Source: Minisyncoccota bacterium (GTDB lineage Bacteria; Patescibacteriota; Minisyncoccia; Phycocordibacterales; JAQTLZ01). From it: DNA of 64,000 nt. Shown here in pieces: positions 1 to 64,000 of the stretch. The notes under the pieces were generated by a model. It had not been told where the DNA came from. It saw nothing but the letters and a program-made list of their open reading frames with translations, and searched no databases. The position numbers and the translations under genes were made by a program. The stretch lies in NCBI GenBank assembly GCA_028714635.1, contig JAQTLZ010000003.1, positions 21,237-85,236 of the forward strand, in the 5' to 3' direction. Numbering within the stretch: the stretch's first letter is position 1; each line of letters begins with the position of its first letter.

Positions 1-83
1 GAATTTGAGGATCTCTGGCAGATGAGGATTGCGACCAACTTGGATCTTTTTCCATATATGCTCAATAATATCAAAAGCTCAAC

Positions 84-111
84 AAAAAATCCCGCCGAAG
101 CGGGATTTTTT
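84..111. terminator. Bidirectional intrinsic terminator hairpin AAAAAATCCCGC-CGAA-GCGGGATTTTTT
   Basis: Perfect 12-bp stem with a GC core and a 4-nt loop, with an A-run upstream and a T-run downstream. It lies 27 nt after the stop of the minus-strand RRM gene. Confidence 0.7.
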
Positions 112-137
112 GTCTTTTGGGAACTTACTAAAATTAA

Positions 138-422
138 TTAGTAGTTTCCTCGAGGAGCACGTGGAGCGCGAGGTTCCATAGGTCGAGCCTCATTTACGGT
201 GAGGGTTCGTCCATCAAGTTCCTTGCCATTCCACATGTTGATTGCAGCTTCTGCACCAGCATCGTCAGACATTTCGACGAAACCGAATCCTTTTGATCGG
301 CCAGTCATCTTGTCCATGATGATAGTAGCTGAAGTAACTGCACCTGCTTGTCCGAAAGCATCTTGCAATGCTTGCTGACTTGTAGAGTAGGAAATCCCAC
401 CTACGTATAGTTTCTTAACCAT
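138..422 (-). CDS. RRM-type RNA-binding protein (glycine-rich RNA-binding protein family)
   Basis: MVKKLYVGGISY...SKGFGFVEM carries the RNP2 (LYVGGL) and RNP1 (KGFGFVEM) motifs. The track ORF 138..488 has a 22-codon N-terminal extension that family length argues against, so I trimmed the start to ATG 422. Confidence 0.85.
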   Translation of the reverse strand: MVKKLYVGGISYSTSQQALQDAFGQAGAVTSATIIMDKMTGRSKGFGFVEMSDDAGAEAAINMWNGKELDGRTLTVNEARPMEPRAPRAPRGNY

Positions 423-537
423 GTAGCAAATGTATTCTTCTAAAAATGTTGTAAGGCGACCTTCTCTATCGCTTGTTTGCCGAAACACTTAAAGTGCATC
501 TGCTACCAAAACTTATGAGAAAACTCTTACAATGGGT

Positions 538-545
538 ATTATACA
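538..545 (-). promoter_or_regulatory. Extended -10-like TGTATAAT element upstream of the RRM gene, implying a ~100-nt 5'UTR
   Basis: Minus strand reads GGTGTATAATAC. The same TGTATAATAC sequence occurs upstream of the giant gene. Confidence 0.35.
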
Positions 546-554
546 CCTTTTGCG

Positions 555-594
555 GAAAAAAGCAAGCCCAGGCACCTAATTTAGGTGCCTGGGC
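555..594 (-). terminator. Intrinsic terminator for the GT8/giant-gene transcript
   Basis: Perfect 11-bp GC-rich stem GCCCAGGCACC-TAATTTA-GGTGCCTGGGC at 566..594, followed on the minus strand by UUGCUUUUUUCC. Confidence 0.7.
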
Positions 595-605
595 AAGTCT
601 CGAGC

Positions 606-634
606 GGAAAACATACTATATATGTATGTTTTCC
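606..634. other. Second perfect 11-bp hairpin (GGAAAACATAC-TATATAT-GTATGTTTTCC) overlapping the last codons and stop of GT8 paralog 1
   Basis: Perfect inverted repeat seen directly in the sequence. It sits in tandem with the terminator hairpin. Confidence 0.5.
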
Positions 635-1521
635 GCCTCCTTTAGATTCTCCATCCATTCGTCGTAAAACGGGCTTTCCTTTTTCCACGGCTTTACAGCA
701 AATCCCGCGAAATGGAGGACTGCTTGCGAAAAATCTTTGGGAGAATAGGTTGGAATGTCATTTTGTTCCTTTGCCATTGTATCTATTGCAGAGAACCCTT
801 CTCTTTCCACTTTCTCCATAATTTCTTTCGTCTTTTCAGGAGATAATGATACGGGCACAAAATGATTATATGTTTCGGGAAGCAGTCCCCAGTTTCTATA
901 AAAATAAAGATTGAAAATTGGCTGTTCGCCGTATTTGCTAAGAATGGCAAAATCAGAGATCAAAGCCGAACAGATATCAAAAGAGTTATCTTTGATTATG
1001 TCGCTCGAAAAGGTGAAGACCCCAGTATTGAATGACCTCTGTCTCAGATCAAACTTACTAGTGAGATTTTGGAAACAAATCTGTTTTTGCCCATCCCACT
1101 TCTTCGGCTCAAAAAACGGATGGGTAAATTGATGGGAGAGCGGAGCGGCATTCATATCTTCGGTTGCCCAAAAACCTTTTAATTTGGACAGCTCCTGGAG
1201 CGAAGAGCGCACCATAGTGTCGGCATCTAAAAAGACGATGTGTTGCCATTGCCGGAAGAAAGGGGTGAGAAGATAAAATTTCCCCAACACAGACGGATGA
1301 CTATAGATACTACCTCGGATAGAAAGAAAATTGGAAACGTGGTGAATAAAGATATTTTTTTCATTAAACCACTGAAGTTCTGGAGCATTTTCTGGAACTT
1401 CGTAGGCGATAAGACAGTAATCTCCCTGCCAGCTTCCTCTGCGGTGAGCGCTCCCAAAAAGCTGTTTCGCATGTTCGAGAAAATTACTATCAGCAAGCGT
1501 TACTAAAACAGAGTCTTTCAT
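616..1521 (-). CDS. Glycosyltransferase family 8 (retaining UDP-sugar transferase), paralog 1
   Basis: Carries the DxD motif IVFLDADTMV, FNTGVFTF and the C-terminal HFAGxxKPW motif typical of GT8 (glycogenin/RfaJ-like). It is paralogous to 1548..2369 and 61410..62390. The start could instead be ATG 1551 (ATGA overlap with the upstream stop); I chose 1521 by paralog alignment (MKDSVLVTLAD). Confidence 0.7.
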   Translation of the reverse strand: MKDSVLVTLADSNFLEHAKQLFGSAHRRGSWQGDYCLIAYEVPENAPELQWFNEKNIFIHHVSNFLSIRGSIYSHPSVLGKFYLLTPFFRQWQHIVFLDADTMVRSSLQELSKLKGFWATEDMNAAPLSHQFTHPFFEPKKWDGQKQICFQNLTSKFDLRQRSFNTGVFTFSSDIIKDNSFDICSALISDFAILSKYGEQPIFNLYFYRNWGLLPETYNHFVPVSLSPEKTKEIMEKVEREGFSAIDTMAKEQNDIPTYSPKDFSQAVLHFAGFAVKPWKKESPFYDEWMENLKEAENIHI

Positions 1522-1547
1522 AGAGATTAATGGTGCCTTTGTTAAAA

Positions 1548-2369
1548 TCATATCTCAAGAGATTCGGCTTCCGCAAGATTTTCTTTCCATTCGTCATAAA
1601 ACGGACTAGTCTTATCCCACGGCTTCTTCGCTAACCCAGCAAAATGGACGATACTTGCATCTTTGGCATGTTCGATATTCTCGGAATCACTTCGAGTTGC
1701 AGAAATAAATCTATTGAATTTTTCTGGTAAAGGATCCCAATTTTTGTAGAAAAATAAATTTAAAATCGGTTGGTCGCAATACCGCTCTATCAAGTAATAG
1801 CACTCGAAAAGTTCGGAAATGCGGGCAAATGTATCAGGAAGTACGAGGGATGATGGAAACGACAGCACGCCTGAATTAAAAGAAGGAGTAGAAAGATCAA
1901 AGTTTTTCTTCAAATCTTTGAGCATATTTTCTGTTACCGCATCCCATTTGAAAGCATCGAATGTCGGACTAAAAAACTGCCGTTCAAGCGGAGCATTTTC
2001 CATGTCATATGATGCAGAAATACCTTCCCCTGCCGAAAGCTCTTCTAGAGAAGCTCGAACAATAATATCCGCATCAAGAAAAACAATTTGCTTCCACTGT
2101 CTAAAAAAGTTGGTGAATAGGTGAAATTTTCCAAACTGCGCGGGTAGACGGAATACTCCACCATCTTGTTTTTTCAAAACTGGCCAGGGACAGGCGTGGA
2201 TGAAAATGCCTTTTTCTCGAAACCACAAAAGTTTTTCGTGGGGCACATCGCAAGCGATGAGTGCGAAATCACCTTTCCACTCGCCTTTATGATGCGCACT
2301 TCCAAAAAGCTGTTTCGCCTGGTCGAGGAAACTGGAGTCAGCGAGAGTTACGAGAACCGAATCTTTCAT
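1548..2369 (-). CDS. Glycosyltransferase family 8, paralog 2
   Basis: MKDSVLVTLADSSFLDQAKQLF..., IVFLDADIIV (DxD), FNSGVLSF and HFAGLAKKPW. It begins 40 nt downstream of the giant gene with no terminator between. Confidence 0.75.
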   Translation of the reverse strand: MKDSVLVTLADSSFLDQAKQLFGSAHHKGEWKGDFALIACDVPHEKLLWFREKGIFIHACPWPVLKKQDGGVFRLPAQFGKFHLFTNFFRQWKQIVFLDADIIVRASLEELSAGEGISASYDMENAPLERQFFSPTFDAFKWDAVTENMLKDLKKNFDLSTPSFNSGVLSFPSSLVLPDTFARISELFECYYLIERYCDQPILNLFFYKNWDPLPEKFNRFISATRSDSENIEHAKDASIVHFAGLAKKPWDKTSPFYDEWKENLAEAESLEI

Positions 2370-2408
2370 ACCGCTATATTTTCAGAAAACGGGAAATTGC
2401 GCAAGAAA

Positions 2409-5400
2409 CTATGGAGTGGCAGGCGCGTCAGACGGGGGTGGAGTTGAGTCTGAAGGAGGAGGTGTCTCTTCTTGCGGAGGAGGCGGAGTATCTTCTGGCG
2501 AGACTTCTGGTGCGGGAGTTTCGGTGACCTCTCCCGATTCATCTGGAGTTGGAGTCACTTCGGGAGATTCAGCTGGTGATTCTGCTGGAGTCGGAGTGGG
2601 AGTTGTCTCTTCCTCGCCTCCGCTTACCTCTGGAGAAGGTGTTGGTGTCGGAGTTCCTGATGAATCACCGCCTCCGGAAACTTCTGGAGTGGGTGTTGCC
2701 TGCCCAGTTCCCGCCCCGTCGTCCGACAGGGGTGTTGAACTAGGAATCGGTGTTGCATCTACCGTAGGAGTTGGAGTTGCTGAAGATACATTATCCGCAC
2801 AATCACCATCCTCGCTTCTCAACACTCCATTTTCGGTAAAGACACAAACAGGATTTCCGGTCTTTCTGTCGTAGATGACCACTCCAGTTTTGGAAACATC
2901 GGCAGAATTTTTGATAGTAAGATTATCAACGACAGCATTTTTCGCTTTCAAATCAATTGTTTCTACACTCTGGAAGATCCCGGCGATAGCAGTGAGTCTC
3001 TCGACCGCAAGATTTTTCACGTAGGAAATCATGTCGGTCATAACGATACCGAGAGATTCAAACGAGCCTCGGACAGAATCTGACACTTGTGAAAGAGCGC
3101 TCGAAGCAACAGATGCCGTGATTGATGAAGAAGAAACCGCTCCTTGCTTATTCTCGACGAAAACAAGAACGGTGTTGTCGGAAGAATCATAACTTCCAGA
3201 AAATGCTTCGAGTGCTAGACCAACAGAGTCTTCATTTGATGACGCCTTCTTCCCAACGCCCGCTACAGATGAAAGAGAAATCCTATCTCCAATACTAATC
3301 GCGCCTCCTTCAAGGTTTACTTTCACAGGCACGCGACCAGAGAGAGCGATCGGCACTTTCCTGTCATTTGGGAAACGATTGTCGCCAAAACCTCCAAGTT
3401 CAACTCCGGGCTTAGTAGAGACAATTCCAAGGAGCGGAGCATTCTCCGATCGTCTCGCCGTTTTTACAAAGACAGGATTGTCTAGGTCAAGAGAAACAAT
3501 TTCTGCAGCAGAAAGTTCGTCATCTTCAGTTGGATACCTTTCTGCAAGGTCGGTGGAAGTGATTGAGGTAGAGTTTGCATAAATAGTTCCGGCAGTTGTA
3601 GCGGCTGAACAATCTCCATTGTCATCTACACAAAGCCAGCCGTTTGAAACCTGGACATTTGCTTGATTGGTGCCGTCACCGACAGTAAGAGCTTGCGGAG
3701 GAGTAGAAGTTCCAATACCAACAAAAGAAGTACTGGCTCCAATACCTCCAAGAATAATCGAGTTGTCTTGATCTGCAAGCGCGCCGTTACCCAAAACAAC
3801 TGAATTGCTTACCCCACTACCCACAAGGGCAGCGTAGCCGATGATCACGTTAGTATTTCCACTCACTGTCCTTCCCGCACAAGTTCCGAGGATGATGTTA
3901 CTATTTCCGCTCACCGCATCAGCGCCTGCCTGGAACCCACCAATGTAGTTATAGTTTCCGGACACGCCACAGAGGCCTGCGCAAGTTCCAAGCACCACGT
4001 TGTCGGTCCCATCTCCCGCTCCGGTGATGTCATTGCCCCACGCACAGACACCTCCGATAAAATTACAAAAGCCGACCACTCCACAATATCCCGCCTGTGT
4101 TCCCAAAACAACGTTATTCTGCCCAATTCCATTTCCCGCGTTATCATTTCCCCATGCAGCGGTTCCCCCTATGAAGTTGCAGCTTCCCTGAATTCCACAA
4201 TAACCGACACTATCTCCAAGAAGAACATTTTGAACACCTGAAACACCAAACGCTCCAGTATATCTACCGATTACTGTATTATCATTTCCTACTATCCCGC
4301 AATACCCCGCGCAGGTTCCAAACACTACGTTATTAGAGCCGACTCCCGTTCCCTCCGTATCATTCCCCCACGCGCAGGTACCCCCGATGAAGTTGTTACA
4401 GGCACCACTTGCAAGACCGCAAAGACCTGCGCAGTAACCGAGAATAGTGTTGCACGAACCGGTGCGGCCATTTTGCCAATTTCCTCCGGCATATTCACCT
4501 GCGATGAAGTTATCGCTTCCGTCTACTCCGTCAGTACCTGCTCCAGCAAAAGTTCCGATAATGGCATTAGCATTTCCAGATACCCCATAGCGACCAGCAA
4601 AAGTTCCAAGCGCAATGTTGTTGTTACCAGTGCCTCCTCCTGTATCTTGCCCCCACGCACAGACACCTCCGATAAAGTTATTCGTACCACACACTCCATA
4701 AAGGCCAGCGCGAGTACCGAGAATAGTATTGCACGAACCGGTGAGAGAATAGTATGCGGCACAGACTCCGAGGACGGCGTTGGAAGAACCCGTGACACCA
4801 TTATAGCCGGCCTGGGAACCAATAATAGTATTTTCTTGTCCTGAAACTCCAAGGAGACCGACTTGAGAACCAAGAAGAGTGTTGCAAGCACCGGAGACTC
4901 CTTGAGCCCCTGCATTCGATCCAATCAGAATGTTATCATCGGCCGAAATTCCATACTGCCCAGCGAAAGATCCGAGAATAATAGCCCTGTTACTAACTCT
5001 GCCACTGGTCCAACTTCCTCCAGCATTCTGGCCTGCAATGAAGTTCGCGTCGCCGCAGACTCCTCCAAATCCGGCGGCGGAACCCGCAATGAAGTTGTCA
5101 TTACCCTGCAAAGAAATGAGTCCGGCGGTATAACCGATGACTGTATTTCTATCACCACACGCGCCACCATAAGCAGCATGGAAACCGAGAATGGCATTTT
5201 TGTCCCCTTCAATACCGCAGAAGCCAGCGCTGGTTCCGAGTACCACATTATCCGTTCCATTACTTCCACTCTGCCAATCGCCTCCGGCATAAGAACCGAT
5301 GAGGGTGTTATCCGAACCACACAGTCCCTTGAATCCGGCTCGGTAACCGATAAGAGTGGCGTAGGTACTGTTGAGACCATTTGTCCAATTAGCTCCAGCC

Positions 5401-8400
5401 TCTGTACCGGCAATGAAGGAATTATCTGTACACACGCCATTATTGCCGGCATTCGTTCCAAGAATCGTATTATCGGTATGTCCTGCAGTAAAGTTTTGAA
5501 AATTTGAAAGGGCATTTGCTCCTATAACAGTGTTGTAAGAACCGCCCAGTCCTCCAAGTCCAGCTTGATAGCCGATGACAGTATTACCTGTGTTGCAAAT
5601 ACCCGCATAAGCTGCTTTGTACCCGATGGCGGTGTTGTAATTGCCATCACCTCCAGTAGCCGAAGCTCCCCATGCAAGATTTCCGAGGGCAAGGTTTTCT
5701 ATTCCGCAGATTCCATTCTGTCCAGCTTGATGTCCGATGGCAGTATTAAACGAACCACAGAAAGTTGACCAATTTGATCCGGCATCTTGACCAATGAATG
5801 TGTTGCCGGGACCGCAGACCCCACAGAAACCTGCGTACGAACCAATGAGAATGTTGCCATCTTGCCCCGCGCAAATTCCACAGAAGCCAGCTTGATAGCC
5901 GATGATAGTGTTGCATGCTCCGGTGCGACTACTTGTCCAATCTGCGCCAGCTTGAAATCCGCCGATAAAGTTGTAAGAACCGCATACGCCACAGAGGCCT
6001 GCGTTCGCACCCAAGAGCACGTTTTCGTCTCCGTAGACGCCACAGTAGCCGGCGCACATCCCCGCAATGAAGTTGTTGCTTCCGACGTTTCCACAATAGC
6101 CCGCTTGGTAGCCGAGGATAGTATTTTTATCTCCTGTGGTTCGTCCGCTCTGCCAATCAGCCGCCGCTTGGTACCCCATGATCATATTGTTGCTTGCGGG
6201 AACTCCAGCAAGGCCAGCGCCATCTCCAAGGATTACATTTCCGTTAGCACTTACAAAGTTCCCGCTAACATCCACCCCGTCCACCAAAAATGTTCCGCTG
6301 ACATTAACATCGCCCGCGACATCAAGGGCGTAACCGGGAGTAGTGGTACCGATGCCGATGTTTCCGTTATTTGCTATGTAAAATTTCGTCGTCGTTGAGA
6401 CGCCATCAGCAGTGACGAAGTTTATCGCTCCGCCATTATCAGCTTCAAAATTGAGATCGCCCGCCGATGTGATGCCGACCCCCGCGCCTCCAGCCGCCGT
6501 ACTAAAGAAAGAGTCGTCTGGGAAAATAAGTTTGTTTCCGGTGCCGGAAATTTTAATATTGCCATTTACTTCCAATGGATAGCTCGGATTGGTGAGACCG
6601 ATACCGACATTGACAGCATCTGCGCCCGTTCCACCCAAGACGATGCTGCACGACGAAGAAACGATGGCGTTGTGACCAATCGCTGTTGCATTGGTCAATG
6701 CACCCGAAGCGACATCCGCTCCGGAACCCAAGGCGAGGTTATTGTCGCCAGTAGTATTCGTCGCCCCAGCTTTATATCCAAGAAAAGTATTATTGCCGCT
6801 CCCACTCGTTGTGAGATACCCAGAGCAGGTGCCGAGGAAAATGTTTTCATTCCCTGAAGGACCAGACCAGCCAGCACAGGTGCCGATCAGAATATTGTCG
6901 ACTCCGGAGCTTCCACAGAAGCCAGCTTGGGTGCCCGCGATGAAGTTGCTGCTACCAGCAATTCCGCAGAAGCCAGCGCAGTATCCGAGAACAGTGTTGT
7001 ATTGACCACCTCTTCCAGACTCCCAATTTCCTCCGGCAGAAGTACCACCAATGAAATTGTTTGAACCGCAGACTCCGCAAAAACCGGCGCAGTAACCAAT
7101 GATTGAGTTATCATCCCCCGTAACTCCGTAATAACTGGCGTTACCACCCATAAGAGCATTGTAATTTCCAGTAATTCCGCAGTAACCGGCACTGTAACCA
7201 AGAAGCGTGTTGTTGATTCCCGTTCGCCCACTCTGCCAGTTGCCTCCGGCAAGCGTACCGATAAGAGTGTTGTCATTGCCGCAGACTCCGCAGAAACCAG
7301 CGCAGTGGCCGATGATAGTGGAATAAGCTCCGTTAAATCCATCCGTCCAATTAGCTCCAGCCTCAGTGCCGGCAATGAAGTTGTTGTATCCATCGATACC
7401 GCAATAGCCAGCGCAGGTGCCAATAATAGTATTGTCTCCGCCTGTCATGCCGCTCTGCCAGTTTGCTCCGGCAGATGAGCCGATAACGGTTGTGTTCCAG
7501 CCGCAGAGGCCTTTATAGCCAGCACAATAGCCAAGAATGGTATTCTGACCTCCCGTAAAACCGCTCTGCCAGTTTGCTCCGGCATAGGAGCCGATAACGG
7601 TTGTGTTCCAGCCGCAGAGGCCGCAATAGCCAGCGCAGATACCAATAATAGTATTCTCACTTCCTGTAAAACCGCTCTGCCAATTCCCTCCTGCACAGGA
7701 GCCGATAACGGTTGTGTTCCAGCCGCAGAGGCCTTTATAGCCAGCACAATAGCCGAGAATGGTATTCTGACTTCCTGTAAAACCGCTCTGCCAGTTTGCT
7801 CCGGCATAGGTGCCGCCGATCAAGTTATTGCTCCCATTGATTCCGCAATAGCCAGCGCAGGTGCCGAGTACCACGTTGTCGGTCCCAGTCGTTCCTGAAA
7901 TATCGTTCCCCCAAGCATTGTTACCAATAATTGAGTTACTACCTCCTTGCATCCCACAGTACCCAGCGCAATGCCCAAGGAGAACATTGTAAGAACTGGC
8001 TCTTCCACTTTGCCAGCAGGCTCCCGCATCGGTGCCGATAATGACTTGGTCGCTGCCACAGAATCCACGAAGGCCTGCACGCCTTCCGATTAACACCCCA
8101 TCTGAACCTCCAAATCCAGACTGCCAATTTGAACCAGCTTCTTTACCAATGATGGTGTTACCATATCCAACAACTCCACAATAACCAGCACAACTGCCGA
8201 GAATAATGTTGTCGGTACTAGTGAAGCCTGACTGCCAATTTCCTCCGGCATATGTACCGCCAATGAAGTTATAGGAACCAGCCACTCCGCAATAGCCCGC
8301 ATCAAGACCAAGGATGGTGTTCGAGTTACCACTAATCCCACAAGTGCCAGCGTTGACACCTATAATAATGTTGCAGACCCCGCCCATTCCACTCTGCCAA

Positions 8401-11400
8401 TTTCCTCCGGCATTCGTGCCAATAAGTGTATTATCCGAACCGCAAACTCCGCAGTAGCCGGCACAAGAACCAATGATAGAATTGTTACTTCCTGATACTC
8501 CACAGTAGCCCGCACAGGAACCGATAAGTGAGTTTGAACTTCCCGAAACTCCCCGAAAACCAGCTTGATTTCCAAGGAGAAGATTGTTAGAACCGGTAAA
8601 TCCTGAAGTCCAATTTGCTCCGGTGTTCGTACCAAGAAGCGTGTTGCCACTTCCACACACACCGCAATAGCCAGCGCCACAACCACCGATAAAGTTATTA
8701 TTTCCAGAGATTCCGCAGAAGCCAGCGCAAGTGCCAAGAATTATGTTGTCAGTACCGGTTCGCCCACTCACCCAGTTCGCCCCAGCTTGGTTACCGATAA
8801 GTGTATTCACATTTCCACAAACTCCGCAGAGACCAGCATATGAACCGAGAATGACGTTGCCGGATGCCGAGATACCGCAGAAGCCTGCTTGATAACCGAG
8901 GATGGTGTTGCATGCGCCTGTGCGTCCGCTCTGCCAACAAGCACCGGTTTGTACGCCGGCAATGAAGTTACTAGGGCCAAAGATTCCGCAATAACCGGCA
9001 CAGGTGCCAAGTACTATGTTTCCATTTCCAGTGCTTGCAGTTGTCCTTTGATCCCCCCACGCACTGTCACCCACAACAAAGTTGCTCGTCCCACAAATAC
9101 CACAGTAGCCGGCACGATAACCGAAAATAGTGTTGCACGAACCGGAATTCGCACCGTTCCAATTACCACCGGTCTCATAGCCACCCAAGAGGTTGTTCGA
9201 ACCGCACACACCGTTGTAGCCGGCGTGATATCCGAGGAGAACATTATTGTTTGCTCCTACAAATCCTCCGCCAAAATTCACACCATTCACAAAATAGCCA
9301 CCTGAGACATTCACATCTCCTACCACATCAAGATCGTAACTTGGAGTAGTGGTGCCGATACCAACCTTTCCGTTATTCAAAATCGTAACCGGAGTGAGAC
9401 CGTTTGTCGCAAATGTAATCTTGCCGCTACCGCTGAAATCATCATCTGCAGCAAAGGAGAGATCGCCAGCCGCTGTCATACCGCTTCCTCCACCAACAGC
9501 AGTACCGATGAAAGTACCGTCTGGGAAATAAAGACCGTTGCTTCCGCCTTCAATTTTTATATTTCCATTTACGTCGAGGGCATGATCCGGAGTAGATGTG
9601 CCGATACCAACAAAAGTACAAGCACCGCCCAAAACTATAGCGTTGTCCTTTCCTACGACAGCGTTATAACCGATTGCCGCGGAATGAATAAGACCATCGA
9701 CTGCAACGTCTGCTCCATCGCCTAAAAGAAGAAGGCTCGAACCGCAGACATTGCTTATGCCCGCAGAAACTCCGACGAATGTGTTATTCCCACCAGTTGT
9801 ATTAGCATTGCCAGCATTCAGCCCGATGAAAACATTACTACTTCCCGAAGTATCGCCATTGCCTGCTACAGAACCAAGAAAGACGTTATTCGTTCCAGAA
9901 GTTCCCCCCGCTCCAGCATTTACTCCTGCCATGAAGTTGCCGGAACCGGAGATACCGTTCATTCCTGCACCTGTTCCAAGAATAATGTTTTGAGTTCCCT
10001 CTCTACCTGATTGCCAATTCGCTGCGACACACGAGCCGATGATGATATTGCAAGAACCGCAAACTCCGCAAAATCCTGCACAAGTGCCGAGGATAATATT
10101 ATCGCTCGCAAAAATTCCGCAGTAGCCGGCACAATGTCCAATGATAGTATTGAAATCGCCGCTATACGTGCTCTGCCAATTTCCTGCAACACAGGTGCCG
10201 GCAATAAAGTTATCGTCTCCACAGATTCCGCAATAGCCGGCGCAGTGGCCGAGTATGACGTTGCAATAACCTGAAATTCCGCAATAACCGGCACAAGCGC
10301 CGCCGATGAAGTTAAAATCTCCCGACACACCATAGTAAGCAGCGTAATTTCCGAGAATACTATTCCCATTACCACAAAGTCCGCAGGCTCCCGCAGAAGG
10401 ACCAATGATAGTGTTGTTTCCTCCCATCCTCCCGCCTACCCAGTCCCAGCCGGCAAAAAACCCGAGAAGCGTATTGTCATTCCCGCAGACTCCATGCTCT
10501 CCAGCACCGGCACCAATAATGTCATTAGCAACTCCAGAAACCCCGCACGCTCCGGCCGAAGCTCCAATAATGGTGTTGAAGTAACCAGTCCTTCCGCCCG
10601 ACCAATCATAGCCAGCACAAACGCCTGCGATGAAGTTGCAGGAACCAACTATTCCTTCATAGCCGGCGCAGGTGCCGAGGATAACGTTATTATTTCCAGC
10701 AGAACCACCGTTCCAACTAGCACCAGCATTAAAGCCGATGGCTGTGTTGTAATCTGCACCTGTATAAAAACCACAGAAAGCGGCGCACGTTCCGAGAGCT
10801 ATGTTGTTATTGCCACAAAATCCGCCACCCCAACAAGCACCAGCGGAAGTACCGGCAACGAAGTTATTATTAGCACAAGTACCTTTGTAGCCAGCGCAGG
10901 TGCCGAGAAAAGTATTGTTAGCACCACCATAACCGCCCTGCCAGCAAGCACCAGCCGAATAACCGATCAGCGTGTTATAGCATGCTCCATTATAGAGACC
11001 ATTAAACCCGGCGCTGTCACCAAGGATAATGTTACTAGAACCACAAAATCCACCTGTCCAATTTCTAGCCGCACACGAGCCACCAATAAAGTTGTCTGAA
11101 CCGCACACCCCGCCCGCGCCCGCATGATCGCCAATGACAGAGTTACTGCTTCCGTAGAGACCGTTAAAGCCAGCAAAATTTCCGAGAATAACATTGCTGC
11201 CTCCCGGGAGTCCCGCCTGCCAATTACCTGCGGCGCAGGTACCGCCTATGTAGTTGCCACTGCCACCGACACCAGCCGCACCAGCGTAAGCACCGAGAAT
11301 AGTGTTCGTGGTACCATTATTTCCACTATTCCAAACTCCTCCCGCTCCCACGCCTCCGATAAAGTTTGAGCTTCCAAAAACTCCGGACGCTCCAGCACTT

Positions 11401-14400
11401 GTTCCAATAACGACATTTGAACTTGTGGTAATCCCGCAAAGACCAGCATTTGTTCCAAAAATAACATTATTTGAACCAGCCACTCCGCAATACCCCGCGC
11501 AGGTTCCCAAGACCACGTTGTCGGTTCCGACTCCTGCTCCAGTTGTATCATTTTTCCAAGCACAGCTTCCACCGATGAAGTTATTACTCCCACAAATCCC
11601 GCAGAGACCGGCATTTGTCCCGATAACAGTGTTATTAGTACCGGCATAAAGAGAGCAAGAACCTCCCCATGAGTAATCTCCTAAAATCGTGTTAGAGGAA
11701 CCCGCCACCCCACAAAATCCTGCGTGATTCCCGATGACAGTATTCGTACTTCCAGTAAGACCTGCGGTATCACCACCCCACGCGCTCGTCCCGCCGATGA
11801 AGTTGTTGTCAGCTCCGCTTGCGAGACCAGAGTAACCAGCGCAAGAACCGAGAATGGTGTTACTTTGACCTGCATATGTTGAACCCCAATTTGCTCCGGC
11901 GCATGCGCCGATGATAGTGTTGTACCAACTTCCCTGTTTTCCTCCCGTTCCTGTTGCTCTACCCAGACCAGAGTTCGCCGCTTGATAGCCGATAACGGTA
12001 TTGTATTGACCATACGTATCAGTAGTATCAGCACCCCATGCTTCTACCCCGGCGATAAAGTTGTTTTGAACAGCAGTGTTCAATCCGCAAAAACCCGCTT
12101 TCGTCCCAAGCACGGTGTTGTCATTAGCATTCAAACCATAGAAAGCAGCTTGATAGCCGAGAATAGTATTTCTTTGACCATTGATATTGCCACCAGCAAC
12201 AGCTTCCGAGCCGAGAATGGTGTTGTCGGTTCCTCCGCCTTGAGTGGAAGAGGCGACTTGATAGCCGATAAAGGTGTTGCGACTTCCGCCAAACCCGCAC
12301 GAACCGGATTGTGTGCCTAAGAAAATATTGTCGGAACCACTGACGCCGCAATATCCCGCTTGGTAGCCAATAATGGAATTTTGGTTTCCTGCAATTCCGG
12401 AATAGCCAGCACCGGCACCAAGCACAACATTGCATCCTCCAGTGAGTCCGATGACATCGTTCCCCCACGCACTTGAACCAGCGATAAAGTTTTGACTCCC
12501 GGCGATACCGCAGAGACCTGCCGAGTAGCCAAGAACAACGTTTTGATCCCCGCTCTGACCAGATTCATCATCCCCCCAAGCACCCGGACCACCGATAAAA
12601 TTAAAATCTCCCGCTACGCCGCAGAGACCAGCGTTCACGCCAATCACAGTGTTGCAACTTCCCGCTATTCCGCAAAGTCCAGCTTGTGTTCCAAGCACCA
12701 CGTTGTCATCTCCCGTTCCCGCGCCTGTCGTATCATTCCCCCATGCATTATCCCCGATGATGGTATTTTGATTTCCCCCAATTCCACCATAACCAGCGCA
12801 GGTTCCCAAAATGAGATTGTCATTACCAGAAGTTCCAAATCGCCAGTTCGCTCCGGCACAACTACCAATGAGAGTGTTATCAGAACCACAGACTCCGCCA
12901 TAACCAGCGCGGCGGCCAATGAGCGTAGTGTAATTTCCGATACGGCTCGATCCCCAGTTCCCTCCCGCGTCAGGACCGAGAAGCGAGTTATTGTTTCCGT
13001 AGACCCCGGCATAACCAGCATTGTAACCAGCAACAAAGTTATTATTTCCCGTGATGCCGTTATAACCAGCAGAATCCCCCAAGACAATGTTGCTTTGGCC
13101 ATTCGTACCAGTCGAATCTGCTCCCCACGCGTTATAACCGGCGATAAAGTTTTTATCTCCGGTGATACCGCAATATCCGGCGGCCGAACCAAGCACGATG
13201 TTATCCGTACCAGTTGCGGTTCCGCTTTCATCATCACCCCACGCGCACGCTCCACCAATAAAGTTACAGCTTCCCGCAACTCCATAATACCCAGCACAAG
13301 TTCCAATAATCACATTCGATCCTCCTTCAGCAATTTGTCCGGCGTTGTAACCAGCGTGGTCGCCGATGATCGTAGAAGATGCGGCACTCGAAAAATATCC
13401 GGCGTATGGACCGAAGATGGAATTGCCACTGCCAGTCGTTGATGCGGCGGCATAATATCCGATCGCAGAATTGTAAGAACCGGTCGTCGTTGCTCCCACG
13501 AAAGTGCCGAGAAGGAAGTTGTTGTCTCCAGAGTTGCCAAAACCAGCGTGATCTCCGAGAATAATCGTGCTTGAACCCGTGTTGTTATATCCGGCGCAAG
13601 AACCACCAATAAAGTTGTTGGAACCGGTGTTACTTAGGCCCGCGCAGAAACCAATGATGGAGTTGCAAGATCCGGTGTTTTGAGCACCTGCTGAAACACC
13701 GAGAAAAGAGTTATGGTCGCCGGTGTTGTCACTGCCAGCATACGTTCCGAGAGCTACGTTATAGTCACCTACATTATTAAAACCGGCGCCGTTACCCATA
13801 AAGTTGTTTATGTCGCCGCTATTGTACATACCAGCTTGGTCACCAAGAAAAACATTACCCAAACCAGTATTGTGCTGACCAGCACAACCGCCAACAAAAG
13901 TATTATAAGAACCCGTGTTAAATTCCCCCGCATGCCAACCTCCAATAAAGTTTTCGGATCCAGTTGTCGAAGCGGCGGCATAATATCCGAGAGCGACATT
14001 TCGAGAACCGGTCGTCGTTGCTCCCGCGAAAGTGCCGAGAAGGAGATTGTCAGAGCCGGTAACGGAGCGGGAGCCGGCACACTGACCTGCGATAAAATTA
14101 TAATTTCCAGAAACACCCGCGGCGCCAGCGCAAACACCGAGAGCGATATTGCCTGTTCCTGATCCTGGAGAGGTAAAGAGTATTGTGCCACCAATACCGT
14201 ACCCCCCGCTTATGTTCGCGTTCCCGACAACATCAAGAGCTTGTGACGGGTTCATAAGCCCAATACCTACTCGCGCTAGTGAAGTGTCCACATAAAGCTG
14301 ATCGGTGTTGACCGCAAAATCTCCCGTGGTGCAAAGACCAATGTTCAAATTCTGCCCCGCCACCGGTGTGAGTGTCAGTGCCCCAGTTCCTGTCGTGATT

Positions 14401-16979
14401 GAACCGGAGGTTGAAAAATTAATTGAAGTTGAATCGATAAGTACCGAACCAGTGCCAACTTTAAGCGCGCCTTGGACCCAAAGATTGTTGGCAATGGTTG
14501 AAGTGCCGGTACCATTTACATTCAAAAGTCCCGCAAGAGTTGAACTTGCGGTAGCGCATGTGCCGACAAAATTTCCCGCGGTCAAAGTCCCAGTAAATGT
14601 TTTCGCGCCGTTGATCGTCTGCGCACCTTCGGTCATTACAAAATTCGCATCTGCTCCCGCGTCTGGAATAGTGTAAATATGAGCTGCGCCTTGTGCAGCA
14701 TTCGTGATTAATGTTTGATAGTCGCCTGAATTTGCAGTTGGGCCAAATTGCAGAACTCCAGACAAAGCGGATGAGGGATATAAACTTAATACTCCTTTAT
14801 TTCCAGTTGATGTTCCCACATTGAGATATGTCTCTACAGTTCCTGAAGAGATGGTCAACAGTTTTCCACTGCTTGGAGAAAGTGTGATGAGACTTCCGCT
14901 ACTTGGCACAATCGAATTCGCCTTGATACCGTTTGAACCGAAATCTTGCGCCTGCGAAGTCGCGCCGACAACCGCGCCGTTTGCAGTCAGATATGAACCG
15001 GCGGGTTGTTTGTTGTTAAAGGTATTCCAGTCGGTTGAGGAAAGTGTTCCTGTCGCGGAAGTTCCAGCGAGTCCGAGGGTCAAGGCCTGACCTGAAATAG
15101 TGAGACCATTTATGCTGTTGGTAAGGGTAACGTCGCCGGTATTAGTGCCGGAGAGATTTGAGGCCGACAAAGTTCCTGAGAACAATCCGTTGCCAATAAC
15201 GCTCAAAGCTTGTCCAGGAGTGGTTGTGCCGATGCCGACGTTGACCGCATTTCCTCCCGTGCCTCCGAGCACAAGAGAATTCGAAGCTCCGACAATTGCA
15301 TTGGCGCCGATTGCAGTGGCATTAGTGAGAGCAGAAGATGCTACGTCGGCATTGTATCCAATGAGAGTAGTGGAGCTACCAGTTATATTGGTAGCTCCAA
15401 CGTTGCGTCCAAGAGCAGTATTCCGCGAGCCAGTGGTGTTGTTGAAAAGTGCAGACTCTCCGTCGGCAGTATTGTTGGAACCCGTAGTGTTGCTGTAGAG
15501 GGATCCAAACCCGCTCGCGGAATTTTGTACACCAGTAGTGTTGCTGTAGAGTGCAGAGTATCCGTTCGCGGTGTTGTTGATTCCTGTGGTGTTACTCAAG
15601 AGTGCATTGTTTCCAGTGGCAACGTTGTAACTTCCTGTGGTGTTGCTAAAGAGCGCACCATACCCGTCAGCGGTATTACTGCCACCTGTGGTGTTATTGT
15701 AGAGTGCGCTGTCTCCATTTGCGGTATTTAGGGTCCCTGTTGAATTTAAGGAGAGTGCATAAAATCCGCTTGCGGTATTGCCATACCCGGTGGTATCGTT
15801 CCGGAGTGCGTAGTATCCGTTCGCAGTATTCTCGCTACCACTGGTGTTATTAAAGAGTGCATTGTATCCAGTCGCGCTGTTGTAGCTGCCTGTAGTGTTG
15901 CTGGAGAGAGCTTGGTATCCTAGAGCAGTATTGTAATTCCCCGTAATACTTGTATTCCCCGCCCCCACACCAAGCAAGGTATTGCCTGTTGCAGTCAAAA
16001 CATCGAGGACAGTATTTCCAGCAATTTTATACACTCCACTCACATTTGCGTTGCCAACAACATCAAGCATTTGCGAAGCCGTGGTGGTACCGATGCCGAC
16101 TTTGCCAGCAGAGAAGAAAAGAGTTGAGGTGCCCGACACTGCAGTGCCGGTCGCGCCATAAAAAGCTGCTTGTCCGGTTAATCCGGAATTCACTGTCCCA
16201 CTCCCGCCCGCCGTAATGCCAAGCGTAGAAGTCGCAACCCAAGCAGGCACTCCTGAAACCGAAGAAAGGACGTACCCTTCAGTTCCGATGTTTCGTTTTG
16301 CGAGAGAACTAGTCGTGTTTGCATAGAGAATATCGCCAACAGCATACGTGGTAGTACCAGTACCTCCGTACGCCACGCCCAAAGTACTTCCGTGCCATGT
16401 TCCAGAAACGACTGTGCCGAGCGATGAATAGGTCGCCGAAAGATTTGGAAAAGTTGAAGTTGCAGAAGTCGAAGTCGCCGTAAAATATTCTCCAAGAATT
16501 TGTCCGACGACAGTAAATTTCGCGAACGGAGTTGAAGTTCCAATTCCGTAATTCAAAGTTGATGGATCGATGTAAATATGTTCGACGGTACAATTCGAAG
16601 TCCCCGGCGCGCATCCTGGATCGAGCGTTTCTCCCGGAGCATACGGAGTAATCGGATACGAAGCGTACGCGGGAGTTGCAGTCCAAGAAAAAATCGAGGA
16701 CGCCATTGTTTCCAGTATCGAAGAAATTTGTATCGAGAAAGGCTGGAGCGTTTCTGAAATTTTTCCAGAAAGTGGGAACGCGTTGAACGCGGAAGTTCTG
16801 GAATCCGTGAACTCCCGAATCGCAAGATTTTTAATATCGAGACTGAAGGGAAAGCTCGATTTTTTTTGAAGAGGGGTGCTGTTTTCCGAGAAAAAAGGAA
16901 GCCGGTCCAAGACAGCTTTTGCAATCAAAATGACCGCAATTACGGAAGAACTAACCTTCGATAAAACTCGGGGCTTCAT
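2409..16979 (-). CDS. Giant secreted/surface repeat protein (4,856 aa) with a signal anchor, four Gly/Cys-rich beta-helix-like repeat modules capped by tail-fibre-like motifs, and a Pro/Thr-rich C-terminal tail
   Basis: Single uninterrupted ORF with an N-terminal hydrophobic segment (VIAVILIAKAV). It contains hundreds of ~14-aa repeats (NTxxGxxAGxxxTGxxN and GYCGVxGxxNxxIG). The cap motif '...DVASxALTNATAIGxNAIV...SxVLGG...GIGTxTP..ALxVxGN' recurs four times. The C-terminal tail reads TPTPTPSPEVSGG...PPPSDAPATP. Confidence 0.9.
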   Translation of the reverse strand: MKPRVLSKVSSSVIAVILIAKAVLDRLPFFSENSTPLQKKSSFPFSLDIKNLAIREFTDSRTSAFNAFPLSGKISETLQPFSIQISSILETMASSIFSWTATPAYASYPITPYAPGETLDPGCAPGTSNCTVEHIYIDPSTLNYGIGTSTPFAKFTVVGQILGEYFTATSTSATSTFPNLSATYSSLGTVVSGTWHGSTLGVAYGGTGTTTYAVGDILYANTTSSLAKRNIGTEGYVLSSVSGVPAWVATSTLGITAGGSGTVNSGLTGQAAFYGATGTAVSGTSTLFFSAGKVGIGTTTASQMLDVVGNANVSGVYKIAGNTVLDVLTATGNTLLGVGAGNTSITGNYNTALGYQALSSNTTGSYNSATGYNALFNNTSGSENTANGYYALRNDTTGYGNTASGFYALSLNSTGTLNTANGDSALYNNTTGGSNTADGYGALFSNTTGSYNVATGNNALLSNTTGINNTANGYSALYSNTTGVQNSASGFGSLYSNTTGSNNTADGESALFNNTTGSRNTALGRNVGATNITGSSTTLIGYNADVASSALTNATAIGANAIVGASNSLVLGGTGGNAVNVGIGTTTPGQALSVIGNGLFSGTLSASNLSGTNTGDVTLTNSINGLTISGQALTLGLAGTSATGTLSSTDWNTFNNKQPAGSYLTANGAVVGATSQAQDFGSNGIKANSIVPSSGSLITLSPSSGKLLTISSGTVETYLNVGTSTGNKGVLSLYPSSALSGVLQFGPTANSGDYQTLITNAAQGAAHIYTIPDAGADANFVMTEGAQTINGAKTFTGTLTAGNFVGTCATASSTLAGLLNVNGTGTSTIANNLWVQGALKVGTGSVLIDSTSINFSTSGSITTGTGALTLTPVAGQNLNIGLCTTGDFAVNTDQLYVDTSLARVGIGLMNPSQALDVVGNANISGGYGIGGTILFTSPGSGTGNIALGVCAGAAGVSGNYNFIAGQCAGSRSVTGSDNLLLGTFAGATTTGSRNVALGYYAAASTTGSENFIGGWHAGEFNTGSYNTFVGGCAGQHNTGLGNVFLGDQAGMYNSGDINNFMGNGAGFNNVGDYNVALGTYAGSDNTGDHNSFLGVSAGAQNTGSCNSIIGFCAGLSNTGSNNFIGGSCAGYNNTGSSTIILGDHAGFGNSGDNNFLLGTFVGATTTGSYNSAIGYYAAASTTGSGNSIFGPYAGYFSSAASSTIIGDHAGYNAGQIAEGGSNVIIGTCAGYYGVAGSCNFIGGACAWGDDESGTATGTDNIVLGSAAGYCGITGDKNFIAGYNAWGADSTGTNGQSNIVLGDSAGYNGITGNNNFVAGYNAGYAGVYGNNNSLLGPDAGGNWGSSRIGNYTTLIGRRAGYGGVCGSDNTLIGSCAGANWRFGTSGNDNLILGTCAGYGGIGGNQNTIIGDNAWGNDTTGAGTGDDNVVLGTQAGLCGIAGSCNTVIGVNAGLCGVAGDFNFIGGPGAWGDDESGQSGDQNVVLGYSAGLCGIAGSQNFIAGSSAWGNDVIGLTGGCNVVLGAGAGYSGIAGNQNSIIGYQAGYCGVSGSDNIFLGTQSGSCGFGGSRNTFIGYQVASSTQGGGTDNTILGSEAVAGGNINGQRNTILGYQAAFYGLNANDNTVLGTKAGFCGLNTAVQNNFIAGVEAWGADTTDTYGQYNTVIGYQAANSGLGRATGTGGKQGSWYNTIIGACAGANWGSTYAGQSNTILGSCAGYSGLASGADNNFIGGTSAWGGDTAGLTGSTNTVIGNHAGFCGVAGSSNTILGDYSWGGSCSLYAGTNNTVIGTNAGLCGICGSNNFIGGSCAWKNDTTGAGVGTDNVVLGTCAGYCGVAGSNNVIFGTNAGLCGITTSSNVVIGTSAGASGVFGSSNFIGGVGAGGVWNSGNNGTTNTILGAYAGAAGVGGSGNYIGGTCAAGNWQAGLPGGSNVILGNFAGFNGLYGSSNSVIGDHAGAGGVCGSDNFIGGSCAARNWTGGFCGSSNIILGDSAGFNGLYNGACYNTLIGYSAGACWQGGYGGANNTFLGTCAGYKGTCANNNFVAGTSAGACWGGGFCGNNNIALGTCAAFCGFYTGADYNTAIGFNAGASWNGGSAGNNNVILGTCAGYEGIVGSCNFIAGVCAGYDWSGGRTGYFNTIIGASAGACGVSGVANDIIGAGAGEHGVCGNDNTLLGFFAGWDWVGGRMGGNNTIIGPSAGACGLCGNGNSILGNYAAYYGVSGDFNFIGGACAGYCGISGYCNVILGHCAGYCGICGDDNFIAGTCVAGNWQSTYSGDFNTIIGHCAGYCGIFASDNIILGTCAGFCGVCGSCNIIIGSCVAANWQSGREGTQNIILGTGAGMNGISGSGNFMAGVNAGAGGTSGTNNVFLGSVAGNGDTSGSSNVFIGLNAGNANTTGGNNTFVGVSAGISNVCGSSLLLLGDGADVAVDGLIHSAAIGYNAVVGKDNAIVLGGACTFVGIGTSTPDHALDVNGNIKIEGGSNGLYFPDGTFIGTAVGGGSGMTAAGDLSFAADDDFSGSGKITFATNGLTPVTILNNGKVGIGTTTPSYDLDVVGDVNVSGGYFVNGVNFGGGFVGANNNVLLGYHAGYNGVCGSNNLLGGYETGGNWNGANSGSCNTIFGYRAGYCGICGTSNFVVGDSAWGDQRTTASTGNGNIVLGTCAGYCGIFGPSNFIAGVQTGACWQSGRTGACNTILGYQAGFCGISASGNVILGSYAGLCGVCGNVNTLIGNQAGANWVSGRTGTDNIILGTCAGFCGISGNNNFIGGCGAGYCGVCGSGNTLLGTNTGANWTSGFTGSNNLLLGNQAGFRGVSGSSNSLIGSCAGYCGVSGSNNSIIGSCAGYCGVCGSDNTLIGTNAGGNWQSGMGGVCNIIIGVNAGTCGISGNSNTILGLDAGYCGVAGSYNFIGGTYAGGNWQSGFTSTDNIILGSCAGYCGVVGYGNTIIGKEAGSNWQSGFGGSDGVLIGRRAGLRGFCGSDQVIIGTDAGACWQSGRASSYNVLLGHCAGYCGMQGGSNSIIGNNAWGNDISGTTGTDNVVLGTCAGYCGINGSNNLIGGTYAGANWQSGFTGSQNTILGYCAGYKGLCGWNTTVIGSCAGGNWQSGFTGSENTIIGICAGYCGLCGWNTTVIGSYAGANWQSGFTGGQNTILGYCAGYKGLCGWNTTVIGSSAGANWQSGMTGGDNTIIGTCAGYCGIDGYNNFIAGTEAGANWTDGFNGAYSTIIGHCAGFCGVCGNDNTLIGTLAGGNWQSGRTGINNTLLGYSAGYCGITGNYNALMGGNASYYGVTGDDNSIIGYCAGFCGVCGSNNFIGGTSAGGNWESGRGGQYNTVLGYCAGFCGIAGSSNFIAGTQAGFCGSSGVDNILIGTCAGWSGPSGNENIFLGTCSGYLTTSGSGNNTFLGYKAGATNTTGDNNLALGSGADVASGALTNATAIGHNAIVSSSCSIVLGGTGADAVNVGIGLTNPSYPLEVNGNIKISGTGNKLIFPDDSFFSTAAGGAGVGITSAGDLNFEADNGGAINFVTADGVSTTTKFYIANNGNIGIGTTTPGYALDVAGDVNVSGTFLVDGVDVSGNFVSANGNVILGDGAGLAGVPASNNMIMGYQAAADWQSGRTTGDKNTILGYQAGYCGNVGSNNFIAGMCAGYCGVYGDENVLLGANAGLCGVCGSYNFIGGFQAGADWTSSRTGACNTIIGYQAGFCGICAGQDGNILIGSYAGFCGVCGPGNTFIGQDAGSNWSTFCGSFNTAIGHQAGQNGICGIENLALGNLAWGASATGGDGNYNTAIGYKAAYAGICNTGNTVIGYQAGLGGLGGSYNTVIGANALSNFQNFTAGHTDNTILGTNAGNNGVCTDNSFIAGTEAGANWTNGLNSTYATLIGYRAGFKGLCGSDNTLIGSYAGGDWQSGSNGTDNVVLGTSAGFCGIEGDKNAILGFHAAYGGACGDRNTVIGYTAGLISLQGNDNFIAGSAAGFGGVCGDANFIAGQNAGGSWTSGRVSNRAIILGSFAGQYGISADDNILIGSNAGAQGVSGACNTLLGSQVGLLGVSGQENTIIGSQAGYNGVTGSSNAVLGVCAAYYSLTGSCNTILGTRAGLYGVCGTNNFIGGVCAWGQDTGGGTGNNNIALGTFAGRYGVSGNANAIIGTFAGAGTDGVDGSDNFIAGEYAGGNWQNGRTGSCNTILGYCAGLCGLASGACNNFIGGTCAWGNDTEGTGVGSNNVVFGTCAGYCGIVGNDNTVIGRYTGAFGVSGVQNVLLGDSVGYCGIQGSCNFIGGTAAWGNDNAGNGIGQNNVVLGTQAGYCGVVGFCNFIGGVCAWGNDITGAGDGTDNVVLGTCAGLCGVSGNYNYIGGFQAGADAVSGNSNIILGTCAGRTVSGNTNVIIGYAALVGSGVSNSVVLGNGALADQDNSIILGGIGASTSFVGIGTSTPPQALTVGDGTNQANVQVSNGWLCVDDNGDCSAATTAGTIYANSTSITSTDLAERYPTEDDELSAAEIVSLDLDNPVFVKTARRSENAPLLGIVSTKPGVELGGFGDNRFPNDRKVPIALSGRVPVKVNLEGGAISIGDRISLSSVAGVGKKASSNEDSVGLALEAFSGSYDSSDNTVLVFVENKQGAVSSSSITASVASSALSQVSDSVRGSFESLGIVMTDMISYVKNLAVERLTAIAGIFQSVETIDLKAKNAVVDNLTIKNSADVSKTGVVIYDRKTGNPVCVFTENGVLRSEDGDCADNVSSATPTPTVDATPIPSSTPLSDDGAGTGQATPTPEVSGGGDSSGTPTPTPSPEVSGGEEETTPTPTPAESPAESPEVTPTPDESGEVTETPAPEVSPEDTPPPPQEETPPPSDSTPPPSDAPATP
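7450..7810. repeat. About 3 tandem copies of a ~120-bp near-identical direct repeat inside the giant gene
   Basis: The unit CCGCTCTGCCAGTTTGCTCCGGCA...GTTGTGTTCCAGCCGCAGAGGCC... recurs at ~7450, ~7561 and ~7670. It encodes 40-aa repeats ...ILGYCAGYKGLCGWNTTVIGSxAGxNWQSGFTG... Confidence 0.8.
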
Positions 16980-16998
16980 TAATAGAGTATTATACAGG
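16980..16998 (-). promoter_or_regulatory. Promoter -10 box (TGTATAAT) 9 nt upstream of the giant-gene ATG; leaderless or very short leader
   Basis: Minus strand reads CCTGTATAATACTCTATTA-ATG, with a perfect TATAAT. No SD is present. Confidence 0.5.
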
Positions 16999-17082
16999 AG
17001 AAATAGCTCAATTTTTGAGAAAAAATGTGGATAACTCTAGGTTTTTTCACCAAAACACAGAAAATGGAAATGTGCCGAAAAC

Positions 17083-17111
17083 TTGCATTCTTTTTCCAAT
17101 TTTGGTATGCT
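17083..17111 (+). promoter_or_regulatory. Sigma70-like promoter (TTGCAT-17 nt-TATGCT) driving secG, probably leaderless
   Basis: -35 at 17083..17088 and -10 at 17106..17111, with the ATG at 17119 only 7 nt after the -10. Confidence 0.5.
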
Positions 17112-17118
17112 TTTCTGA

Positions 17119-17352
17119 ATGATGATTCTTCAGAGTTTTCTGCCTTATATACAAATTATTCTCTCACTTGCCCTCATTGCAGGAATTTTGCTCCAGCAAT
17201 CAGAAGCGAGTCTCGGAAGCGCGTTCGGAGGCGACAGTTTCAGTTCTGTCCAGCACACGCGAAGAGGTTTTGAGAAAATTATTTTCCGCGTTACGATTGT
17301 AATTGCCGTACTCTTTGCTGCATCTGCGTTTTTAGCGCTCATCATTCGATAA
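17119..17352 (+). CDS. secG: Preprotein translocase subunit SecG
   Basis: 77 aa with two TM helices. The central segment LLQQSEASLGSAFGGDSFSSVQHTRRGFEKII matches the SecG consensus (LLQxGKG..GAFGGG....G.RG). Confidence 0.8.
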   Translation: MMILQSFLPYIQIILSLALIAGILLQQSEASLGSAFGGDSFSSVQHTRRGFEKIIFRVTIVIAVLFAASAFLALIIR

Positions 17353-17443
17353 AACACAAATATAAACTTTTTTCGAAAGAAAAAAGAATTATTATTTTGG
17401 ACTTTTTGTCCACCTTGACCCATACTCAACACTTTATTTTACT

Positions 17444-19198
17444 GTGAACCGCTTTCTACACTACCTTCTTGAAAAGGAATGGAAAATTCCTCGGGAAGAA
17501 AAAATTTCAAACGCGATCAGAAACTTTTCTCTTTTTGAAAGAGTTCTTTTGTATTGTTTCGTCGCTGTTTTTATTATTTCAGGTCTAGCGCTCTTAAATC
17601 AGGTAAGCAACGGAGTTTCAGTCGAAATACCTACCTATGGCGGAACTTTGACAGAAGGAGTGGTCGGAGTTCCTCGTTTTATAAACCCGCTTCTTGCAAC
17701 GGGAGATACTGACCGAGACCTCGTTTCCCTTATATATTCAGGGCTTTTAAAGGGAACTCCGGACGGAACATTGGCCCCAGACCTGGCAGAAAGCTATTCA
17801 ATTTCTCCTGACGGGCTTGTGTACACCTTTACGCTCAAAAAAGATCTGACATTCCAAGATGGAAGCCCCGTAACTTCCGATGATGTGGTATTTACCATCC
17901 AAAAAGCGCAATCTTCAACGCTCAAGAGTCCGAAGCGGGCGAATTGGGACGGAGTAAAAGTAGAAAAAACAAATGACAACACGATCACGCTCACTTTAAA
18001 ACAAGCTTACGCTCCTTTCCTTGAAAATGCGACGCTTGGAATTCTCCCGAAACATATTTGGAAAGATACCACTGATGAAGCGTTTCCTTTTAATACCGAC
18101 ACCGTGAACCCGATCGGTTCCGGACCATACAAAATAGATTCGATAGAAAAAGACAAAACTGGCACGCCGATCTCGTATACTCTTTCTGCATTCGAAAAAT
18201 ACGCCGGCGGCGAAGCATATATTTCAAAAATTATTTTTACATTTTATCAGAACGAAGACGATCTTCTTTCCGCATACAAATCGAACGAAATTGAAAGCGT
18301 AAACACGATCTCCCCAGAAAAAGTTGGTGATTTAAAATCGCTCGCCGGTATTGTGGAAACAAATCCCCTGCCAAGAATTTTTGGGGTATTTTTCAATCAA
18401 AATGAGGCTCCGATTTTTGCTGAAAAAGAAGTGCGAATGGCCTTAAATATGGCTACAGATAAGGATAAAATCGTAAATGATGTCCTCTTAGGATTTGGAA
18501 AAACAATTGATGGACCGATACCCCCGGGAACCATTCAAAACGCAATTTCCACATCAACTCAAAACACGAACACAGGAGATGTGGACAAGGCAAATGCGCT
18601 CCTTGAAAGTGCCGGTTGGAAAATAAATCCGGACACTCACATACGCGAGAAACAAAATAAAAAAAATATGCAAGTTCTCAGTTTTTCTTTGGCAACATCA
18701 AATACTCCTGAATTAAAAAAGACTGCGGAGCTCTTGAAAGAAGAATGGGGAAAGATCGGAGCGCATGTAGATATAAAAGTGTATGAACCGGGAGACTTGA
18801 GCCAAGAGGTCATCCGTCCAAGAAAATATGACGCGCTTCTTTTCGGAGAAATTGTCGGGCGAGATCTCGACCTCTTCGCATTTTGGCATTCTTCGCAACG
18901 AAATGATCCGGGACTCAATATTGCTCTTTATACTAATGTGAAAGCAGACAAAATTTTGGAACAGCTCCGAACCCTCTCTGATGAAAACCAAAAAATAGAT
19001 CTGTACAAGCAATTTGAAGGAGAATTGGCGAAAGACACCCCGGCAATATTCCTCTATGCCCCTGATTTTATCTATATCATTCCACAAAAAGTGCGCGGGT
19101 TTTCTATGGGAGAAGTGACCACTCCTAGCGAGAGATTCCTCACGGTTTCGAAGTGGTATATCAACACAGACAAAGTCTGGAAAATCTTTGTGAAATAA
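17444..19198 (+). CDS. ABC transporter substrate-binding protein, family 5 (oligopeptide/nickel-binding type), membrane-anchored
   Basis: GTG start and an N-terminal TM helix. GGTLTEGVVGVPRFINPL...DLVSLIYSGLL...DGLVYTFTLKKDLTFQDGSPVTSDDVVFT is typical of SBP_bac_5. No cognate permease or ATPase genes are adjacent. Confidence 0.75.
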   Translation: MNRFLHYLLEKEWKIPREEKISNAIRNFSLFERVLLYCFVAVFIISGLALLNQVSNGVSVEIPTYGGTLTEGVVGVPRFINPLLATGDTDRDLVSLIYSGLLKGTPDGTLAPDLAESYSISPDGLVYTFTLKKDLTFQDGSPVTSDDVVFTIQKAQSSTLKSPKRANWDGVKVEKTNDNTITLTLKQAYAPFLENATLGILPKHIWKDTTDEAFPFNTDTVNPIGSGPYKIDSIEKDKTGTPISYTLSAFEKYAGGEAYISKIIFTFYQNEDDLLSAYKSNEIESVNTISPEKVGDLKSLAGIVETNPLPRIFGVFFNQNEAPIFAEKEVRMALNMATDKDKIVNDVLLGFGKTIDGPIPPGTIQNAISTSTQNTNTGDVDKANALLESAGWKINPDTHIREKQNKKNMQVLSFSLATSNTPELKKTAELLKEEWGKIGAHVDIKVYEPGDLSQEVIRPRKYDALLFGEIVGRDLDLFAFWHSSQRNDPGLNIALYTNVKADKILEQLRTLSDENQKIDLYKQFEGELAKDTPAIFLYAPDFIYIIPQKVRGFSMGEVTTPSERFLTVSKWYINTDKVWKIFVK

Positions 19199-19270
19199 GG
19201 CTTTTTTCACAAAGCACCCCCTTATTTTATTATTCATTATTATTTTTCTATTTATTAATTTATTTTATTT

Positions 19271-21199
19271 ATGACAGGAAAACCACTCTATCTTTCTGCC
19301 CTTGTCGATGACAAATCGGGAGAAACAAAAAATCCGCCGGAAATGAAAAAATCCGCGCCAGTTCAGCATGCTCAAAAAAACCGGCATACCCCGCAAGCAG
19401 GAGGATTCCGACAAGGAGGCCATGGCAAATCACGAGGAGCGCGCCACGGCGACCACAGACGCAGAATGCGGCCGTCCCAACCGCATATGGGTAAAGTTGC
19501 TGACGACAAAATTCCTCCGATTGGAGACGCGATTCGGGTGATTCCTCTCGGCGGAGTGGAAGAGATCGGCAAAAACATGATCGCAATTGAATATGGCGAT
19601 GATATTGTCGTCATTGATATGGGTTTCCAATTTAAGGACGAAAATACGCCTGGAATTGACTACATTTTGCCCAACACAAAGTATCTTGAAGAAAGGAAAG
19701 ACAAAGTGCGCGCAGTTATTATCACCCACGGACACCTCGACCACACCGGAGGAATTCCCTACCTTATGGAAAGAATTGGAAATCCCCCGCTCTATTCTCG
19801 CGCTTTAACGACAATCATGATCCGCAAGCGACTGGAAGAATTTCCCCATATTCCCAAGGTAGATATTCGCGTAGTTGAAAAAGAGGAGACAATCATGGCG
19901 GGAAAGCTCAAAATCCGCTTCTTTTCTGTGTCCCACACGATTCCTGACTCAATGGGAATCATTGTCGAAACACCGTACGGCGTCATCGTCGACCCGGGAG
20001 ATCCGAAACTTGACCATGTAGACGGCGTGCCAACAGAAGCAGAACAAAAAGAGTATTCAAAATTCGACAAAGAAAATGTGTTGATGCTCTTAAACGACTC
20101 GACCAACATCGAAAACCCAGGATTTTCTACTCCAGAAAGACTTGTGCACAAAAATCTCGAAGAAATTATCCGTTCGATCAAAGGACGCCTCATTATCGGT
20201 ACATTTGCGTCACAGCTCGAGCGAATCATGCACATTATTTTGTGCGCGGAGAGATTCGGCAAAAAAGTGGTGATTGAGGGACGAAGTATGAAAGGAAATG
20301 TTGAAGTAGCAAGGGCTTCAGGAATGCTCACCGTAAAACCAGAGACAATTATTCCTGTTGAAGAGATCGAAAACTACCCAGCAGATAGAATTGTCGTGCT
20401 TTCTACCGGTGCGCAAGGAGAAGAATTTGCCGCTCTTATGAGAATTTCTACAAAATCTCACAGACATTTGAAACTTCGAAAAGGTGATACAGTTCTGCTT
20501 TCTTCCTCGATTATTCCTGGAAACGAAAGAACAGTTCAGAAACTCAAGGACAATTTGACCCGACAAGGAGCAAAAATAATCCACTATCGAACCTCTGACG
20601 TCTATATTCACTCGACAGGACACGGAAACCGAGGCGAGCTCGAGTGGATGTTCAAGCATATTCATCCAAAATTCTTTATGCCGGTTCACGGACATCACTA
20701 CATGCTTCACTTGCACGCAGAGATGATCGAAAATCTCGGAATGCCGAAAGAAAATATTATTGTTCCAGATAATGGGACTATCGCCGAAATCCGGGACAAA
20801 GGCACAAAACTTGTCCGTTTGAAAGAAAAAGCGCCTTCAGGACTTGTGCTTGTCGACGGTTTCGCTATCGGAGACGTGCAGGAAGTAGTGCTACGAGACC
20901 GGCAGATGCTCGCGGAAGACGGAATGTTCGTCATCATTGCGACTGTTGATTCTCGAACGGGAAAACTGAAGAAATCTCCGGATATTATTTCCCGAGGATT
21001 CGTTTACTTGCGAGAATCGCAAGAACTCCTTCGCCTCGCCCGCATTATCATCAAAAAAACCGTGGAAGATTCTTCAAAAGGAATGAACCCAATCAATTTT
21101 GACTTCGTAAAGCAAAACGTGACCGAAGAAGTGGGGAAATTCCTCTTTCAAAAGACAGCAAAACATCCAATTGTTATCCCGGTACTACTCGGAGTATAA
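19271..21199 (+). CDS. rnj: Ribonuclease J (beta-CASP metallo-beta-lactamase RNase)
   Basis: IRVIPLGGVEEIGKNMIAIEYGDDIVVIDMG, HGHLDHTGGIPYL and a beta-CASP C-terminal half. It has a ~80-aa Arg/Gly-rich N-terminal extension, and the true start might be an internal Met. Confidence 0.85.
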   Translation: MTGKPLYLSALVDDKSGETKNPPEMKKSAPVQHAQKNRHTPQAGGFRQGGHGKSRGARHGDHRRRMRPSQPHMGKVADDKIPPIGDAIRVIPLGGVEEIGKNMIAIEYGDDIVVIDMGFQFKDENTPGIDYILPNTKYLEERKDKVRAVIITHGHLDHTGGIPYLMERIGNPPLYSRALTTIMIRKRLEEFPHIPKVDIRVVEKEETIMAGKLKIRFFSVSHTIPDSMGIIVETPYGVIVDPGDPKLDHVDGVPTEAEQKEYSKFDKENVLMLLNDSTNIENPGFSTPERLVHKNLEEIIRSIKGRLIIGTFASQLERIMHIILCAERFGKKVVIEGRSMKGNVEVARASGMLTVKPETIIPVEEIENYPADRIVVLSTGAQGEEFAALMRISTKSHRHLKLRKGDTVLLSSSIIPGNERTVQKLKDNLTRQGAKIIHYRTSDVYIHSTGHGNRGELEWMFKHIHPKFFMPVHGHHYMLHLHAEMIENLGMPKENIIVPDNGTIAEIRDKGTKLVRLKEKAPSGLVLVDGFAIGDVQEVVLRDRQMLAEDGMFVIIATVDSRTGKLKKSPDIISRGFVYLRESQELLRLARIIIKKTVEDSSKGMNPINFDFVKQNVTEEVGKFLFQKTAKHPIVIPVLLGV

Positions 21200-21236
21200 T
21201 TGAAACGAGTAGAAATTTATTATTTATTTAAAAACC

Positions 21237-21779
21237 ATGGATACAAACACAAGTGGGAATGTGCCACAAGCAAGTGCGCCCAAGTCTAGAAAGAATCTTA
21301 TTATCATTATTCTCGTCTTACTTGTTGTTCTCTTCTTGGGAGGCAAAGTGCTTGGATTTCTGGGAAGAAATGCCGCAAAGCAGGCGATAGAACAAGCAAC
21401 GGACGGAAATATAAGCGGAGATGGTACTTCTGGAACAATCACAACAAAAGATGGCAGCGTATCGTACGGAACTAATTCCCTGCCGACAGATTGGCCGACT
21501 GATGTGCCTGTCTATACAAACGGAACTATCCAATACAGCGCTTCTTCAAATCAAAGCGGTCAAACAGGAAAAGCTGTCGTAATTCTTTCTCCTGATTCTG
21601 TCGCAACGGTAAAAAGCTATTACACAAGCGCACTTCCTCAAAATGGATGGACAATTAAGGGCACTCAAGAAGCTAACGGAGCGACGGTTATCGTGGCAGA
21701 GAAAAGCGGACGAAATCTTTCTCTCTCGATAGTTGGCTCTTCAGAAGGAACACAAATTACTCTTGGAACAGATAAATAG
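21237..21779 (+). CDS. Hypothetical membrane-anchored, Ser/Thr/Gly-rich secreted protein
   Basis: N-terminal TM (LIIIILVLLVVLFLGG). No recognisable catalytic motif. Confidence 0.5.
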   Translation: MDTNTSGNVPQASAPKSRKNLIIIILVLLVVLFLGGKVLGFLGRNAAKQAIEQATDGNISGDGTSGTITTKDGSVSYGTNSLPTDWPTDVPVYTNGTIQYSASSNQSGQTGKAVVILSPDSVATVKSYYTSALPQNGWTIKGTQEANGATVIVAEKSGRNLSLSIVGSSEGTQITLGTDK

Positions 21780-21784
21780 TGCTC

Positions 21785-21940
21785 GGAACATCCTTACAAA
21801 GACAGCAGAAAAAAGCCCCAGCGGGCTTTTTTCCTTATCCTCGACGGTTTCCACTGTGGTATAGTTTTGCCCCAAAGGCAAAATTACACCACATCGGACC
21901 AAGCAAACTCCCCTGCGGACTGTCTTTGTAAGGATGTTCC
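21785..21940. repeat. Perfect 21-bp inverted repeat (GGAACATCCTTACAAAGACAG / CTGTCTTTGTAAGGATGTTCC) enclosing 114 bp that holds a terminator hairpin and a second imperfect hairpin
   Basis: Arms at 21785..21805 and 21920..21940, read directly from the sequence. Confidence 0.8.
21813..21832 (+). terminator. Intrinsic terminator for 21237..21779
   Basis: AAGCCC-CAGC-GGGCTT hairpin followed by TTTTTT. Confidence 0.65.
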
Positions 21941-21970
21941 TCGTTTACACCTAGCGTGGGGACAACATTT

Positions 21971-21999
21971 TTGAGACCGAAGAGTATTGGCAGTATAAT
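21971..21999 (+). promoter_or_regulatory. Sigma70-like promoter TTGAGA-17 nt-TATAAT, 7 nt upstream of ATG 22007 (leaderless MFS mRNA)
   Basis: -35 at 21971..21976 and a perfect -10 at 21994..21999. Confidence 0.55.
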
Positions 22000-22006
22000 A
22001 AAGCGC

Positions 22007-23179
22007 ATGAGACACGTAATAGCCCACCTGAAAAAGGAGAAATATTTTAGCTATATATACCTCTGTGCTTTTCTCCTCTCTCTCCACTACGCTTTTGTTT
22101 TATATATAAACTCAAGTTTTCTCGAACAGTTTCTTTCAACTCAAACGATAGCATTTCTTTTCATTGGAAGTGCTCTCATTAACATCACCATCCTTCTCAA
22201 TATCACGACACTCCTCCGTCGATTCGGGAATTGGAGACTTATGCTTTCATTCCTCGTGCTTGAGATGATAGGAATGCTTGGGATGTCCCTCTCTACAAAT
22301 GGAGCGAGCGCAAGCATCTCATTCCTCGTCTTTGGAAGCATGGCATCCATCCTCCTTTTTAATTTGGATATTTTTCTCGAGACAGAAATCAAAACAGAGA
22401 CACATACGGGCGGAATTAGGGGAATTTTCCTCACTATGTGCAATCTGGCCTTCGTCCTTTCCCCGTTCGTGGTCGGCCATCTGATCGGAGAAAATAATTA
22501 CACGAGCGTTTATACGCTTTCATTTATCTTTCTTTTGCTTCTCCTTCCTATCATCATGTCGAAATTTAAAGGATTTAAGGACCCCGACTACTCTCCCATG
22601 CACGTAGGAAACGCTCTCTCGCATTTCAAAGGAAACGGCAATCTATTCCATATTTATGTGACGAATTTTCTCCTGCATTTTTTCTATGCAGTCATGATTA
22701 TATACACACCGATCTATCTGCATCAATATATCGGTTTTTCATGGGGAACGATCGGAGAGATGTTTAGTATCATGCTTATTCCGTTCATTCTTTTCCAAAT
22801 TCCCGGGGGAGAAATTTCAGATCATTTCGGCGAAAAAGGCATCCTCATCGTGGGGCTCATTGTTATGGCTATCTCAACCCTTTTCCTCTCTTTTATCGGT
22901 CAAAACGTGGTAGCGTGGACGATACTTCTGTTTTTCACCAGATGCGGAGCATCGCTCGTAGAAATTATGACTGAAACATATTTTTTCAAGCACGTAAAAG
23001 GAAAAAACTCCAATGTCATCGGCTTTTTCAGGACAGCAAGTCCCCTCTCTTTCGTTATTACTCCGATCGTGGCGACGCTCTTTTTGCTTCTTTTTCCAAT
23101 GCAATACCTCTACCTTCTTGTAGGCGTTATGCTCCTTCTCGGAATTCAGTTCGCTTACAGTATAAAAGATACTATCTAG
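22007..23179 (+). CDS. MFS transporter (12 TM)
   Basis: Hydrophobic 12-helix protein with an MFS-like loop after TM2 (RRFGNWR). I chose the start at MRHVIAHL because the promoter lies inside the longer track ORF (21956..). Confidence 0.7.
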   Translation: MRHVIAHLKKEKYFSYIYLCAFLLSLHYAFVLYINSSFLEQFLSTQTIAFLFIGSALINITILLNITTLLRRFGNWRLMLSFLVLEMIGMLGMSLSTNGASASISFLVFGSMASILLFNLDIFLETEIKTETHTGGIRGIFLTMCNLAFVLSPFVVGHLIGENNYTSVYTLSFIFLLLLLPIIMSKFKGFKDPDYSPMHVGNALSHFKGNGNLFHIYVTNFLLHFFYAVMIIYTPIYLHQYIGFSWGTIGEMFSIMLIPFILFQIPGGEISDHFGEKGILIVGLIVMAISTLFLSFIGQNVVAWTILLFFTRCGASLVEIMTETYFFKHVKGKNSNVIGFFRTASPLSFVITPIVATLFLLLFPMQYLYLLVGVMLLLGIQFAYSIKDTI

Positions 23180-23183
23180 AAAT

Positions 23184-24140
23184 TTATATTGCAGCTTTTT
23201 GTCTGCAAGCGTTCGAAGTCCTGACTCCCTCGTTATAGGTTGCGGCATCAGCTTGTCTTGTGTCGATAAGAGCGTCGTACTTCGTAACGAGAGCGTTGTA
23301 TTCGACTACTTTTTTGTTGTATGTTGAATCGTCAGATGCAGCATCTATTTCCGCCTTTTTTGCTTTAAGCATTTTTTCCAAGCTGGCAATCTGCGCATCC
23401 AGAGATTTAATTTCCGCTTTCAGGGTAATGGAAGGCTCTGGACAAGCCGAAGAGGGCAAACCAAAACTCTGCACCGCTATCCACGTTTCCTGCCCCTCAT
23501 AGAGGCCTTTCCCGACAGCTACCCCAATTTCTTTGTATTTTGGCTGCAAAATATTCTCTTTGTGTCCGGGAGATGCCATCCATGCGGCAATAAGCGTCGC
23601 GTCATCCTTAAAATTTCCAAGCGCGAGATTCTCTCCTACAATGATGTAATCGTAGCCGACACTTTTCGCCAGATCTCCCGGTCCTACTCCGGACGGAGAG
23701 ACGTGTTCAAAATATTGTTTTGCAAACATATCCTGCATTTTTTTCTGAGCATCGGCATCAAGAAGAGCGTTTTCTTTGAGTAAAGATAAGGAAACTTTCG
23801 CTCTTTCAGCATTGGTAAGGGAGATAACTCCGCTTCGCGTAAGATTTCCAGTCTCCTTGCTTGATGCGACCCGAAGCGGAGAAGGAGCAAAAATTTTCTC
23901 GGAGAGGTTTTGGAGCGCAGGAATAATACTAAGCGGAGAAGCGGATTTTGAAGCGCTTGGATTTTCTGTTTTCTTGTTTTCTGTCTGGCCTAAAAATGAC
24001 AGAACTTTTTCGGGAACAAGCGCGCGGACGTTATCTACTGCCTTATTAAGGCGCGCCCAGGAAAGCGGAATGCGGAGAAAATATGCAAGGATGAGAATAA
24101 GGAGAACAATCGAGAGAAGGAATTTTATAAATTTCCACAT
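23184..24140 (-). CDS. CAP/SCP (PR-1-like, YkwD-type) domain secreted protein with an N-terminal TM anchor and a C-terminal coiled coil
   Basis: GENLALGNF...WMASPGHKENIL...YKEIGVAV matches the bacterial CAP-domain signature. It is convergent with the MFS gene with only 4 bp between the stops. Confidence 0.7.
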   Translation of the reverse strand: MWKFIKFLLSIVLLILILAYFLRIPLSWARLNKAVDNVRALVPEKVLSFLGQTENKKTENPSASKSASPLSIIPALQNLSEKIFAPSPLRVASSKETGNLTRSGVISLTNAERAKVSLSLLKENALLDADAQKKMQDMFAKQYFEHVSPSGVGPGDLAKSVGYDYIIVGENLALGNFKDDATLIAAWMASPGHKENILQPKYKEIGVAVGKGLYEGQETWIAVQSFGLPSSACPEPSITLKAEIKSLDAQIASLEKMLKAKKAEIDAASDDSTYNKKVVEYNALVTKYDALIDTRQADAATYNEGVRTSNACRQKAAI

Positions 24141-24193
24141 GACATTTTATTGGACATATTATATTCCAATATAATACAAAGAGAAAGGGAAAC

Positions 24194-24883
24194 TTATGAG
24201 TGTATTCGAGTGCCTTTAAACGGTTCTCCTTTCAAATATGCGTCGAGATTGATGAGATTATTGCCGTTCATAACCACAACTTCCAAGCCAAAATTTTCAG
24301 CTTCTTTTGCGGCGATAGGGTCAAACGGAGAGCTCATTCCCGGCTCCCACTTTTCCGGAATAATCTTTCGAAATTCCGCCCAAGAAATATCTTCGATTAT
24401 TTTTGCGTTGGGATTTTTTCTCGGATCTTTATCGTACACATAGTTGATATTCGAAAGATTAACAAGCTTATTTGCTCCGATATTTTTAGCGATAAGGACC
24501 GCATCTTCATCGGTACTGCAACCAGGTTCGTATCCCGCTCCTATAAGCACCGCTTCTTTGAAATCAACGGGAGTGCTTGGGTTATCTACAACATGCGGAT
24601 GCGAAAGGGGTGCGAATATGGCACGCAAAAGTTCAGCATTCAGTTTGGTCGCTCCAATTCCAACCCAGTCCGCGTCAGAAGCGCTTACTTCCGGAGAAAT
24701 TGCTCGCGCTGCTTCTTGATAATTTCGAGCAGTTTTTCCTCCTCCAGCAATAACAGCAAAACGAGTGCCGTTTTGAGTATGTCGAACAATAAGTTCCTTG
24801 AATTTCTTTATAAAATCCACATCGATCTGATGCGGGACAAGAATCGAACCGCCGACAGAGATAATAATTGGGCTTTTATCCAT
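24194..24883 (-). CDS. pyrH: Amino-acid-kinase-fold UMP kinase (archaeal-type PyrH)
   Basis: IIISVGGSILVP...FAVIAGGGKTARNY, the GGG-x-x-RxY motif of uridylate kinases; about 229 aa. Confidence 0.55.
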   Translation of the reverse strand: MDKSPIIISVGGSILVPHQIDVDFIKKFKELIVRHTQNGTRFAVIAGGGKTARNYQEAARAISPEVSASDADWVGIGATKLNAELLRAIFAPLSHPHVVDNPSTPVDFKEAVLIGAGYEPGCSTDEDAVLIAKNIGANKLVNLSNINYVYDKDPRKNPNAKIIEDISWAEFRKIIPEKWEPGMSSPFDPIAAKEAENFGLEVVVMNGNNLINLDAYLKGEPFKGTRIHS

Positions 24884-24916
24884 GGCTCATATAGTAGCAA
24901 AAGAAAATCTTTGAAG

Positions 24917-25483
24917 CTAGTTTCTGCCTCTCAAAGCCTCTCCGTCTCGGATGACAATGATTTTCTCTCCTTCGAAACGGATTACCGCCGAAGGTCTCCC
25001 GTTCAGAACTCCCCCGTCTTCGTAAAAATCAGCTTTTTCGCCAAAATATTTTTTTGCTTCATCGATCGTCCTAGCCGGAAGAAAGTCCTGCGGATTCGCG
25101 CTTGGAGCAACCAGAGGACCCGTTTTTTTCAAAATTTTTAGTAAGTTTCCGTCTTGAGGTAACCGAAAAGCCAGTGACTTTCCTCCGCGATGAAGATACG
25201 CGAATTTTTCATCAGCCACACCGAAAATAATGCTTACTTTTCCAGGCCAGAATCCGAGAATTTGTTCTCGCAGCTTTTCTGAAAGAACCACGCCGAACTT
25301 TTCCACGTCATCAATCGAGGAAATAAGTATAATGCACGGCTTATCTTTGTCTCTTTGCCGCAATTCATAGATCCTCTCGACGGCTTTCGCAGATATGGCG
25401 GAGCCGACAAGCCCATAAAGAGTATCGGTCGGAATTATTCCAACGCCGTCATTTTTAAGAATAGAAATATAATCCTCCTTCAT
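24917..25483 (-). CDS. tsaC: L-threonylcarbamoyladenylate synthase (TsaC/YrdC/Sua5 family)
   Basis: GIIPTDTLYGLVGSA hallmark motif and a YrdC-fold length of 188 aa. Confidence 0.75.
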   Translation of the reverse strand: MKEDYISILKNDGVGIIPTDTLYGLVGSAISAKAVERIYELRQRDKDKPCIILISSIDDVEKFGVVLSEKLREQILGFWPGKVSIIFGVADEKFAYLHRGGKSLAFRLPQDGNLLKILKKTGPLVAPSANPQDFLPARTIDEAKKYFGEKADFYEDGGVLNGRPSAVIRFEGEKIIVIRDGEALRGRN

Positions 25484-26121
25484 ACGTCAAGATGAGCATG
25501 ATCATTCCAGACAAGAAGTTTCCAGCCTTTTGTTTTCAAATCCTTTTTTCCCGGATCATACTCGACAACCGTGATCCCAGTATTTTTTGTTGCGAAAAAA
25601 GCTCCGAATTTAGAGAAAGTGGGCAAAGTCAATTCTTCATCTAAAAGAGCGAGAGCCACGCACATCCGAAGAAGCCGGGCGTGTGTCACGACAAGAAGAT
25701 GCTCTGCTTTCGTATTTTTGAAGAGATCAATCGCTTTGCGGGCGCGGGATTTCAGATCAGAAAAACTTTCCTCATCCGAATAATGCCAGTCTTCATTCAA
25801 ATTTCCTTTGACTTGGCTCCAAATTTTTTGATAAGACTCGTCTTCGAGCGATTTTCCAATAAGTTCCGATGGGACTTTCCATTCAGTGATAAGGTCTGAA
25901 TATTCGATCTCTTTCCCAATCACTTTCGCTATGATTTCGGCCGTTTCTTTTGTGCGAACATAGGTGCTCGAAAAAATCCTATCAATCGGAATTTTCTTGA
26001 GACGTTTCCCCACAGATTGAGCTTGTTTCTTGCCAGTTTCTGTAAGAGGATCGTTGGGGCCTTGGCACAGCCGCGCTTTATCAGCAACATCCTCGCCATG
26101 GCGCACAAAATATATCTTCAT
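25480..26121 (-). CDS. Histidine phosphatase family protein (phosphoglycerate-mutase-like)
   Basis: MKIYFVRHGE... with the catalytic RHG motif, plus a downstream HARLLRM-like region. Confidence 0.7.
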   Translation of the reverse strand: MKIYFVRHGEDVADKARLCQGPNDPLTETGKKQAQSVGKRLKKIPIDRIFSSTYVRTKETAEIIAKVIGKEIEYSDLITEWKVPSELIGKSLEDESYQKIWSQVKGNLNEDWHYSDEESFSDLKSRARKAIDLFKNTKAEHLLVVTHARLLRMCVALALLDEELTLPTFSKFGAFFATKNTGITVVEYDPGKKDLKTKGWKLLVWNDHAHLDV

Positions 26122-26945
26122 TTCGAAATTGTAAGCTTTTGGCGAAGATACGCAAGTGATCCGATAAGACCCCCCGAATCGGCAAGCTCCGCTTTTTTTA
26201 TAGCCGGTACAGATGGAAAAGCTTTGAGGAGCTCTCCGACATGTTTCGCGACATTCTCCACCGATATGCCCACTTTCTTTACCACCATGCTCCCTCCGAT
26301 AACAACGACATCTGGTGACCAGAAGAGAAGTGCATTATGAACACCGACAGCCGCGATTTTTTCAACACCCTCCCACACTTTAGGATCTGTAATCTCGCCT
26401 GGATGCTTGCCATATTTTTCCTGTACGGCCACGCCGTCGATCAGCTCTCCAAGAGATTTATTATTCACGTAATCAATAATTTGATAGCCAGGTTCAAAAT
26501 TAAAATGAGCCTTGTCAATCTTTCCTTCAACAATCCGGCACCCCCCAACACCAGTCGATACGGTTATGTAGGTTACAATAGGAAATCCTCTCCCCGCCCC
26601 CTCCGTCGCTTCACCAAGACCAACCATAGCGGTATCATTTTCAATAAAAACAAAAGATTTTGTGATATCGGCGATAGTCTCATGGAGGGGCTTGCTAACC
26701 CAACCTTGGAGATGCTTGCAGACCATGAGTCGTTCATGCCTTTCATCGAAAGTTCCAGGCATGCCGCCAGCCACAGCTAAGATTTTTTCTCCCTGAGAGA
26801 TTTTTTCTACCGCACCGCGAAACAAATCTCCCATTTTAGAAAAATCCTGCGGAGTATCTACGACAACAGGTTCGAGAAGTGTTTTGCCGTCCTTCGAACC
26901 AGCAATGCGCATTTTTGTTCCCCCAATATCAAATACAATATACAT
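26118..26945 (-). CDS. ROK-family sugar kinase (glucokinase-like; no HTH domain)
   Basis: MYIVFDIGGTKMRIA..., ASKHA fold, 275 aa, no N-terminal DNA-binding domain. Confidence 0.6.
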   Translation of the reverse strand: MYIVFDIGGTKMRIAGSKDGKTLLEPVVVDTPQDFSKMGDLFRGAVEKISQGEKILAVAGGMPGTFDERHERLMVCKHLQGWVSKPLHETIADITKSFVFIENDTAMVGLGEATEGAGRGFPIVTYITVSTGVGGCRIVEGKIDKAHFNFEPGYQIIDYVNNKSLGELIDGVAVQEKYGKHPGEITDPKVWEGVEKIAAVGVHNALLFWSPDVVVIGGSMVVKKVGISVENVAKHVGELLKAFPSVPAIKKAELADSGGLIGSLAYLRQKLTISK

Positions 26946-26947
26946 AT

Positions 26948-27913
26948 TTATGAGATGAGCTTTTTAAATTCTTCTACCATCGGGACCTGTTCCGCTTCTA
27001 CTCCATACAACATTGCCGTGTGATATGCGGTCCAATCGGCAAGTAAAAGCGAACTGAAAACTTTCTCGCTTCTCGTCGCACCGGAAAGCGGATATTCATA
27101 TACAACAATTCCGCGGTCTTCATACAGTTTTTTTGTGACCTTAAATCGCTTGCGGTTTTGCGGATGGTCAGCATCATCAGACAAAAAGAGAAAGACGAAT
27201 TTTTCAGAGAGCGATTTCGTCTTTCCCGCTCGATCAAATCCTGTCATCTCATTATGATTCAATTCCGGAAAAACGTTGCAAAATGAGGGTATTTTACCCG
27301 TTTCGTTGAGTTTTATTTTCCAGTTGTAAGCAACGGACATATTCTTGTCAGAGGCATAAATAACAGGCACTGACCCAGAAAGTTTTTTCGCTAACTCTTT
27401 CCCTTTTGTTTCGAGAGCCTTCGGATCAAGCTTTGTCGCGAGAGTATTGAGTTCTTTGAGCAATTTTTTATTCCCCAAAAGCGTGACGAGAGCAAGCAAA
27501 GAAAAACCAAGAGCGCTTCTTGGTTGAATTCCAGTGTCCGGCAAAACAATTCTCGGAATATCATTTTTCTCAGCAAATTGGATGAGCTTTCCCCCGACAG
27601 CTATGACCGCAAGATTCAAACCCTTGTCGAAGGCGGTCTTTGCGAAATCAATTGTTTCTTCTGTGTTTCCAGAATAGGAAGATGCAATATAGAGAGTCTC
27701 GCTTCTTTGAGCTTCAGTATAAAAAGGCAATCCATAATTTCTATGAATCGTTATGGGAATTTCAACATCGAGCGCAGATAAAAGATCCGCCGAAAGATGC
27801 GAACCTCCCATTCCCCCTACTACTACCTGTCCAAACACCTGTAATTTATCCTCATCCTCTATCTTTGGCTTCCAAGCAAACTGTTTTGCAAAATCTCGAA
27901 TTGCTTTGTCCAT
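26948..27913 (-). CDS. Bifunctional phosphoglucose/phosphomannose isomerase (SIS domain, archaeal type)
   Basis: VVVGGMGGSHLSADLL and SSYSGNTEET, with SIS-domain architecture and a length of about 320 aa. Confidence 0.6.
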   Translation of the reverse strand: MDKAIRDFAKQFAWKPKIEDEDKLQVFGQVVVGGMGGSHLSADLLSALDVEIPITIHRNYGLPFYTEAQRSETLYIASSYSGNTEETIDFAKTAFDKGLNLAVIAVGGKLIQFAEKNDIPRIVLPDTGIQPRSALGFSLLALVTLLGNKKLLKELNTLATKLDPKALETKGKELAKKLSGSVPVIYASDKNMSVAYNWKIKLNETGKIPSFCNVFPELNHNEMTGFDRAGKTKSLSEKFVFLFLSDDADHPQNRKRFKVTKKLYEDRGIVVYEYPLSGATRSEKVFSSLLLADWTAYHTAMLYGVEAEQVPMVEEFKKLIS

Positions 27914-27917
27914 GTTT

Positions 27918-28859
27918 TTAATGATTATTTTTTACCTGCCCCGTAGTCAGCTTCGCTGTACTACTGGGGTTTTCTATCGAATGCCCGCCGAATTGGTTTC
28001 GGAGCGCTGAAAGAATTTTACCAATATAGCTCGGTGTAGTTCCAGATTCAACTCGGAATTTGAATGAGTCTTCAATCACTTTCGCAGGAATTCCTAATTC
28101 TTTCCCTGCATTTACCGTCCACTCACCTTCTCCGGTATGAGAGACAGTGCCGGAAACTTCAGCCAAGTTTTTCCCGAATTTTCTATACGCATCTGAAAGC
28201 CAGCCGACAAGACGTGATTCGATGACAGAGTGATGATTATAGATTTCAGTCACCTTCAAAAGATCGAGATCAAATTCTGATTTTTCAAGAATTGCAAAAC
28301 CTTCCGCAAGCGATTGCATCATGCCGTATTCGATTCCGTTATGCACCATTTTTGTAAAATGCCCTGCTCCCGCTTTTCCTAAATATGCATAGGCTTCCGG
28401 TGCAGCAATATCTTTGAATAAATCTTCATGTTTTTTAAATACTTCTTCCTCCCCGCCGATCATAAGGCAAGCTCCTTCGCGGGCTCCTTTTGGCCCGCCT
28501 GATGTTCCAATATCAAGAAAATGAATCTCTTTCGAAGCGAGATCTTTCGCTCTTCGCATCGAATCTTTATAAAAAGAATTTCCGCCATCAATAATCGTAT
28601 CGCCCTTTTCGAGAAACCCGATAAATTCGGAAATGACAGAATCGACAACGTTATTCGGAACCATGACCCAAACAGTGCGAGGAGTAGGAAGTTCGGCAAG
28701 AAGCGCTTCATACGAGTCGGCTACGCGTAAACCAGCCTTTTTGCCCTCAAGACGAGGTTCTGGACTTCGATTATACGCAATAACGTCCTGTTTCTTCTCG
28801 TGCAGGCGTAAAACCATATTCATTCCCATTTTTCCAAGTCCGATATATCCGAGTTTCAT
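27918..28859 (-). CDS. gnd: Decarboxylating 6-phosphogluconate dehydrogenase, short (YqeC/Gnd-like) form
   Basis: MKLGYIGLGKMGMNMV Rossmann start, and HTGEGEWT in the C-terminal 6PGD domain. Confidence 0.65.
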   Translation of the reverse strand: MKLGYIGLGKMGMNMVLRLHEKKQDVIAYNRSPEPRLEGKKAGLRVADSYEALLAELPTPRTVWVMVPNNVVDSVISEFIGFLEKGDTIIDGGNSFYKDSMRRAKDLASKEIHFLDIGTSGGPKGAREGACLMIGGEEEVFKKHEDLFKDIAAPEAYAYLGKAGAGHFTKMVHNGIEYGMMQSLAEGFAILEKSEFDLDLLKVTEIYNHHSVIESRLVGWLSDAYRKFGKNLAEVSGTVSHTGEGEWTVNAGKELGIPAKVIEDSFKFRVESGTTPSYIGKILSALRNQFGGHSIENPSSTAKLTTGQVKNNH

Positions 28860-28866
28860 ATGTGTA

Positions 28867-29442
28867 TTATAGCAGTAATTTTCTTCTTGTAACTAACAGA
28901 AGAACAAAAAAGCCATTCGAGAAAAGAAGAGTGCCCAAATAAAGAGTCGTTGTGATTGAATAGTGTGAAAGAGCAAATATATCAAAAACAACCGCAAGCG
29001 CGCTCATAAAATAGGTTGAAATTGTTTCTGTGAAAGGTTCTTCATATCCTTTTCTATAAGTAGGCAAAAACCCAACAAAATCTATTATCGAGATCAAGAT
29101 TACTGAATGGAGAGCGTTCTTCTCGAACAACCAGATACCTATTGCAATGAGAGAACCGACCAGACATATTGTGTCAAATTTTGTTATATTTTTTGTTCCA
29201 TATTTCAAAGAAAGGAGAAACATGCAAGTACACAGAAATGCTCCTATACCGAGTCCTAATACTCCATAACCACCGCGATCACTCAAAATAGCTAGTACGC
29301 CGACAGATTGTAAGATACTCCATACAAGCCAGGAGTAAGAATGGGGATTGGTCTTTTTTAAAAACACATCCCGAAAATAAGGCGCAAAACAAGCAATAGA
29401 AAAGATACTTGCCACTATTCCAAATAAAAGTTTTATAGACAT
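28867..29442 (-). CDS. Hypothetical polytopic membrane protein (about 6 TM)
   Basis: Hydrophobicity pattern only. Tightly packed inside the minus-strand operon. Confidence 0.4.
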   Translation of the reverse strand: MSIKLLFGIVASIFSIACFAPYFRDVFLKKTNPHSYSWLVWSILQSVGVLAILSDRGGYGVLGLGIGAFLCTCMFLLSLKYGTKNITKFDTICLVGSLIAIGIWLFEKNALHSVILISIIDFVGFLPTYRKGYEEPFTETISTYFMSALAVVFDIFALSHYSITTTLYLGTLLFSNGFFVLLLVTRRKLLL

Positions 29443-29443
29443 A

Positions 29444-30433
29444 TCATTTAAAAATCACCTTCGCAGCATCCCAAAATTCAGGATGGCCGTTTTGCTTCAT
29501 GTAGTACCACCATTCTACTCCCCAGAGATATTGCTCGCCGAAGCTCGTAGTTTTTGCAAAAGTAATAATTGAATTAAATTTGGCGATGTCCATTCGTGAA
29601 AGCTGAAGGTCAATTGGGGCATCTTTTATCGGCGTTAAAAGCCACGGCTCGAGGGAAAGTTCGCTTAAAATATTTTTCTTCTTGCCAAAAACAAGGTCCG
29701 CAATATTTTGCCTTATCCGATAGTATGCCGGGGTAATTGGATATCTGAATTGCCCGAACGTCTGATTCCAGGCATAGAGGTATAAACTCGAGCCAAAGAC
29801 ATCACCATCTCGTTTGGCGCCCCACCACGTCCCGAGCTCTCCGCTATCCGTCAAAAGCACAGGATGAGCGGGATCAAGTTTTTTGACCAGTTCGATCTCT
29901 TTCTTCAAAAAAGATTCGTCAAACGGCTTGCACCATTCTTTGGCGTAGATAGTAAAGAAGGGTTCATTCTCAACCTGCCAATAGGTAATGTTGCCGTAAT
30001 TTTTATAACGATTAACGGTTTTTTCAATGTATTCCAAGAGTTTCCTCTCCCCCGTTTCTTTATCCAAAGACCATTCCCACTCTGGCGCATGACACTCCGG
30101 CCAGACAGGAAGCCTGCGACCAACCGAAAAAATAACAGACGCTCCTGCGCGTTTTGCTTCGCTCATTTGGAAATCCATATTTGAATAATCAAAAACACCG
30201 TCTTTCGGTTCGATATCCTGCCAATACGCAGACAACCGCAGATTTTTTACTTGCAGATCCTGGAGCATTGCCTCGTAGACCGCTTTCCAGTCTAAGCCGA
30301 GCTCAAGCGCATGAAGCGTGCTAAAAGAAACACCGTAGGTAATTTTTTCTGGCACAGCACGAAAAGAGAGAAATACGAAAATCAATACGAGAGCTAAAAT
30401 AATCCAAAAGAGATATTTTAATAAACGTCTCAT
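29444..30433 (-). CDS. Clan GH-A glycoside hydrolase (GH5-like) with a signal anchor
   Basis: WQVENEP contains the NEP catalytic acid/base motif, on a (beta/alpha)8-like protein of appropriate length with an N-terminal TM. Family assignment is tentative. Confidence 0.5.
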   Translation of the reverse strand: MRRLLKYLFWIILALVLIFVFLSFRAVPEKITYGVSFSTLHALELGLDWKAVYEAMLQDLQVKNLRLSAYWQDIEPKDGVFDYSNMDFQMSEAKRAGASVIFSVGRRLPVWPECHAPEWEWSLDKETGERKLLEYIEKTVNRYKNYGNITYWQVENEPFFTIYAKEWCKPFDESFLKKEIELVKKLDPAHPVLLTDSGELGTWWGAKRDGDVFGSSLYLYAWNQTFGQFRYPITPAYYRIRQNIADLVFGKKKNILSELSLEPWLLTPIKDAPIDLQLSRMDIAKFNSIITFAKTTSFGEQYLWGVEWWYYMKQNGHPEFWDAAKVIFK

Positions 30434-30568
30434 CCCGTAGTGAAAAATGGCATCGCTCCTCTGGAGCAGTTATGCTTCTTTTCTAATTAAAGCTGATAGG
30501 TTCGACTTTTGCATATATATCTATATGATTTCAACTTCTCCAATGCCATTTTCTACTACGGGACTCAT
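30429..30568. repeat. MITE-like element copy 1: 26-bp terminal inverted repeats (CCCGTAGTGAAAAATGGCATCGCTCC ... GGAG-ATGCCATTTTCTACTACGGGA) around an AT-rich ~90-bp core, flanked by the direct repeat CTCAT
   Basis: IR-L at 30434..30459 and IR-R at 30538..30563. CTCAT sits at 30429..30433 and 30564..30568. The left CAT is the start codon of the GH5-like gene. Confidence 0.6.
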
Positions 30569-30571
30569 AGC

Positions 30572-31465
30572 CTAGTGGATAAAAAGGAGCATAAAACCGG
30601 CAACAATAAAAGACACCGATATGACTTTATGAAATATTTCGTATGAATACTTCGGACTGTATACGAATTCCGAAAATCTCTTCCCAAATAAAAATCCAAA
30701 AAGAAGCAGAAAGACATATTGAAGCCCCACAAGAGCGTTCACGAGAGATGCACTCGAGAGCTTGATAGTGTAGAGAATAAGAACAGCAGCCACTCCAGCA
30801 AGCACTTTGCCGAGCACCACCATGGCTTTCGTTCCGGAACTCGACTGCCTGAATCCTTCTTTTATAAGCCGGAGATTGTTCGGCCAGAAGAAAAGAGTGA
30901 GTGCTCCGAAAACATTGCCAATACGCGACCAGAAAAACCCATTGATGAAAGTGGTATCGGCAAGCACTATTTTTACAAACACAGACGAAAGCCCGAGAGC
31001 GAGGCCGGAAGCGAAAATATAAAAAAAGATCTTCGGCTTGAAACTAAAATGCGAAGTGAGAAGCGTCCCGAGGATGAGGAAGAAGGAAGAAAGAAGAAAT
31101 GAGCTCGGCAAACTTTCTTTCAGAATGAAAAAAGAAAAAATAAAAGTCGAGATCGCTATCGCCGCGCCGACTACGGGCACCACATCCGCAGGATCTTTGA
31201 CGCGCCGAAGAGCCTTGTACAGATACACGATCGCCTGGATATAGGTGACGCCGGAAAGAAGAGCGAGAATAGTAATTTTCGTGCTTGGAAAAAAGATCTT
31301 TCCAGTGGGGATAAGAACAAGCACGATGGACGAGAGTGCGCCGACAAAAAAAGCGTAGACAACTGAATGAGGAAATTTCTTCGTCACCAAATACTTATCG
31401 AAGAGGACGACGAGAGCGTTCAAGAGCTCCGCACAAACGACTAAAAGAATCCAGAGATAAGCCAT
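30572..31465 (-). CDS. EamA/DMT-family transporter (10 TM)
   Basis: Two repeated 5-TM halves with EamA-like Gly-rich segments. Confidence 0.65.
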   Translation of the reverse strand: MAYLWILLVVCAELLNALVVLFDKYLVTKKFPHSVVYAFFVGALSSIVLVLIPTGKIFFPSTKITILALLSGVTYIQAIVYLYKALRRVKDPADVVPVVGAAIAISTFIFSFFILKESLPSSFLLSSFFLILGTLLTSHFSFKPKIFFYIFASGLALGLSSVFVKIVLADTTFINGFFWSRIGNVFGALTLFFWPNNLRLIKEGFRQSSSGTKAMVVLGKVLAGVAAVLILYTIKLSSASLVNALVGLQYVFLLLFGFLFGKRFSEFVYSPKYSYEIFHKVISVSFIVAGFMLLFIH

Positions 31466-31469
31466 AGGT

Positions 31470-32642
31470 TTAGGAAATACTATTCATCTCGCATATTTTC
31501 TTATACAACAGGGCTGAGGGGCGAATCGTCCTCTCCATTGTATCATAATTTATTTTCACCAAGCCGAAACGTTTCGTAAATCCTTCCGCCCATTCGTAGT
31601 TGTCGAGAAGCGACCAGTAGAAAAATCCCCGGACATCTGCCCCGCCCTGTATCGCTTGGTGCACCGCAACTAGGTGATCTTTGATGAATTTCCCCCTCTG
31701 ACTGTCATTCGCGTCTGCAATGCCGTTTTCTGTTATATAGAGCGGTTTTTTATATTCTTTGAGCTCTAAAAGCACATTTCGAAGTCCATCTGGATAAATA
31801 GTCCAGCCCATGTCAGTTCGGGGCAGATTTTCAAGCTTTCCAAATGCAATGTGTCGATAGTAATTGACGCCGATGAAATCCTGGCACTCCCGAATACCCT
31901 TCAGAAATTTATGATTCCAGAATTTTCGGGAGAAATTTGCCCGCACATCATTCCACCATCCTCCGCCAGAGCCGAAATCCATATTCTGTTTTGCAATCCC
32001 GATCTGGATCGAAGGATTTTTCTTTTTCATTTCGATGTATGCAAACCGGTGAGATTTCATTAAAATTTTAAGCGCTTTCCAATATTTTAGAATGTCTCTT
32101 TTGAATGGTGGCCAGCCTCCGCGAAGATATCCGTTCCCAAGCCAGACCATGGGCTCGTTCATGGTCATCCAAAATTTCGCTTCGCTTCCGAGTTTCTCTG
32201 CAACATACGCACAGTATCGCCCGAAAATCTCAGGCGCTTTTTTATTTTCAAATCCACCCTTGTCCCGAAACCAAATCGGCAGAGTAAAATGCCAGAGCGT
32301 CACAAACGGCTCTAGCCCCCGAGCTTTCAGTACATGAAGCACCTTTCGATAATGCTCGATTTCTCTATCATCAAATTTTCCTTCTTCGGGTTCAATACGA
32401 GCCCACTCTATAGAGAATCTATGCGTGTTTTGGGAGAGTGATTTCGCAATATCAAAATCTTTTTCGTACAAATTATAGTGGTCACAAGCCTTGCCAGTGA
32501 TAGGAACCTTTTTCTTTCGTCCAGCTTCGGCCCAATCAACATTTTCAATTCCTCCTTCTACCTGATAAGAAGCCGTCGCACTTCCCCACAAAAACCCTTT
32601 CGGGAATTCGAGTGCATTTCGAGCAGAAACATTTTTTTTCAT
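31470..32642 (-). CDS. Beta-glucosidase, glycoside hydrolase family 1
   Basis: FPKGFLWGSATASYQVEGG N-terminal signature, TMNEP acid/base and YITENGIA nucleophile motifs. Confidence 0.9.
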   Translation of the reverse strand: MKKNVSARNALEFPKGFLWGSATASYQVEGGIENVDWAEAGRKKKVPITGKACDHYNLYEKDFDIAKSLSQNTHRFSIEWARIEPEEGKFDDREIEHYRKVLHVLKARGLEPFVTLWHFTLPIWFRDKGGFENKKAPEIFGRYCAYVAEKLGSEAKFWMTMNEPMVWLGNGYLRGGWPPFKRDILKYWKALKILMKSHRFAYIEMKKKNPSIQIGIAKQNMDFGSGGGWWNDVRANFSRKFWNHKFLKGIRECQDFIGVNYYRHIAFGKLENLPRTDMGWTIYPDGLRNVLLELKEYKKPLYITENGIADANDSQRGKFIKDHLVAVHQAIQGGADVRGFFYWSLLDNYEWAEGFTKRFGLVKINYDTMERTIRPSALLYKKICEMNSIS

Positions 32643-32794
32643 CCCGTAGTGAAAAATGGCATTATTTGCTCGCCATTTCTATAGTTAAGCGAATAATTGA
32701 TAAGTATGTATTGTAAATCATTTTAATGTATCTCTATCTAAAATCACAAATCTCGCAAATGGGGAGCGATGCCATTTTCTACTACAGGATTCAT
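32638..32794. repeat. MITE-like element copy 2: the same terminal inverted repeats as copy 1, flanked by the direct repeat TTCAT
   Basis: IR-L at 32643..32662 (CCCGTAGTGAAAAATGGCAT) and IR-R at 32763..32789 (GGAGCGATGCCATTTTCTACTACAGGA). TTCAT sits at 32638..32642 and 32790..32794. The left CAT is the start codon of the GH1 gene. Confidence 0.6.
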
Positions 32795-32890
32795 AGAAAG
32801 ATTATAACAGAAATCTGTTTAGACACAGGGAAGAAAAACCTTGACCAAAGCCATAATTTTCATTATTATGTGCGCCTAGTTCTTTAGCAT

Positions 32891-32940
32891 TTTCGTCATA
32901 GCAGAAAGGCGCTTTAGGGCTCTTTTCTGCTATGACGAAA
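32891..32940. promoter_or_regulatory. Perfect 17-bp palindrome (TTTCGTCATAGCAGAAA-16 nt-TTTCTGCTATGACGAAA) 51 nt upstream of the xylose-isomerase-like gene
   Basis: Arms at 32891..32907 and 32924..32940. Candidate operator or 5'UTR hairpin. Confidence 0.5.
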
Positions 32941-32990
32941 CCATTGTGGATTTTGTCAGAGGCAAGGGAAAGGTAGAGGAGGAACGAAGT

Positions 32991-34298
32991 ATGACGCAGG
33001 AAAGAATAGTCAGACCGCAAAGAGTCTCACACTTTGCGTGCCAGTCGGTCTTTTTGACCCTAGGCAAGCAGGGAGGATTCAAGACGCTCGACGATTTCCT
33101 GAAGTTCGCGAAGAACGACTGCGGATTCGAAGCCGTCAGCATCCCGACCTGCCCGCCGCTCATCGACATGGCTCAAGCGAGCAAAAGCAAGAGCTACTGC
33201 GCCGATCTGCTCGGCAAGTACGAGAAACACGGCCTTCCGCTTCTGCGCCTCGAAGGCCATACGTCCACACAGTGCGTATGTCTCGATCCGTCACGAAAGC
33301 TGAAGTTCGGCCACTTCATGAGCCCGAAGTTCCGGAAGTTGAAGCATCGCCAAATCGAAAAGCTGGCCGTCAAGGAAGTCAAGAAAGCGATCGATGTGAC
33401 GGCGGCACTGGGTCTCAAACATCTCGTCGCGTTCTGCGGTGGGCGTTCGTTCGCCGTGGCACAAGCGAAATGGGCGGCGTGGCCGAAGTATTTCGCGGCC
33501 TGGTCGCTCGCGCTTCTGGCGTACAAATGGAACGACATCCTGGAATACGCGGCGGAGCGCGGCGTGATCCTCATGTTCGAGATCGGACATCCGGAAAACG
33601 ATCTCCTGACTGCACAAAACTGCATCGACTTCCGCAAGATGCTTACTCCGAAGGCCCGCAAAGCGTTCGGCGTGAACGCGGATCGGTCGCATTTCCGGAA
33701 CGTCGGGACAGATGAGTTGAATCACTTCCGACGCATATTGAAAGATGGGATCCCGATCACCAATCATTACAAGGACGGGATCTACGTCGATCGCGGAGAT
33801 GGAACGGCTTCGCCCTATGGCGGACTCGAGCCGTGGAGCAATTCCGCGGGGACGTTTGCCACAATCGGTATCGTCGGTGACGAGACGGCCCTGCAGGAGT
33901 ACAACGGGCTGATGGCAGAAGCCCACGCAACACAAGAAGGTGGAGTGGACATACACCACGAAGCCGAATGTGTGTTCATCCCTAACCCGAAACAGGGGAT
34001 GATCGTCGGGGCGCACAACTGCCGCGCACTCCGCGATGAAACACCGCTCATCCGGTTCAATAACGTAGCACCGGATACTGATCTCACTCCGTTCTCTACT
34101 ATGGGACGACGCGAACTCGTAGGCGCAGACGGAGCGCCGATGGTTTTGAAGCGGTGGGGCGGTGGGCCATTCGACAAGTTCGCTGATATCCCGGTTTCCG
34201 CACCGGAGCTTCTGTCGCTCTTGGCCGATGAACGGGATGGCTGTGTGGCAATCCTGGAACGAGCAGGATACACAGAGGCTGCCGCAATCAGAAACTAA
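32991..34298 (+). CDS. Xylose-isomerase-like TIM-barrel sugar isomerase (possibly a divergent xylose isomerase), GC-rich foreign gene
   Basis: 435 aa, with VAFCGGRSF (compare WGGREG) and ILMFEIGHPEN (compare FLIEPKP) motifs. GC is ~65% against ~42% in the flanks, and it has a strong SD GGAGGAGGAA 7 nt before ATG 32991 that is unique in the window. The track ORF begins earlier at 32946. Confidence 0.5.
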   Translation: MTQERIVRPQRVSHFACQSVFLTLGKQGGFKTLDDFLKFAKNDCGFEAVSIPTCPPLIDMAQASKSKSYCADLLGKYEKHGLPLLRLEGHTSTQCVCLDPSRKLKFGHFMSPKFRKLKHRQIEKLAVKEVKKAIDVTAALGLKHLVAFCGGRSFAVAQAKWAAWPKYFAAWSLALLAYKWNDILEYAAERGVILMFEIGHPENDLLTAQNCIDFRKMLTPKARKAFGVNADRSHFRNVGTDELNHFRRILKDGIPITNHYKDGIYVDRGDGTASPYGGLEPWSNSAGTFATIGIVGDETALQEYNGLMAEAHATQEGGVDIHHEAECVFIPNPKQGMIVGAHNCRALRDETPLIRFNNVAPDTDLTPFSTMGRRELVGADGAPMVLKRWGGGPFDKFADIPVSAPELLSLLADERDGCVAILERAGYTEAAAIRN

Positions 34299-34327
34299 AT
34301 CACGCTTGTTGCAAATATCGCAACAAG

Positions 34328-34365
34328 GACCACTGGGAAACACTCCCGGTGGTCTTTTATTTTTA
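34328..34365 (+). terminator. Intrinsic terminator after the isomerase gene, with an adjacent second hairpin at 34306..34328
   Basis: GACCACTGGG-AAACACT-CCCGGTGGTC 10-bp stem followed by TTTTATTTTTAT. Confidence 0.7.
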
Positions 34366-34371
34366 TCCCAA

Positions 34372-35664
34372 CTAATACTCAAGAGCCTGCTCCATCTTTT
34401 TTTCCGCAAGAATCTGTGGGATTCCATACGCAAGACGGTTCAAGGTAATAATTTTATCTTTTATACGTGAAGCATATTTTTCCGATTCAGGAGGAAGGCC
34501 GATGCCAGAGAAAGCAGTGCTCGTCTTTCCATCAATCATAAGTTTTATATAAAAATGAAAGCGAGGAAGCCCCAGAAAATCATCGACGGTCATCGGCTCA
34601 AATTCTTTCTCCAAAATCTCCGCGTCCTCAGCGCCAACTTCAAATGCAAGCATTGTGCCGATATTTCCAAGCACAGCTTTTTTTATCGTCTCCGGAAGTT
34701 GCGCTAAATACTGATTGGTAATGTGAATTCCCAAAGCATATTTTCGAGATTCACTCAGGAGGCTCGTGAATGTCTCAGTCGTGAAATTTTGAAACTCATC
34801 GACGTAAAGATAGAACGGCACGCGCCTATTTGCAGATTCATTTGCACGTCTTTGTATCGCGCCCTGAAGACGCGAAATGAGAATGAGACCGAGCATATGT
34901 GCATTTATATCCCCGATTTTTCCTTTTGAGAGATTCACCAAGAGAATTTTATTGCTGTTCATCAAGGCGTCAAAATTGAAACTGCTGGTGCGCTGACCAA
35001 TGATATTTCGCATCAGTTTATTGTTCATAAAATGCCCGAATTTCGAGAGGAAATAGTTGAGCATTTCACTCTTGTGAAAATCCGAAGTCTTCGCCATTTG
35101 TTTCGTCCAGAAATCAATAACCGTTCCGTCTTTCAATTCTTTCCGCTTCTTCATCTCAAATTCTTTATCCACGAAAAGCTTTGGAATTTCAAGAAGACTT
35201 CCCCCTTCCGGCCCCGCCATTACAGTCAAAGCAGCGTTTCGAAGCCAATGCTCGAATTGAGGCCCGATGATTCCAGTCTTTTCCGGGTCAAATAATTTAT
35301 AAAATATTTGGATGCATTCCCCCACCAAAAAATCTTTTTCTTGATCATCCCGTGCTTCCAAGAGATTTAATCCAAAAGGAAATTCCGTATCACTCGGATC
35401 AAAAAGGATAACATCTTCAAGCCTCTCTTTCGGAATATGTGAAAGAAGCCAATCAACGGATTCTCCGTGGGGATCAATAAAACAAACCCCATGACCCTCT
35501 TTTATATCTTGGAGACACATATTTTGGAAAACGGTTGACTTTCCAACTCCAGTCTTCCCGATCATATACATATGTCGAAGACGATCTTTCTCATTCATCC
35601 CGATGAGAGTGCGTCTGCCGTGATATTCATTTGCTCCGATGGTGATAAATGACATATTATTCAA
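34372..35664 (-). CDS. VirD4/TraG/TraD-like (DUF87/HerA-type) P-loop NTPase with no TM domain
   Basis: Walker A MYMIGKTGVGKST, Walker B-like FYLYVDEFQNF and a C-terminal TraD/TrwB-like segment. It is the last gene of a four-gene minus-strand operon. Confidence 0.5.
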   Translation of the reverse strand: MNNMSFITIGANEYHGRRTLIGMNEKDRLRHMYMIGKTGVGKSTVFQNMCLQDIKEGHGVCFIDPHGESVDWLLSHIPKERLEDVILFDPSDTEFPFGLNLLEARDDQEKDFLVGECIQIFYKLFDPEKTGIIGPQFEHWLRNAALTVMAGPEGGSLLEIPKLFVDKEFEMKKRKELKDGTVIDFWTKQMAKTSDFHKSEMLNYFLSKFGHFMNNKLMRNIIGQRTSSFNFDALMNSNKILLVNLSKGKIGDINAHMLGLILISRLQGAIQRRANESANRRVPFYLYVDEFQNFTTETFTSLLSESRKYALGIHITNQYLAQLPETIKKAVLGNIGTMLAFEVGAEDAEILEKEFEPMTVDDFLGLPRFHFYIKLMIDGKTSTAFSGIGLPPESEKYASRIKDKIITLNRLAYGIPQILAEKKMEQALEY

Positions 35665-35974
35665 AAAAAGTTAGGTCGAGCGTTTTTTCTGTAAAATAAT
35701 TCTCGTCCAATACTCGTTTTCGATTTTTCTTTGCTTCTTGAAGCTCTTTTTCTTTTTGGATGATAAGAGCAAATTCTTTTGCTTCCCGGCTTATCTTCTC
35801 GATAAGCGATTTCTGAAGAGGAATGGAAATATACTCGGAAAGCGAAGAAAGCATTTCTGTTTGCCGTGTATGCATTTTTTCAAATGAAGGAAATGCGAGG
35901 AGTTTCTCATCGATTTTTGCCTCCACCGAGCTCATCCCCAATTCCACTGAATGTAATTTTTCGTTTTTTCTCAT
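35657..35974 (-). CDS. Small (106 aa) coiled-coil hypothetical protein
   Basis: Start chosen at ATG 35974, 1 nt after the Clp-like stop, with an 8-nt overlap onto the downstream ATPase gene. K/E-rich heptad character. Confidence 0.35.
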   Translation of the reverse strand: MRKNEKLHSVELGMSSVEAKIDEKLLAFPSFEKMHTRQTEMLSSLSEYISIPLQKSLIEKISREAKEFALIIQKEKELQEAKKNRKRVLDENYFTEKTLDLTFFE

Positions 35975-35975
35975 A

Positions 35976-37640
35976 TTACTTTTTATTAAGCAAGGAACGA
36001 GCAAGAAGCGATTCACATGTCTCCTCAATAAATCGCTTCACAGGACGTGCGCCGAATCGTGGATCAACCATAGTCTTAATTCTCGCCTCAAGAAGCGCAG
36101 GATCAATATCGAACTGCACTCTATGTTTGGAGAGTCGTGCTTCAATTTTCTTGATTTCAAGCTGTGCAACTTCGACAAGGCCTTTGAGAGAAAGCGGATT
36201 GAAAATAAGAATACTGTCGAAACGATTCAAAAATTCAAGGCGGAAAGTCTTCGCAAGCGCTGGAATAATCTTTTCTTTGAGAAAGGCTTCGCTTCCCACA
36301 TCATTTCCCTTTTCAAATTCTTTGAGAATCTCATCCACAGCAATATTCGAAGTCGCCATAATGATAGAGTGGCGAGCATCGACGGTTTCATTCTGGCCAG
36401 ATGTGAGCCGCCCATCATCAAGAACTTGAAGAAAAATATCGAATACTTTCGGGTGTGCCTTCTCAATTTCATCGAGGAGAATGAGACTGTGAGGTTCTTC
36501 CCGAAGCGCGTTGGTAAGTGCTCCTCCACTTTCATACCCGATGTACCCCGCTGGAGCGCCGATAAGCCTCTGCACAGTGTGATCCTGCCCGAATTCCGAC
36601 ATATCAAAACGGATAAATGTTTCGCTTCGGCCGAACATATTTTCTGCGATAAGTTTTGCTGTTTCGGTTTTCCCCACCCCAGAAGGGCCGAGCATAAGAA
36701 ACGAGCCCAATGGTTTATTCGGATTTCGAATTCCCAATTTCGCTCTCTGGAGCGTCGCCGCAATCTTCTTTATTGCTCCTTTTTGGTTGATTATTCTTTC
36801 GCTCAAAACAGACTCAAGATTTTTGAGCACATGAAGCTCATCGGGCTTCAATTGCGCTTTAGGAATTCCAGTTTTGCCCGCAACGACAGAAGCAATAATG
36901 TCATCCGAAAGCTCTTTCTTCCCAAGCGACACAGCATAGGCAAGACTTTCATCAAGAAGACTGACTGCTCCCCGAGGCAATTGCCCCAGTTTGGGAAATC
37001 GTTCCACAAAGCCCACAATTTCTTTGAGCACCGTATCCGAAACCAAAACATGTTCCCCATTCAGATTTGGTAGTGCTCTTTCAAGGATTTGCGCGTACTC
37101 AAGCGAAGTTTGATTCTTCACTTGTATCGTTTCAAAAGATTTAACAAATGCAGGATGTTCCCGCTCGAGCCATGCATATTCATTAGGTTCAAGGGCCAAA
37201 ACGATTCGCACGTGCGACTTTTTCAGAAGTATCTGATAGAGGCGAAAAATATTTTTAAGGAGTGAACTGTTGCCAAGTACCGCTCTTCCAAAATTATCTA
37301 TAAAAACTACAGATGGAGGCAAGGTCGTCAGTGCTTGCTCAAAATATTTTGCATAGGCTTCATTTTCAAGCTCATACAAATGCTCCGCATCAAGTTGGAT
37401 AAATTGGAGCGAATCAAACTCTTTCTTCCCTGCCATCTTTTTTATCCAGCCATAAACAAGGGTAGTTTTCCCGATGCCATTTGAGCCAACAACGAGGACA
37501 TTGTTGCTTATCTTTCGAGTCACGACACGTGTAAGCCGTTCCATTTCCTCGGTACGGCCAATAACGTTCGGCAATTTGCCCGAGCGAACTTCTTTTCGAA
37601 GATCAAAATATTCAATTTTTTTAAAATGAAAATCAGTCAT
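35976..37640 (-). CDS. Compact two-ring Clp/Hsp100-family AAA+ ATPase (D1+D2) with no N-domain, M-domain or ClpP-docking loop
   Basis: D1 has IGRTEEMERLTRVV...VVGSNGIGKTTLV with a degenerate Walker B, VVFIDNFG. D2 has LMLGPSGVGKTETAK, LILLDEIEKAH and GARPVKRFIEE. It is 554 aa against ~750-870 for ClpA/B/C, and has no IGF/IGL tripeptide. Confidence 0.8.
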   Translation of the reverse strand: MTDFHFKKIEYFDLRKEVRSGKLPNVIGRTEEMERLTRVVTRKISNNVLVVGSNGIGKTTLVYGWIKKMAGKKEFDSLQFIQLDAEHLYELENEAYAKYFEQALTTLPPSVVFIDNFGRAVLGNSSLLKNIFRLYQILLKKSHVRIVLALEPNEYAWLEREHPAFVKSFETIQVKNQTSLEYAQILERALPNLNGEHVLVSDTVLKEIVGFVERFPKLGQLPRGAVSLLDESLAYAVSLGKKELSDDIIASVVAGKTGIPKAQLKPDELHVLKNLESVLSERIINQKGAIKKIAATLQRAKLGIRNPNKPLGSFLMLGPSGVGKTETAKLIAENMFGRSETFIRFDMSEFGQDHTVQRLIGAPAGYIGYESGGALTNALREEPHSLILLDEIEKAHPKVFDIFLQVLDDGRLTSGQNETVDARHSIIMATSNIAVDEILKEFEKGNDVGSEAFLKEKIIPALAKTFRLEFLNRFDSILIFNPLSLKGLVEVAQLEIKKIEARLSKHRVQFDIDPALLEARIKTMVDPRFGARPVKRFIEETCESLLARSLLNKK

Positions 37641-37651
37641 GGAAATCTAAA

Positions 37652-39535
37652 TTACGCGGCTCGTCTCATTGTGATACCGCTCGACGGATCACTTTCGGTA
37701 TAGGTTCGTTCCGCTTCCAATTCGTCAATATTTGATTGCGGCTGTCTTCCGTTCACTCCGCTTAGAACTCCCGCTTTTTCTCGAGATTCACCAAAACGAG
37801 CATCCCTCTCCTGCCCTGAAAAGATATCGATTGTATTCGCACCCGTCTCGGAAATGTTTTCTTGCGCCTGGTCTCCTTTCCTTTCATTCTCAACCACGAT
37901 TCTCTTCGCTTCCGGACGAGAAAACTGAACATACGGAGAAGGAATAAGGACTTCATCAGAAATTTTATCCTCTTTTTTGTCTTCTTCTATTTTCTTCTCA
38001 ATAATGCCCGGCTTGTCTGCATTTTTTTCCGCCACTTCTCTTTTCTCAGGTGTTTCCTCCGGTTCTTTTCTTTCTTGTTTCTCTATTTTTATCGGCTTTT
38101 TCTTTTCTGCAATGACAACCTGTTTTTCCTTCTCCTTTGGCAGATCTTTTTTCTCCGCTTCTGGTACTATCGGAGGTTTATCTGGGGTTGTTATTTTTTC
38201 AAGAATAAACTCTTCTTCCCAAACTTCTTTGAGAGGAACAATTTGCTGTTCAATTTTATCCTCAGCAAAAGTATCTCCACCTCCTTCCGGATCTTCTGGC
38301 TCTGGCTCGGGAATGCTCACCAACTCAATTCCGGACGGCTGTTCTTCCTCGAAAATTCCTGCCTTTAAAGTCTCCTTAGCTTCCGTGCTATCCGTACCAG
38401 CTCTTTTACTCAAATCGCTTGGAATAAGGATATCTTCTCCTTCTTCTTTGAAAACGACTGGCTCCCGTTTCTCGTCTGCTTGGAAAACTTCTGGCGCTAA
38501 CAGCTCTTCAATAATTTCTTCTTTCTTTTCGGAATGTACTTCTACCACTTCGGATTCTTCCTCTGACTCCCGCTCCAAACGCTCTTGGCTATTCACGCGA
38601 GCGATTGCTTCGAAGTTTTCAGTTTTTTCTGCAAAAATCTCTGCTTTTCCTTGCACTTTCTCTTCCGGTGCTTGCCTCTCTGGCGCTTCTCTAGGCGAGA
38701 TATTTATAATCGTATTCAAATGAGAAGTTTCAAATAACGGAGCGATAGAGATTGAGTCCACCGCATCCACTTGCGTGTTTTCTCCATTCGTCCCATTCAC
38801 AAGAGATGCGTCGGAAAAAATTCCTGAAGCATTTTCCATCCCCATTTGCTCTCGCAATTCGGCATTTACATCAATTACGAGCGGCCCGCTATCGTTATCA
38901 CTATCTCCATCAAAAGATGTGCTTACTATTTCTGAATCATCATATCCATCATCAGTCTCTTCTCGTATTACAAGTTCTTTTTCAGGATGTAAATAATAGG
39001 AATATTTAATCTCATTATTCTGTCCTTCAAGCCTGACAAATGTAATATGAGTGCCTTTTTCATCAACAAATTTGAAAGTGTAGGAACCTTTTTCGGCCAA
39101 GCCCTTTCTCATCTCCTCATCCGCCTTTCGAAAATTTTCATTCTCATTAACAGAGCCTTTCCCTGTTTTATCAGTCAAACACTCATCCGTTGCTAAATCA
39201 TAAATTTTCCCATCTGCTTCGTTAAAATACGTACTGTCGCCGGATATGTTCACCTCATCATCCACCCCCCATTCCTTACTTTTCCCTCCGTGTTCTTTCG
39301 CGATGACTGCCCGAATATCCCCATCTCTCCACTCTCCTCTCTCGGCTTTTCGCGCCTCCCTTTTCGCTTCTAAATTTTCTTGTTTAAGCCTTTCTTCATT
39401 CGCAACATCTTCGGGAGACTTGGTATCCTCTCGAGAATCTGCAGGAACTCTCTCGACAGGAGGAATATCCTCAAGTACGGGAGCTTGAGGTTTATCTATG
39501 AAATCTTCTGGTATTTCTTGCAGTGTTTCTGGCAT
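37652..39535 (-). CDS. Highly acidic (D/E-rich), largely low-complexity hypothetical protein
   Basis: About 627 aa with long E/K/D-rich stretches and no TM or signal peptide. The track ORF uses TTG 39553; ATG 39535 (MPETLQEIP) is more plausible because 39553 abuts the terminator U-run. Confidence 0.45.
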   Translation of the reverse strand: MPETLQEIPEDFIDKPQAPVLEDIPPVERVPADSREDTKSPEDVANEERLKQENLEAKREARKAERGEWRDGDIRAVIAKEHGGKSKEWGVDDEVNISGDSTYFNEADGKIYDLATDECLTDKTGKGSVNENENFRKADEEMRKGLAEKGSYTFKFVDEKGTHITFVRLEGQNNEIKYSYYLHPEKELVIREETDDGYDDSEIVSTSFDGDSDNDSGPLVIDVNAELREQMGMENASGIFSDASLVNGTNGENTQVDAVDSISIAPLFETSHLNTIINISPREAPERQAPEEKVQGKAEIFAEKTENFEAIARVNSQERLERESEEESEVVEVHSEKKEEIIEELLAPEVFQADEKREPVVFKEEGEDILIPSDLSKRAGTDSTEAKETLKAGIFEEEQPSGIELVSIPEPEPEDPEGGGDTFAEDKIEQQIVPLKEVWEEEFILEKITTPDKPPIVPEAEKKDLPKEKEKQVVIAEKKKPIKIEKQERKEPEETPEKREVAEKNADKPGIIEKKIEEDKKEDKISDEVLIPSPYVQFSRPEAKRIVVENERKGDQAQENISETGANTIDIFSGQERDARFGESREKAGVLSGVNGRQPQSNIDELEAERTYTESDPSSGITMRRAA

Positions 39536-39551
39536 GAAAATAAATAAAGAC

Positions 39552-39577
39552 AAAAAATCCTTCTCGATGAAAGAAGG
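39552..39577 (-). terminator. Intrinsic terminator immediately upstream of the acidic-protein gene
   Basis: Minus strand reads CCUUCU-UUCAUCG-AGAAGG followed by AUUUUUUG. It lies 17 nt before ATG 39535. Confidence 0.6.
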
Positions 39578-39745
39578 TGGCGAAGAGGCGCAAGCGCGTA
39601 CTCTTTAATCTCACATCCTTTACTCGAGGACTGACGAAACATACTTTCGTGCGCGGTATTCGGACTTCCCTCTTTCGAGAGTTACCGTAGCGGTACTGTG
39701 CCGGAATTACACCGGACTTCCCCAACGCAACGAAATAATTTTTCA
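39552..39745 (-). ncRNA. Candidate structured leader / riboswitch-like attenuator or small RNA of unknown class
   Basis: A ~190-nt minus-strand segment with moderate GC and several local hairpins (CCGG-UGUAAUU-CCGG, CUCU-CGAA-AGAG, ACGAAA-GUAUG-UUUCGU). It carries two copies of GGGAAGUCCG and ends in a terminator just before a gene start. No convincing protein-coding potential. Confidence 0.35.
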
Positions 39746-39895
39746 AAAACAACAATCAAAACCGGAAACGTATAAGGATATTATATGTCACAGAGAAACA
39801 CGTGCAAGAGTGGATTACTACGCACAGCACACATTAAAATAAAAGCTAGGGAAAAATTTTTAAAGCTCATAAAATAAGGAGATTCCTGGAATTAG

Positions 39896-40780
39896 CTAAG
39901 AACACATCTCTTCAATCACTCCGTCCGTTAGATCATTATTACTAGGAAAAATCTGTGTGGCCCCAACTTTCTTTGCAATTGCAAGATAAACAGATTGTCC
40001 AACGGCAATATTGTCGCAAAACGCCGGATCTTTCGGATACATCTTTTTTAATTCATCGATTGGTGTTCGCCTTAATTTCTGGACATAATCAGAAAAACCA
40101 TCCGGAGAAAAAAGCATGGTGTGCGCAGAAAATGCGCCTGGTGTAAAAGATAACTTAAGAGGAGAACTAATTAATTCTACGAAATGCAAGATTCCAGTGA
40201 CAAAAATAATATCTGCCTTTTCGGTTATAATCATTTCCGCCTCTAAATACTTATCGAGACTATCCCAATCAATAGCGCCATCACCCCGTAAAAATTTTCC
40301 CTTCAAAAATTTAACTCCAAAAGGGAATTTATTAAAGCTTTTTAGATCTTTCTTATCTCCAAAAACTAATTCTGTACTTCCTCCGCCAATATTTACTGCT
40401 GCAAACTGGATTTTTGATGGAATCACATTAACAAACCCTTTATAGAGATAAAGAGTTTCTTTCTCTTGAGAAATAACCTCTGGCGTCACAGAAAGAATGT
40501 CCTCAACCATTCTACAAAACTCGGGAGCATTTTTTGCTTTTCTCAAAGCCTCTGTGCCAAGGACTTTTAGCATTTTCACGCCTTCTTTTTTATTTCGGAC
40601 CAAAGCAACCGAAAGAAGCTCTGAAGTTCTTTGAAATGCCTCAGGAGCAATATTTTCAGCTACACCGAGACCAACATCGGAATATCGTTCAAAATGAATA
40701 AGTTTTTTAGGACCCGGTTTTACTTCAAAAATATAATGTTTGAGACTTTGGGTTCCGATATCGATGATGGAGATTTTCAT
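39896..40780 (-). CDS. Ppx/GppA-family phosphatase (exopolyphosphatase / pppGpp phosphohydrolase fold)
   Basis: MKISIIDIGTQSLKHYIF matches the Ppx/GppA N-terminal (I/A)IDLGSNS motif. ASKHA fold, ~294 aa. Confidence 0.65.
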   Translation of the reverse strand: MKISIIDIGTQSLKHYIFEVKPGPKKLIHFERYSDVGLGVAENIAPEAFQRTSELLSVALVRNKKEGVKMLKVLGTEALRKAKNAPEFCRMVEDILSVTPEVISQEKETLYLYKGFVNVIPSKIQFAAVNIGGGSTELVFGDKKDLKSFNKFPFGVKFLKGKFLRGDGAIDWDSLDKYLEAEMIITEKADIIFVTGILHFVELISSPLKLSFTPGAFSAHTMLFSPDGFSDYVQKLRRTPIDELKKMYPKDPAFCDNIAVGQSVYLAIAKKVGATQIFPSNNDLTDGVIEEMCS

Positions 40781-41205
40781 GAATTGAAGTAAACTCTTTT
40801 TTTCTGGTAATTTTCTAAAATAACTTTCGATCCCGAGAAAAGAGGCTCTGGCAGATTATCGAGCGGATACCAATCCCATTCTCCGCTTTTTTCTGGCTCC
40901 ATCACCCGCGGCTCTCCGCTTGACCAATCTGCCGACATCCCGATATGAACATAATGCCGAGGGGGATATAATTTCGTCGTACCAACCGAAACAAATCGAA
41001 TATTTTTTATTTCAATATCGCATTCCTCTTTCGTTTCGCGCATTGCGCACTCTTCAAACGTCTCCATATACTCCAAATGTCCCCCGGGAAATTGATATTC
41101 TCCATTGCCAAATTGCCCTTTTCTTTTAGCTAAAAGAATTTTTCCGTCTTTGAAAACAATGACACCCATCCCCACTCTGGGTTTTAATTCTTTTGAATCA
41201 ACCAT
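40777..41205 (-). CDS. NUDIX hydrolase
   Basis: Nudix box GGHLEYMETFEECAMRETKEECDI (GX5EX7REUXEEXGU). Confidence 0.8.
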   Translation of the reverse strand: MVDSKELKPRVGMGVIVFKDGKILLAKRKGQFGNGEYQFPGGHLEYMETFEECAMRETKEECDIEIKNIRFVSVGTTKLYPPRHYVHIGMSADWSSGEPRVMEPEKSGEWDWYPLDNLPEPLFSGSKVILENYQKKRVYFNS

Positions 41206-41218
41206 AAAAAATGTTTTA

Positions 41219-41764
41219 TTAAAACTTCATATGGAACCAATCAAGCCCGTAAATGTCGTTTATAAGCGTTCTTTCTCCTTTAGCCCACGTTTTATTTTTT
41301 GAAAGACCGAGAAGCACGATTGCTTCTTTCACGTGTTCTTCACTGCTCCCTTCGATTTCCAGATACGCTGGCATTTTTGGATACTGATCGATATCAAATA
41401 CCCAGTCTTTCAAAACAAAAGAGATCCTATCTTTTTCCTGATGGCCGTAAAGCTCGAGACCAAATTCTTCAAAAAGATCGGCTAATTTTTCGGATTCCTC
41501 AATATTAAAATTAATTTCTTTGTGCTTGCGAGCAGTTCCCAAAATTTCTGATTTGGCTTTCCACGTCACTTCACGTTTCCCTTCTGAATTCTGCCTAATT
41601 CGAAGAAACCACGGATCATCACCTGCATGAGTAAGTCCCTTCGGACCAAACCAATCCACAATCAGACGAGTCTCTTTGGTTCTTTTTGCTCCAAGTTTTG
41701 TGAGTTTCGCGATCAAATCCCCGCTGTCGATATCCAAAACCTTCGTCTCAATTTCATGCGCCAT
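41219..41764 (-). CDS. CYTH-domain protein (triphosphate tunnel metalloenzyme / class IV adenylyl cyclase-like)
   Basis: N-terminal HEIETKVL is the CYTH ExExK signature; ~180 aa. Confidence 0.65.
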   Translation of the reverse strand: MAHEIETKVLDIDSGDLIAKLTKLGAKRTKETRLIVDWFGPKGLTHAGDDPWFLRIRQNSEGKREVTWKAKSEILGTARKHKEINFNIEESEKLADLFEEFGLELYGHQEKDRISFVLKDWVFDIDQYPKMPAYLEIEGSSEEHVKEAIVLLGLSKNKTWAKGERTLINDIYGLDWFHMKF

Positions 41765-41769
41765 AAAAG

Positions 41770-42396
41770 TTAAGAGAAAATTTTAGCCACCGTGTCCGCA
41801 AAAGAAATATCCTTCAGCATGTCCCTTTTCCAACTCTGAACGAACTTCGTAAGAAACTTCTTCGCAATCTTGTCTTTCATGCCTTGTATCATTTTGATAA
41901 AAGTCGAGCTGATGAGCTTTACGTCAGATTTCATGAATTTATTGGCATACATTTTAAAATGCACAGCCTCTATATAATCAGCAATTTTTGCGATCCGCGA
42001 TTCATCTGATTCAAAAGCTTGTTCTTCTTTTAAAAGATCTGCAAAATATCCTTTCTGTGCACCAAAAAGACCGGAAAGATAGCGCTGATTTTCTATTTCA
42101 AATTTCTTAGCGTGCTTATAAGCTTCGGGATTTGCTTTCCTGTATCGCATAGAAATATCGCCCCCAAAGAGTTCGCCCAGATCATGCACGAGCGAAAGTT
42201 CAAGAACTTTTTTTATGTCGATCTTTGCACCTTTTGCATTAAGAGAAGCGGCGATCTGCCATGCAAGCATTGCTACCAAATATTGATGCTCTGCCAAATT
42301 CGAAAGCGGCATGTCTCCGCCATTTACGGCATACCCATATTGCGGCTGTTTGCGGGTGAGTTCCAAAATATGGAAAAGTTTCGTAAGGTGTTCCAT
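41770..42396 (-). CDS. HD-domain phosphohydrolase (YfbR-like 5'-deoxynucleotidase type)
   Basis: H...HDLGE metal-binding motif (SLVHDLGELFGGD); ~208 aa. Confidence 0.65.
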   Translation of the reverse strand: MEHLTKLFHILELTRKQPQYGYAVNGGDMPLSNLAEHQYLVAMLAWQIAASLNAKGAKIDIKKVLELSLVHDLGELFGGDISMRYRKANPEAYKHAKKFEIENQRYLSGLFGAQKGYFADLLKEEQAFESDESRIAKIADYIEAVHFKMYANKFMKSDVKLISSTFIKMIQGMKDKIAKKFLTKFVQSWKRDMLKDISFADTVAKIFS

Positions 42397-42452
42397 GCCG
42401 ATTATAGTAGCAAAAATTTAAAAAACAGTCTTCAGTGAGAAATTTCGAGTTC

Positions 42453-42480
42453 TTGACTCCTCCACTTAACATGCTAAGAT
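42453..42480 (+). promoter_or_regulatory. Sigma70-like promoter TTGACT-16 nt-TAAGAT, 6 nt upstream of the marR ATG (leaderless)
   Basis: -35 at 42453..42458 and -10 at 42475..42480, with the ATG at 42487. Confidence 0.5.
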
Positions 42481-42486
42481 AAAGAA

Positions 42487-42933
42487 ATGAAACAAAAAGT
42501 ACCTATAGAAATAGTGCTTCGTCCCACATTCCGATTCGCCTTTACGATGGCACGCTTGAGCGGCAGAATTCTGCGCAATGAAATTGGCATCGGCATCTCG
42601 CAATTTAGGATGCTCGCTGCCCTCTCCAACCTGCCGAACTCTTCGCAGAAAAAGATCGCCAGCTTCTGGGACGTCACCGAAGCCTCGATCAGCCGGCAAA
42701 TCCAAAATCTCCTTGCAAAAGATCTTATTGTGAAGACAAAGAATCCAGAAAATATTCGAAGTCCTTTTTTAAATGTGAGCGAAAAAGGAAAAAAACTTTT
42801 AAAAAAATCACTCCACCACATCGATCGTCATGCCGAGACCACCTTCAACACCATCACTCCCGAGGAACGAAAAACCCTTTCTCGCCTACTTGAAAAAATG
42901 TTCGTCTGCGCGAAAAAAGAAGTCGAAATCTAA
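42487..42933 (+). CDS. MarR-family transcriptional regulator
   Basis: Winged-HTH segment SQFRMLAALSNLPNSSQKKIASFWDVTEASISRQIQNLLAKDLIVK; ~148 aa. Confidence 0.75.
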   Translation: MKQKVPIEIVLRPTFRFAFTMARLSGRILRNEIGIGISQFRMLAALSNLPNSSQKKIASFWDVTEASISRQIQNLLAKDLIVKTKNPENIRSPFLNVSEKGKKLLKKSLHHIDRHAETTFNTITPEERKTLSRLLEKMFVCAKKEVEI

Positions 42934-42945
42934 TATAATAAAACT

Positions 42946-44622
42946 ATGCACAAATATAAAAAAATAAAATTGTGGTTTCTCGCTCATAAAATTATTGGAT
43001 TAATAGTAGTTCTTGCTATCGTTTTCGGCGCCTACCAAATCTATAAGCACTACACTGCCCCCTCGACCGAACCTCGATACATCCTCGCAACTGTCGAAAA
43101 AGGTACTATTACCTCTTCGGTCACCGGAACAGGCCAAGTTTCCGCTTCGAATCAAATTGAACTCAAAGCAAAAGTTTCTGGCGAAGTAGTGGCCCTCAAT
43201 GCGAAAACGGGTGATGAAATAAAAGCTGGAAGCACTATTCTTCAGATAGACTCATTCGATGCGGGCATTGAACTCGAAAACGCAAAAATTGCTTATAAAG
43301 ACCTCATTACTGTCGAACCACTTGATATTATAAAGGCGCAAAATACCCTCAATAATGCCGAGAGTTCACTCACTACCGCCTACAACAATGCTCTCGGAAC
43401 CCTTACAGCATCTTCCTTCGATATGTCTAAAGTTCACGACGATCTTAATTCCCTTTTGTCGGGAAATGGATATTTACGCCAGACAAACTACGGTCTGGAT
43501 GGAACTGAGAGAACATACCGAACGAAGGCATACGAAAGTTTCGTAACCGCAGAAACAGCTTTTTACGCATTTCAGAAAGATATCGTTGGTATTTCAGCGA
43601 AAACGAATCCTGAAATTATAGAAGCTAAGGTCATAAATGGATACCAAACCGCGAATATAGTCGCCAAAGCTGCAAAAGACGCGAAAGATGCAGTCTCATA
43701 CACAAGCCGATACGCGGAAGCAAGCGATACGGACGCGAGTGAAGCAAATGCAGCGGTAAGCTCGCTCACAGCCACAATAAACTCTGCCGTAGCAAACCTT
43801 CTTTCAGCCAAAGAATCTATTGCATCAGGAAAACGAAACCTTGAAGAAACGAGGCTCAACCTTGCCGACGTAAAAAACGGGCCAAAAGAGACAGACGTAA
43901 AATCAAGCGAACTAAATGTGCGTCAAAAAGAAAAAGCCTACTACGATCACTTTATTACAGCTCCTTTTAATGGCATCGTAGGCCGGCTGGACGTAGAAAA
44001 GAATGATTCGATTTCGAGTGGGAGTGTAGTTGGCATCTTTCTCAGTAAAACAAAGATCGCCGATATTTCCCTTAATGAAGTAGACATCGCTCATATCAAA
44101 GTCGGACAAAAAGTAACGCTGACCTTCGATGCAGTAGAAGGACTTTCTATTTCTGGAGAAGTCGTCGAGATGGACCTTGTGGGCACAGTCACGCAGGGAG
44201 TGGTGAATTACAATGTAAAAGTCGCATTCAACACCGAAGATGACCGGGTAAAAGCTGGGATGAGCGCGAACGCGGTGATTGTGACAAGCACGATAGGAAA
44301 TGTACTGGCGATACCAAATAGCGCTGTAAAAATAAGGGGTGAAAAACATTATGTAGAAATTCTCCCCGATGCTTCAGGAGATACTTCCTCAAAATCAGGA
44401 GTGACTTCATCTGCTTTGCCGATTCAGCAAGAAATAGAGATTGGCACTGCGGGTGATACAAAGACAGAAATCACTTCGGGACTCAAAGAAGGAGATAAGA
44501 TCATTGTACGAACGATTGCCGCATCGGCATCCCCCACAACTTCTCAAGCACCGAGCATCTTTGGGGGAGGAACGCGTACAACAACTGGAGGCGGAGCAAA
44601 TCGCGGTACAACAGGAAGATAG
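42946..44622 (+). CDS. HlyD/MacA-family periplasmic adaptor (membrane fusion protein) with a long coiled-coil insert
   Basis: N-terminal TM, beta-barrel/lipoyl-like motifs (VSGEVVALNAKTGDEIKAGSTILQIDS) and a C-terminal MacA-like domain. Sits upstream of the macB-like genes. Confidence 0.7.
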   Translation: MHKYKKIKLWFLAHKIIGLIVVLAIVFGAYQIYKHYTAPSTEPRYILATVEKGTITSSVTGTGQVSASNQIELKAKVSGEVVALNAKTGDEIKAGSTILQIDSFDAGIELENAKIAYKDLITVEPLDIIKAQNTLNNAESSLTTAYNNALGTLTASSFDMSKVHDDLNSLLSGNGYLRQTNYGLDGTERTYRTKAYESFVTAETAFYAFQKDIVGISAKTNPEIIEAKVINGYQTANIVAKAAKDAKDAVSYTSRYAEASDTDASEANAAVSSLTATINSAVANLLSAKESIASGKRNLEETRLNLADVKNGPKETDVKSSELNVRQKEKAYYDHFITAPFNGIVGRLDVEKNDSISSGSVVGIFLSKTKIADISLNEVDIAHIKVGQKVTLTFDAVEGLSISGEVVEMDLVGTVTQGVVNYNVKVAFNTEDDRVKAGMSANAVIVTSTIGNVLAIPNSAVKIRGEKHYVEILPDASGDTSSKSGVTSSALPIQQEIEIGTAGDTKTEITSGLKEGDKIIVRTIAASASPTTSQAPSIFGGGTRTTTGGGANRGTTGR

Positions 44623-44636
44623 AAACTTCAGTAACC

Positions 44637-45353
44637 ATGATTGAAATCAAAGATGTCACAAAAACATACTCATCAGGAAATTTGGCGTTTCAAGCGCTTC
44701 GCGGAGTAAGCTTCTCGATTACTAATGGAGAATTTGTCGCAATTATGGGGCCGTCAGGTTCGGGGAAATCTACGCTCATGCACATCCTCGGAGCTCTCGA
44801 CACTCCCACTTCTGGAAAATATTTTCTAGATGGAAAAGATGTGAGTTTACTAAGCGATGATGAACTGGCAAACATACGAAGAGATAAAATCGGCTTTGTA
44901 TTCCAAGCTTTCAATCTTCTTCCGCGAGCCACCGTGCTTCGCAATGTGATGCTCCCGCTCGTATATGACGGAATAAAAAAAGAGGAACGGATAATTCGTG
45001 CACAGAAGGCATTAAAAGCCGCGGGACTCGAACAAGATCATTTTCTCCACCTTTCAAACCAGCTCTCTGGAGGACAAATCCAGCGCGTGGCAATTGCGAG
45101 AGCGCTTGTGAACAATCCGAAACTCATTCTCGCAGATGAACCGACCGGAAACCTTGATACAAAAACTGGAGAGATTGTGCTCGGCACATTCCAGCGTTTA
45201 AATGAAGAGGAGGGGCGCACCATTGTACTTATCACCCACGAATCGGATGTTGCGGAACATGCTGAAAGGATTATTCATATCAAAGACGGATTGGTATTAA
45301 GCGACAGCAAAAAGCATACGCGAAGAATTATTCACAAAAGCGAAACAAGATGA
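44637..45353 (+). CDS. ABC transporter ATP-binding protein, MacB/LolD type
   Basis: Walker A GPSGSGKST, signature LSGGQIQRVAIARAL, Walker B ILADEPTGNLD. Confidence 0.85.
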   Translation: MIEIKDVTKTYSSGNLAFQALRGVSFSITNGEFVAIMGPSGSGKSTLMHILGALDTPTSGKYFLDGKDVSLLSDDELANIRRDKIGFVFQAFNLLPRATVLRNVMLPLVYDGIKKEERIIRAQKALKAAGLEQDHFLHLSNQLSGGQIQRVAIARALVNNPKLILADEPTGNLDTKTGEIVLGTFQRLNEEEGRTIVLITHESDVAEHAERIIHIKDGLVLSDSKKHTRRIIHKSETR

Positions 45354-46561
45354 CAACGCTGGACATCCTTCAAGAAACATACACCGCTCTTTCTTCGAAC
45401 AAAGTTCGCACTAGCCTTACTATGCTCGGTATTGTGATAGGAATCGGCTCTGTGATTGCAATGGTCTCTATCGGACAGGGCGCAAAAGTACAAATACAAT
45501 CTTCAATTGAAAGTCTCGGTTCAAACCTTCTCACCATTTTGCCCGGAGTCGTACAGCCGGGACGAGGGCTCGTCTCGTCAGGAAGAGGTTCCGCTCAAAG
45601 TCTCAAAAATGAGGATGTGGATATTATAAAAACAATCGAAGGAATCGCCGCACTTTCTCCAGAATTATCGAGAAGGTTTCAAGTAAGCGCTCCAACAGGA
45701 AATAATACGAACACCACAGTAAATGGAGTTCTCCCGGCGTATCTCGAAGTAAAAAATCTCTCTGTTGCGGAGGGAAATTTCTTAAGCGACGCGAGCATAA
45801 GAAGCATCGGAAGAGAGGCCGTGCTTGGAGCAAATATTGCAAAAGATCTTTTTGGCGAGGCAGACCCGTTGGGAAAAACAATTCGCATAAACAATACTAT
45901 CTTTCGAGTTGTTGGAATATTGACAGCGAAAGGAGGTGCAGGATTTTCCGGACCAGATGATTTAGTTATCATTCCCCTCTCCACAATGCAGAAAGTCTTA
46001 AGCGGAGTGGATTATCTCTCCGCCCTCTATGTGAGCGTGACCGATAAAGAACAGATGAATACGGTGCGCGACCTCATAACCACCGCTCTCCTCGAAAAAC
46101 ACCGGGTGGACGAAGCTGATTTTTCCATCATTTCACAAGAGGATATCTTGGGCACACTTTCTACAGTAGTAAATACTTTTACATTATTCTTAGCTTCTAT
46201 AGCGGGAATTTCACTCGTAGTGGGAGGAATCGGAATTATGAACATGATGCTTACCACCGTCACTGAAAGGACGAAAGAGATAGGACTTCGCAAAGCGATC
46301 GGAGCGAAAAGAAGCGACATTAACACCCAGTTTCTTGTTGAAGCAATCGCACTTACTTTCATCGGAGGATTTATTGGGATTGTTCTGGGATGGTCAATCG
46401 CTTCTCTCGTGACCTATTTCGGCATCGTACAAACGCAAGTTTCGCTTTCTTCCGTGCTTCTGGCCTTTGGAGTTTCAACCGCAATCGGAATTATTTTCGG
46501 ATATTATCCGGCCCGTCGCGCGGCAAAGCTAAATCCAATAGAGGCTTTGCGGTATGAATAA
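45350..46561 (+). CDS. ABC transporter permease, MacB-type (periplasmic core domain + FtsX 4-TM)
   Basis: N-terminal TM, large periplasmic domain and C-terminal FtsX-like helices. Overlaps the ATPase gene by 4 nt. Confidence 0.8.
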   Translation: MTTLDILQETYTALSSNKVRTSLTMLGIVIGIGSVIAMVSIGQGAKVQIQSSIESLGSNLLTILPGVVQPGRGLVSSGRGSAQSLKNEDVDIIKTIEGIAALSPELSRRFQVSAPTGNNTNTTVNGVLPAYLEVKNLSVAEGNFLSDASIRSIGREAVLGANIAKDLFGEADPLGKTIRINNTIFRVVGILTAKGGAGFSGPDDLVIIPLSTMQKVLSGVDYLSALYVSVTDKEQMNTVRDLITTALLEKHRVDEADFSIISQEDILGTLSTVVNTFTLFLASIAGISLVVGGIGIMNMMLTTVTERTKEIGLRKAIGAKRSDINTQFLVEAIALTFIGGFIGIVLGWSIASLVTYFGIVQTQVSLSSVLLAFGVSTAIGIIFGYYPARRAAKLNPIEALRYE

Positions 46562-46566
46562 GGAAG

Positions 46567-48192
46567 CTAGAGAGTAAAAAGAATTCCTTCGTACGGCCGA
46601 AGTGTAATTTTATTTTTCTCCGACACGAGAGGAGCATTCATATAGGATGAACATACTATGTTAATATCCTTTTTTATCAGAACCAACTCTTCAACTACTG
46701 TTTCATTTGAAAAATTAAGCATAACAAACCATTCCTCTTTTTTTGTGTATCTCTTATAGAAAAAGATATCGGCGGACTTTGTGTCAAGCGGCATATATGC
46801 TCCATATCGTAGACATTCTGAAGCGTTGCGGTAATAGAGAAGCATTTTATAAAGGTAAAACATAGATTCCGGATTTGCCCTTTCTGTTTTAACGTTTACC
46901 TTCGCGTAGTCATCCGAAACAGGAAGCCACGGTTCCGCTTCCGAAAAGCCCGCATAGAGATCGTCCGACCATTGCATCGGTGTTCTTTCCGGATCCCGAA
47001 TAATCGAAGGATTCTCGATGAGCGTAGCGAAACCATCTTTCATCTTGTGTTTTGGAATAGCAACATCTCTCATCCCGATTTCTTCTCCGTAATAGACGAA
47101 GGCAGTTCCTCGAAGCGTAAGAAGCATAAGTGCAAGGAGACGCGTGCGATGTTCTCCAAAGCGCGTCAAAATCCTCTTATGGTCATGATTACCGAGCACG
47201 TAGGTCGGAATCCTGTTTGGACCCACAAGCTTATCGAACGCGTTTATAAATGAGCGATAACTTTCAGCAGACCAGGGCTCTTTGAAAATCTCGAAAAAAT
47301 TAAAATTGAAAGGCGCGTGATTGTGATAAGGGCATCCATCGTAGATCTTCATAAGTTTGGCCAAATTGAGATACGATTCTGTCACCACAAATATATCTTT
47401 GAATTTTTTCGAACATTCACAAATATAATTGATAACGCCCGCAACTTCAGGTTGATTCTCATCATACAAATGAAGGAAGGCGTCATAAGGAATATCAACA
47501 CCCGAAGCGAAATGCTTATTCACCGGGTCATCACGGAAACGCTCGTCTTCGATCGTGTGCGCGACTGCATCTACGCGAAAACCGTCAACTCCCCTTTTGA
47601 GCCAAAAATCAATTATCTTTTTAAATTCTCTCCGGACCTCTTCATTTCTCCAATTCAAATCTGGCTGGTGCGGGAGAAAATGATGGAGATAACATTGCCC
47701 AGTCGAAGGATCGGGTGTCCACGCTGGCCCGCCAGAAACAGCAAGCCAGTTATTCGGAGGTAGTCCTCCGGGCAGAGGATCTTTCCAAACGTACCAATCA
47801 CGCTTTGGGTTCGTTTTTGACATTCTCGCTTCCTGAAACCATGGATGTTCCCGGGAAGTATGATTGACCACCAAATCCATAATAATCTTAAGCCCCCGCT
47901 TGTGCGCCTCTACTATAAGCTTGTCGAAAATCCCGAGCGTTCCAAATCTGGGATCTATATTGCAATAATCCGTAACATCATAGCCGAAATCCTTCATCGG
48001 CGATGGATATACAGGTGAAATCCACAAAGCATCAACGCCCAGGGAATGCGGGCTGCCCCGAAAATAATCGAGCTTTGAAATAATACCTTCAAGGTCGCCA
48101 ATACCGTCTCCGTTCGAGTCTTGAAAGCTCCACGGATAAATTTGATAAATAACCGCGTTTTCGTACCACTTAGGACGATGAAACCAAAACAT
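46567..48192 (-). CDS. GH13 alpha-glucosidase (oligo-1,6-glucosidase / trehalose-6-P hydrolase-like)
   Basis: WWKNAVIYQIYPWSF-like start (WYENAVIYQIYPWSFQDSNGDGIGD), GVDALWISP, GFRVDAV and the NHD motif. Confidence 0.85.
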   Translation of the reverse strand: MFWFHRPKWYENAVIYQIYPWSFQDSNGDGIGDLEGIISKLDYFRGSPHSLGVDALWISPVYPSPMKDFGYDVTDYCNIDPRFGTLGIFDKLIVEAHKRGLKIIMDLVVNHTSREHPWFQEARMSKTNPKRDWYVWKDPLPGGLPPNNWLAVSGGPAWTPDPSTGQCYLHHFLPHQPDLNWRNEEVRREFKKIIDFWLKRGVDGFRVDAVAHTIEDERFRDDPVNKHFASGVDIPYDAFLHLYDENQPEVAGVINYICECSKKFKDIFVVTESYLNLAKLMKIYDGCPYHNHAPFNFNFFEIFKEPWSAESYRSFINAFDKLVGPNRIPTYVLGNHDHKRILTRFGEHRTRLLALMLLTLRGTAFVYYGEEIGMRDVAIPKHKMKDGFATLIENPSIIRDPERTPMQWSDDLYAGFSEAEPWLPVSDDYAKVNVKTERANPESMFYLYKMLLYYRNASECLRYGAYMPLDTKSADIFFYKRYTKKEEWFVMLNFSNETVVEELVLIKKDINIVCSSYMNAPLVSEKNKITLRPYEGILFTL

Positions 48193-48225
48193 ACTTTTAT
48201 TATAACGCAGATTCTGAAATCTATC

Positions 48226-49377
48226 TCAGCCGTTTTTATGATCTTTCCAGTGTTTCTCCCAAATGAGCTCGTGTAGTTTTGCAAAAAGTTTCTCAGCTTT
48301 TAATTTTATCTTTTCATCAACATTTGAAAGTGCGCGCACCGCGAGAAGAAGCTGTTTCGCCCCCTTTTCAATTTCTGTCGGATTCCAAGAGACTGGAGAA
48401 AACGGACCGATCTTCCTTTCGCTCGCCCACCACCATGCACAACTTGCTACTCCTTTGTCGGCATACTTTCTTGCTTTTCCATATTCTAAATCTCCCTGCG
48501 CGCCTTCGACAGTTTTAAGGACAAAGTTCCTAAACAGATTGAGGCGTTTATGAATCATATTTCTTGGGTCGTTCCAAAGTCCAAAAGGAATTTTCTCGGC
48601 AAGTTCTTCTTTGGTGGATTCCCAGCTTGCCTCGCGAACCGAAATAGTTTCGCTTTTAGAGAGTCGAGAAAGATATTCAGAAGCTGCAAGAGTCTTCACC
48701 TCCATGTCGGTGAAAATACGTTCATAAAATCCCCTATCGTCTGTATGCCAATGTCCGTAGAGTTCTCCATCATGAAGCGTGACAATATAATCACCCAGAA
48801 TTTTCGCCTTATTTTGAGAAATATATTCAGGAGGAAATGTTTTCGAGAATTCAGTATTGCGAAAAATGACATTCAGTCCGTTGCCTTTTAAGACGTATCT
48901 GACTTCCGGATTCACTTTGGCTTCCGTGTGGGTTTCATCGAGAACAAGGAAAGTAAACCCGAGCTTTTTCAAGACGCTCGCGACTTTTTTCCCGTAGGCA
49001 AGTTCGGGCAGATAAAAACCGGCCGTTTTATATGCATTTCCAAAATATTTTTTCAAAACATCTTCATTCAGTTGTATCTGCCGTTCTATTTCTTTTTTCG
49101 ACAAAAGCGGAAGTATTGGATGATACATCGCGCTCCCGAGAAGTTCGATCCTCCCCTCATCGGCGAATTTTCGAATACCAAGAAGTATGTCCGCCCTCCC
49201 GTATTTCTCTAAGAGCTCAACAAGCGAACCGTTAATATTTAAAGTAATCTTAAGATTGGGATATTTTTCGAGAAGCTTCAAAATAAGCGAGTAGCTCTCA
49301 TTTGAAACTTTTTCTATCACCTCCTTCTCCTGCGTCGGCGGCTGATAGATATGCAAAATGTTGACCCAATACTTCAT
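48226..49377 (-). CDS. Probable GH57-family alpha-glucan-active enzyme (amylase / branching-enzyme family)
   Basis: N-terminal LHIYQPP resembles the GH57 HQP region, and the gene sits between glgA and a GH13 gene. Assignment is tentative. Confidence 0.45.
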   Translation of the reverse strand: MKYWVNILHIYQPPTQEKEVIEKVSNESYSLILKLLEKYPNLKITLNINGSLVELLEKYGRADILLGIRKFADEGRIELLGSAMYHPILPLLSKKEIERQIQLNEDVLKKYFGNAYKTAGFYLPELAYGKKVASVLKKLGFTFLVLDETHTEAKVNPEVRYVLKGNGLNVIFRNTEFSKTFPPEYISQNKAKILGDYIVTLHDGELYGHWHTDDRGFYERIFTDMEVKTLAASEYLSRLSKSETISVREASWESTKEELAEKIPFGLWNDPRNMIHKRLNLFRNFVLKTVEGAQGDLEYGKARKYADKGVASCAWWWASERKIGPFSPVSWNPTEIEKGAKQLLLAVRALSNVDEKIKLKAEKLFAKLHELIWEKHWKDHKNG

Positions 49378-49385
49378 ACAAGAAA

Positions 49386-50918
49386 TTATTTGCCATTCCC
49401 TCCTCCATTCCTCATAAACTTCTTCTTGAGCCGTATTGTGGTCTTATAGAGTTCAATATATTTTTGCGCTGGAATTATCCAAGAATTCGCCTGCTGAAGT
49501 CCGAAGACAACAAGAGCTTTCCATGTATCTTTATATTTGTATGTCTCAAGTGCACGAACGATTGCAATCAAGAGATTTCCGGAGTCATACCGAGTGAATG
49601 TAAACCCGTTTCCGGTTTGCTCGTACGGATCAAAATCAGTGATAGTGTCTGCCAATCCGCCGATATGGTGGACGATTGGAATACATCCATAACGAAGAGC
49701 AATGAGCTGATTGATTCCGCACGGCTCAAAACGCGATGGAAGAAGAAACATATCTGACCCCGCATAAAGAGAAGTCTCCATATCGCTATCAAAAGGAACA
49801 AATGCGAACTTTTTCGGAAATTCTTTTTCCGCAGCTGAAAGCGTGTCGCTGAGCGCCTTATCTCCATCCCCCATAATGATAATCTGTGCATTCAAACGCA
49901 AAATGGTAGAGACTACCAGAGAAAAAAGGTCGAAACCTTTCTGATTGGTAATGCGAGATGTCATGCAGATAAGAGGTACAGACTCATCTACTTCCAAACC
50001 GTACTTTTTCTGAATATAAAGCTTATTGTCTTTTTTTCTATTCGCAGATTTGTCGCTATAATGTTGAACAAGACCCGGATCAGTGAGCGGATTGTAATCA
50101 TCGTAATCAATACCATTTACAATTCCAAAAACAATTTTTTCTCGATTTTTAAGAACACGATTCAACTCCTGACCGAAGTCTTTGGTCATGATCTCTTCTC
50201 GATATGTTTCTGATACAGTATTGATCGCATCAGCGTTCATAATCGCGCGCTTTGCGAAATTGATTTTCTCTACCCTATCGATATCATCAAACGTCGGCAA
50301 GGAAGAAGTGCCGGGATCGCGCTCACCCTCAGGAATAGCCCACCAATCATGCCCGAGCTGGAATGCAAGATTGTGTATAGTGAAAAGGCACGCAGTATCA
50401 TGCCAAAATTCGTCTTTTTTATATCGTCCGCGCAAAAAATAAGGAATGAGGCCGGTGTGCCAATCGTGACAATGAAGCACATTCGCCTTTAGATCAAGTA
50501 GTTTAAGAAGATGAAGCGCGGCAACATCAAAGAAAAAGAAGCGGGCATTATCGTTTACCGCTCCATATAGAGTGTTTCTTTCGCCGAAAAATTTCTTGCT
50601 TGCCACAAAATACACGGGCACATCGCTTGATGGAAGCATACCCTTCAAGAAACTCACCTCCTCCCAAATTCCGGGAGAAAGTTCTATATGCTCATTTTCA
50701 GCGACAACTTCGAGCGTCTGGCCTTCGATATTGACGATATTCTCGTAGTAAGGAGTGATGATAAGAACGTTATGGCCAAGTTCTCTGTGAGCACGAGGAA
50801 GAGAGCCTCCGATCGTGGCTAAACCACCACTTTTGGAAAAAGGTTGAACCTCCGAGATGATATGGGCGATTGTAAGGCGTTGGCGCATAAAATGTGCGAA
50901 TGGGTACAACAATACCAC
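49386..50918 (-). CDS. glgA: Glycogen (alpha-glucan) synthase, GT5
   Basis: PFSKSGGLATIGG (compare KTGGLADV), HCHDWHT and EPCGINQL motifs. The true start is probably the internal MRQRLTIAHII at 50888. Confidence 0.8.
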   Translation of the reverse strand: MVLLYPFAHFMRQRLTIAHIISEVQPFSKSGGLATIGGSLPRAHRELGHNVLIITPYYENIVNIEGQTLEVVAENEHIELSPGIWEEVSFLKGMLPSSDVPVYFVASKKFFGERNTLYGAVNDNARFFFFDVAALHLLKLLDLKANVLHCHDWHTGLIPYFLRGRYKKDEFWHDTACLFTIHNLAFQLGHDWWAIPEGERDPGTSSLPTFDDIDRVEKINFAKRAIMNADAINTVSETYREEIMTKDFGQELNRVLKNREKIVFGIVNGIDYDDYNPLTDPGLVQHYSDKSANRKKDNKLYIQKKYGLEVDESVPLICMTSRITNQKGFDLFSLVVSTILRLNAQIIIMGDGDKALSDTLSAAEKEFPKKFAFVPFDSDMETSLYAGSDMFLLPSRFEPCGINQLIALRYGCIPIVHHIGGLADTITDFDPYEQTGNGFTFTRYDSGNLLIAIVRALETYKYKDTWKALVVFGLQQANSWIIPAQKYIELYKTTIRLKKKFMRNGGGNGK

Positions 50919-50932
50919 ATTTTAAGCCAATT

Positions 50933-51388
50933 TCAAAGGGGCATTAGGCGAGTACGAATCGGATGGAGATGAGCGGCAATACCTATAGCTACCGCAATAA
51001 TAGCGATGTTTTTGATGATATATTGACCTTCGAGAGTGGGCACCAAAACTGCCGTCCAGACCATTTTCGGCAGAATAAAGAGGGGAAGCATAGTTGTAAT
51101 CATGTGAATGAAAAGAAGCGGAATAACTACCCTCTCGAGCCCCGGGATAAGAAAAAGAATTCCGATAAGCATTTCAAAAAGGCCAAAAAATATAAGAAAT
51201 GTCGGCGGATCCATAAAAGGCATAGTTGAGTGAAGGAGCGTCTTGACCATGACTGACGCAGGACTAAGTCCGAGTACTTTCAAAAAACCAAACCAGAAAA
51301 AAACCAGAAAAATAGAAAACCTTGCGAGGGGAATTGAAATCCTTCTTACAAAATGGAGAATCTGGAGGTCTATCCGTTTTATATTCAT
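50933..51388 (-). CDS. Small 4-TM membrane protein (DoxX-like)
   Basis: Hydrophobic profile, adjacent to a clear DoxX paralog. Confidence 0.4.
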   Translation of the reverse strand: MNIKRIDLQILHFVRRISIPLARFSIFLVFFWFGFLKVLGLSPASVMVKTLLHSTMPFMDPPTFLIFFGLFEMLIGILFLIPGLERVVIPLLFIHMITTMLPLFILPKMVWTAVLVPTLEGQYIIKNIAIIAVAIGIAAHLHPIRTRLMPL

Positions 51389-51424
51389 CCTTCTATTTTA
51401 GATAAAATCTGTTCAAAAGAAAAC

Positions 51425-51823
51425 CTAGACCACCATTTGCCTCTTCTTTGCTAAATAACCATCGAGCGACAATTCATTAGGTTCTCCCATTGCCATTGAG
51501 AGAGCGGCCATTCCCAATCCAAAATCCCGGACTCCAACGGCACCGTAGCCCAAAGTGTATGCAATGTGGAAGATATGGAGCGCCACAAGAAAAGCAACAA
51601 TTCTTGTTTGAAATCCAACAAGAAGCGCGAGACCGAAGATAATTTCAAACCAACTATTGATAGCAATGAGAGTAAGGGGTGTAAATGGGAGTGATGCTGT
51701 CCATGCAGGTAGAATTCTCACCCACATCTGCGGATGTAAGAGCTGTTGAAAACCAAACCACAAAACGACGAGACTAATACCGACGCGAAGCACAAGCGGA
51801 GCATATTTTTTCATATTCTTCAT
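51425..51823 (-). CDS. DoxX-family membrane protein
   Basis: LRVGISLVVLWFGFQQL... matches the DoxX consensus (LRxxLGxxFLxxGxxKL). Confidence 0.6.
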   Translation of the reverse strand: MKNMKKYAPLVLRVGISLVVLWFGFQQLLHPQMWVRILPAWTASLPFTPLTLIAINSWFEIIFGLALLVGFQTRIVAFLVALHIFHIAYTLGYGAVGVRDFGLGMAALSMAMGEPNELSLDGYLAKKRQMVV

Positions 51824-51835
51824 AATAAAAATTAA

Positions 51836-52243
51836 TTATTTTAAAACTCCAATAAAAAGAGATGCGAGCTCTGCTTCCGGACGCGCTTGTCCTCCATGCA
51901 TAGCTGTAAAGGCAGCTGTCCCATCTTTCCCGCAAAGAGAGAGAATTGCTTCTCGTCCGCCTGGGTGCTGGTCTATCCAACTGGTAAGATCGTACACCTT
52001 CGCATTTATCGTCGTATAGCAACTCTGTGCATTAGCGTGCGCTGCCACATCAGCAAGTGAGTACTCCCGAGATCCACTTGAAACAGGAGAACCGGAAGGA
52101 CTTTCACTCGGGACAGGTGTCTCGGTTGAACCAGTTAAAGTCGGAGAAGGGCTTGGCGAAGTTGCAGTCTGGCTTGAAAATAAGAAAATACCTCCAACAA
52201 GCAAAAGAACAACAATAATACCCAGAATGATTTTAGAGTTCAT
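51836..52243 (-). CDS. Membrane-anchored cytochrome b5-like heme-binding domain protein
   Basis: N-terminal TM, S/P/T linker, then YDLTSWIDQHPGG (the HPGG heme-ligand motif). Confidence 0.6.
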   Translation of the reverse strand: MNSKIILGIIVVLLLVGGIFLFSSQTATSPSPSPTLTGSTETPVPSESPSGSPVSSGSREYSLADVAAHANAQSCYTTINAKVYDLTSWIDQHPGGREAILSLCGKDGTAAFTAMHGGQARPEAELASLFIGVLK

Positions 52244-52297
52244 CGGAAAAATTGCTTAGTATTAATATCTCATTATAGCAGAAAATCTGCCTCGCAA

Positions 52298-52927
52298 CTA
52301 TTTTCTGCTTGCGAGAGCAACTTTGATACCGAGAATGATAAGTACGGCACCAGTTACCCGCTCGATATGATGTTGCACTTTTGAGATCCTTGCTTTGATA
52401 AGCGGATTCGAGAAAAACACAGAAACAAGCGAGAACCACATAAAAGTCATCGCTACCATTTCAATACCGTACAAGCTCTCGATAAATCTTGGTGTTCCTG
52501 GATTTATGACTTGAGTGAAAAGAGCGAGCATAAAAAGCGTAACCTTCGGATTTAATACATTCGTGAGAAATCCGATTCGAATCGCAGACAATGGACTCAT
52601 TTCTTTTTCAACTTTCAGAATCTCTTCCACTTTCTCAGCTTGAGGCTTTGCTCGGAGAGACTTATATCCAATATAAATAAGATATCCTGCACCAAGATAT
52701 TTTATAATGCTAAACAAAAGGATCGATTGTGAGATAAGAAGCCCGATACCAAAAAGACAGTAGGTAACGTGCATCGCAATCCCAATGGCCAATCCAATAG
52801 AGGTATATACCCCCACTTTTCTTGAATAGATGATGCTATTTCTTGTCACCACAACAAAATCAGGTCCAGGACTCATGACAGCAAGAAGATGAACTATGAC
52901 AACAGTGAAAAATTGAGCTAGATACAT
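52298..52927 (-). CDS. LysE/RhtB-family amino-acid exporter
   Basis: 6 TM, with the N-terminal motif LLAVMSPGPDFVVV typical of LysE translocators. Confidence 0.7.
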   Translation of the reverse strand: MYLAQFFTVVIVHLLAVMSPGPDFVVVTRNSIIYSRKVGVYTSIGLAIGIAMHVTYCLFGIGLLISQSILLFSIIKYLGAGYLIYIGYKSLRAKPQAEKVEEILKVEKEMSPLSAIRIGFLTNVLNPKVTLFMLALFTQVINPGTPRFIESLYGIEMVAMTFMWFSLVSVFFSNPLIKARISKVQHHIERVTGAVLIILGIKVALASRK

Positions 52928-52958
52928 TCTTTTATCTTAGTGAAAAGAAGGATGTGGG

Positions 52959-53456
52959 TCAAACCTTAAGCAACCAACCGATAGCAAAGCCTGCAAGCGC
53001 ACTCAAAATACCGATAATCAGAATCTCGAGGCCGCCACGCAATTTGCCTCTCCCCATTTCTTCAGCATTTCGAGCTCCAAATCCAAAGAGGACAAGCGCT
53101 GCTCCGCCCATTGAGACCACCATGCTGACAGAAGTAGAAAAGAATAAGAACGAGACGAGAGGAATGAGCGAACCTAAAAGTGCAGAGAATCCGATGATAA
53201 AAGAGCTGAAAATGAGCTCGTGAGTGTTCATTGTATTTCTTCTTCCAGTATCAGCGAGCGAAGAAGTATACCCGACCCCGCCCATAGCTATGGCTTCAGA
53301 AAAGCCGGCGGCAAGACCGGCGATGAGAATCACTCTCGTAGAAGCGCCGGAAGCAAAAAGTCCGAGGGAAAGACCGAGCACATTCACCAATCCATCTTGT
53401 CCGCCAAGAATGACATCTCGTAGTTCTATTTTTTTGTTTTTAAATATGATGAGCAT
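52959..53456 (-). CDS. VIT1/CCC1-family membrane protein (short form)
   Basis: ELRDVILGGQDGLVNVLGLSLG resembles the VIT-family ANDG(L/I)VS motif. Confidence 0.5.
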   Translation of the reverse strand: MLIIFKNKKIELRDVILGGQDGLVNVLGLSLGLFASGASTRVILIAGLAAGFSEAIAMGGVGYTSSLADTGRRNTMNTHELIFSSFIIGFSALLGSLIPLVSFLFFSTSVSMVVSMGGAALVLFGFGARNAEEMGRGKLRGGLEILIIGILSALAGFAIGWLLKV

Positions 53457-53466
53457 ATCTTTAATA

Positions 53467-53973
53467 TCATTTCACCACTTTGTAATGCAGCTGAATTTCA
53501 TTATCAGTAATTTTCTTTGAATCAATAAATTCTAGCTTCCTCTCGAAATCTAGACCATTGAAAAGCGGAATTCCCTTCCCCATGATCATTGGTTCGATAT
53601 CAAGATAGATCTCATCTACCAAATTTTCTGAGAGAAATGAGGCGTTCAGAACCCCGCCGCCAGCAACGATGACTGTCTTAAAATTTCTTAATAATTCAAG
53701 AGCTTCTTTCGGAGAGTGCGCAACAAAATGATTAGGACTTAACGTCTTGAAATCTTGATGCGAAACCACTATCACTTTTACAGCCTCGAGCTCTGCAGGT
53801 CCAGGCTGCTTTGTAATGATTTGATACGTCCTGTGTCCCAAAATAATATTACCCGACGTTTGCACCGAAGCGTTGAAACTATTCCACTCCTCTTTTGATA
53901 TCCAGCTCGTATCATCATTACCTTTCGCAATGAGGCCGTTCGCCGTTGTCGCCATATAAAGAATTACTTTCAT
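53467..53973 (-). CDS. Dihydrofolate-reductase-family protein (RibD C-terminal-domain type)
   Basis: MKVILYMATTANGLIAKGND...IILGHRTY...IVAGGGVLNASFL, the RibD_C/DHFR-like fold pattern. Confidence 0.6.
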   Translation of the reverse strand: MKVILYMATTANGLIAKGNDDTSWISKEEWNSFNASVQTSGNIILGHRTYQIITKQPGPAELEAVKVIVVSHQDFKTLSPNHFVAHSPKEALELLRNFKTVIVAGGGVLNASFLSENLVDEIYLDIEPMIMGKGIPLFNGLDFERKLEFIDSKKITDNEIQLHYKVVK

Positions 53974-54060
53974 AATAGAAAATTATAGCAGAGTTTTTGA
54001 AGAAAAAATCGCCCACTACTCTGCGCACATTAGGACGTATAGACTGAGAACCCAAAAATG

Positions 54061-54095
54061 AAAAACAGTCTACTGAAAGACTGTTTTTCATTTTT
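54061..54095. terminator. Bidirectional intrinsic terminator (AAAAACAGTCT-ACTGAA-AGACTGTTTTT)
   Basis: Perfect 11-bp stem flanked by A-run and T-run, between minus-strand genes 54119..54724 and 53467..53973. Confidence 0.7.
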
Positions 54096-54118
54096 AGATT
54101 ATTTTTACAAGGCGTTCC

Positions 54119-54724
54119 TTAAGAAGAACAAAGTTCACCGAGCATCTTAGGACCAACAACTCCTATCCGGCCACGACCATGTGCGAACTGATAGTCTTCA
54201 ACTTTTTTCATCGTCAGTCGAAGAAACTTAGTCGTATAGTGAGTCAAACCAGTGTCTTTAAAAAAGTCAGACAGCGAAGGCCAGAGCAGTTCTTGCAATG
54301 CTGTTACGCGAGGCCCTTCTGATCGAAAGAAGAGCGAACTAAGAGAACTGCAGAGAACTTGTTGAGCTGTTAATCCTTGACCTGATCCGGAACCACCACC
54401 GCCACCTCCATTTCCACCCTGAACATTCGGGTTGTTGCTGAACCCCGGAGTAAGTCCTGGGGGACAAGGAGCACCGGTGCTTGGACTGTAGCTATCTGGG
54501 TAGACACAATCAGTCGGAACGGGAAGAACTCGAGCTTGTGGCGCTGCCCGTCCTCCTGATGTATGGTGACGGACTGGAGTTGGAGTGACTTCTTCAGAAC
54601 CAAAGGCAATGCCTTGTCCTGGATCATTTACAAAAACCTTCTGAATATAAAACGGCAAGATAAAGAGAAATAAAGAAGCCACCAATATCCCTCCAATTAT
54701 TTTAGATTTAGACATTTTTATCAA
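54119..54724 (-). CDS. Secreted protein with a C-terminal peptidoglycan-binding (PG_binding_1-like) domain and a Gly-rich linker
   Basis: N-terminal TM, a GGNGGGGGGSGSG linker, then VTALQELLWPSL...DYQFAHGRGRIGVVGPKMLGEL (PG_binding_1 pattern). Confidence 0.5.
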   Translation of the reverse strand: MIKMSKSKIIGGILVASLFLFILPFYIQKVFVNDPGQGIAFGSEEVTPTPVRHHTSGGRAAPQARVLPVPTDCVYPDSYSPSTGAPCPPGLTPGFSNNPNVQGGNGGGGGGSGSGQGLTAQQVLCSSLSSLFFRSEGPRVTALQELLWPSLSDFFKDTGLTHYTTKFLRLTMKKVEDYQFAHGRGRIGVVGPKMLGELCSS

Positions 54725-54787
54725 GTTATATTCTAATAATCATATTGTACTTCAATCCAAGAAAAAAGAAAGAAACCTGTGGATAAC

Positions 54788-56572
54788 CTATATCTTATAA
54801 AGATGGAGATTTTCTCCACTTTGGCCTATCTCTTGGAATTGAGAACAAAAAAATGGCTCTGAATAAACATATTTTATATCATAGCGTATTGCTACGCGAA
54901 TTTTTTCCTGACAACTAAGACTGATAAAGTCTAAATAAGGAAAAATCCTATTTGTTATCATCGACGGTTTCGTCTCGAGTGGGAAGTTATGCGTTGCTGC
55001 GCCGATCACCAGACCTTTCCACGGCGGAGCAATAAACTTTTTTCCGCGGATTGATTGAAAAAGTCGCAAATCATCTTCCGTCAAATATCTGTTCACTGCC
55101 GGTACTGTTACAAATTCTTTGTAGTTCCCTCTTTCATCTATAAATGAAAAAGTAAATTTTTGCCAGGAATTATCGGATGCATAAAACGGCATATGAAGAG
55201 CGTATGCGAGAATTATTGCAACACCACAAAACAGAAAAGTTTTTTCAGAAGAAATGCGGACAATACGCATCTTCGCCAACCATTCAATTATCGCCTCCAG
55301 GCCGATACCGGCCAACACAATAAGCATAAGTGACGTGATAATAATAACTCTAGAGTGCTCGATAAAAAAAATTTTGTTTACATACATATACACATACCAA
55401 TATAACAATCCTATTCCTGACACAATGATAAGATCGTAATATTTTTTATTCATAGCTGTGTACACACCGGCTACAGCCAAGAAGACAACAAAAAGAGGCA
55501 AAACATTCCACAGAGCGTAGGACGAAATACCCGGATTCAGATCCGGACGCAGAGCGTATGTATCGAATAGTTGAGCAAACGTCATATGCAAACGGCTCAA
55601 TAAAAGAAAACGGATAAATGCGAGAACTGAAAGGAAAGCGCAAAACGGAACGAAGGAGGGAAAAATGGTTTTGCTGGAATTTTTTTTCTGGAAACGTGCA
55701 AATCCGGCGATTAGTACCGGAACAGAGAAAACAACCATGGGGGGATACATAACAAGAGTAAGGAGAACGTAAAGCGTCGCGTTCATATACTTTCCTTGTC
55801 TCTGTGAAATAATCTGCCAAAGCAAAAAGATAAGTCCGAAAGTAAGAGGAATCAGAATCCAAAGTCCAGCCACGTTTCCACTATTCAGAATGGAAAGCGC
55901 AAAAAGCATAGTTGCGGCTGCAATATAAGTATTGACCTCGTAAGCTTTAAGAGTAGCGTACACAGACGCCCCGATTATAACCCCAAAGAAGATCGCAAAA
56001 AGATAATACTGGGTAACCGGATTGAGGCCTGTGAGCAAAAATATTTCTGCAAGCAAAGAAGAAAAAGCAAAAAGAATATTGGGGACAAATGACGCACCGG
56101 GAGAAAACGGATTGGCAAGGGGCAGAGCGTTATTGTCGATGGTATAATTCACCAACGAAGCGGTAACCCATTCGTCAGAAAAGAACGGGTAAACATAGGA
56201 GCTGTGAGAGACGTGTTTAAGACCTTGGAATGTATCTACGGTGCCAGTATAAAAACGATGCACCATAAACAATTGAACAAAAATGATGAGAAGCGCTAGG
56301 AAGAATATCCAATTATTTTTAAGCGGCAGGAGAGATAGTGATTCCCTTCTTTTGAAAATGATGACAAGCCAAGCGAGTGCGTATAGCGCAAAAAATCCAA
56401 GTATAATAGGGTATTTAAAAATGTGAAAGAATTGCGTACCAATTGAAACCGCGAGGTAAAAGAGAGCACTGTAGGAAAATATCTTCAAAAACCCATCGAT
56501 CGCAGATTTATACGTAAATATCGCCAGATACGGAAAAAATAAAAAGACAATTCCTATGATAAGATAGAACAT
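54788..56572 (-). CDS. Polytopic GT-C-type membrane glycosyltransferase (ArnT/PMT-like), putative
   Basis: 594 aa with more than 12 TM. Divergently adjacent (14 bp) to a polyprenyl-phosphate sugar synthase-like GT2. No motif-level proof. Confidence 0.4.
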   Translation of the reverse strand: MFYLIIGIVFLFFPYLAIFTYKSAIDGFLKIFSYSALFYLAVSIGTQFFHIFKYPIILGFFALYALAWLVIIFKRRESLSLLPLKNNWIFFLALLIIFVQLFMVHRFYTGTVDTFQGLKHVSHSSYVYPFFSDEWVTASLVNYTIDNNALPLANPFSPGASFVPNILFAFSSLLAEIFLLTGLNPVTQYYLFAIFFGVIIGASVYATLKAYEVNTYIAAATMLFALSILNSGNVAGLWILIPLTFGLIFLLWQIISQRQGKYMNATLYVLLTLVMYPPMVVFSVPVLIAGFARFQKKNSSKTIFPSFVPFCAFLSVLAFIRFLLLSRLHMTFAQLFDTYALRPDLNPGISSYALWNVLPLFVVFLAVAGVYTAMNKKYYDLIIVSGIGLLYWYVYMYVNKIFFIEHSRVIIITSLMLIVLAGIGLEAIIEWLAKMRIVRISSEKTFLFCGVAIILAYALHMPFYASDNSWQKFTFSFIDERGNYKEFVTVPAVNRYLTEDDLRLFQSIRGKKFIAPPWKGLVIGAATHNFPLETKPSMITNRIFPYLDFISLSCQEKIRVAIRYDIKYVYSEPFFCSQFQEIGQSGENLHLYKI

Positions 56573-56586
56573 GCAATTAGCATACT

Positions 56587-57753
56587 ATGGCTACCAAAAA
56601 TTCTGAAACCCCAGTCGAAATAAGCATCATCCTCCCCTGTCTCAACGAAGAGAAATCAATAGGCGGGTGTCTAGAGGAGATCAAATCGGTCATAGAAAAA
56701 AATGCTCTCAAGGCGGAGGTCATTGTGATTGATAATGATTCAACGGATGACACAGCAAAAATTGTTTCAGGCCTTCTGCCGTCTTTCACCAATCTCCGTC
56801 TCATCAAAGAAACGAGACGCGGATACGGCAGAGCATATCTAACAGGGTTTAAATATACGCAAGGAGATTATTTCTTTATGGCTGATGCCGACGGGACATA
56901 CGATTTCAAAGATATACCCCGATTCGTAGAGAAACTCAAAGAGGGATATGAATTAGTGGTAGGAAATAGATTCAGGGGAATGATGGCGGAAAAATCAATG
57001 TCATGGCACCACAAGTACATCGGCAATCCGATACTCTCTTTCTTGGCCAAAAAATTCTTTGGGATAGAGATAAGCGACATCCACTGCGGAGAAAGAGCTT
57101 TATCGAAAAAAGCTTTTGAGAAAATGACTTTATACACCGCGGGAATGGAATTCGCTTCTGAAATGATCATCAAAGCGGCAAAAGCCAATCTTAAGATCAC
57201 CGAACTCCCCGTGAGTTACGAGCCAAGAATCGGCGAATCGAAACTCCGTTCATTCCGAGACGGCTGGAGGCATTTACGTTTTATTTTCCTCTACTCCCCG
57301 CTTGTTCTCTTTCTCATTCCCGGCATTATTCTTTTTTCTATAGGTCTTATCTCAATATTAGTCCTCTATTTTGGCACATTCTCTCTTGGAAACATCCGCC
57401 TTTCTCTCCATCCAATGTTTCTTTCAGCAGGATCGATCATAGCGGGCTACCAACTCATCTATTTTGCTCTTTTTGCCAAAACATACGCCATCACCCATAT
57501 GGGTGAAAAAAGCGAACTATTTGAAACACTTTTCAAATACATTACGATTGAGAGCGCCGGTATCACCGGGATGGCCTTCATTCTCTGCGGCACGGCGCTC
57601 TATAGTTTTATTGTCTATCACTGGATACATCAAAATTTCGGTAGTTTGAACGAAATCAAAAATTCAATTGCTGCTCTTACCTTGCTCGTTATAGGAGTGC
57701 AAACAATCTCCTCATCCTTTATGCTAAGCATCATAGGCATCAAAGAAAGATAA
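56587..57753 (+). CDS. GT2 glycosyltransferase of the polyprenyl-phosphate-sugar synthase type (DPM1/ArnC/GtrB-like) with C-terminal TM helices
   Basis: ISIILPCLNEEKSIGGCLEEI...EVIVIDNDSTDDT...FFMADADGTYDF (DxD), followed by ~4 C-terminal TM helices. Confidence 0.75.
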   Translation: MATKNSETPVEISIILPCLNEEKSIGGCLEEIKSVIEKNALKAEVIVIDNDSTDDTAKIVSGLLPSFTNLRLIKETRRGYGRAYLTGFKYTQGDYFFMADADGTYDFKDIPRFVEKLKEGYELVVGNRFRGMMAEKSMSWHHKYIGNPILSFLAKKFFGIEISDIHCGERALSKKAFEKMTLYTAGMEFASEMIIKAAKANLKITELPVSYEPRIGESKLRSFRDGWRHLRFIFLYSPLVLFLIPGIILFSIGLISILVLYFGTFSLGNIRLSLHPMFLSAGSIIAGYQLIYFALFAKTYAITHMGEKSELFETLFKYITIESAGITGMAFILCGTALYSFIVYHWIHQNFGSLNEIKNSIAALTLLVIGVQTISSSFMLSIIGIKER

Positions 57754-57765
57754 AATCAATTTAAA

Positions 57766-59010
57766 ATGAGAATCTTTGGAGTAGAGATCAGCAAAGAATA
57801 CAGGAATCTTATAATCATAGCTCTATTCTATGTAATTTTCTTGTTGCTATTCATAGGAAAATTTAATTTTAATCCAAGCGCGACGATTGAGTTTTCTCAA
57901 GCATTCCAAAATAGCCTTGCTAAGAGCCTACCGCACTTGAGTTTGCCGGAAGGTATCGTGATCCACAAGACTAATGGTTTTGACGGCCAATATTATTATG
58001 CTTTGGCATTAGATCACTCTCTCAGCAATTTAAAGAATATGCCGATGGGTACAAATTTTATGCAAAGATTACTGTATCCATTCCTAGCACTCTTATTATC
58101 CCTAGGATTCCCGATCCTGCTTCCGGGTATGCTTATTGCTATAAACATAGCAGCAGTCCTTGTAAGTAGTTACGTCCTAATGTTACTCTTGCGGAAATAT
58201 GCCGCAAACCCAAATTGGGTTTTCTTGTGGAGTTTTTCGGTAGGATTATTGATAACCGTAAGCAGAGATCTGACAGAACCCCTAATGATGGTGCTTATTG
58301 CTCTTTCAGTTTATTTTTGGGAACAAAAAAAAGATTATTTAGCGACACTATGTCTTTCGCTGTCTCTCTTGACCAGAGAGCTGGCGTTAACTTTTTTTGT
58401 AGCAATACTACTGTATCTCGTATTATCGCGAGAATGGAAGAAACTATGCTACTATTTGCTGGCAATTATACCTTTTTCTATATGGGAATTCATACTATAT
58501 TTGAATCTTGGAACCTTGCCCGTTTTCAAATCCAGAGAGGCTCTTTCAACAAACCCCATCTCATCGTTTGATTATCTTAATAAAGCTCCGGCAAATGTTC
58601 ACAAATATATCCTCCAGCCCTTAGTAAATCATTTAAGCTCTTCTCAAACATTTGATTACTTATCTCAGATCAATAAGATCTTCAGTCCTTTACCTGTAGT
58701 ACTTTTTATCATTATTTTAATAATTATATTAATCTATTTTTTTTATAAAGACCGAATGATAACGATGTACACAGTACTACTCGTCTCACAAGTTGCCTTG
58801 ATACTGTTATTACAGAAAGATCTTTTGTTTCATGAGGAAGTAGATGCCATAGGGAGATATATACTTGGGATCTCATTTTTCTCTCCAATATACTTTGCTG
58901 AAAGGAAAAAGAAATATAACACCGTCTTAATTATCCTGATCGTATTGTCTTCTTTAGCATATTTCGTGCAAAGAGTTTTAATACCAAAAGGAGGGTTTTT
59001 CATAACATGA
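57766..59010 (+). CDS. Polytopic membrane protein, possible GT-C/DUF2029-like glycosyltransferase
   Basis: About 12 TM and a DGQYYYALA loop motif. Function inferred from context only. Confidence 0.3.
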   Translation: MRIFGVEISKEYRNLIIIALFYVIFLLLFIGKFNFNPSATIEFSQAFQNSLAKSLPHLSLPEGIVIHKTNGFDGQYYYALALDHSLSNLKNMPMGTNFMQRLLYPFLALLLSLGFPILLPGMLIAINIAAVLVSSYVLMLLLRKYAANPNWVFLWSFSVGLLITVSRDLTEPLMMVLIALSVYFWEQKKDYLATLCLSLSLLTRELALTFFVAILLYLVLSREWKKLCYYLLAIIPFSIWEFILYLNLGTLPVFKSREALSTNPISSFDYLNKAPANVHKYILQPLVNHLSSSQTFDYLSQINKIFSPLPVVLFIIILIIILIYFFYKDRMITMYTVLLVSQVALILLLQKDLLFHEEVDAIGRYILGISFFSPIYFAERKKKYNTVLIILIVLSSLAYFVQRVLIPKGGFFIT

Positions 59011-59792
59011 GCACTCTGTTTAAAAATACGTACTCAAACATTCGAGGTATATTTGGATTAAGTTTCCAGATCGCAAAAGCCGAATTTAAATTAAGAAATG
59101 AAGGCAGTTATCTTGGTATTTTGTGGTACCTACTCAACCCGATTTTGACCTTTCTTCTTCTCTATCTGATCTTTGCAGACAGATTGGGAGACACTATCCC
59201 CCGCTATCCTCTCTACCTTCTCCTTGGTATTATTATTTTCAACTTCTTTCAATCAACAACCCTCGAAGCAACGAGGTCTATAATCGAAGTCCATAATCAC
59301 CTGATAAAATCAATCAATTTCAGAAGAGAATCACTGATCCTCGCGATTGTAGTCAAAAATCTTTTCTCTCATATTTTCGAGATAGCACTTTTCTTTCTTA
59401 TATTAATTTTCTTTCATGGAAATCCCGTGGGCATTTTTTATTACCTGCCAATTCTGCTTTTCTTTCTGCTCTTTACCTTTGGCTCCGCCCTTATTTTATC
59501 TTCCCTGACTGTGTTCTTTGTTGATCTCGATAATATTTGGAATTTCGCAGTGAGATTGATTTGGTTTGGAACACCTATTTTTTACTCGATCCAAAACCAG
59601 ACAAAACTTTTCTATCTAAATTTAGCAAACCCAGTCTATTACTTCATAACACTGGCGAGAGATACTGTTATATACCATAAAATACCCGAATGGTGGATCA
59701 TGGGAGGAGCAGTGGGATTCAGTTTCCTAACATTCGCCCTGGGGTATTGGGTATTTCACGTCTTAAACAAAAAGATGGCAGAATTGATATGA
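59007..59792 (+). CDS. ABC-2 type polysaccharide/teichoic-acid export permease (Wzm/TagG-like)
   Basis: 6 TM, with the N-terminal EFKLRNEGSYLGILWYLLNPIL motif of ABC-2 permeases. Confidence 0.7.
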   Translation: MSTLFKNTYSNIRGIFGLSFQIAKAEFKLRNEGSYLGILWYLLNPILTFLLLYLIFADRLGDTIPRYPLYLLLGIIIFNFFQSTTLEATRSIIEVHNHLIKSINFRRESLILAIVVKNLFSHIFEIALFFLILIFFHGNPVGIFYYLPILLFFLLFTFGSALILSSLTVFFVDLDNIWNFAVRLIWFGTPIFYSIQNQTKLFYLNLANPVYYFITLARDTVIYHKIPEWWIMGGAVGFSFLTFALGYWVFHVLNKKMAELI

Positions 59793-60517
59793 TGAGAATA
59801 AGCGTTAAAAATATTTCTAAGGACTTCAAAATTGGTTTTCAAAAAAAGCAAAGTACTTTAACATGGATACATTCGGCATTTTCAGGAAAAGAACACAAAA
59901 AGCAGATGCGAATATTAGACAATATTTCTTTCGAGATTGACTCAGGAGAAGTACTGGGAATAATCGGCACAAATGGTTCTGGGAAGAGTACCCTACTGCG
60001 AATCATTGCCGGGATTTATTCATCTGATTTAGGTGAAATTACTGTCGACGGCAAGATAATATCAATCATAAATCTCGGGGTTGGGATGAAAGAACGGCTC
60101 ACCATGAGAGAAAATGTTTTTCTCGTAGGATCACTTTTTGGAATGGGTGGGAAAAAAATAAAAGAACGTTTTCATTCCATAGTCGCATTTTCCGAACTCC
60201 AGGAATTTATAGATACTAAAATATATCAGTTCTCAGCAGGGATGATTCAGAGGTTAGCTTTCTCTATAGCGATACATGCAGACCCAGAGATTCTCTTATT
60301 AGATGAAGTATTTGAAGTCGGCGATGAGAGCTTCAGAAAAAAAAGTTCTGAAAAAATAAAGGAACTTGTCCATAGAGGAGCCTCTGTTATATTCGTAACC
60401 CATGATCTTGATATGATAAAAAAACAATGTCACAGAGTTATATGGCTAAGCGATGGAAAAATAAAAATACAGGGTAGAACAGAAGAAGTTACCGAGAAAT
60501 ACGTCAAGCAGAGTTAA
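59789..60517 (+). CDS. ABC transporter ATP-binding protein (Wzt/TagH-like)
   Basis: Walker A GTNGSGKSTLL, signature FSAGMIQRLAFS, Walker B LLLDEVFEVGDE. The ATG overlaps the upstream stop (ATGA), and the track ORF 59690.. is an in-frame upstream extension. Confidence 0.85.
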   Translation: MMRISVKNISKDFKIGFQKKQSTLTWIHSAFSGKEHKKQMRILDNISFEIDSGEVLGIIGTNGSGKSTLLRIIAGIYSSDLGEITVDGKIISIINLGVGMKERLTMRENVFLVGSLFGMGGKKIKERFHSIVAFSELQEFIDTKIYQFSAGMIQRLAFSIAIHADPEILLLDEVFEVGDESFRKKSSEKIKELVHRGASVIFVTHDLDMIKKQCHRVIWLSDGKIKIQGRTEEVTEKYVKQS

Positions 60518-60539
60518 CTTTTGTCCAGACAAAAAAATA

Positions 60540-61406
60540 ATGAACCAAAAAGTATCGGTGCTTATCCCAGTCTATAACGGTGAGGAAACTCTCCATGAGA
60601 GTTTGGAATCAGTTTCGAATCAAGCCTATGACAATTACGAGGTCATTGTCGTTGATAATAACTCGAAAGACAGAACGAAAGAAATTATTTATGATTTTAT
60701 AGAGAAATATAGAAATATAAAATATGTCTTCGAACTAAAAGTCGGAAGAGGAGCCGCTCGAAACGCTGGAATTCGCGAGGCGAATGGAGAAGTTATTCTC
60801 ATGACTGATGCTGACTGTACCGTACCGAAAGATTGGATTGAAAAAATGACAGCATTGATTAGACGTGGGGAAGAATCCGTCATCATGGGATTTGAAGAAG
60901 ATATCATTAAAAATTATTGGACAAAAAACATTCAAGATAGTAATTGGAATCTTATCAAAGAAAACTCAGAAAACGGGTATACTCGACATTTGGATACTAA
61001 AAACTTTGCCATAAAAACAAGTTTGATGAAGGAATTGATGTTTGACGAAACAATGAAATGTTTAGAGGATTTAGAGTTTTATCTTAGACTAATAGAAAGA
61101 TCCAGGATAAAGTTATTAGATATGATAAAGGTTAATCATTATCACAAAAGTAGCGGTATAGGTTGGTCTAAAGTCCAAATCGATAGGGGGTATTGGTCAT
61201 ATAAAATCTACAAAAAATACCGAAAAAAAAATAACTTTGCTAGATTGACTATGTTTAAGAGTCTTAGCATCACTGCACAAGTATTTTTTCCATTTTGGCT
61301 TATCTTCCAGATGATAAGAGACCCGAGACGATTTCCCTTCGTATTTGTTTCGGAAATTTCGTGGAGAGTGGGAACACTAAAAGAAATGATAGTGAAAAAT
61401 AACTAA
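60540..61406 (+). CDS. GT2-family glycosyltransferase
   Basis: VSVLIPVYNGEETL...YEVIVVDNNSKDRT...LMTDADC (DxD). Confidence 0.8.
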   Translation: MNQKVSVLIPVYNGEETLHESLESVSNQAYDNYEVIVVDNNSKDRTKEIIYDFIEKYRNIKYVFELKVGRGAARNAGIREANGEVILMTDADCTVPKDWIEKMTALIRRGEESVIMGFEEDIIKNYWTKNIQDSNWNLIKENSENGYTRHLDTKNFAIKTSLMKELMFDETMKCLEDLEFYLRLIERSRIKLLDMIKVNHYHKSSGIGWSKVQIDRGYWSYKIYKKYRKKNNFARLTMFKSLSITAQVFFPFWLIFQMIRDPRRFPFVFVSEISWRVGTLKEMIVKNN

Positions 61407-61409
61407 AGA

Positions 61410-62390
61410 TTATTTCTTTACTTTCATTAATGTAAAATAAAAACGAGGATAGTCTTTTTTTAAAAAAATACCGAGTAGACCTATTCTTCTGTCAAGAAAA
61501 TAATAAAACTCAAAAATTATCAAAAACACCCTCAACACGCCGATAGAAAACCAACGCTGCTCCATGTCTTCTCCACTAAATATTCGATAGCCTGTGCTCG
61601 TCACATTTAAATCAATTGCATCAGCCTTTTCTAAATTATTTTTCCACTCATCATAAAAGGGACTATCAAAAATCCATGGTTTCTTGGATTCTATAAAATG
61701 TACTACGGCCCCATCAATTTCCTCAGGTTTTAAAAGTCTTATCCACATTGGAACAATAACATTATAGACACTACTTAATTTCTTCCACCGTTCATAAAAA
61801 TAAAGATTAAAGATTGGCTGATCGTGGTATATCGCATTCTTATGGTATATCGTAAGAAGTTGGCACAATCTCTCAAAAGAATTTTCGGTAATAATATCAG
61901 TACTAAAGGCCATCACGCCGGCATTAAAAGTCGGTGCATTGGGTTTAAATGATTCTTTAAATTTTTTAAATGACTCGTCTTCAGAGTTTGTAAAACGAAA
62001 CTGATATCTTAATGAACGCCAGCCGATTTTATCAATAACTGCGTTAAATCCATGCACATGAGTTAGTGCTTCCAATGAATATCTCACAATGATATCAGCA
62101 TCAAGATAGACAATAGTGTCCCACTTTTTGAATTCGGGAGTGAAGAGGTAAAACTTTGTTAAACAAACAAGAGATAAAGATCCGGTCGGGGCAACTCTAC
62201 TAATAGGTGCGCAATGCTTTACCAAAATACCTTTGTTTCGAAACCAAGTGAGGTCTTTTTCTGGTACCTCATGGGCAAGAAGCATATAGTCGCCCTGCCA
62301 GCCGGCATTCCAATAGACGGAGGAAAAAAGCTGTTTAGCTTGGTCTAGGTAATTTTTGTCCGCGAGAGTGACAAAGAGTGATTTTTTCAT
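61410..62390 (-). CDS. Glycosyltransferase family 8, paralog 3, with a C-terminal hydrophobic/amphipathic extension
   Basis: MKKSLFVTLADKNYLDQAKQLF, IVYLDADIIV, FNAGVMAF and HFIESKKPW. The C-terminal ...DRRIGLLGIFLKKDYPRFYFTLMKVKK is shared with the ORF at 63261. Confidence 0.7.
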   Translation of the reverse strand: MKKSLFVTLADKNYLDQAKQLFSSVYWNAGWQGDYMLLAHEVPEKDLTWFRNKGILVKHCAPISRVAPTGSLSLVCLTKFYLFTPEFKKWDTIVYLDADIIVRYSLEALTHVHGFNAVIDKIGWRSLRYQFRFTNSEDESFKKFKESFKPNAPTFNAGVMAFSTDIITENSFERLCQLLTIYHKNAIYHDQPIFNLYFYERWKKLSSVYNVIVPMWIRLLKPEEIDGAVVHFIESKKPWIFDSPFYDEWKNNLEKADAIDLNVTSTGYRIFSGEDMEQRWFSIGVLRVFLIIFEFYYFLDRRIGLLGIFLKKDYPRFYFTLMKVKK

Positions 62391-62408
62391 TGGTTTCTTT
62401 TGTCGATA

Positions 62409-63218
62409 TTATAAAAACCAGTTCCTCCACGAAGAATCTTTTTTCTTGAAATTGTATTTTTCTGTCCAGTACCAGGTATGAGGAAGAGAGAACCCCCCAT
62501 CGACGCTCAAAACCTGACCAGTAATGAAAGAGGCCTTCTCTGAAACAAGAAAGACCATAGCGTCACCTATGTCTTTCGGAGTACCTGGACGTCCGATAGG
62601 AACATACTGATTAAGACCAGTATTGTCTTCTCCCTCTTTCTCGGTGAGACCTGGGGCGACAGCATTAACTCTAATACCGAACTCTGCCACCTCCAAAGCA
62701 AAATCTTTTACAAACATATCAACAGCAGCTTTTGTGGCGGAATAAAATGGACGGCCACGGGTGATCTTCCCATGAACAGAAGAAGTGAAGAGAATAGAGC
62801 CTCTTATTTTTTTCTCGATCATCATCTTTGCCACATTTTTTGCCAAAAGAAAGGGGCTGATTGCATTTATATCAAAAATTTTTCGAGCTTCTTCTGTGGA
62901 AGTCCCAAATACACCCTGAGGTGGAGTTATTCCCACATTGTTTACAAGAACATCAATTCGGCCATACCGCGTGAGAGTTTCTTCTACCAGAAGGCGTGTT
63001 TCCTTATCATTCTGAATATCCATTTGAAAAGGTAAAATATTTTTGCATACTTTTTCAAGCTCGCGAGCTGTTTTTTCCAATTTTTCTGCATTAATATCCG
63101 CAAGCACTAATGTAGCTCCTGCCTCTGCCATTTGGAGAGCTATACCTTTGCCGATGCCTTGGGCAGAGCCCGTTATGATTACAACTTTATCTCTGAGCAT
63201 GTAACAGTCATTATTCAT
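62409..63218 (-). CDS. SDR-family oxidoreductase
   Basis: KVVIITGSAQGIGKGIA (TGxxxGIG), NNVGI, then YSATKAAV (the YxxxK catalytic motif). The start may be the internal MLRDK. Confidence 0.85.
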   Translation of the reverse strand: MNNDCYMLRDKVVIITGSAQGIGKGIALQMAEAGATLVLADINAEKLEKTARELEKVCKNILPFQMDIQNDKETRLLVEETLTRYGRIDVLVNNVGITPPQGVFGTSTEEARKIFDINAISPFLLAKNVAKMMIEKKIRGSILFTSSVHGKITRGRPFYSATKAAVDMFVKDFALEVAEFGIRVNAVAPGLTEKEGEDNTGLNQYVPIGRPGTPKDIGDAMVFLVSEKASFITGQVLSVDGGFSLPHTWYWTEKYNFKKKDSSWRNWFL

Positions 63219-63260
63219 TTTGTTTCAATGATTGTAAAGCGTATTCATAAAAGAACAGAA

Positions 63261-64000
63261 TTATTTCTCTGAAGTCTTCAGAGCAAAATACAGACGCGGG
63301 AAATATTTCTTTAAAAAGTGACCGACCAAACCGATGTCTCTATCAATTATTGGTCTCATAAATTTACCGAAAATAGCAGCTTTTTCGAAAAAAGTAAGTC
63401 CTTTTGTGCCGGCTCTCCATCCGGCTCTATCCCTCTGAATCATCCCCCAAAAGGAGTCTCCGTAATTGTAAGAAGAAAGAGAAAAATATAAGCGTTCATT
63501 TTTTGAAGGATGCACAGACTGAAGGCTATGTATCACTTCCTTGGGGATATAAACTGAAAAAACTTCATGAAGATAGAGGAGTGCGGAGAGAAATTTTACG
63601 CTGATTTCCAACCTTTTCGCTTCTTCCACAATTATATCCCAATTCAAATGAGTATTTTTTAAAATAGTGACAGCGTCAGCAATCCAGCGACAGCGAGTGA
63701 AGGGTGCCCCGTCGAAACCCCAACCAACGCCATGAACACATGTCTGCAGAAAATGATCTTCAGGGGAAAGCGTAAGTACACTTGGACCAAAACCACCTAT
63801 CGCTTGAGCCCGTTTCCAAAAATTATCATCAGCACCGCGCTGGCATGCCTCGTGAATGACATGCCAATGGAGATCGATGCCCACGTCGTACTTCCTTTCT
63901 TTTTTTTCAAAATCTATCGAATGGTGAAATCGGGGATGGTATAAAGAGAGCTTCCCTTTTGCTGTAAATCCTTCCTCAAGAATAATCTGTGTCGCTTTGG
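63261..64000 (-). CDS. Partial (5' end beyond the window) nucleotidyltransferase-like protein with the same C-terminal tail motif as GT8 paralog 3
   Basis: The reading frame continues upstream of the first in-window Met to the window edge. It carries a DLHWHV motif and a C-terminal ...DRDIGLVGHFLKKYFPRLYFALKTSEK. Functional call is weak. Confidence 0.3.
   Translation of the reverse strand, partial: KATQIILEEGFTAKGKLSLYHPRFHHSIDFEKKERKYDVGIDLHWHVIHEACQRGADDNFWKRAQAIGGFGPSVLTLSPEDHFLQTCVHGVGWGFDGAPFTRCRWIADAVTILKNTHLNWDIIVEEAKRLEISVKFLSALLYLHEVFSVYIPKEVIHSLQSVHPSKNERLYFSLSSYNYGDSFWGMIQRDRAGWRAGTKGLTFFEKAAIFGKFMRPIIDRDIGLVGHFLKKYFPRLYFALKTSEK

Follow-up and report, generated by a model that had tools for sequence, protein, structure and literature searches.

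The oxidative (3-keto) route of glycoside breakdown has so far been described in Agrobacterium and in other C-glycoside-degrading bacteria. The solved structure closest to the protein analysed here is that of AtHYD (PDB 8RO4), the 2-hydroxy-3-keto-glucal hydratase of Agrobacterium tumefaciens (PMC10628242), which converts 2-hydroxy-3-keto-D-glucal into 3-keto-D-glucose. AtHYD is a xylose-isomerase-like TIM barrel, and its locus includes a Gfo/Idh/MocA (GFO_IDH_MocA) oxidoreductase gene. Two other proteins serve for comparison, namely SCO6571 from Streptomyces coelicolor (PDB 2ZDS), a protein of the same fold that offers no clue to function, and D-xylose isomerase (XylA), which shares the superfamily fold and the PF01261 clan. 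The gene under study encodes 435 residues at positions 32991 to 34298 of the forward strand of a 64-kb stretch of DNA from a tiny-celled (CPR) bacterium, hereafter the window, and is richer in GC than its surroundings.

Atypical GC content is routinely taken as proof of recent foreign origin. As in the Lawrence-Ochman amelioration model, the gene has unusual GC and codon usage, counts as accessory and is missing from a close relative. It departs from that model in that no donor of matching composition is known and the unusual composition covers exactly one transcript, whose signals look native. We put at about one in two the probability that it is an accessory keto-sugar enzyme gene of a CPR family, in which high GC is a maintained property confined to the transcript and not the scar of a transfer.

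Protein fold and likely function

The protein matches PF01261 (AP_endonuc_2, xylose isomerase-like TIM barrel) over residues 43 to 251 with 48.5 bits, against a gathering cut-off of 31.1, in agreement with a preliminary description of the locus that had recognised a 435-residue TIM barrel of the xylose isomerase type. Strands and helices alternate in the AF2 model (pLDDT 89, pTM 0.90), which is thus predicted to be a (β/α)8 barrel, and the best 50 of the 252 PDB matches found by Foldseek with this model (E ≤ 1e-3) all have the (β/α)8 barrel fold. The C-terminal region of about 100 residues is family-specific and mostly helical. No NCBIfam model matched at E ≤ 1, and an exact look-up of the protein returned no record; the adjoining GH1 protein is recorded at 100% identity.

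AtHYD is the first match of phmmer among PDB chains (E = 2e-23, 25% identity) and the best Foldseek match by E-value, with a TM-score of 0.82 normalised to AtHYD. The motifs E-x-x-HP-x-x-D, D-x-SH and H-x-KD are aligned between the two proteins, and the residues of E197-x-x-H200-P, D231-x-S-H234 and H259-x-K261-D are identical in AtHYD and invariant in the family. In all, 48 columns are invariant in 19 family members, including E88, H90, E197, H200, D231, H234, H259, K261, E324 and E326. The protein differs from AtHYD by its additional length of about 90 residues and by its own C-terminal region. SCO6571 gives the second-best Foldseek E-value, with a TM-score of 0.85 to 0.87 normalised to the target, and a weak sequence similarity (E = 1e-3, 19% identity). 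True xylose isomerases follow far behind, and identity with XylA was rejected, as the solved XylA chains give E-values of 0.23 to 0.85 and TM-scores of about 0.5. Since there is no significant similarity to XylA, the earlier designation as a sugar isomerase holds for the superfamily fold and not for the function, AtHYD being the closest solved relative.

The protein is a TIM barrel with the xylose isomerase fold, belongs to the AtHYD/SCO6571 subgroup and is predicted to be metal-dependent. It is most likely a hydratase or lyase whose substrates are 3-keto-sugar or glycal intermediates. Such intermediates arise in oxidative, non-hydrolytic glycoside breakdown, and the enzyme would complement the products of the neighbouring GH1, GH5-like hydrolase, EamA transporter, ROK, PGI and 6PGD genes. 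The homologue in locus L002 adjoins a Gfo/Idh/MocA oxidoreductase gene, as in the Agrobacterium locus. The 64-kb window differs in this respect, with no Gfo/IDH/MocA or GMC oxidoreductase, no glycoside 3-dehydrogenase and no OGE-type lyase gene. With 25% identity to AtHYD and no partner genes in the window, the substrate assignment is a weak one. The presence of an AtHYD-like gene beside glycosidases suggests that part of the oxidative (3-keto) route occurs in some CPR bacteria.

Gene structure and base composition

The gene appears to be monocistronic, within predicted transcript bounds that comprise a promoter, a 5' hairpin, a Shine-Dalgarno (SD) site, the coding sequence and a terminator, all on the forward strand. 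A putative sigma-70-type promoter, TTGACC-17 nt-TATTAT, with 10 of 12 consensus matches (32841 to 32869), lies about 20 nt upstream of a 5'-UTR hairpin (32891 to 32940) with 22-nt arms that are 91% complementary and a 6-nt loop. The hairpin reaches -32.6 kcal/mol over 60 nt, and the 136-nt leader has a folding z-score of -3.3. As no T run follows it, the hairpin is not a terminator; it may serve as a 5' stabiliser or as a regulator. A search of positions 32600 to 34450 against Rfam gave no real match, only sub-threshold matches of miRNA models on the hairpin, and hence no known riboswitch or leader in this segment. Translation starts at the ATG at 32991, as backed by alignment with homologues. 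Two adjacent (tandem) hairpins followed by a T run form a strong intrinsic terminator at 34305 to 34367 (-31.1 kcal/mol, z = -7.1). The upstream hairpin and the terminator had both been anticipated in the preliminary description. A 20-nt motif in the upstream intergenic region, ATGCCATTTT..ACTACGGG, was rejected as an element of this gene, since it belongs to the opposite-strand GH1 and GH5 genes.

The SD-like motif GAGGAGGAA spans 32976 to 32984, and its GGAGG core (32978 to 32982) ends 8 nt upstream of the ATG. It is the sole well-placed SD site in the window, as previously described, although the motif had been given as GGAGGAGGAA and two weaker SD-like cases occur elsewhere: a GGAGG about 12 nt upstream of the ATG at 59007, and a GGAGG ahead of an internal alternative start in the ORF at 54119 to 54724. 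The other ORFs of the window have no SD at their 5' ends, and a leaderless pattern, with a -10-like hexamer 3 to 10 nt before the start codon, is seen in 13 of 48, which bears out the earlier view of the host genes. The SD site is not conserved in the homologues, and the idea of a conserved SD or 5' leader moving with the gene was rejected on this ground and because the hairpins that recur in the 5' UTRs resemble one another in sequence only between orthologues.

The coding sequence is 57.1% GC, below the 65% or so first estimated; the window outside it is 44% GC, and the 1.3-kb stretch that contains the gene is the most GC-rich of its size there. GC3 is 0.686, against 0.40 ± 0.05 in 47 host ORFs (+6 SD), and codon usage is atypical for the window. 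GC climbs through the 5' UTR and into the coding sequence, over its first 50 nt, and drops after the terminator, in line with the abrupt rise and fall noted before, and is down to 0.32 within 50 to 100 nt on either side of the transcript. In the promoter, in the spacer and beyond the terminator, the DNA is AT-rich as far as the transcript ends. An unameliorated composition, carried over from a high-GC donor (Actinobacteria, Proteobacteria or similar) in a recent horizontal transfer, would account for the GC3 and codon usage, and for an SD site in an otherwise SD-less genome, but not for host-like DNA that reaches the very ends of the transcript. We regard this origin as unlikely, also in view of the family data presented below.

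The codon bias might instead reflect ordinary translational selection, with very high expression and a preference for C-ending "optimal" codons. C is indeed the most enriched base at third positions (0.26 to 0.51), and TTC, ATC, TAC and AAC are strongly preferred. However, G-ending codons are enriched as well (AAG 0.69, CCG 0.86, CTG 0.32), and genes of the same loci that are presumed to be highly expressed do not stand out in GC3: the IF3 and L20 genes of L002 have a GC3 of 0.14 to 0.21, and the ATP synthase genes of L005 are not among the listed GC3 outliers. This explanation is improbable.

A variable slot between conserved flanks

The genome of a relative, L023 (GCA_028711065.1), was compared with the window using blastn. 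The alignment stops at 32642, at the GH1 start codon, and restarts at 34370, at the stop codon of the ATPase gene, with flanks that are 79 to 90% identical. The intervening lineage-specific slot, from 32643 to 34369 in the window, measures 1203 bp in L023, is 36.7% GC and holds two unrelated genes, a TrpR-like gene and a DUF3592 gene; this is the outcome of the junction comparison suggested in the preliminary description, and it involves one relative. No homologue of the target was found in the L023 slot, and tblastn of the two L023 genes against the window gave no match. Since the slot content differs, gain, loss or replacement has occurred since the lineages split. The comparison supports an accessory gene in a variable slot of this Paceibacteria lineage, probably gained here or lost in L023 fairly recently. 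The earlier reading of a recent horizontal acquisition is roughly right about the change in gene content, but it appears to be wrong about the donor and about high GC as the mark of a high-GC one. Absence from the same slot in L023 would in itself suit such a donor. As for border signatures of mobility, the slot has no flanking direct repeats, and neither a tRNA nor any further Rfam family reached the gathering score near it. The neighbouring TraG/VirD4-like ATPase gene is kept in L023, which has no target gene.

That a foreign GC-rich fragment was chimerically joined into a CPR contig, as the preliminary description had considered, has a negligible probability. An assembly of the same strain, L022, does break inside the gene, but it agrees with the window at 99.99% identity across the junction and over 628 bp of the gene. 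Moreover, the ORF is uninterrupted, the signals on either side of it resemble those of the host, and the pattern is seen again in 13 independent loci taken from different studies, three of them syntenic. Two independent assemblies of the locus and this recurrence exclude a chimera. As the GC-rich gene broke one assembly, such genes may be under-recovered in metagenome-assembled CPR genomes.

Family distribution

The family comprises some ten clusters at 50% identity among 1.84 billion representatives, and the best homologue in a search of 5.8 billion clustered proteins is 51% identical. The four loci that have a taxonomic name are all from CPR bacteria (Saccharibacteria, Staskawiczbacteria); the scope of this statement is these four loci and the window, the other 9 of the 13 contigs carrying no taxon. 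By these searches the family is very small, and it has so far been named only from CPR bacteria. Its proteobacterial relatives are just 25 to 31% identical and occur in high-GC Alphaproteobacteria. Viral contigs contained no homologue, and no member in a genome of matching GC was found among the 13 non-redundant loci.

The nearest neighbours had been predicted to lie in high-GC Actinobacteria or Proteobacteria. Instead, taken across the CPR radiation, the protein groups with homologues of its own lineage, a placement that the preliminary description had itself named as evidence against its proposal. The distant alphaproteobacterial relatives are compatible with a high-GC donor; against it stand the lack of any homologue above 51% in either collection, the CPR affiliation of every named member and the lack of a member in a GC-matching genome. 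The most plausible source of the gene is another CPR bacterium.

GC excess across the family

In each of the 13 non-redundant family loci, GC is higher in the gene than in the DNA that flanks it. The profiling of GC3 and codon usage proposed at the outset confirmed an atypical gene, with an excess that is not peculiar to the window. In L001, L007, L008, L014 and L020 the excess of GC3 is slight when set against the local scatter, which fits copies at differing stages of amelioration equally well, and variation among members is what an amelioration series from a high-GC donor would produce.

The family is patchily distributed and its genomic contexts differ between loci, implying repeated transfer. 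This would agree with GC-biased gene conversion, whereby the gene would be a recombination hotspot exchanged among CPR cells and biased heteroduplex repair would lift its GC; the slot replacement in the window lineage and the rise of GC3 in both C- and G-ending codons would also agree with it. Conversion tracts should cross transcript boundaries, yet GC falls steeply on both sides of the transcript, and an AT-rich spacer separates the two GC-rich genes of L002. In the syntenic genomes described next, silent divergence matches that of the neighbouring genes, which gives no hint of recent allele exchange. We consider gene conversion a doubtful explanation, to be ranked with translational selection.

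Loci L005, L010 and L018 are syntenic, and two of the three are named Staskawiczbacteria. GC3 of the target homologue is 0.68 to 0.73 in this trio, against about 0.2 to 0.4 in neighbouring genes. The gene has a dS of 0.97 and a dN of 0.18 between the syntenic genomes, and its neighbours a dS of 1.1 to 1.6; its GC4 is 0.74/0.75, against 0.20 to 0.28 and 0.38 to 0.55 in the neighbours. On the L005 branch, the target has accumulated 5-fold fewer S→W changes per S site than PIF1 next to it (p = 1e-4), and a neutral model allows a GC3 of at most 0.49, as compared with the observed 0.73. Parsimony counts on the L010 branch are 17 S→W changes, against 1 in the neighbour, and 7 W→S changes, a hint of slow GC loss. 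This evidence comes from one clade of three genomes, in which GC3 has outlasted about one synonymous substitution per site, contrary both to the neutral model and to the decay expected of a high-GC donor's DNA. It is also the third difference from the Lawrence-Ochman model, as the family GC is kept under vertical inheritance.

Two further causes of the GC excess were rejected. The long alternative-frame and antisense ORFs within the gene have a dN/dS above 1, against 0.18 for the annotated frame (L005/L010), which excludes an overlapping or antisense gene, and the excess identity at 4-fold sites is 0.32 against 0.29 in PIF1, which excludes a sequence-specific constraint such as an embedded RNA.

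mRNA structure and possible selection at silent sites

All 13 family mRNAs fold better than their synonymous-codon shuffles (mean z = -2.15). The corresponding values are -0.39 for window genes (p = 3e-4) and -0.82 for genes of GC-richer contigs (p = 0.019); the shuffles do not preserve dinucleotides, and the excess over the GC-richer controls is modest. Because the family mRNAs fold better than codon-shuffled controls, we propose that the high GC may serve a message that is both highly structured and stable. High GC would be more than a leftover of recent transfer from a high-GC donor; it would be a lasting family trait, with silent sites kept GC-rich while the host genomes drift towards AT. 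The likeliest cause would be selection on a property of the mRNA, namely strong folding, a long lifetime or slow translation of the message.

More tentatively, and at somewhat under even odds, the CPR-restricted family, together with one or more partner oxidoreductase genes, may be held GC-high across the transcript by silent-site selection despite strong AT mutation pressure. Selection could act on the stability or structure of the mRNA, or on expression control through codons. Such selection would override genome-wide drift beyond one substitution per silent site, and high GC would accompany the gene as it passes from one lineage to another. Should a single transcript be able to keep its silent-site GC in AT-drifting, streamlined genomes, compositional detectors of horizontal transfer would misdate such genes. 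If maintenance is true, CPR bacteria, with no other clear SD sites and many apparently leaderless genes in this window, may tune expression through mRNA composition. Selection at the mRNA level fits the 5' hairpin as well as the excess local structure. 5'-UTR hairpins recur in the family, with sequence likeness between orthologues only.

Composition and signals of the target gene

The target gene, which encodes a xylose-isomerase-fold protein of 435 aa, extends from 32991 to 34298 (+). The ORF listing gave GTG 32946 as its start, and ATG 32991 was preferred because 18 homologues have an equivalent start and a GGAGG ends 8 nt 5' of it. Its coding sequence has a GC content of 57.1% vs 43.6% for the remaining window, and is the top-GC stretch of its length within 64 kb. 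GC1, GC2 and GC3 are 0.60, 0.43 and 0.69, compared with means of 0.50, 0.37 and 0.40 for 47 host ORFs, among which its GC3 is outlying by 6 SD. The GC-rich gene noticed in the preliminary description is thus real, though overstated, the figure of about 65% given there being too high. Codons ending in C and in G are enriched alike (TTC 0.87, ATC 0.86, AAG 0.69, CCG 0.86), and T-ending codons are depleted.

Upstream of the gene lie a promoter-like site resembling the consensus (TTGACC-17-TATTAT, 32841-32869, +), a hairpin with 22-nt arms and no T run behind it (32891-32940, +) and the SD-like GAGGAGGAA (32976-32984, +); two adjoining hairpins and a T run follow at 34305-34367 (+; z -7.1). No SD was found at the 5' ends of the remaining window ORFs, and two weaker SD-like cases occur at 59007 and at an internal start of ORF 54119-54724. 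A -10-like hexamer is located 3-10 nt 5' of the start codon in 13 of 48 ORFs, six of them with a perfect TATAAT, a placing that is, as predicted from sequence, a leaderless pattern.

GC excess across the family

The GC of the target or its homologue exceeds that of the flanks in all 13 non-redundant loci (for example 0.61 vs 0.52, 0.53 vs 0.33, 0.58 vs 0.33, 0.58 vs 0.40 and 0.55 vs 0.39), and the genomic contexts of these loci differ throughout. All family copies carry a separate terminator, and a promoter-like TTGAC box of their own accompanies most of them. Averaged over the family loci, GC is 0.32 at 100-200 nt upstream of the ATG, 0.43 in the final 100 nt before it, 0.52-0.58 within the coding sequence, 0.52 in the terminator hairpin and 0.32 in the 50 nt after the hairpin. 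The size of the excess varies among loci, as measured by a robust GC3 z-score: the target and the homologues in loci L002, L005, L010, L012, L013 and L015 are clear outliers, while GC3 is merely mildly raised in L001, L007, L008, L014 and L020.

The gene order GDSL lipase, acyltransferase_3, family gene, PIF1 helicase is common to L005, L010 (both named Staskawiczbacteria) and L018, the one clade covered by the persistence result. Between L005 and L010 the family gene has a dN of 0.18 and a dS of 0.97 (neighbours' dS, 1.1-1.6). Where the amino acid is conserved, third-base identity at its 4-fold sites is 0.56 vs 0.36 expected at random, which agrees with PIF1 (0.47 vs 0.26), and the family gene therefore diverged in step with its neighbours. 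The neighbours' GC4 followed their genomes, with ranges of 0.20-0.28 and 0.38-0.55 in the two; that of the family gene remained 0.74 and 0.75, with 0.71 in L018. Counted by parsimony, which is biased under skewed composition, G/C to A/T changes on the L005 branch (L018 as outgroup) affected 6 of ~105 G/C sites in the family gene and 14 of ~46 in PIF1 (p = 1e-4), and on the L010 branch, where the host was gaining GC, they numbered 17 in the family gene vs 1 in PIF1. A two-state neutral model calibrated on neighbour genes gives a present L005 GC3 of at most 0.49 even starting from 1.0, vs 0.73 observed. High GC is a persistent family trait, and no high-GC donor of the family could be identified.

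General translational selection is an unlikely source of the family's GC, since G-ending codons are enriched too and GC3 is not raised in the IF3, L20 and ATP synthase genes at family loci. Biased gene conversion is a poor match to GC boundaries that are sharp and limited to the transcript. We compared mRNA folding with synonymous-codon shuffles that preserve protein sequence and codon usage. Local structure exceeds the shuffle expectation in 13/13 family mRNAs (z -0.45 to -4.6, mean -2.15); the mean z is -0.39 for 15 window genes (p = 3e-4 against the family) and -0.82 for 15 genes from two GC-richer contigs (p = 0.019). Folding per 120 nt reaches -38 kcal/mol in the target vs about -24 in host genes. 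This structure excess and the stable 5' hairpin are together suggestive of selection for a strongly folded, presumably long-lived message, which would keep the family's GC high. What deserves follow-up is the GC excess in CPR genomes, confined to the transcript and maintained for long, of which we found no prior description in the literature searched.

An overlapping gene was rejected as the cause of the GC, alternative frames having dN/dS above 1, as was a sequence-specific embedded RNA (no excess silent-site conservation, no Rfam hit).

Two other genes at family loci stand out in GC or GC3. The GFO_IDH_MocA gene beside the family member in L002 (11527-12738, +) has 53.6% GC in a genome of 32% GC and a GC3 of 0.57 vs about 0.2, which makes it as GC-rich as the adjoining family gene; an AT-rich spacer separates the two, its separate promoter region is AT-rich as well, and its mRNA is structured in excess of expectation (z -2.35). 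In L005, a second GC3 outlier (12986-13552, -; 0.58 vs median 0.25) is a 173-188-aa ORF without Pfam domain, directly downstream of PIF1.

Distribution of the family and variability of the locus

In 5.8 billion clustered proteins, a word-indexed search matched the target 18 times, at 40-51% identity. When 1.84 billion representatives were searched exhaustively with HMMER, 17 hits fell below 1e-30, ~8 of them full-length clusters above 400 bits; the next scores, at ≤212 bits, belong to a different subfamily. In 185,579 species-representative genomes the family was found at four loci, two in Saccharibacteria and two in Staskawiczbacteria, and metagenome contigs added five, three of them previously unseen. 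Viral contigs gave no match, and plasmid records contained relatives at 25-31% identity only, mostly from Alphaproteobacteria. The expectation of the preliminary description, nearest neighbours in high-GC phyla, fails. The full-length target protein is absent from the 5.8-billion-cluster collection (15 billion sequences), where the neighbouring GH1 is present at 100% identity. GC-rich genes such as the target may be under-recovered in metagenome-assembled CPR genomes.

A second assembly of the window strain, L022, is 99.99% identical to the window over 21470-33618 and stops inside the target. Its passage through the left junction at this identity independently confirms that junction. L022 1-628 corresponds to window 32991-33618. 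The close relative L023 (GCA_028711065.1) lacks the target; identity to the window is 79% in the GH1-side flank and 89.5% in the ATPase-side flank, and homology ends exactly at the GH1 start codon and restarts at the ATPase stop. The slot between them is 1203 bp long with 36.7% GC and encodes TrpR-like and DUF3592 proteins that both lack window counterparts. The slot borders showed no repeats, tRNA or integrase. The target is mobile, or at least variable, in the window lineage, by gain here or loss in L023. The proposed recent transfer from a high-GC donor is half right: the gene is an accessory one whose presence differs between close relatives, and the donor part is not supported.

Fold and likely function

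The target adds a new and divergent protein to a known enzyme superfamily. It matches PF01261 (xylose-isomerase-like TIM barrel) and no NCBIfam model. Its best sequence match among solved structures is 8RO4, the 2-hydroxy-3-keto-glucal hydratase AtHYD of A. tumefaciens (E 2e-23, target residues 24-293), whereas true xylose isomerases do no better than E 0.23. A confident AlphaFold2 model from the family alignment (pLDDT 89, pTM 0.90) has 8RO4 as its top Foldseek match (TM 0.82 normalised to AtHYD, 25% identity), followed by SCO6571 (2ZDS). The motifs E197..H200-P, D231..H234 and H259..K261 are invariant across the family and identical in AtHYD, the closest solved relative. Beta-elimination of 3-keto-glucosides releases a glycal that AtHYD hydrates, and a Gfo oxidoreductase subsequently reduces the 3-keto-glucose formed (PMC10628242). 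The gene following the family member in L002 is a GFO_IDH_MocA oxidoreductase, which fits this chemistry. No oxidoreductase partner was found within the 64-kb window, and the target is therefore, by homology, a putative 3-keto-sugar hydratase or lyase.

Host and neighbouring genes

Among named sequences, RNase J (19271-21199) is most similar to those of Candidatus Pacebacteria/Paceibacterota and other Parcubacteria, and the GH1 protein recurs with 100% identity among NCBI proteins from metagenome-assembled Pacebacteria genomes; the window thus derives from a CPR (Patescibacteria) genome. The target is divergent from GH1, with an EamA transporter, a GH5-like gene and 6PGD, PGI and ROK genes nearby.

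Short leader ORFs precede both glycosidase genes on the minus strand: MNPVVENGIAPHLRDL plus stop (32794->32744, region 32643-32796) for GH1, with TGTTATAAT 6 nt 5' of its ATG, and MSPVVENGIGEVEII plus stop (30568->30521, region 30434-30570) for the GH5-like gene. In both, codons 2-9 are complementary to 20 nt abutting, and partly covering, the glycosidase start codon. This 20-nt motif occurs 4 times vs 0.01 expected, and the long-range stems have folding z of -5.5 and -5.8. The arrangement, not present in L023, looks like ermC-style translational unmasking in an SD-less organism.

SBP_bac_5 and RNase J lie side by side in the window (17444-21199), in another relative, L021, and in the distant L002 (16401-20305), where RNase J is a mere 40% identical to that of the window. 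A single 4856-aa ORF (2409-16979, -) has a -10 box 9 nt 5' of its ATG and 50% GC, which is due to amino-acid composition as its GC3 is ordinary (0.44). The cluster at 34372-39553 (-), kept in L023, comprises a TraG/VirD4-like ATPase (430 aa), a 123-aa ORF, a ClpB-like AAA+ protein with just 554 aa and a 633-aa ORF (37652-39553) without Pfam domain. Directly 5' of the latter, at 39606-39747 (-), is an AdoCbl (B12) riboswitch (60 bits vs a Rfam gathering score of 50), which is predicted to control it.

Follow-up and report, generated by a model that had tools for sequence, protein, structure and literature searches.

The window, the whole 64-kb stretch of DNA that was analysed, contains four tightly packed minus-strand open reading frames (g1 to g4), present at the coordinates given by the initial annotation. 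The gaps reported there, 11 nt (g1-g2) and 1 nt (g2-g3), and the 8-nt overlap of g3 with g4 agree with the ORF coordinates; the overlap applies to a TTG start of g4 and becomes a 1-nt gap with an ATG start.

The first gene, g1, encodes an acidic disordered protein and was listed from a TTG (37652-39553, minus strand). The codon at 39553 falls within the U-tract of a riboswitch terminator, and for this reason the ATG at 39535 (MPETLQ..., 627 aa; 37652..39535) is the more likely start. It is followed by g2 (35976..37640, minus strand), a compact two-ring Clp/Hsp100 ATPase of 554 aa, and by g3 (35657..35974, minus strand), a protein matching no family whose length is 105 aa and not the 106 aa first annotated. 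The last gene, g4, encodes a soluble VirD4/TrwB-like P-loop ATPase. On the minus strand it spans 34372-35664 from the TTG of the ORF list, or 34372..35655 from an ATG (MSFITIG..., 427 aa) that fits the family N-terminus MxxVxIG better. A G+C-rich hairpin (34325..34357) lies between the convergent ends of g4 and a plus-strand gene (32946-34298); its T-run is good on the plus but weak on the minus strand.

A conserved cassette linked to a cobalamin riboswitch

Directly 5' of g1, Rfam identifies an AdoCbl (cobalamin) riboswitch aptamer (RF01482; 39606..39747, minus strand). The model is matched over its full length with 60 bits (gathering score 50; E = 1.7e-10), and the aptamer, which is in the sense direction, lies 70 nt ahead of the g1 ATG. 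Downstream of it, the terminator scan places an intrinsic terminator, the expression platform, at 39551..39577 (minus strand), with the hairpin CCTTCTT-TCATC-GAGAAGG followed by ATTTTTTG. An equivalent hairpin and U-tract lie 3' of the aptamer in all six loci folded. An alternative pairing, between the aptamer's 3' hairpin and the 5' arm of the terminator, gives the MFE fold of the window leader and comes close to the MFE in L081. A candidate promoter read by eye (TTGCAC, 16-nt spacer, TATAAT; 39780..39807, minus strand) may serve the operon; its -10 hexamer is perfect, and it is absent from the promoter scan listing because the -35 matches just 3/6 bases. The domain calls of the initial annotation and the conservation of the arrangement held up, but the riboswitch and terminator upstream of g1 had been overlooked.

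Homologous aptamers occupy the same position in all cassette loci examined. Upstream of g1 homologs, Rfam scores reach 65 bits in L089, 58.2 in L081, 47.5 in L085 and 33.2 in L084, and L087 carries an AdoCbl-II match of 31.2 bits. The riboswitch core is conserved and the aptamer stems covary (21 sequences). A covariance model (R1) built in this analysis was positive in 22/22 metagenome loci of the g2 family having enough upstream DNA and found no aptamer in 19 generic-Clp loci (0/19).

In Paceibacteria, a large group of ultra-small CPR bacteria, the full layout, riboswitch-g1-g2-g3-g4, is present wherever the upstream DNA reaches far enough (∼23 non-identical loci), and g3 and g4 lie downstream of g2 in all family loci with enough downstream sequence. 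Flanking genes vary while the gene order persists, and from genome to genome the cassette is found among different housekeeping genes. Absence of the arrangement from related genomes, which would have spoken against the initial annotation, was thus not what was found. Across Kaiser-, Wolfe-, Nomura- and Colwellbacteria, g2 and g4 are 60-77% identical, which indicates strong constraint on a chromosomal, not a mobile, function. The possibility that g4 is a partition or phage-packaging ATPase within a mobile element, also raised at the outset, found no support either, as the 64-kb window holds no mobile-element, partition or phage-packaging context.

It is highly likely that g1-g4 are under B12-riboswitch control. 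The nearest known parallel is that of cobalamin riboswitches (Rfam clan CL00101: AdoCbl RF01482, AdoCbl-II RF01689, Cobalamin RF00174) that work as transcription-terminating OFF switches, and the window element resembles them in its full-length aptamer above the curated threshold, its sense placement in a 5' leader and the terminator directly downstream. By analogy with all characterised members, it would likewise be an OFF switch. Its targets are different: they are neither B12 biosynthesis or transport genes nor B12-independent isozymes, but an Hsp100 unfoldase, a coupling-protein-like ATPase and two proteins matching no known family. The gene order had not been recognised as a described system, in line with the literature, where no report was found of a cobalamin riboswitch regulon with an unfoldase and a coupling-type ATPase.

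The four proteins and long-form relatives of the ATPase

The g1 protein is strongly acidic and without a TM segment, as first annotated: its pI is 4.47, aspartate and glutamate make up 158 of its 627 residues, and no hydrophobic segment was detected (maximum 19-residue Kyte-Doolittle average 0.82). It has no match in Pfam, NCBIfam or PADLOC, and a search of 1.84 billion representative proteins returned only ∼4 relatives. A small, poorly conserved N-terminal domain (∼residues 80-185), for which the AF2 model of the N-terminal part is of low confidence (pLDDT 51.7), precedes a ∼400-aa acidic disordered region and a C-terminal tail (...SGITMRRAA in the window). Homologs range from 295 to 1021 aa and are hypervariable outside this tail, which is conserved as NG[IV]TL[KR]xAA. 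The strict motif occurs in 27 of 2488 ORFs (at least 100 aa, all loci), each of the 27 being the gene that adjoins the riboswitch, a count to be read with the motif having been defined post hoc from the sequences and amounting, across two classes, to about one independent observation. Among the carriers is X1, a Microgenomates protein with no other relation to g1, in operons that share just the ATPase with the window; no homology to g1 was detectable among the Microgenomates riboswitch-proximal proteins. The tail is short, with basic residues ahead of a terminal Ala-Ala (...NGITLKRAA), as in ssrA-type degrons and C-terminal T4SS secretion signals, and on this resemblance we take it to be a candidate recognition signal. 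It would suit a role of g1 as a client; unlike for ssrA degrons there is no ClpP partner, and the outcome would be unfolding or translocation, not degradation.

Alignment to ClpA and ClpB bears out the description of g2 as a two-ring Clp/Hsp100 ATPase lacking the N-domain, the M-domain and the ClpP loop. The protein (AAA_2 and ClpB_D2-small domains) aligns with residues 176-721 of E. coli ClpA and with D1/D2 of ClpB, has no N-domain or M-domain regions, and shows no insertion at the position of the ClpA IGL loop, which is the ClpP-docking loop. Like the class I Clp/Hsp100 proteins (ClpA, ClpB, ClpC, ClpV/TssH) it has two AAA+ modules, with a ClpB/ClpC-like D2 and D2-small (278 bits for the D2 module). 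It differs from them in a degenerate D1, in which the catalytic Glu, the arginine-finger motif and the KYRG pore loop are missing across the family. The D1 Walker B is VVFIDNFG, with Asn replacing the Glu as first annotated (family-wide hhhhD[N/D/T]FG), and KSF stands in place of the ClpB RRF motif. From these motifs, the D1 ring appears to bind ATP only, leaving the intact D2 ring as the active motor. Family members are 550-560 aa long and 60-70% identical, and g2 misses all curated equivalog cutoffs by a wide margin (NCBIfam ClpB, 388 bits against 1232). As with ClpV/TssH of type VI secretion, g2 would serve one machine and not general proteostasis.

The small g3 protein, found invariably between g2 and g4, has no match in Pfam, NCBIfam or PADLOC and carries a conserved C-terminal motif, K.L(D/K)..YF.(Q/E)K.LD. 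It is possibly an adaptor or regulator of g4, for which the small helical CagZ, which regulates Cag-beta (PDB 8dol title), offers a possible analogue.

The initial call of g4 as a soluble VirD4/TraG-type NTPase, with the motifs MIGKTGVGKST (Walker A) and FYLYVDEFQNF, is corroborated by a profile search of PDB sequences (DotL, 1.2e-6; TrwB, 3.8e-6) and by the predicted structure. Family matches are weak (Pfam DUF87, TrwB_AAD_bind and TraG-D_C; NCBIfam TraD, 41 bits against a cutoff of 366) or partial (NCBIfam DNA-translocating ATPase CedD). The AF2 model (pLDDT 87.7, pTM 0.88) matches TrwB-deltaN70 and Cag-beta over the full length in a Foldseek search of the PDB (TM 0.60-0.65), and HerA with E = 6e-12 and TM 0.54. 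By profile and model comparison, type IV coupling proteins are the closest relatives of g4. It shares FtsK/HerA/VirD4-class Walker A and B motifs with TrwB of R388, VirD4, Cag-beta and DotL, and has a helical insertion at the site of the coupling proteins' all-alpha domain; a hexameric ATPase is proposed. However, sequence similarity to these proteins is marginal, and g4 has no TM segment, whereas canonical coupling proteins are membrane-anchored at the N-terminus. Also unlike theirs, the g4 gene adjoins neither virB4 nor a relaxase gene and is chromosomal, highly conserved and riboswitch-controlled.

Relatives of g4 in other CPR classes have a long form, in which an N-terminal TM helix, anchoring the protein in the membrane, and a ∼350-380-aa domain with no Pfam match precede the ATPase. 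In a subset of Microgenomates (L045, L047, L053, L054, L070), the long-form gene closes operons that are led by a cobalamin riboswitch and adjoin genes for class II (B12-dependent) RNR, PduO adenosyltransferase and DUF4430/DUF6580 proteins. The operons of L047 and L054 themselves encode a DUF4430 protein, a DUF6580 membrane protein, a small protein and the ATPase, with PduO also in L047. In 12 genome loci the long-form gene has NrdJ and/or PduO just upstream of it, and in L038 it has them downstream; in L042, NrdJ, PduO, a small protein and the ATPase form a single overlapping operon. The small proteins upstream of long-form ATPases showed no detectable homology to g3. No riboswitch was detected at the long-form loci of Saccharibacteria, Berkelbacteria and Doudnabacteria, nor at more than half of those of Microgenomates; the basic job of the ATPase family is thus not B12-specific.

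Possible roles of the operon

The initial annotation proposed an unfolding-and-delivery module, for example one feeding a type IV secretion, competence or pilus machine encoded elsewhere. "Unfold-and-deliver" still accounts for the four proteins most coherently. The conserved riboswitch, however, argues for a response to B12 limitation and not for a constitutive feeder of such machines, and the 64-kb window shows no link to a T4SS, competence or pilus machine and no channel, virB4 or B12-related gene. With AdoCbl plentiful, the aptamer would bind it, the terminator would form and g1-g4 would be off; when B12 is short, transcription would read through. Having neither the DnaK-coupling M-domain nor the ClpP loop, g2 would act as a stand-alone threading motor that unfolds g1 once its tail is recognised, and g4 would pass g1 to a membrane channel encoded elsewhere, for which the monoderm-type T4SS of CPR bacteria is plausible. 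To our knowledge, no Hsp100-coupling protein partnership has been described. CPR bacteria do carry T4SSs, most of their VirD4-like genes are unlinked to virB4, and exaptation of these unlinked genes was raised as a possibility (bioRxiv 10.1101/2025.01.22.634366). We put the chance that the operon is a g1-threading or translocation module at about even, and hold somewhat more tentatively the fuller reading, that B12 starvation induces a module whose g2 and g4 thread g1 towards a channel with its genes elsewhere.

A different purpose would be DNA or deoxynucleotide supply, with g4 as a DNA translocase for uptake or processing of foreign DNA that is de-repressed, as a B12-independent source of deoxynucleotides, when AdoCbl-dependent NrdJ fails. 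TrwB, HerA and FtsK relatives are DNA pumps, which gives weight to the nearest structures of g4 and its partial CedD match; B12 riboswitches commonly control B12-independent isozymes, such as B12-independent reductases in other bacteria, and CPR bacteria rely on nucleotide salvage. In L089 the gene immediately before the riboswitch is NrdJ, and elsewhere NrdJ and/or PduO lie near the long-form gene, including in the L042 operon; the same-strand upstream neighbours in the window are a 5'-deoxynucleotidase-like HD protein and a NUDIX protein, and ComM and gyrBA flank the long-form gene in a Saccharibacteria locus. Yet this leaves the acidic g1 with its conserved tail, and a protein unfoldase, without a role. 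Family searches found no DNA-binding domain, nuclease or competence gene within the cassette, and the putative B12-uptake and adenosylation genes co-operonic with the ATPase in L047 and L054 fit B12 acquisition at least equally; we consider DNA supply improbable. These same DUF4430, DUF6580 and PduO (L047) genes, and the N-terminal TM helix of the long form, could instead suggest that the ATPase and its partners directly power corrinoid import through DUF4430/DUF6580-type binding and membrane proteins. That is less probable again: neither DUF4430 nor DUF6580 is encoded in the Paceibacteria cassette, g4 is soluble, and g1 and g2 would be left unexplained. We know of no FtsK/HerA/VirD4-class ring translocase that drives small-molecule uptake.

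The closeness of the g2 D2 module to that of ClpB/ClpC would also fit a ClpB-like disaggregase operon with accessory proteins and an incidental riboswitch. The missing M-domain for DnaK coupling, the catalytically degenerate D1, the low NCBIfam ClpB score and the invariable linkage of g2 to g1, g3, g4 and the riboswitch make such general quality control very unlikely. Even slighter is the chance of a mobile element or anti-phage defence, that is, a conjugative coupling protein or a HerA/ClpB-type defence ATPase pair. PADLOC returns domain-level matches (g2 to PDC-M37B and DolB, g4 to mad8 and HerA), but these are confined to generic AAA or P-loop cores, and no integrase, relaxase, virB4, phage or defence partner is present in the 64-kb window. 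Defence islands and mobile elements are patchy in distribution, whereas this cassette is well conserved across orders in varied housekeeping neighbourhoods, and control by a metabolite riboswitch would be unexpected for either.

With g2 and g4 read as threading g1 towards a channel, g1 would be an exported client and the purpose B12 acquisition; overall, either corrinoid scavenging or DNA/deoxynucleotide supply would be the purpose. The operon would be part of a B12-starvation response whose likeliest output is corrinoid scavenging from the host or surroundings, itself still a doubtful assignment. In a link that was not found described in the literature, B12 shortage very probably switches on a module comprising an unfoldase and a secretion-type ATPase.

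Operon anatomy and the predicted cobalamin riboswitch

The initial annotation described four closely spaced minus-strand genes, and all four ORFs are present in that layout: g1, encoding an acidic disordered protein (ATG at 39535); g2, a compact two-ring Clp/Hsp100 ATPase (35976-37640); g3, a small protein (35657-35974); and g4, a soluble VirD4/TrwB-like ATPase (34372-35655). The spacings of 11 nt, 1 nt and then an 8-nt overlap (or a 1-nt gap if g4 starts at its ATG) were read correctly, and their shortness implies tight coupling of the four genes. Gene sizes and starts required partial revision: the ORFs are as given, but g3 encodes 105 aa and the starts of g1 and g4 are probably shifted. The ATG at 39535 (MPETLQ..., 627 aa) is the likely start of g1 because the TTG at 39553 listed previously falls inside a terminator U-tract. 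For g4, the most likely start is the ATG at 35655, because its N-terminus, MSFITIG, fits the family pattern MxxVxIG.

A cobalamin riboswitch directly 5' of g1 had been overlooked in the earlier sequence-only reading. This AdoCbl riboswitch, at 39606-39747 on the minus strand, is the sole Rfam match in the entire window (RF01482, clan CL00101; 60 bits against a gathering score of 50, E = 1.7e-10) and aligns over the whole model (positions 1-149 of 149). From the end of the aptamer to the g1 ATG is 70 nt, an interval that contains a terminator-like hairpin (39577-39559) followed by a U-tract. Upstream, a perfect TATAAT and a TTG-containing -35-like hexamer, spaced by 16 nt, are located ~30 nt from the aptamer; this promoter was read by eye and falls below the threshold of the scanning tool.

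An alignment of 21 cassette-linked aptamers, the cassette being riboswitch-g1-g2-g3-g4, showed little or no variation in the core GGT...CC / C.GTRCCGC.AC.GTAA. Of the 12 predicted stem pairs, 4 show compensatory changes (for instance CG/GC/AU and UA/GC/CG/AU), and a loop of some aptamers carries variable insertions. A terminator hairpin with a U-tract follows the aptamer in all six loci folded. The alternative anti-terminator fold, in which the 3' hairpin of the aptamer pairs with the 5' arm of the terminator, is the minimum-free-energy structure in the window and close to it in the Paceibacteria locus L081; RNA folding did not recover it in a second such locus, L089. Aptamer, terminator and alternative pairing together form the anatomy of a transcription-terminating OFF switch. 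Repression of the operon by B12 is supported by analogy with all characterised cobalamin riboswitches.

Both g2 and g4 have thousands of relatives. The closest g4 relatives are 70-77% identical and all ~426 aa long, the closest g2 relatives 60-70% identical and ~553 aa long, and these come from lineages named Kaiser-, Wolfe-, Nomura-, Colwell- and Pacebacteria, among others. Conservation of the gene neighbourhood, proposed earlier as a check, was found: the contigs of seven relatives keep the g1-g2-g3-g4 order, with a protein of 295-686 aa lacking any Pfam match, a Clp-like protein of 552-559 aa, a small protein of 79-106 aa and a VirD4-like protein of 424-432 aa, while the genes flanking the cassette are unrelated among them. 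In 5/5 loci with DNA available, Rfam detected an aptamer of the cobalamin clan immediately 5' of the g1 homolog, three scoring above or near the gathering score and two below it. A covariance model was built from five cassette aptamers and scanned against 50 metagenome loci retrieved with g2. It detected an aptamer before a g1-like ORF in all 22 g2-family loci with enough upstream sequence and in 0 of 19 loci with ordinary Clp genes. After duplicate removal, ~23 distinct loci carry the full arrangement, and no counter-example was seen. A conserved Paceibacteria operon under a predicted cobalamin riboswitch is firmly supported.

The loci differ in their surroundings. In L089, NrdJ (class II B12-dependent ribonucleotide reductase) lies directly upstream of the riboswitch, and Sua5 and amino-acid-kinase genes directly follow g4; in the window the latter pair is ~10 kb away. 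An SLT gene (lytic transglycosylase, VirB1-like) lies directly 3' of g4 on the same strand in L081 (10337-11536, +), and an SLT_2 gene ~4.6 kb downstream on contig P0036; the window has no equivalent of either.

Elsewhere in the window are genes for carbohydrate and glycogen metabolism, RNase J, Sua5, transporters and glycosyltransferases, as well as a 4856-aa ORF. The B12-related genes NrdJ, PduO (cobalamin adenosyltransferase), DUF4430 and DUF6580 are not found in it. A recognisable mobile element had been named as an argument against the initial interpretation, and the window contains no integrase, relaxase, virB4 or phage gene. Just 5' of the putative riboswitch promoter, the same strand carries genes for Ppx/GppA, NUDIX, CYTH and an HD 5'-deoxynucleotidase-like (YfbR-like) protein (39896-42396, -). 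A MacAB-type efflux set (42487-46561, +), consisting of a MarR regulator, an HlyD-like adaptor, an ABC ATPase and a MacB/FtsX permease, is transcribed opposite to these nucleotide-metabolism genes, which end at 42396. Convergent with g4 is a 450-aa xylose-isomerase-like TIM-barrel gene (32946-34298, +) with a local G+C of 0.49 and several long overlapping ORFs in other frames; this segment may be a horizontally acquired insert. The 4856-aa protein is encoded by a single ORF (2409-16979, -) with a G+C of ~0.50, compared with ~0.43 over most of the window. Pfam gives it a single match, a weak, below-cutoff hit of 21 residues to BppL_N (phage baseplate N-terminal domain), and it probably belongs to the giant surface proteins of CPR bacteria.

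The two predicted motors

The g2 product is a member of the Clp/Hsp100 class I two-ring AAA+ superfamily (AAA_2, 2.7e-57; ClpB_D2-small, 4.9e-13), with two tandem AAA+ modules and a degenerate D1. Residues 13-551 align to ClpA over its span 176-721. The absence of an N-domain, M-domain and ClpP-docking loop, as initially described, is borne out by alignments to ClpA and ClpB that skip the N- and M-domain regions and contain no ClpA-loop insertion. Compared with the ClpB disaggregase, g2 aligns to D1 and D2 only, skipping the M-domain region, and it scores 388 bits on TIGR03346 against a cutoff of 1232. Unlike the ClpP partners ClpA, ClpC and ClpX, its D2 aligns to the loop-less ClpB D2 without an insertion, and no IG[FL] tripeptide is visible by eye in the D2 region of a 16-member family alignment.

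D1 keeps its Walker A motif. The replacement of the catalytic Glu of its Walker B by Asn, noticed at the outset, extends beyond this protein: the motif reads D-N in g2 and D-[N/D/T] family-wide. In addition, KSF replaces the RRF arginine-finger motif of ClpB and the KYRG pore-loop motif is missing, while D2 is intact and almost invariant. These features describe a compact Hsp100 with a putatively inactive first ring throughout the family, dedicated to one operon.

Two other identities were considered and rejected. For a defence role, PADLOC returned only partial matches to AAA/P-loop cores (PDC-M37B, DolB, mad8, HerA), with no partner genes. The pairing of an acidic protein with an AAA+ protein recalls the cobaltochelatases CobT/CobS or ChlD/ChlI; g1 has neither a vWA domain nor any Pfam match, and g2 is Clp-type, not MoxR/ChlI-type.

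For g4, the Walker motifs (Walker A GKTGVGKST; Walker B YLYVDEFQ) and the lack of a transmembrane segment agree with the initial description. A profile of short and long forms of the family (the long form being described below) matched, among PDB sequences, DotL best (1.2e-6), followed by TrwB (3.8e-6) and then HerA-type proteins. In Pfam, TrwB_AAD_bind (23.2 against 20.5) and DUF87 (25.4 against 23.2) exceed their cutoffs, both over short stretches; TraG-D_C is below its cutoff, and the NCBIfam TraD, CedD and CD1115 models are far below theirs. The AF2 model (pLDDT 87.7, pTM 0.88) has a helical insertion at about residues 105-236, and superimposes with TrwB-deltaN70 and Cag-beta at TM scores of 0.60-0.65 over its full length. 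By E-value, HerA and VirB4 are comparable to these two, HerA having the best value of all, but their TM scores are lower or one-sided. The modelled all-alpha-type insertion within the NTPase domain is shared with type IV coupling proteins, whereas their N-terminal TM anchor is lacking in g4 (maximum 19-residue Kyte-Doolittle average 0.99). As modelled, g4 is soluble and resembles the cytoplasmic portion of type IV coupling proteins. A Pfam scan of 49 further window ORFs found neither virB4 nor a relaxase near it. Because it has no membrane anchor and no virB4 or relaxase linkage, we call it coupling-protein-like and not a canonical type IV coupling protein. Such genes are common in CPR: a survey of 2,918 genomes reported 5,713 VirD4-like genes, almost all away from virB4 and only 148 near it, and noted that the copy in Southlakia is non-essential and that these genes may have been exapted (bioRxiv 10.1101/2025.01.22.634366).

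Long-form ATPases in other CPR classes

A scan of a genome collection with g4 returned distant relatives, with no Paceibacteria among the matches listed, and cassettes were therefore counted from the g2 metagenome scan instead. The matches listed, from Saccharibacteria, Microgenomates, Berkelbacteria and Doudnabacteria, contain a g4 homolog of 44-57% identity as the C-terminal half of a larger protein of 740-1,570 aa, most being ~780-1,030 aa. This long form begins with one N-terminal TM helix and ~350-380 residues without a Pfam match. Among the matches listed, a small same-strand ORF (60-380 aa; ~100-170 aa in Saccharibacteria and Microgenomates) lies just upstream in 68 of 79 loci scored, and no g2 homolog was found near the long-form genes. 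Comparisons by hhalign of g3 with the small upstream proteins of Saccharibacteria and Microgenomates, and of the g1 N-domain with the riboswitch-proximal proteins of Microgenomates, both gave probabilities below 1%, so only positional equivalence, and no homology, is claimed.

Five Microgenomates species representatives among the matches listed (L045, L047, L053, L054 and L070) have a cobalamin riboswitch at the head of a compact operon on one strand, whose last two genes encode the small protein and the long-form ATPase. The riboswitches of L045, L047 and L070 are AdoCbl-II (37.5-46.1 bits against a cutoff of 36.5), that of L054 is a Cobalamin match just under its cutoff (31.0 against 31.5 bits), and that of L053 was detected with our own covariance models only. 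The genes between riboswitch and ATPase variously encode DUF4430, a DUF6580 membrane protein, PduO or a 375-700-aa protein without a Pfam match. In three further loci (L061, L064 and L066), the gene led by the riboswitch is divergent and lies next to the ATPase. NrdJ and/or PduO occur within the sequenced ATPase locus in 13 of 80 genome loci among the matches listed, just upstream of the ATPase in 12 and ~8 kb downstream in L038. In the complete genome of Woesebacteria Ch104b (L042, 4593-10281), overlapping genes on one strand for NrdJ, PduO, a 131-aa protein and the long-form ATPase make up a single operon, for which no riboswitch was detected.

Among the matches listed, the loci of Saccharibacteria, Berkelbacteria and Doudnabacteria, and over half of those of Microgenomates, likewise yielded no riboswitch. 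That many long-form loci yield none indicates that the basic activity of the ATPase family is not B12-specific. As judged from the predicted riboswitches, two CPR classes have brought the family under the control of B12, each in combination with its own operon partners.

Several long-form loci have further features. L001-L003, L005 and L006 each carry two same-strand long-form paralogs, adjacent or a few kb apart (e.g. L003, 7762-10329 and 13463-16390), which are the closest long forms to g4 among the matches listed (52-56% identity). In L022 (Ca. Microsaccharimonas, Saccharibacteria), the pair of small protein and long ATPase is flanked by a ComM-like (Mg-chelatase family) gene and gyrB-gyrA (3373-4893, -, and 12964-17530, +), a DNA-related neighbourhood. 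On the Levyibacteriota chromosome of L070, a group I intron match (16025-16225, +; Rfam 66.5 bits against a cutoff of 50) lies ~6 kb downstream of the ATPase.

The acidic protein and models of operon function

The g1 product is strongly acidic without a hydrophobic segment, in line with the initial annotation (pI 4.47, 25% Asp+Glu), and has no match in Pfam, NCBIfam or PADLOC. Across its homologs, length varies between 295 and 1021 aa and Asp+Glu content between 17 and 27%; all that they share is a domain of ~100 residues close to the N-terminus, with weak conservation, and a C-terminal tail, NLNG[IV]TLK[IR]AA, whose conservation is strong. A word-indexed homolog search with the N-terminal region returned nothing, and an exhaustive search with HMMER, using the N-terminal 215 residues against 1.84 billion representative proteins, yielded only ~4 true relatives. 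So few relatives imply that g1 diverges fast and that no deep alignment is possible; the AF2 model of this region, from a 4-sequence alignment, is of low confidence (pLDDT 51.7).

The tail pattern G-[IV]-[ITRS]-[LMIF]-x-x-small-small occurs at the extreme C-terminus of 27 of the 2488 ORFs of at least 100 aa in all fetched sequence, and all 27 carriers are the riboswitch-proximal gene. They include an otherwise unrelated 630-700-aa protein of the Microgenomates loci L045, L053 and L054, whose operons have only the ATPase in common with the window. This suggests, as a lead, that a g1-type tail may be read by the ATPase. It is treated as a lead only, because the pattern was defined after the sequences had been seen and the cross-class match is in effect one observation.

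In the reading that we favour, which is a proposal held with limited confidence, g1 would be a client of both ring motors and would be exported via a channel encoded elsewhere, and the purpose of the operon would be to acquire corrinoid. By analogy, g3 may adapt or regulate g4 in the manner of CagZ, which regulates Cag-beta (title of PDB 8dol). A bolder version, to which we give a low but real probability, is that the operon represents a new kind of vitamin-acquisition or starvation pathway, an unrecognised CPR response to B12 shortage built on an exapted coupling ATPase. In Paceibacteria, the Hsp100 and the ATPase would then move g1, as a long acidic carrier, across the envelope by its tail, either exporting it or reeling it back, and so capture corrinoid from the host or the surroundings.

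In the strongest competing explanation, the ATPase moves DNA and provides a B12-independent supply of deoxynucleotides while NrdJ is idle. Such a role fits both the regulatory logic and the NrdJ neighbourhood, and the nucleotide and polyphosphate genes at 39896-42396 may be relevant to it, but it gives no account of g1 or the unfoldase. Other alternatives fit less well: an ATPase that directly powers the import of B12, a general chaperone operon, and a mobile element or defence system.

The superfamilies of the parts are already known; the literature searched describes neither their combination nor its regulation by a B12 riboswitch, and nothing relevant turned up there on such a riboswitch in CPR or on one linked to type IV secretion. 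CPR/Patescibacteria account for much of bacterial diversity and are epibionts unable to make most cofactors, and the cassette bears on the question of how they acquire them. The predicted riboswitch linkage, present in every Paceibacteria locus examined and in some Microgenomates, offers the first concrete, testable physiological context for the CPR VirD4-like family, namely B12 limitation, and would extend the gene repertoire controlled by cobalamin riboswitches to protein-translocation motors. If g1 is indeed a client of the two motors, this would mark the first pairing of an Hsp100 unfoldase with a coupling protein, and would bear on the old question of what unfolds the substrates of type IV secretion. 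If g1 is a corrinoid carrier, the operon would represent protein-mediated vitamin acquisition with no counterpart among known B12 transporters, and would provide a function for thousands of 'orphan' CPR VirD4-like genes.

Follow-up and report, generated by a model that had tools for sequence, protein, structure and literature searches.

A cobalamin riboswitch occupies the 5' leader of a four-gene operon in a member of Candidatus Pacebacteria (CPR/Patescibacteria), a group of ultra-small bacteria, and we consider it highly probable that it functions as a transcriptional OFF switch. The RNA itself is ordinary and was found by a routine Rfam scan. Since its ligand names the pathway, a riboswitch predicts gene function about as reliably as anything does, and the value of this one lies in the label that it places on four genes of unassigned function, at every Paceibacteria locus examined; the cassette is here tied to B12 supply for the first time.

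Identity of the leader RNA

The stretch of DNA analyzed (the window, 64 kb in full) carries the leader on its minus strand, between a gene of the Ppx/GppA family upstream (39896..40780, Pfam PF02541) and the gene for an acidic protein downstream, at the position given in an earlier note on this DNA. The elements of the leader are:

39780..39807, minus strand: promoter-like boxes, -35 TTGCAC (39807..39802), 16-nt spacer and -10 TATAAT (39785..39780); read from the sequence, putative function
39606..39747, minus strand: aptamer of a cobalamin (AdoCbl-type) riboswitch, P13 hairpin included; Rfam RF01482 and covariation among 8 and among 61 distinct relatives
39646..39734, minus strand: closing helix P1/P2, 5' strand 39734..39724 paired with 3' strand 39657..39646; cmscan alignment
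39691..39695, minus strand: loop L5, UACCG where the family consensus has UCCCG, forming half of the kissing loop; alignment, covaries with L13
39655..39670, minus strand: B12-box region GGGAAGUCCGAAUACC, which holds the second copy of a decamer; aligned to the Rfam consensus core AAGUCAGG...C
39616..39630, minus strand: P13 hairpin UCCU-CGAGUAA-AGGA with L13 loop 39626..39620; cmscan alignment and folding
39552..39577, minus strand: predicted intrinsic terminator, stem CCUUCU(U)/(A)AGAAGG, loop ~UCAUCG, then AUUUUUU; hairpin and U-tract scan, folding

The segment is enriched in GC, as had been remarked in that note: the fraction is 0.47 for 39552-39745, while the remaining intergenic DNA has 0.34 and the genes on either side have 0.37-0.43. 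The note had matched it to no known class, but a cmscan search assigns the aptamer (39747..39606, minus strand) to the AdoCbl family RF01482 with 60.0 bits, above the curated gathering score of 50; the match spans the full model (1-149 of 149), has an E value of 1.6e-8 over the whole window and is the sole Rfam match anywhere in it. Cobalamin had been absent from the classes considered previously. The aptamer-terminator-gene layout of a riboswitch and its strand had been read correctly, and at the 5' end the boundary given was off by no more than 2 nt; the candidate ligands suggested at that time (nucleotides, ppGpp, cyclic dinucleotides) are unsupported. The ligand would be a corrinoid. A peripheral P6 extension is the feature that sets AdoCbl-selective class I apart from class II; the window RNA has a short one, CUCUC-GAAA-GAGGG, which covaries as well, and selectivity for AdoCbl is not readable from it or from the rest of the sequence.

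The decamer GGGAAGTCCG, noted earlier as repeated, indeed occurs exactly twice in the window (39713-39722 and 39661-39670, minus strand; chance expectation 0.08), and it is no functional repeat. The first copy combines a conserved junction with the 5' strand of the helix annotated by Rfam following the first junction; the second forms the B12-box side of P6 and reads GAGAAGUCCG in the relatives L001 and L002.

Transcription is predicted to start ~25-30 nt upstream of the aptamer. The promoter-like pair was missed by a generic scan because its -35 box matches at only 3 of 6 positions, and it is kept in L001 (16-nt spacer) and in L002 (18-nt spacer), with other loci carrying -35/-10-like boxes of their own in the same place. 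Between the window and L002 the leader is 90% identical, as against ~75% for coding DNA.

Fold, covariation and kissing loop

The folding stability of the leader as a whole is unremarkable (MFE z = -0.71), and the evidence for structure is for this reason the match to the covariance model together with covariation, rather than folding energy. In an alignment of 8 sequences pairing amounts to 93.3% and double changes are found in 24 of the 37 pairs, a level that none of 500 shuffles reaches. When 61 distinct relatives are compared 91.6% of cells are paired, as against 34-48% in slid controls, 387 compensatory cells are counted where shuffles give 122 +/- 9, and compensatory changes extend to 27 of the 37 pairs with every helix supported. 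In the closing helix P1/P2 compensatory double changes are seen across relatives in 10 of 11 pairs (A8), and the AGUCCG of the B12 box is invariant in all relatives aligned.

The L5 consensus UCCCG and the class-defining L5-L13 kissing loop as the contact between aptamer and expression platform are known from earlier work (PMC10327014). In the present lineage the L13 motif CGAG[U/C]A is nearly universal, and with L5 as U[A/G]CCG five pairs could form around one bulged A. Position 2 of L5 and position 5 of L13 are combined as A-U in 8 cases and as G-C in 66, with 0 mismatched combinations; the A-U pairs may go back to a single evolutionary event, and the independent events counted here may be few. 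At the level of sequence comparison the fold and the L5-L13 kissing loop are established. The Infernal/Rfam scan and the search for covariation in homologous intergenic regions, both of which had been recommended in the earlier note, thus gave positive and decisive answers.

Predicted terminator and switching

Downstream of P13 the sequence CCUUCUUUCAUCGAGAAGG (39577..39559) is followed by a U-tract (39557..39552) whose last U lies 16 nt before the ATG at 39535, a distance previously put at ~17 nt, and this arrangement points to intrinsic termination within the leader. Of 10 loci, 9 have a hairpin and U-tract in this place, their stem sequences being different. In order to evaluate how aptamer and terminator might communicate, free folds may be compared with folds in which aptamer and P13 are enforced. 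The free MFE structures of the window, L001 and L002 contain 0 terminator pairs and have a predicted antiterminator formed, in which 39628..39616, within P13, serves as the 5' half and 39575..39563 of the terminator as the 3' half; with aptamer and P13 enforced the terminator is released (7 terminator pairs). Enforcing the bound state costs 9-12 kcal/mol in stability relative to the free fold, with the energy of ligand and tertiary contacts uncounted. An MFE antiterminator is found only in the window's own clade, while L083, L084 and L087 form the terminator in both the free and the constrained fold, so that in these loci the switching helix may be a different one or may be under kinetic control.

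The following mechanism is suggested by these predicted pairings. Transcription would start at the conserved promoter upstream of the aptamer. Once a corrinoid is bound the aptamer would be locked, L5 (UACCG) would kiss L13 (CGAGUAA, with one bulged A) and P13 would be held closed, leaving the CCUUCU/AGAAGG hairpin and U6 free to form and RNA polymerase to stop ahead of the start codon. When B12 is absent the P13 segment CUCGA..AAAGGA would pair with UUCUUU..UCGAG, the 5' arm and loop of the terminator, and this antiterminator would allow the operon to be transcribed, so that the genes would be expressed when B12 is scarce.

The opposite polarity, an activating switch where B12 binding leads to read-through and the cassette is made when B12 is plentiful, has a precedent in the activating corrinoid riboswitch of A. 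halodurans cobT (PMC10327014), and polarity here is read only from predicted pairings. In the activating type, however, P13 and terminator share sequence and are mutually exclusive, whereas P13 (39630..39616) and terminator (39577..39559) are separate in the window and coexist in the constrained fold; the unbound alternative destroys the terminator, as in a repressing architecture, and sister riboswitches precede genes for B12 binding or uptake that are classically repressed by B12. We consider an ON switch very improbable, and the modelled pairings favor OFF polarity.

A second question is whether the switch operates on transcription. Translational control is common among cobalamin riboswitches (PMC10327014, PMC11260477), the hairpin has an SD-like 3' arm, GAGAAGGA, which in the window precedes an in-frame TTG (39553) by 4 nt, and no MFE antiterminator appears in L083, L084 and L087; control might then be mainly translational, or exerted through Rho or an RNase, with the hairpin and U6 incidental or minor. 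The start of the first gene is, however, the ATG at 39535 and not the TTG, because the MPET... that it opens is shared by L002, in which the TTG is not in frame with that start, and no Shine-Dalgarno sequence is visible before the ATG. In addition, 9 of 10 loci retain a stem with 5-7 U's after it despite the differing stems, and a conserved stem and U-run with varied stem sequence is what a terminator predicts, rather than sequestration of a Shine-Dalgarno sequence. Mainly translational or Rho- or RNase-dependent control is in our estimation quite improbable, and we retain transcriptional repression as the preferred reading.

The four genes

The leader precedes four genes that had been described as an operon, and they are spaced by gaps of 11, 1 and -8 nt, contain no convincing internal terminator and are syntenic in 9 other loci, all of which argues for co-transcription. 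The genes, and the probable end of the operon, are:

37652..39535, minus strand: gene 1, 627-aa acidic protein, 25% D+E; ORF and composition
35976..37640, minus strand: gene 2, 554-aa double AAA+ ATPase, ClpA/ClpB/ClpV-related; Pfam AAA_2 (2.7e-57) and ClpB_D2-small
35657..35974, minus strand: gene 3, 105-aa protein with conserved C-terminus ...VLDxxYFTxKxLD; no TM segment, no assigned function
34372..35664, minus strand: gene 4, 430-aa soluble VirD4/TraG/HerA-like P-loop ATPase, short form; Pfam DUF87/TrwB_AAD_bind/TraG-D_C
34325..34357, no strand assigned: GC-rich hairpin of 14 bp in the gap toward which gene 4 and a plus-strand TIM-barrel gene converge; probably the operon end

Gene 1 is fast-evolving and hypervariable, and its reading frame was confirmed. 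The N-domain of its protein (~residues 65-190) is conserved, the middle varies, and the C-terminus is an invariant tail, SDPSSGITMRRAA, which is conserved across cassettes as a basic ...G-I-x-M-R-R-A-A. It has no Pfam, NCBIfam or PADLOC match, a homology search with the whole protein returned only 3 matches, and an exhaustive HMMER search with the N-domain gave 6 cluster representatives in 1.84 billion, none with informative annotation. An AlphaFold2 model of the N-domain from a 3-sequence alignment was unusable (mean pLDDT 37), and BLAST detected no homology to the genes beside Microgenomates riboswitches. In the public annotation of the L001 homologue the gene start is placed inside the riboswitch, and this has been corrected here.

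Gene 2, present in 10 of 10 cassette loci at 59-97% identity, is without N- and M-domains, aligns only to ClpA residues 174-720 and scores below the NCBIfam cutoffs (388 bits as compared to 1232 for ClpB, 350 to 885 for ClpV and 348 to 993 for ClpA), so that it has neither the full ClpB/ClpA/ClpV Hsp100 architecture nor an equivalog-level score. An informal reading of the sequence for the IGL/IGF-type ClpP loop found none.

The assignment of gene 4 to the VirD4-like ATPases is based on marginal Pfam matches (DUF87 25.4, TrwB_AAD_bind 23.2), scores being far below the NCBIfam cutoffs (TraD 40.8 bits versus 366, CedD 36.6 versus 600, CD1115 33.7 versus 250) and the only PDB match being HerA with an E value of 0.007; the protein is 70-77% identical across Paceibacteria. 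A hydropathy scan shows no TM segment and no membrane anchor, whereas the long Microgenomates form has one. Each of the four cassette proteins is predicted soluble, the cassette includes no gene for a membrane channel component, and according to the gene tables VirB4, other T4SS channel genes and a relaxase are absent from all 10 cassette loci. A defence system was also considered and set aside, PADLOC having given only generic AAA+/HerA-type matches.

Linkage of riboswitch and cassette

Ten Paceibacteria loci were picked by means of the VirD4-like protein and not by means of the RNA, and in 10 of 10 a cobalamin riboswitch lies ahead of the same four-gene cassette with flanking genes that differ, which establishes the linkage as conserved in Paceibacteria. 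At 8 of these loci the riboswitch reaches the gathering score of RF01482 or RF01689. The window aptamer scores best with RF01482, a family whose threshold is also passed in the syntenic gaps of L001 (60.5), L002 (58), L083 (52.6), L084 (65) and L087 (58.2), while the leaders of L086 (37.9) and L088 (39.6) score best with RF01689; L085 falls below threshold at 33.2 bits (E value of 5e-4 with our own model), and the leader of L089 was picked out by eye alone, neither model scoring it. The matches listed in a scan of genome contigs for the VirD4-like protein were from distant CPR classes and were used as an outgroup, the close relatives coming from a search for contigs that encode the protein. 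For a metagenome scan gene 3 is too poorly conserved to serve as a seed; the riboswitch DNA motif was used instead, and starting from the RNA in this way led to 4 further cassette loci. The four-gene unit moves as a block among genomic contexts, always with the riboswitch at its head and co-oriented, and the AAA+ gene and the tail-bearing gene occur only with the short form of the VirD4-like gene (10/10 versus 0/80).

With promoter-like boxes and a terminator of its own the element would be expected to yield a short transcript upon termination, and in the window an 87-aa ORF overlaps the leader. One could thus think of a stand-alone trans-acting sRNA (a terminated transcript of ~190-220 nt), which the earlier note had entertained, or of a leader-peptide attenuator. 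Constant linkage to the downstream cassette and a platform of terminator and antiterminator make a trans-acting sRNA unlikely: whatever the flanking genes, the element directly precedes this one cassette in every case and points the same way. Moreover, the RNA belongs to a curated riboswitch family above threshold and has that family's tertiary contact, and in L001 and L002 the overlapping ORF is broken by stop codons in every frame. Taken together, sRNA and attenuator are scarcely credible alternatives to a cobalamin riboswitch.

A further question is how many of the genes answer to B12. Only gene 1 might be tied to it, with the AAA+, small and VirD4-like genes being housekeeping genes that are merely downstream. 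In Microgenomates the gene beside the riboswitch varies (DUF4430/DUF6580 or unrelated proteins of 375-700 aa) and in two loci is inverted relative to VirD4, five syntenic NrdJ-ATR-VirD4 loci have no riboswitch at threshold, and among the matches listed the VirD4-like protein is a CPR-wide core gene. We nonetheless consider a role for gene 1 alone unlikely, given the tight packing of the Paceibacteria genes, the absence of a convincing internal terminator between them, the shifting of the block as a unit beneath its riboswitch and the confinement of the AAA+ and tail-bearing genes to the short VirD4 form. The reading that we prefer remains that of one operon behind one switch.

B12 context

To our knowledge CPR bacteria are unable to make B12. 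They encode a B12-dependent ribonucleotide reductase and an adenosyltransferase, and it follows that the supply of B12 plausibly limits their DNA synthesis. In metagenomes the same riboswitch subtype mostly precedes DUF4430 and DUF6580 genes, at loci that often come directly after genes for class II ribonucleotide reductase (NrdJ) and a PduO-type adenosyltransferase, and in L084 a class II RNR (NrdJ) is immediately upstream of the riboswitch. DUF4430, here counted as a B12 binder, is the transcobalamin C-terminal domain (PMC4350170). The operon of the window has no recognisable B12 gene; tblastn searches of the window, L001 and L002 for NrdJ, adenosyltransferase, DUF4430 and DUF6580 found none, Pfam identified no B12 enzymes among 10 further large ORFs of the window, and neither a B12-dependent enzyme nor a known B12 transporter was found in the 64 kb, so that the organism's use of B12 is deduced from its relatives. 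A search of the literature, subscription journals being outside its scope, on cobalamin riboswitches together with Patescibacteria, CPR, Parcubacteria or VirD4 found no report of a link.

Possible role of the cassette

By analogy with type IV and type VII modules we speculate that the cassette handles the acidic protein by way of its tail, through unfolding and hand-off, as part of a response to B12 starvation. A fuller version, which we put forward tentatively and hold to be doubtful as a whole, is that of a previously unrecognised machine induced by B12 starvation across Paceibacteria, where the GIxMRRAA tail would be recognised, the AAA+ protein would unfold the substrate and the VirD4/FtsK-type ATPase would export or deliver it. 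Were this the case, the purpose of such a machine could be the acquisition of cobalamin from the host cell or, alternatively, the bypass of B12-dependent RNR, for example via acquisition of DNA or deoxynucleotides, and CPR bacteria would have a first physiological role for their 'orphan' type IV coupling proteins. One of the genes labeled here belongs to the thousands of 'orphan' Patescibacteria VirD4-like ATPases whose role was left open in a recent survey (PMC12102498). A conserved operon that is apparently repressed by B12 and has a fast-evolving first gene thus offers a testable entry to the question of how epibionts obtain or economise a host-derived cofactor.

Comparison with known systems

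With the Rfam clan CL00101 (RF01482 and the related RF00174 and RF01689, AdoCbl-II) the window RNA shares the B12 box, the helices of the four-way junction, L5 and the kissing loop, and it is unusual only in its short, GAAA-capped P6 extension and in the lineage-specific core CCGCUACGGU, which in most bacteria is CCGCCACUGU. The usual targets of cobalamin riboswitches are btuB/btuFCD, cob/cbi, metE and nrd, and the genes downstream of the window riboswitch are outside this set.

Targeting modules of type VII and type IV secretion combine an FtsK-like ATPase (EccC), an AAA+ protein (EccA) and substrates with C-terminal signals. The cassette may be likened to an EccC/EccA module, with a variable, substrate-like acidic protein whose C-terminus bears a short conserved tail, a cytosolic AAA+ protein and an ATPase of the FtsK/VirD4/HerA superfamily. 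Homology is seen only at the level of the P-loop superfamily, however, and the cassette is without a membrane channel component.

A close parallel for the expression platform is the repressing corrinoid riboswitch of Priestia megaterium metE, which follows the same logic, with a kissing loop that stabilises P13 and with formation of the terminator, an OFF-switch model that has been proven by compensatory mutagenesis (PMC10327014). By comparison, the switch of the window is a prediction, confined to the window's clade, and the kissing loop, CCG/CGG in P. megaterium, is UACCG/CGAGUA with a bulged A in the window. In Mycobacterium tuberculosis ppe2-cobQ-cobU is under a B12 OFF-switch that is translational and uORF-dependent (PMC11260477). 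There too the first gene encodes a variable protein and is no classical B12 gene, PPE2 being of a secretion-associated family of uncertain function; PPE2 is, however, unrelated to the acidic protein, and the M. tuberculosis operon contains cob genes while the cassette has none.

A 2025 survey of Patescibacteria found only 148 of 5,713 T4CP homologues near virB4 and suspected VirD4-like homologues encoded away from virB4 of having been 'exapted for other functions', with no mention of a riboswitch or cobalamin (PMC12102498). Gene 4 belongs among these homologues encoded apart from virB4, and it differs from T4CPs in lacking a membrane anchor, in scoring far below the T4CP cutoffs and in being coupled to an AAA+ protein and a tail-bearing acidic protein.

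Identification of a cobalamin riboswitch

Scanning the whole window with Rfam 15 returned a single match above curated threshold, in the minus-strand leader of the four-gene cassette (acidic protein, ClpB-like AAA+, 105-aa protein and short VirD4-like ATPase), where the RF01482 AdoCbl (cobalamin/B12) aptamer is matched over model positions 1-149 of 149 with 60.0 bits against a gathering score of 50. The element is a cobalamin riboswitch, an already known RNA class. An earlier note had correctly read the leader as a riboswitch, but had placed it in no known class; TPP, SAM, c-di-GMP, glycine, T-box, SRP and RNase P had been compared, and cobalamin was not among them. All of the leader features that it listed are found in the minus-strand gap 5' of the acidic-protein gene, including the GC enrichment (0.47 versus 0.34 in the remainder of the gap).

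Features of the 342-nt intergenic gap and its borders (minus strand)
39896..40780: Ppx/GppA-family gene
39807..39802: promoter-like box TTGCAC, read from sequence
39785..39780: promoter-like box TATAAT, read from sequence
39747..39606: RF01482 aptamer
39713-39722 and 39661-39670: decamer GGGAAGUCCG, two copies (chance expectation 0.08 matches)
39695..39691: loop L5, U[A/G]CCG
39626..39620: loop L13, CGAG[U/C]A
39628..39616: P13 segment CUCGA..AAAGGA
39575..39563: antiterminator target UUCUUU..UCGAG
39577..39552: terminator-like hairpin CCUUCUUUCAUCGAGAAGG followed by AUUUUUU
39535: ATG of the acidic-protein gene (gene 1, 37652..39535)

The decamer was rejected as a functional repeat since its copies are different parts of the aptamer, one being the conserved GGGAAGUC.GG junction plus helix and the other, GAGAAGUCCG in the closest relatives, the B12-box side of P6. 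A leader peptide was also ruled out, as in the relatives stop codons interrupt the 87-aa ORF that overlaps the leader.

Conserved linkage to the cassette

A search of 5.8 billion proteins found three homologues of the acidic protein, each from a Candidatus Pacebacteria MAG, which places the window in a CPR/Patescibacteria genome. The two diverged ones sit in syntenic loci (L001, L002) with RF01482 above threshold in the equivalent gaps (60.5 and 58 bits, respectively). The leader is under stronger constraint than the proteins, being 90% identical between the window and L002 where coding DNA is ~75% identical. The last operon gene, a VirD4/TraG/HerA-like P-loop ATPase, is 70-77% identical across Paceibacteria, and through it, not through the RNA, seven further loci with DNA were picked (L083-L089). 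All seven contain the same cassette, with an acidic protein without Pfam match (295-714 aa), a ClpB-like AAA+ protein (~555 aa), an 80-105-aa protein and a VirD4-like protein (~427 aa), and the flanking genes differ from locus to locus.

In 10/10 loci the cassette is preceded by a cobalamin riboswitch, which reaches the Rfam gathering score in eight. That of L085 falls below it (33.2 bits; E 5e-4 with a purpose-built covariance model), and that of L089 is recognised by eye only because extra hairpins are inserted: its riboswitch-like core (2660..2800), which gave no match with either Rfam or the purpose-built model, is split by GC-rich hairpins in the loop of the first long hairpin and in the P6 extension. 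Similarly large insertions in the first of these positions occur in three metagenome copies. The coupling of a cobalamin riboswitch to an uncharacterised AAA+/VirD4-like cassette is conserved across Paceibacteria. Among the matches listed, 80 loci of more distant CPR classes lack the full cassette; their VirD4-like protein is longer and membrane-anchored.

A covariance model built from the three closest aptamers and the Rfam structure was used to align 8 cassette riboswitches, for which 93.3% of cells are paired and 24 of 37 pairs are changed on both sides; these values were matched by 0/500 shuffles, and slid alignments were 37-53% paired. A metagenome scan with the lineage-specific core CACAGTRCCGCTACGGTAA yielded 80 further loci. 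The covariation search in related leaders that the earlier note had proposed is positive: over 61 distinct sequences 91.6% of cells are paired, compared with 34-48% in slid alignments, and compensatory cells number 387 versus 122 +/- 9 in shuffles. Fitting the alignments to the model inflates the pairing percentages somewhat; the slid controls and the variety of distinct pair types nevertheless speak for a genuine signal.

Kissing loop, terminator and proposed switching

An L5-L13 kissing loop, with UCCCG as the L5 consensus, is defined in published work as the characteristic link between corrinoid binding and the expression platform (PMC10327014). Here five pairs with one bulged A are possible in the predicted contact, and among 74 distinct riboswitches with both loops readable the variable pair is A-U in 8, G-C in 66 and mismatched in none. 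This covariation is the pattern expected from a kissing loop, though the A-U group may reflect few evolutionary events.

A hairpin and U-tract lie directly 5' of gene 1 in 9/10 loci, with lineage-specific stems (CCUUCU/AGAAGG, CCCUCUC/GAGAGGG, CUCCGC/GCGGAG, AUUCUGC/GCAGAAU), and -35/-10-like boxes occur 20-45 nt 5' of the aptamer, each locus with its own set. For the window, L001 and L002 the terminator pairs are absent from the unconstrained minimum-energy fold, in which the P13 segment instead pairs with the antiterminator target, comprising the 5' arm and loop of the terminator; when the aptamer and P13 are enforced a 7-bp terminator is predicted to return. Such a competing helix is not predicted for L083, L084 and L087, whose terminator is formed in free and constrained folds alike. 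Given this loss and restoration we read the element as a transcriptional OFF switch, in which bound B12 would promote the L5-L13 contact, the contact would close P13, and closed P13 would allow the terminator to form.

The cassette proteins

The four genes had been proposed to form an operon, in keeping with their spacings of 11, 1 and -8 nt and the lack of convincing internal terminators; a 14-bp hairpin lies 3' of the last gene. The four proteins all score below the cutoffs of curated families, and none is predicted to have a membrane segment. Gene 2 is a ClpA/ClpB/ClpV-like double AAA+ protein without N- and M-domains (ClpB 388 bits versus a cutoff of 1232), and gene 4 is weakly similar to TraD/VirD4/CedD/HerA.

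Gene 1 contains 18-25% Asp+Glu in all loci and is so divergent that BLAST links subsets only, yet a C-terminal tail is conserved in every copy.

Gene 1 C-terminal tails
SGITMRRAA, NGIIMRRAA, NGVTLKRAA, DGIILEMAA, NGITLRRAS
NGIRLTRNAA, GPITMRIAA, KGIRMRRAQ, NGITLKIAA

Between the window and L001 (10085..11920) only 38814-39352 of gene 1 aligns in DNA (77%), and the proteins are 45% identical, while flanking genes are 89-95% identical in DNA; by this comparison gene 1 evolves unusually fast, much faster than its neighbours, which suggests diversifying selection or recombination in its acidic middle region. Its N-domain has only six relatives among 1.84 billion cluster representatives, and two of the six are giant proteins in which it is repeated, eightfold in P0125 (1882 aa) and fivefold in P0126 (1549 aa), the latter also dense with Calx-beta domains (12 stretches); this recurrence hints at an extracellular or surface repeat. 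A structure prediction of the N-domain was unusable (mean pLDDT 37).

In the GenBank record of L001 (JAQTSY010000005.1, protein P0002) the annotated GTG start of gene 1 falls within the P13 hairpin and the call runs through the terminator (10001..10084); the real start, the conserved MDEPAP..., lies 28 codons downstream. A neighbouring minus-strand gene call in L088 is likewise over-extended and overlaps the riboswitch.

B12 context and surrounding genes

No B12 enzyme or transporter is recognisable within the 64-kb window. In at least 12 distant CPR loci of the Microgenomates type, among the matches listed, VirD4 lies just 3' of a class II B12-dependent ribonucleotide reductase (RNR) and a PduO-type cobalamin adenosyltransferase. 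The riboswitch is in between in 7/12 of these listed loci, with RF01689 at gathering score in five (L047, L049, L063, L068, L072) and seen with the purpose-built model only in L055 and L056. In Microgenomates the genes beside the riboswitch include a family of 375-480-aa proteins that match no Pfam entry and share an SPPG(W/P)xG motif and a C-terminus that is Cys-rich and zinc-finger-like, a candidate further uncharacterised member of the B12 regulon.

Members of the SPPG(W/P)xG family in Microgenomates loci
L072, 5269..6396
L068, 4519..5817, minus strand
L063, 5023..6465, minus strand
L069, 468..1334

Group I intron matches above Rfam threshold in L072 (15025..15225, plus strand) and L069 (7094..7287, minus strand), 66.5 and 67.5 bits, are unrelated to the riboswitch.

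In the metagenome survey the commonest target of the riboswitch subtype is a small DUF4430 protein, usually in the order class II RNR, adenosyltransferase, riboswitch, DUF4430; B12 binders of the transcobalamin type have this domain at their C-terminus (PMC4350170). The subtype also targets 540-660-aa proteins with the ending ...LIFWGTP.., proteins ending ...FGF and DUF6580 membrane proteins, and an acidic-tail gene, AAA+ and VirD4 follow one another on four independent contigs. The LIFWGTP family (537-659 aa, ending ...(L/S)LIFWGTP(G/T)Q), frequently targeted and often with a DUF4430 gene next, supplies the first ORF after the riboswitch in L105, L106, L119, L122, L131, L132, L150, L153, L154 and L165. 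As the same subtype precedes genes for DUF4430 B12 binders, the cassette appears to form one branch of a B12 regulon, with B12 capture as the other branch.

Just upstream, an operon (39896..42396, minus strand) encodes HD/YfbR-like 5'-deoxynucleotidase, CYTH, NUDIX and Ppx/GppA proteins, all of nucleotide-phosphate metabolism; it is kept in L001 and partly in L002, and is not beside the cassette in other Paceibacteria. A 57% GC island (32643..34370, versus ~42%) with a gene for a 450-aa xylose-isomerase-like TIM-barrel protein (PF01261; 32946..34298, plus strand) probably arrived recently by insertion or horizontal transfer; in L001 its place is taken by a Trp-repressor-family gene and another encoding 152 aa. 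A single 4,856-aa ORF (2409..16979, minus strand; 14.6 kb), coinciding with a block of GC ~0.50 and strongly negative GC skew, encodes a giant protein of a type common in CPR genomes.

Interpretation and comparison with known systems

While the RNA is of a known class, its linkage to an uncharacterised AAA+/VirD4-like cassette is the point worth pursuing. Type IV and type VII secretion have substrate-targeting modules, and the cassette recalls these in its tailed substrate-like protein, AAA+ protein and FtsK/VirD4/HerA-superfamily ATPase. By this analogy we speculate that a variable acidic protein with a short, conserved, basic C-terminal tail, an unfoldase-type AAA+ and the ATPase form a substrate-targeting-like module; the fast evolution of gene 1 would fit exposure to a host or competitor. 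Expression when B12 is limiting, as the switch would imply, suggests, again speculatively, a role in cobalamin acquisition or in bypass of B12-dependent ribonucleotide reductase. It is also conceivable that gene 1 alone is relevant to B12.

A 2025 survey of 2,918 Patescibacteria genomes counted 5,713 VirD4-like coupling-protein homologues, of which only 148 lie near virB4, and considered them possibly 'exapted for other functions' (PMC12102498); it mentions neither riboswitch nor cobalamin. No report of the link between riboswitch and cassette was found in the searched literature, whose coverage excludes subscription journals. Among published cases the closest is the B12 riboswitch of M. tuberculosis that lies 5' of ppe2, whose product belongs to a variable family of secreted proteins with uncertain function (PMC11260477).
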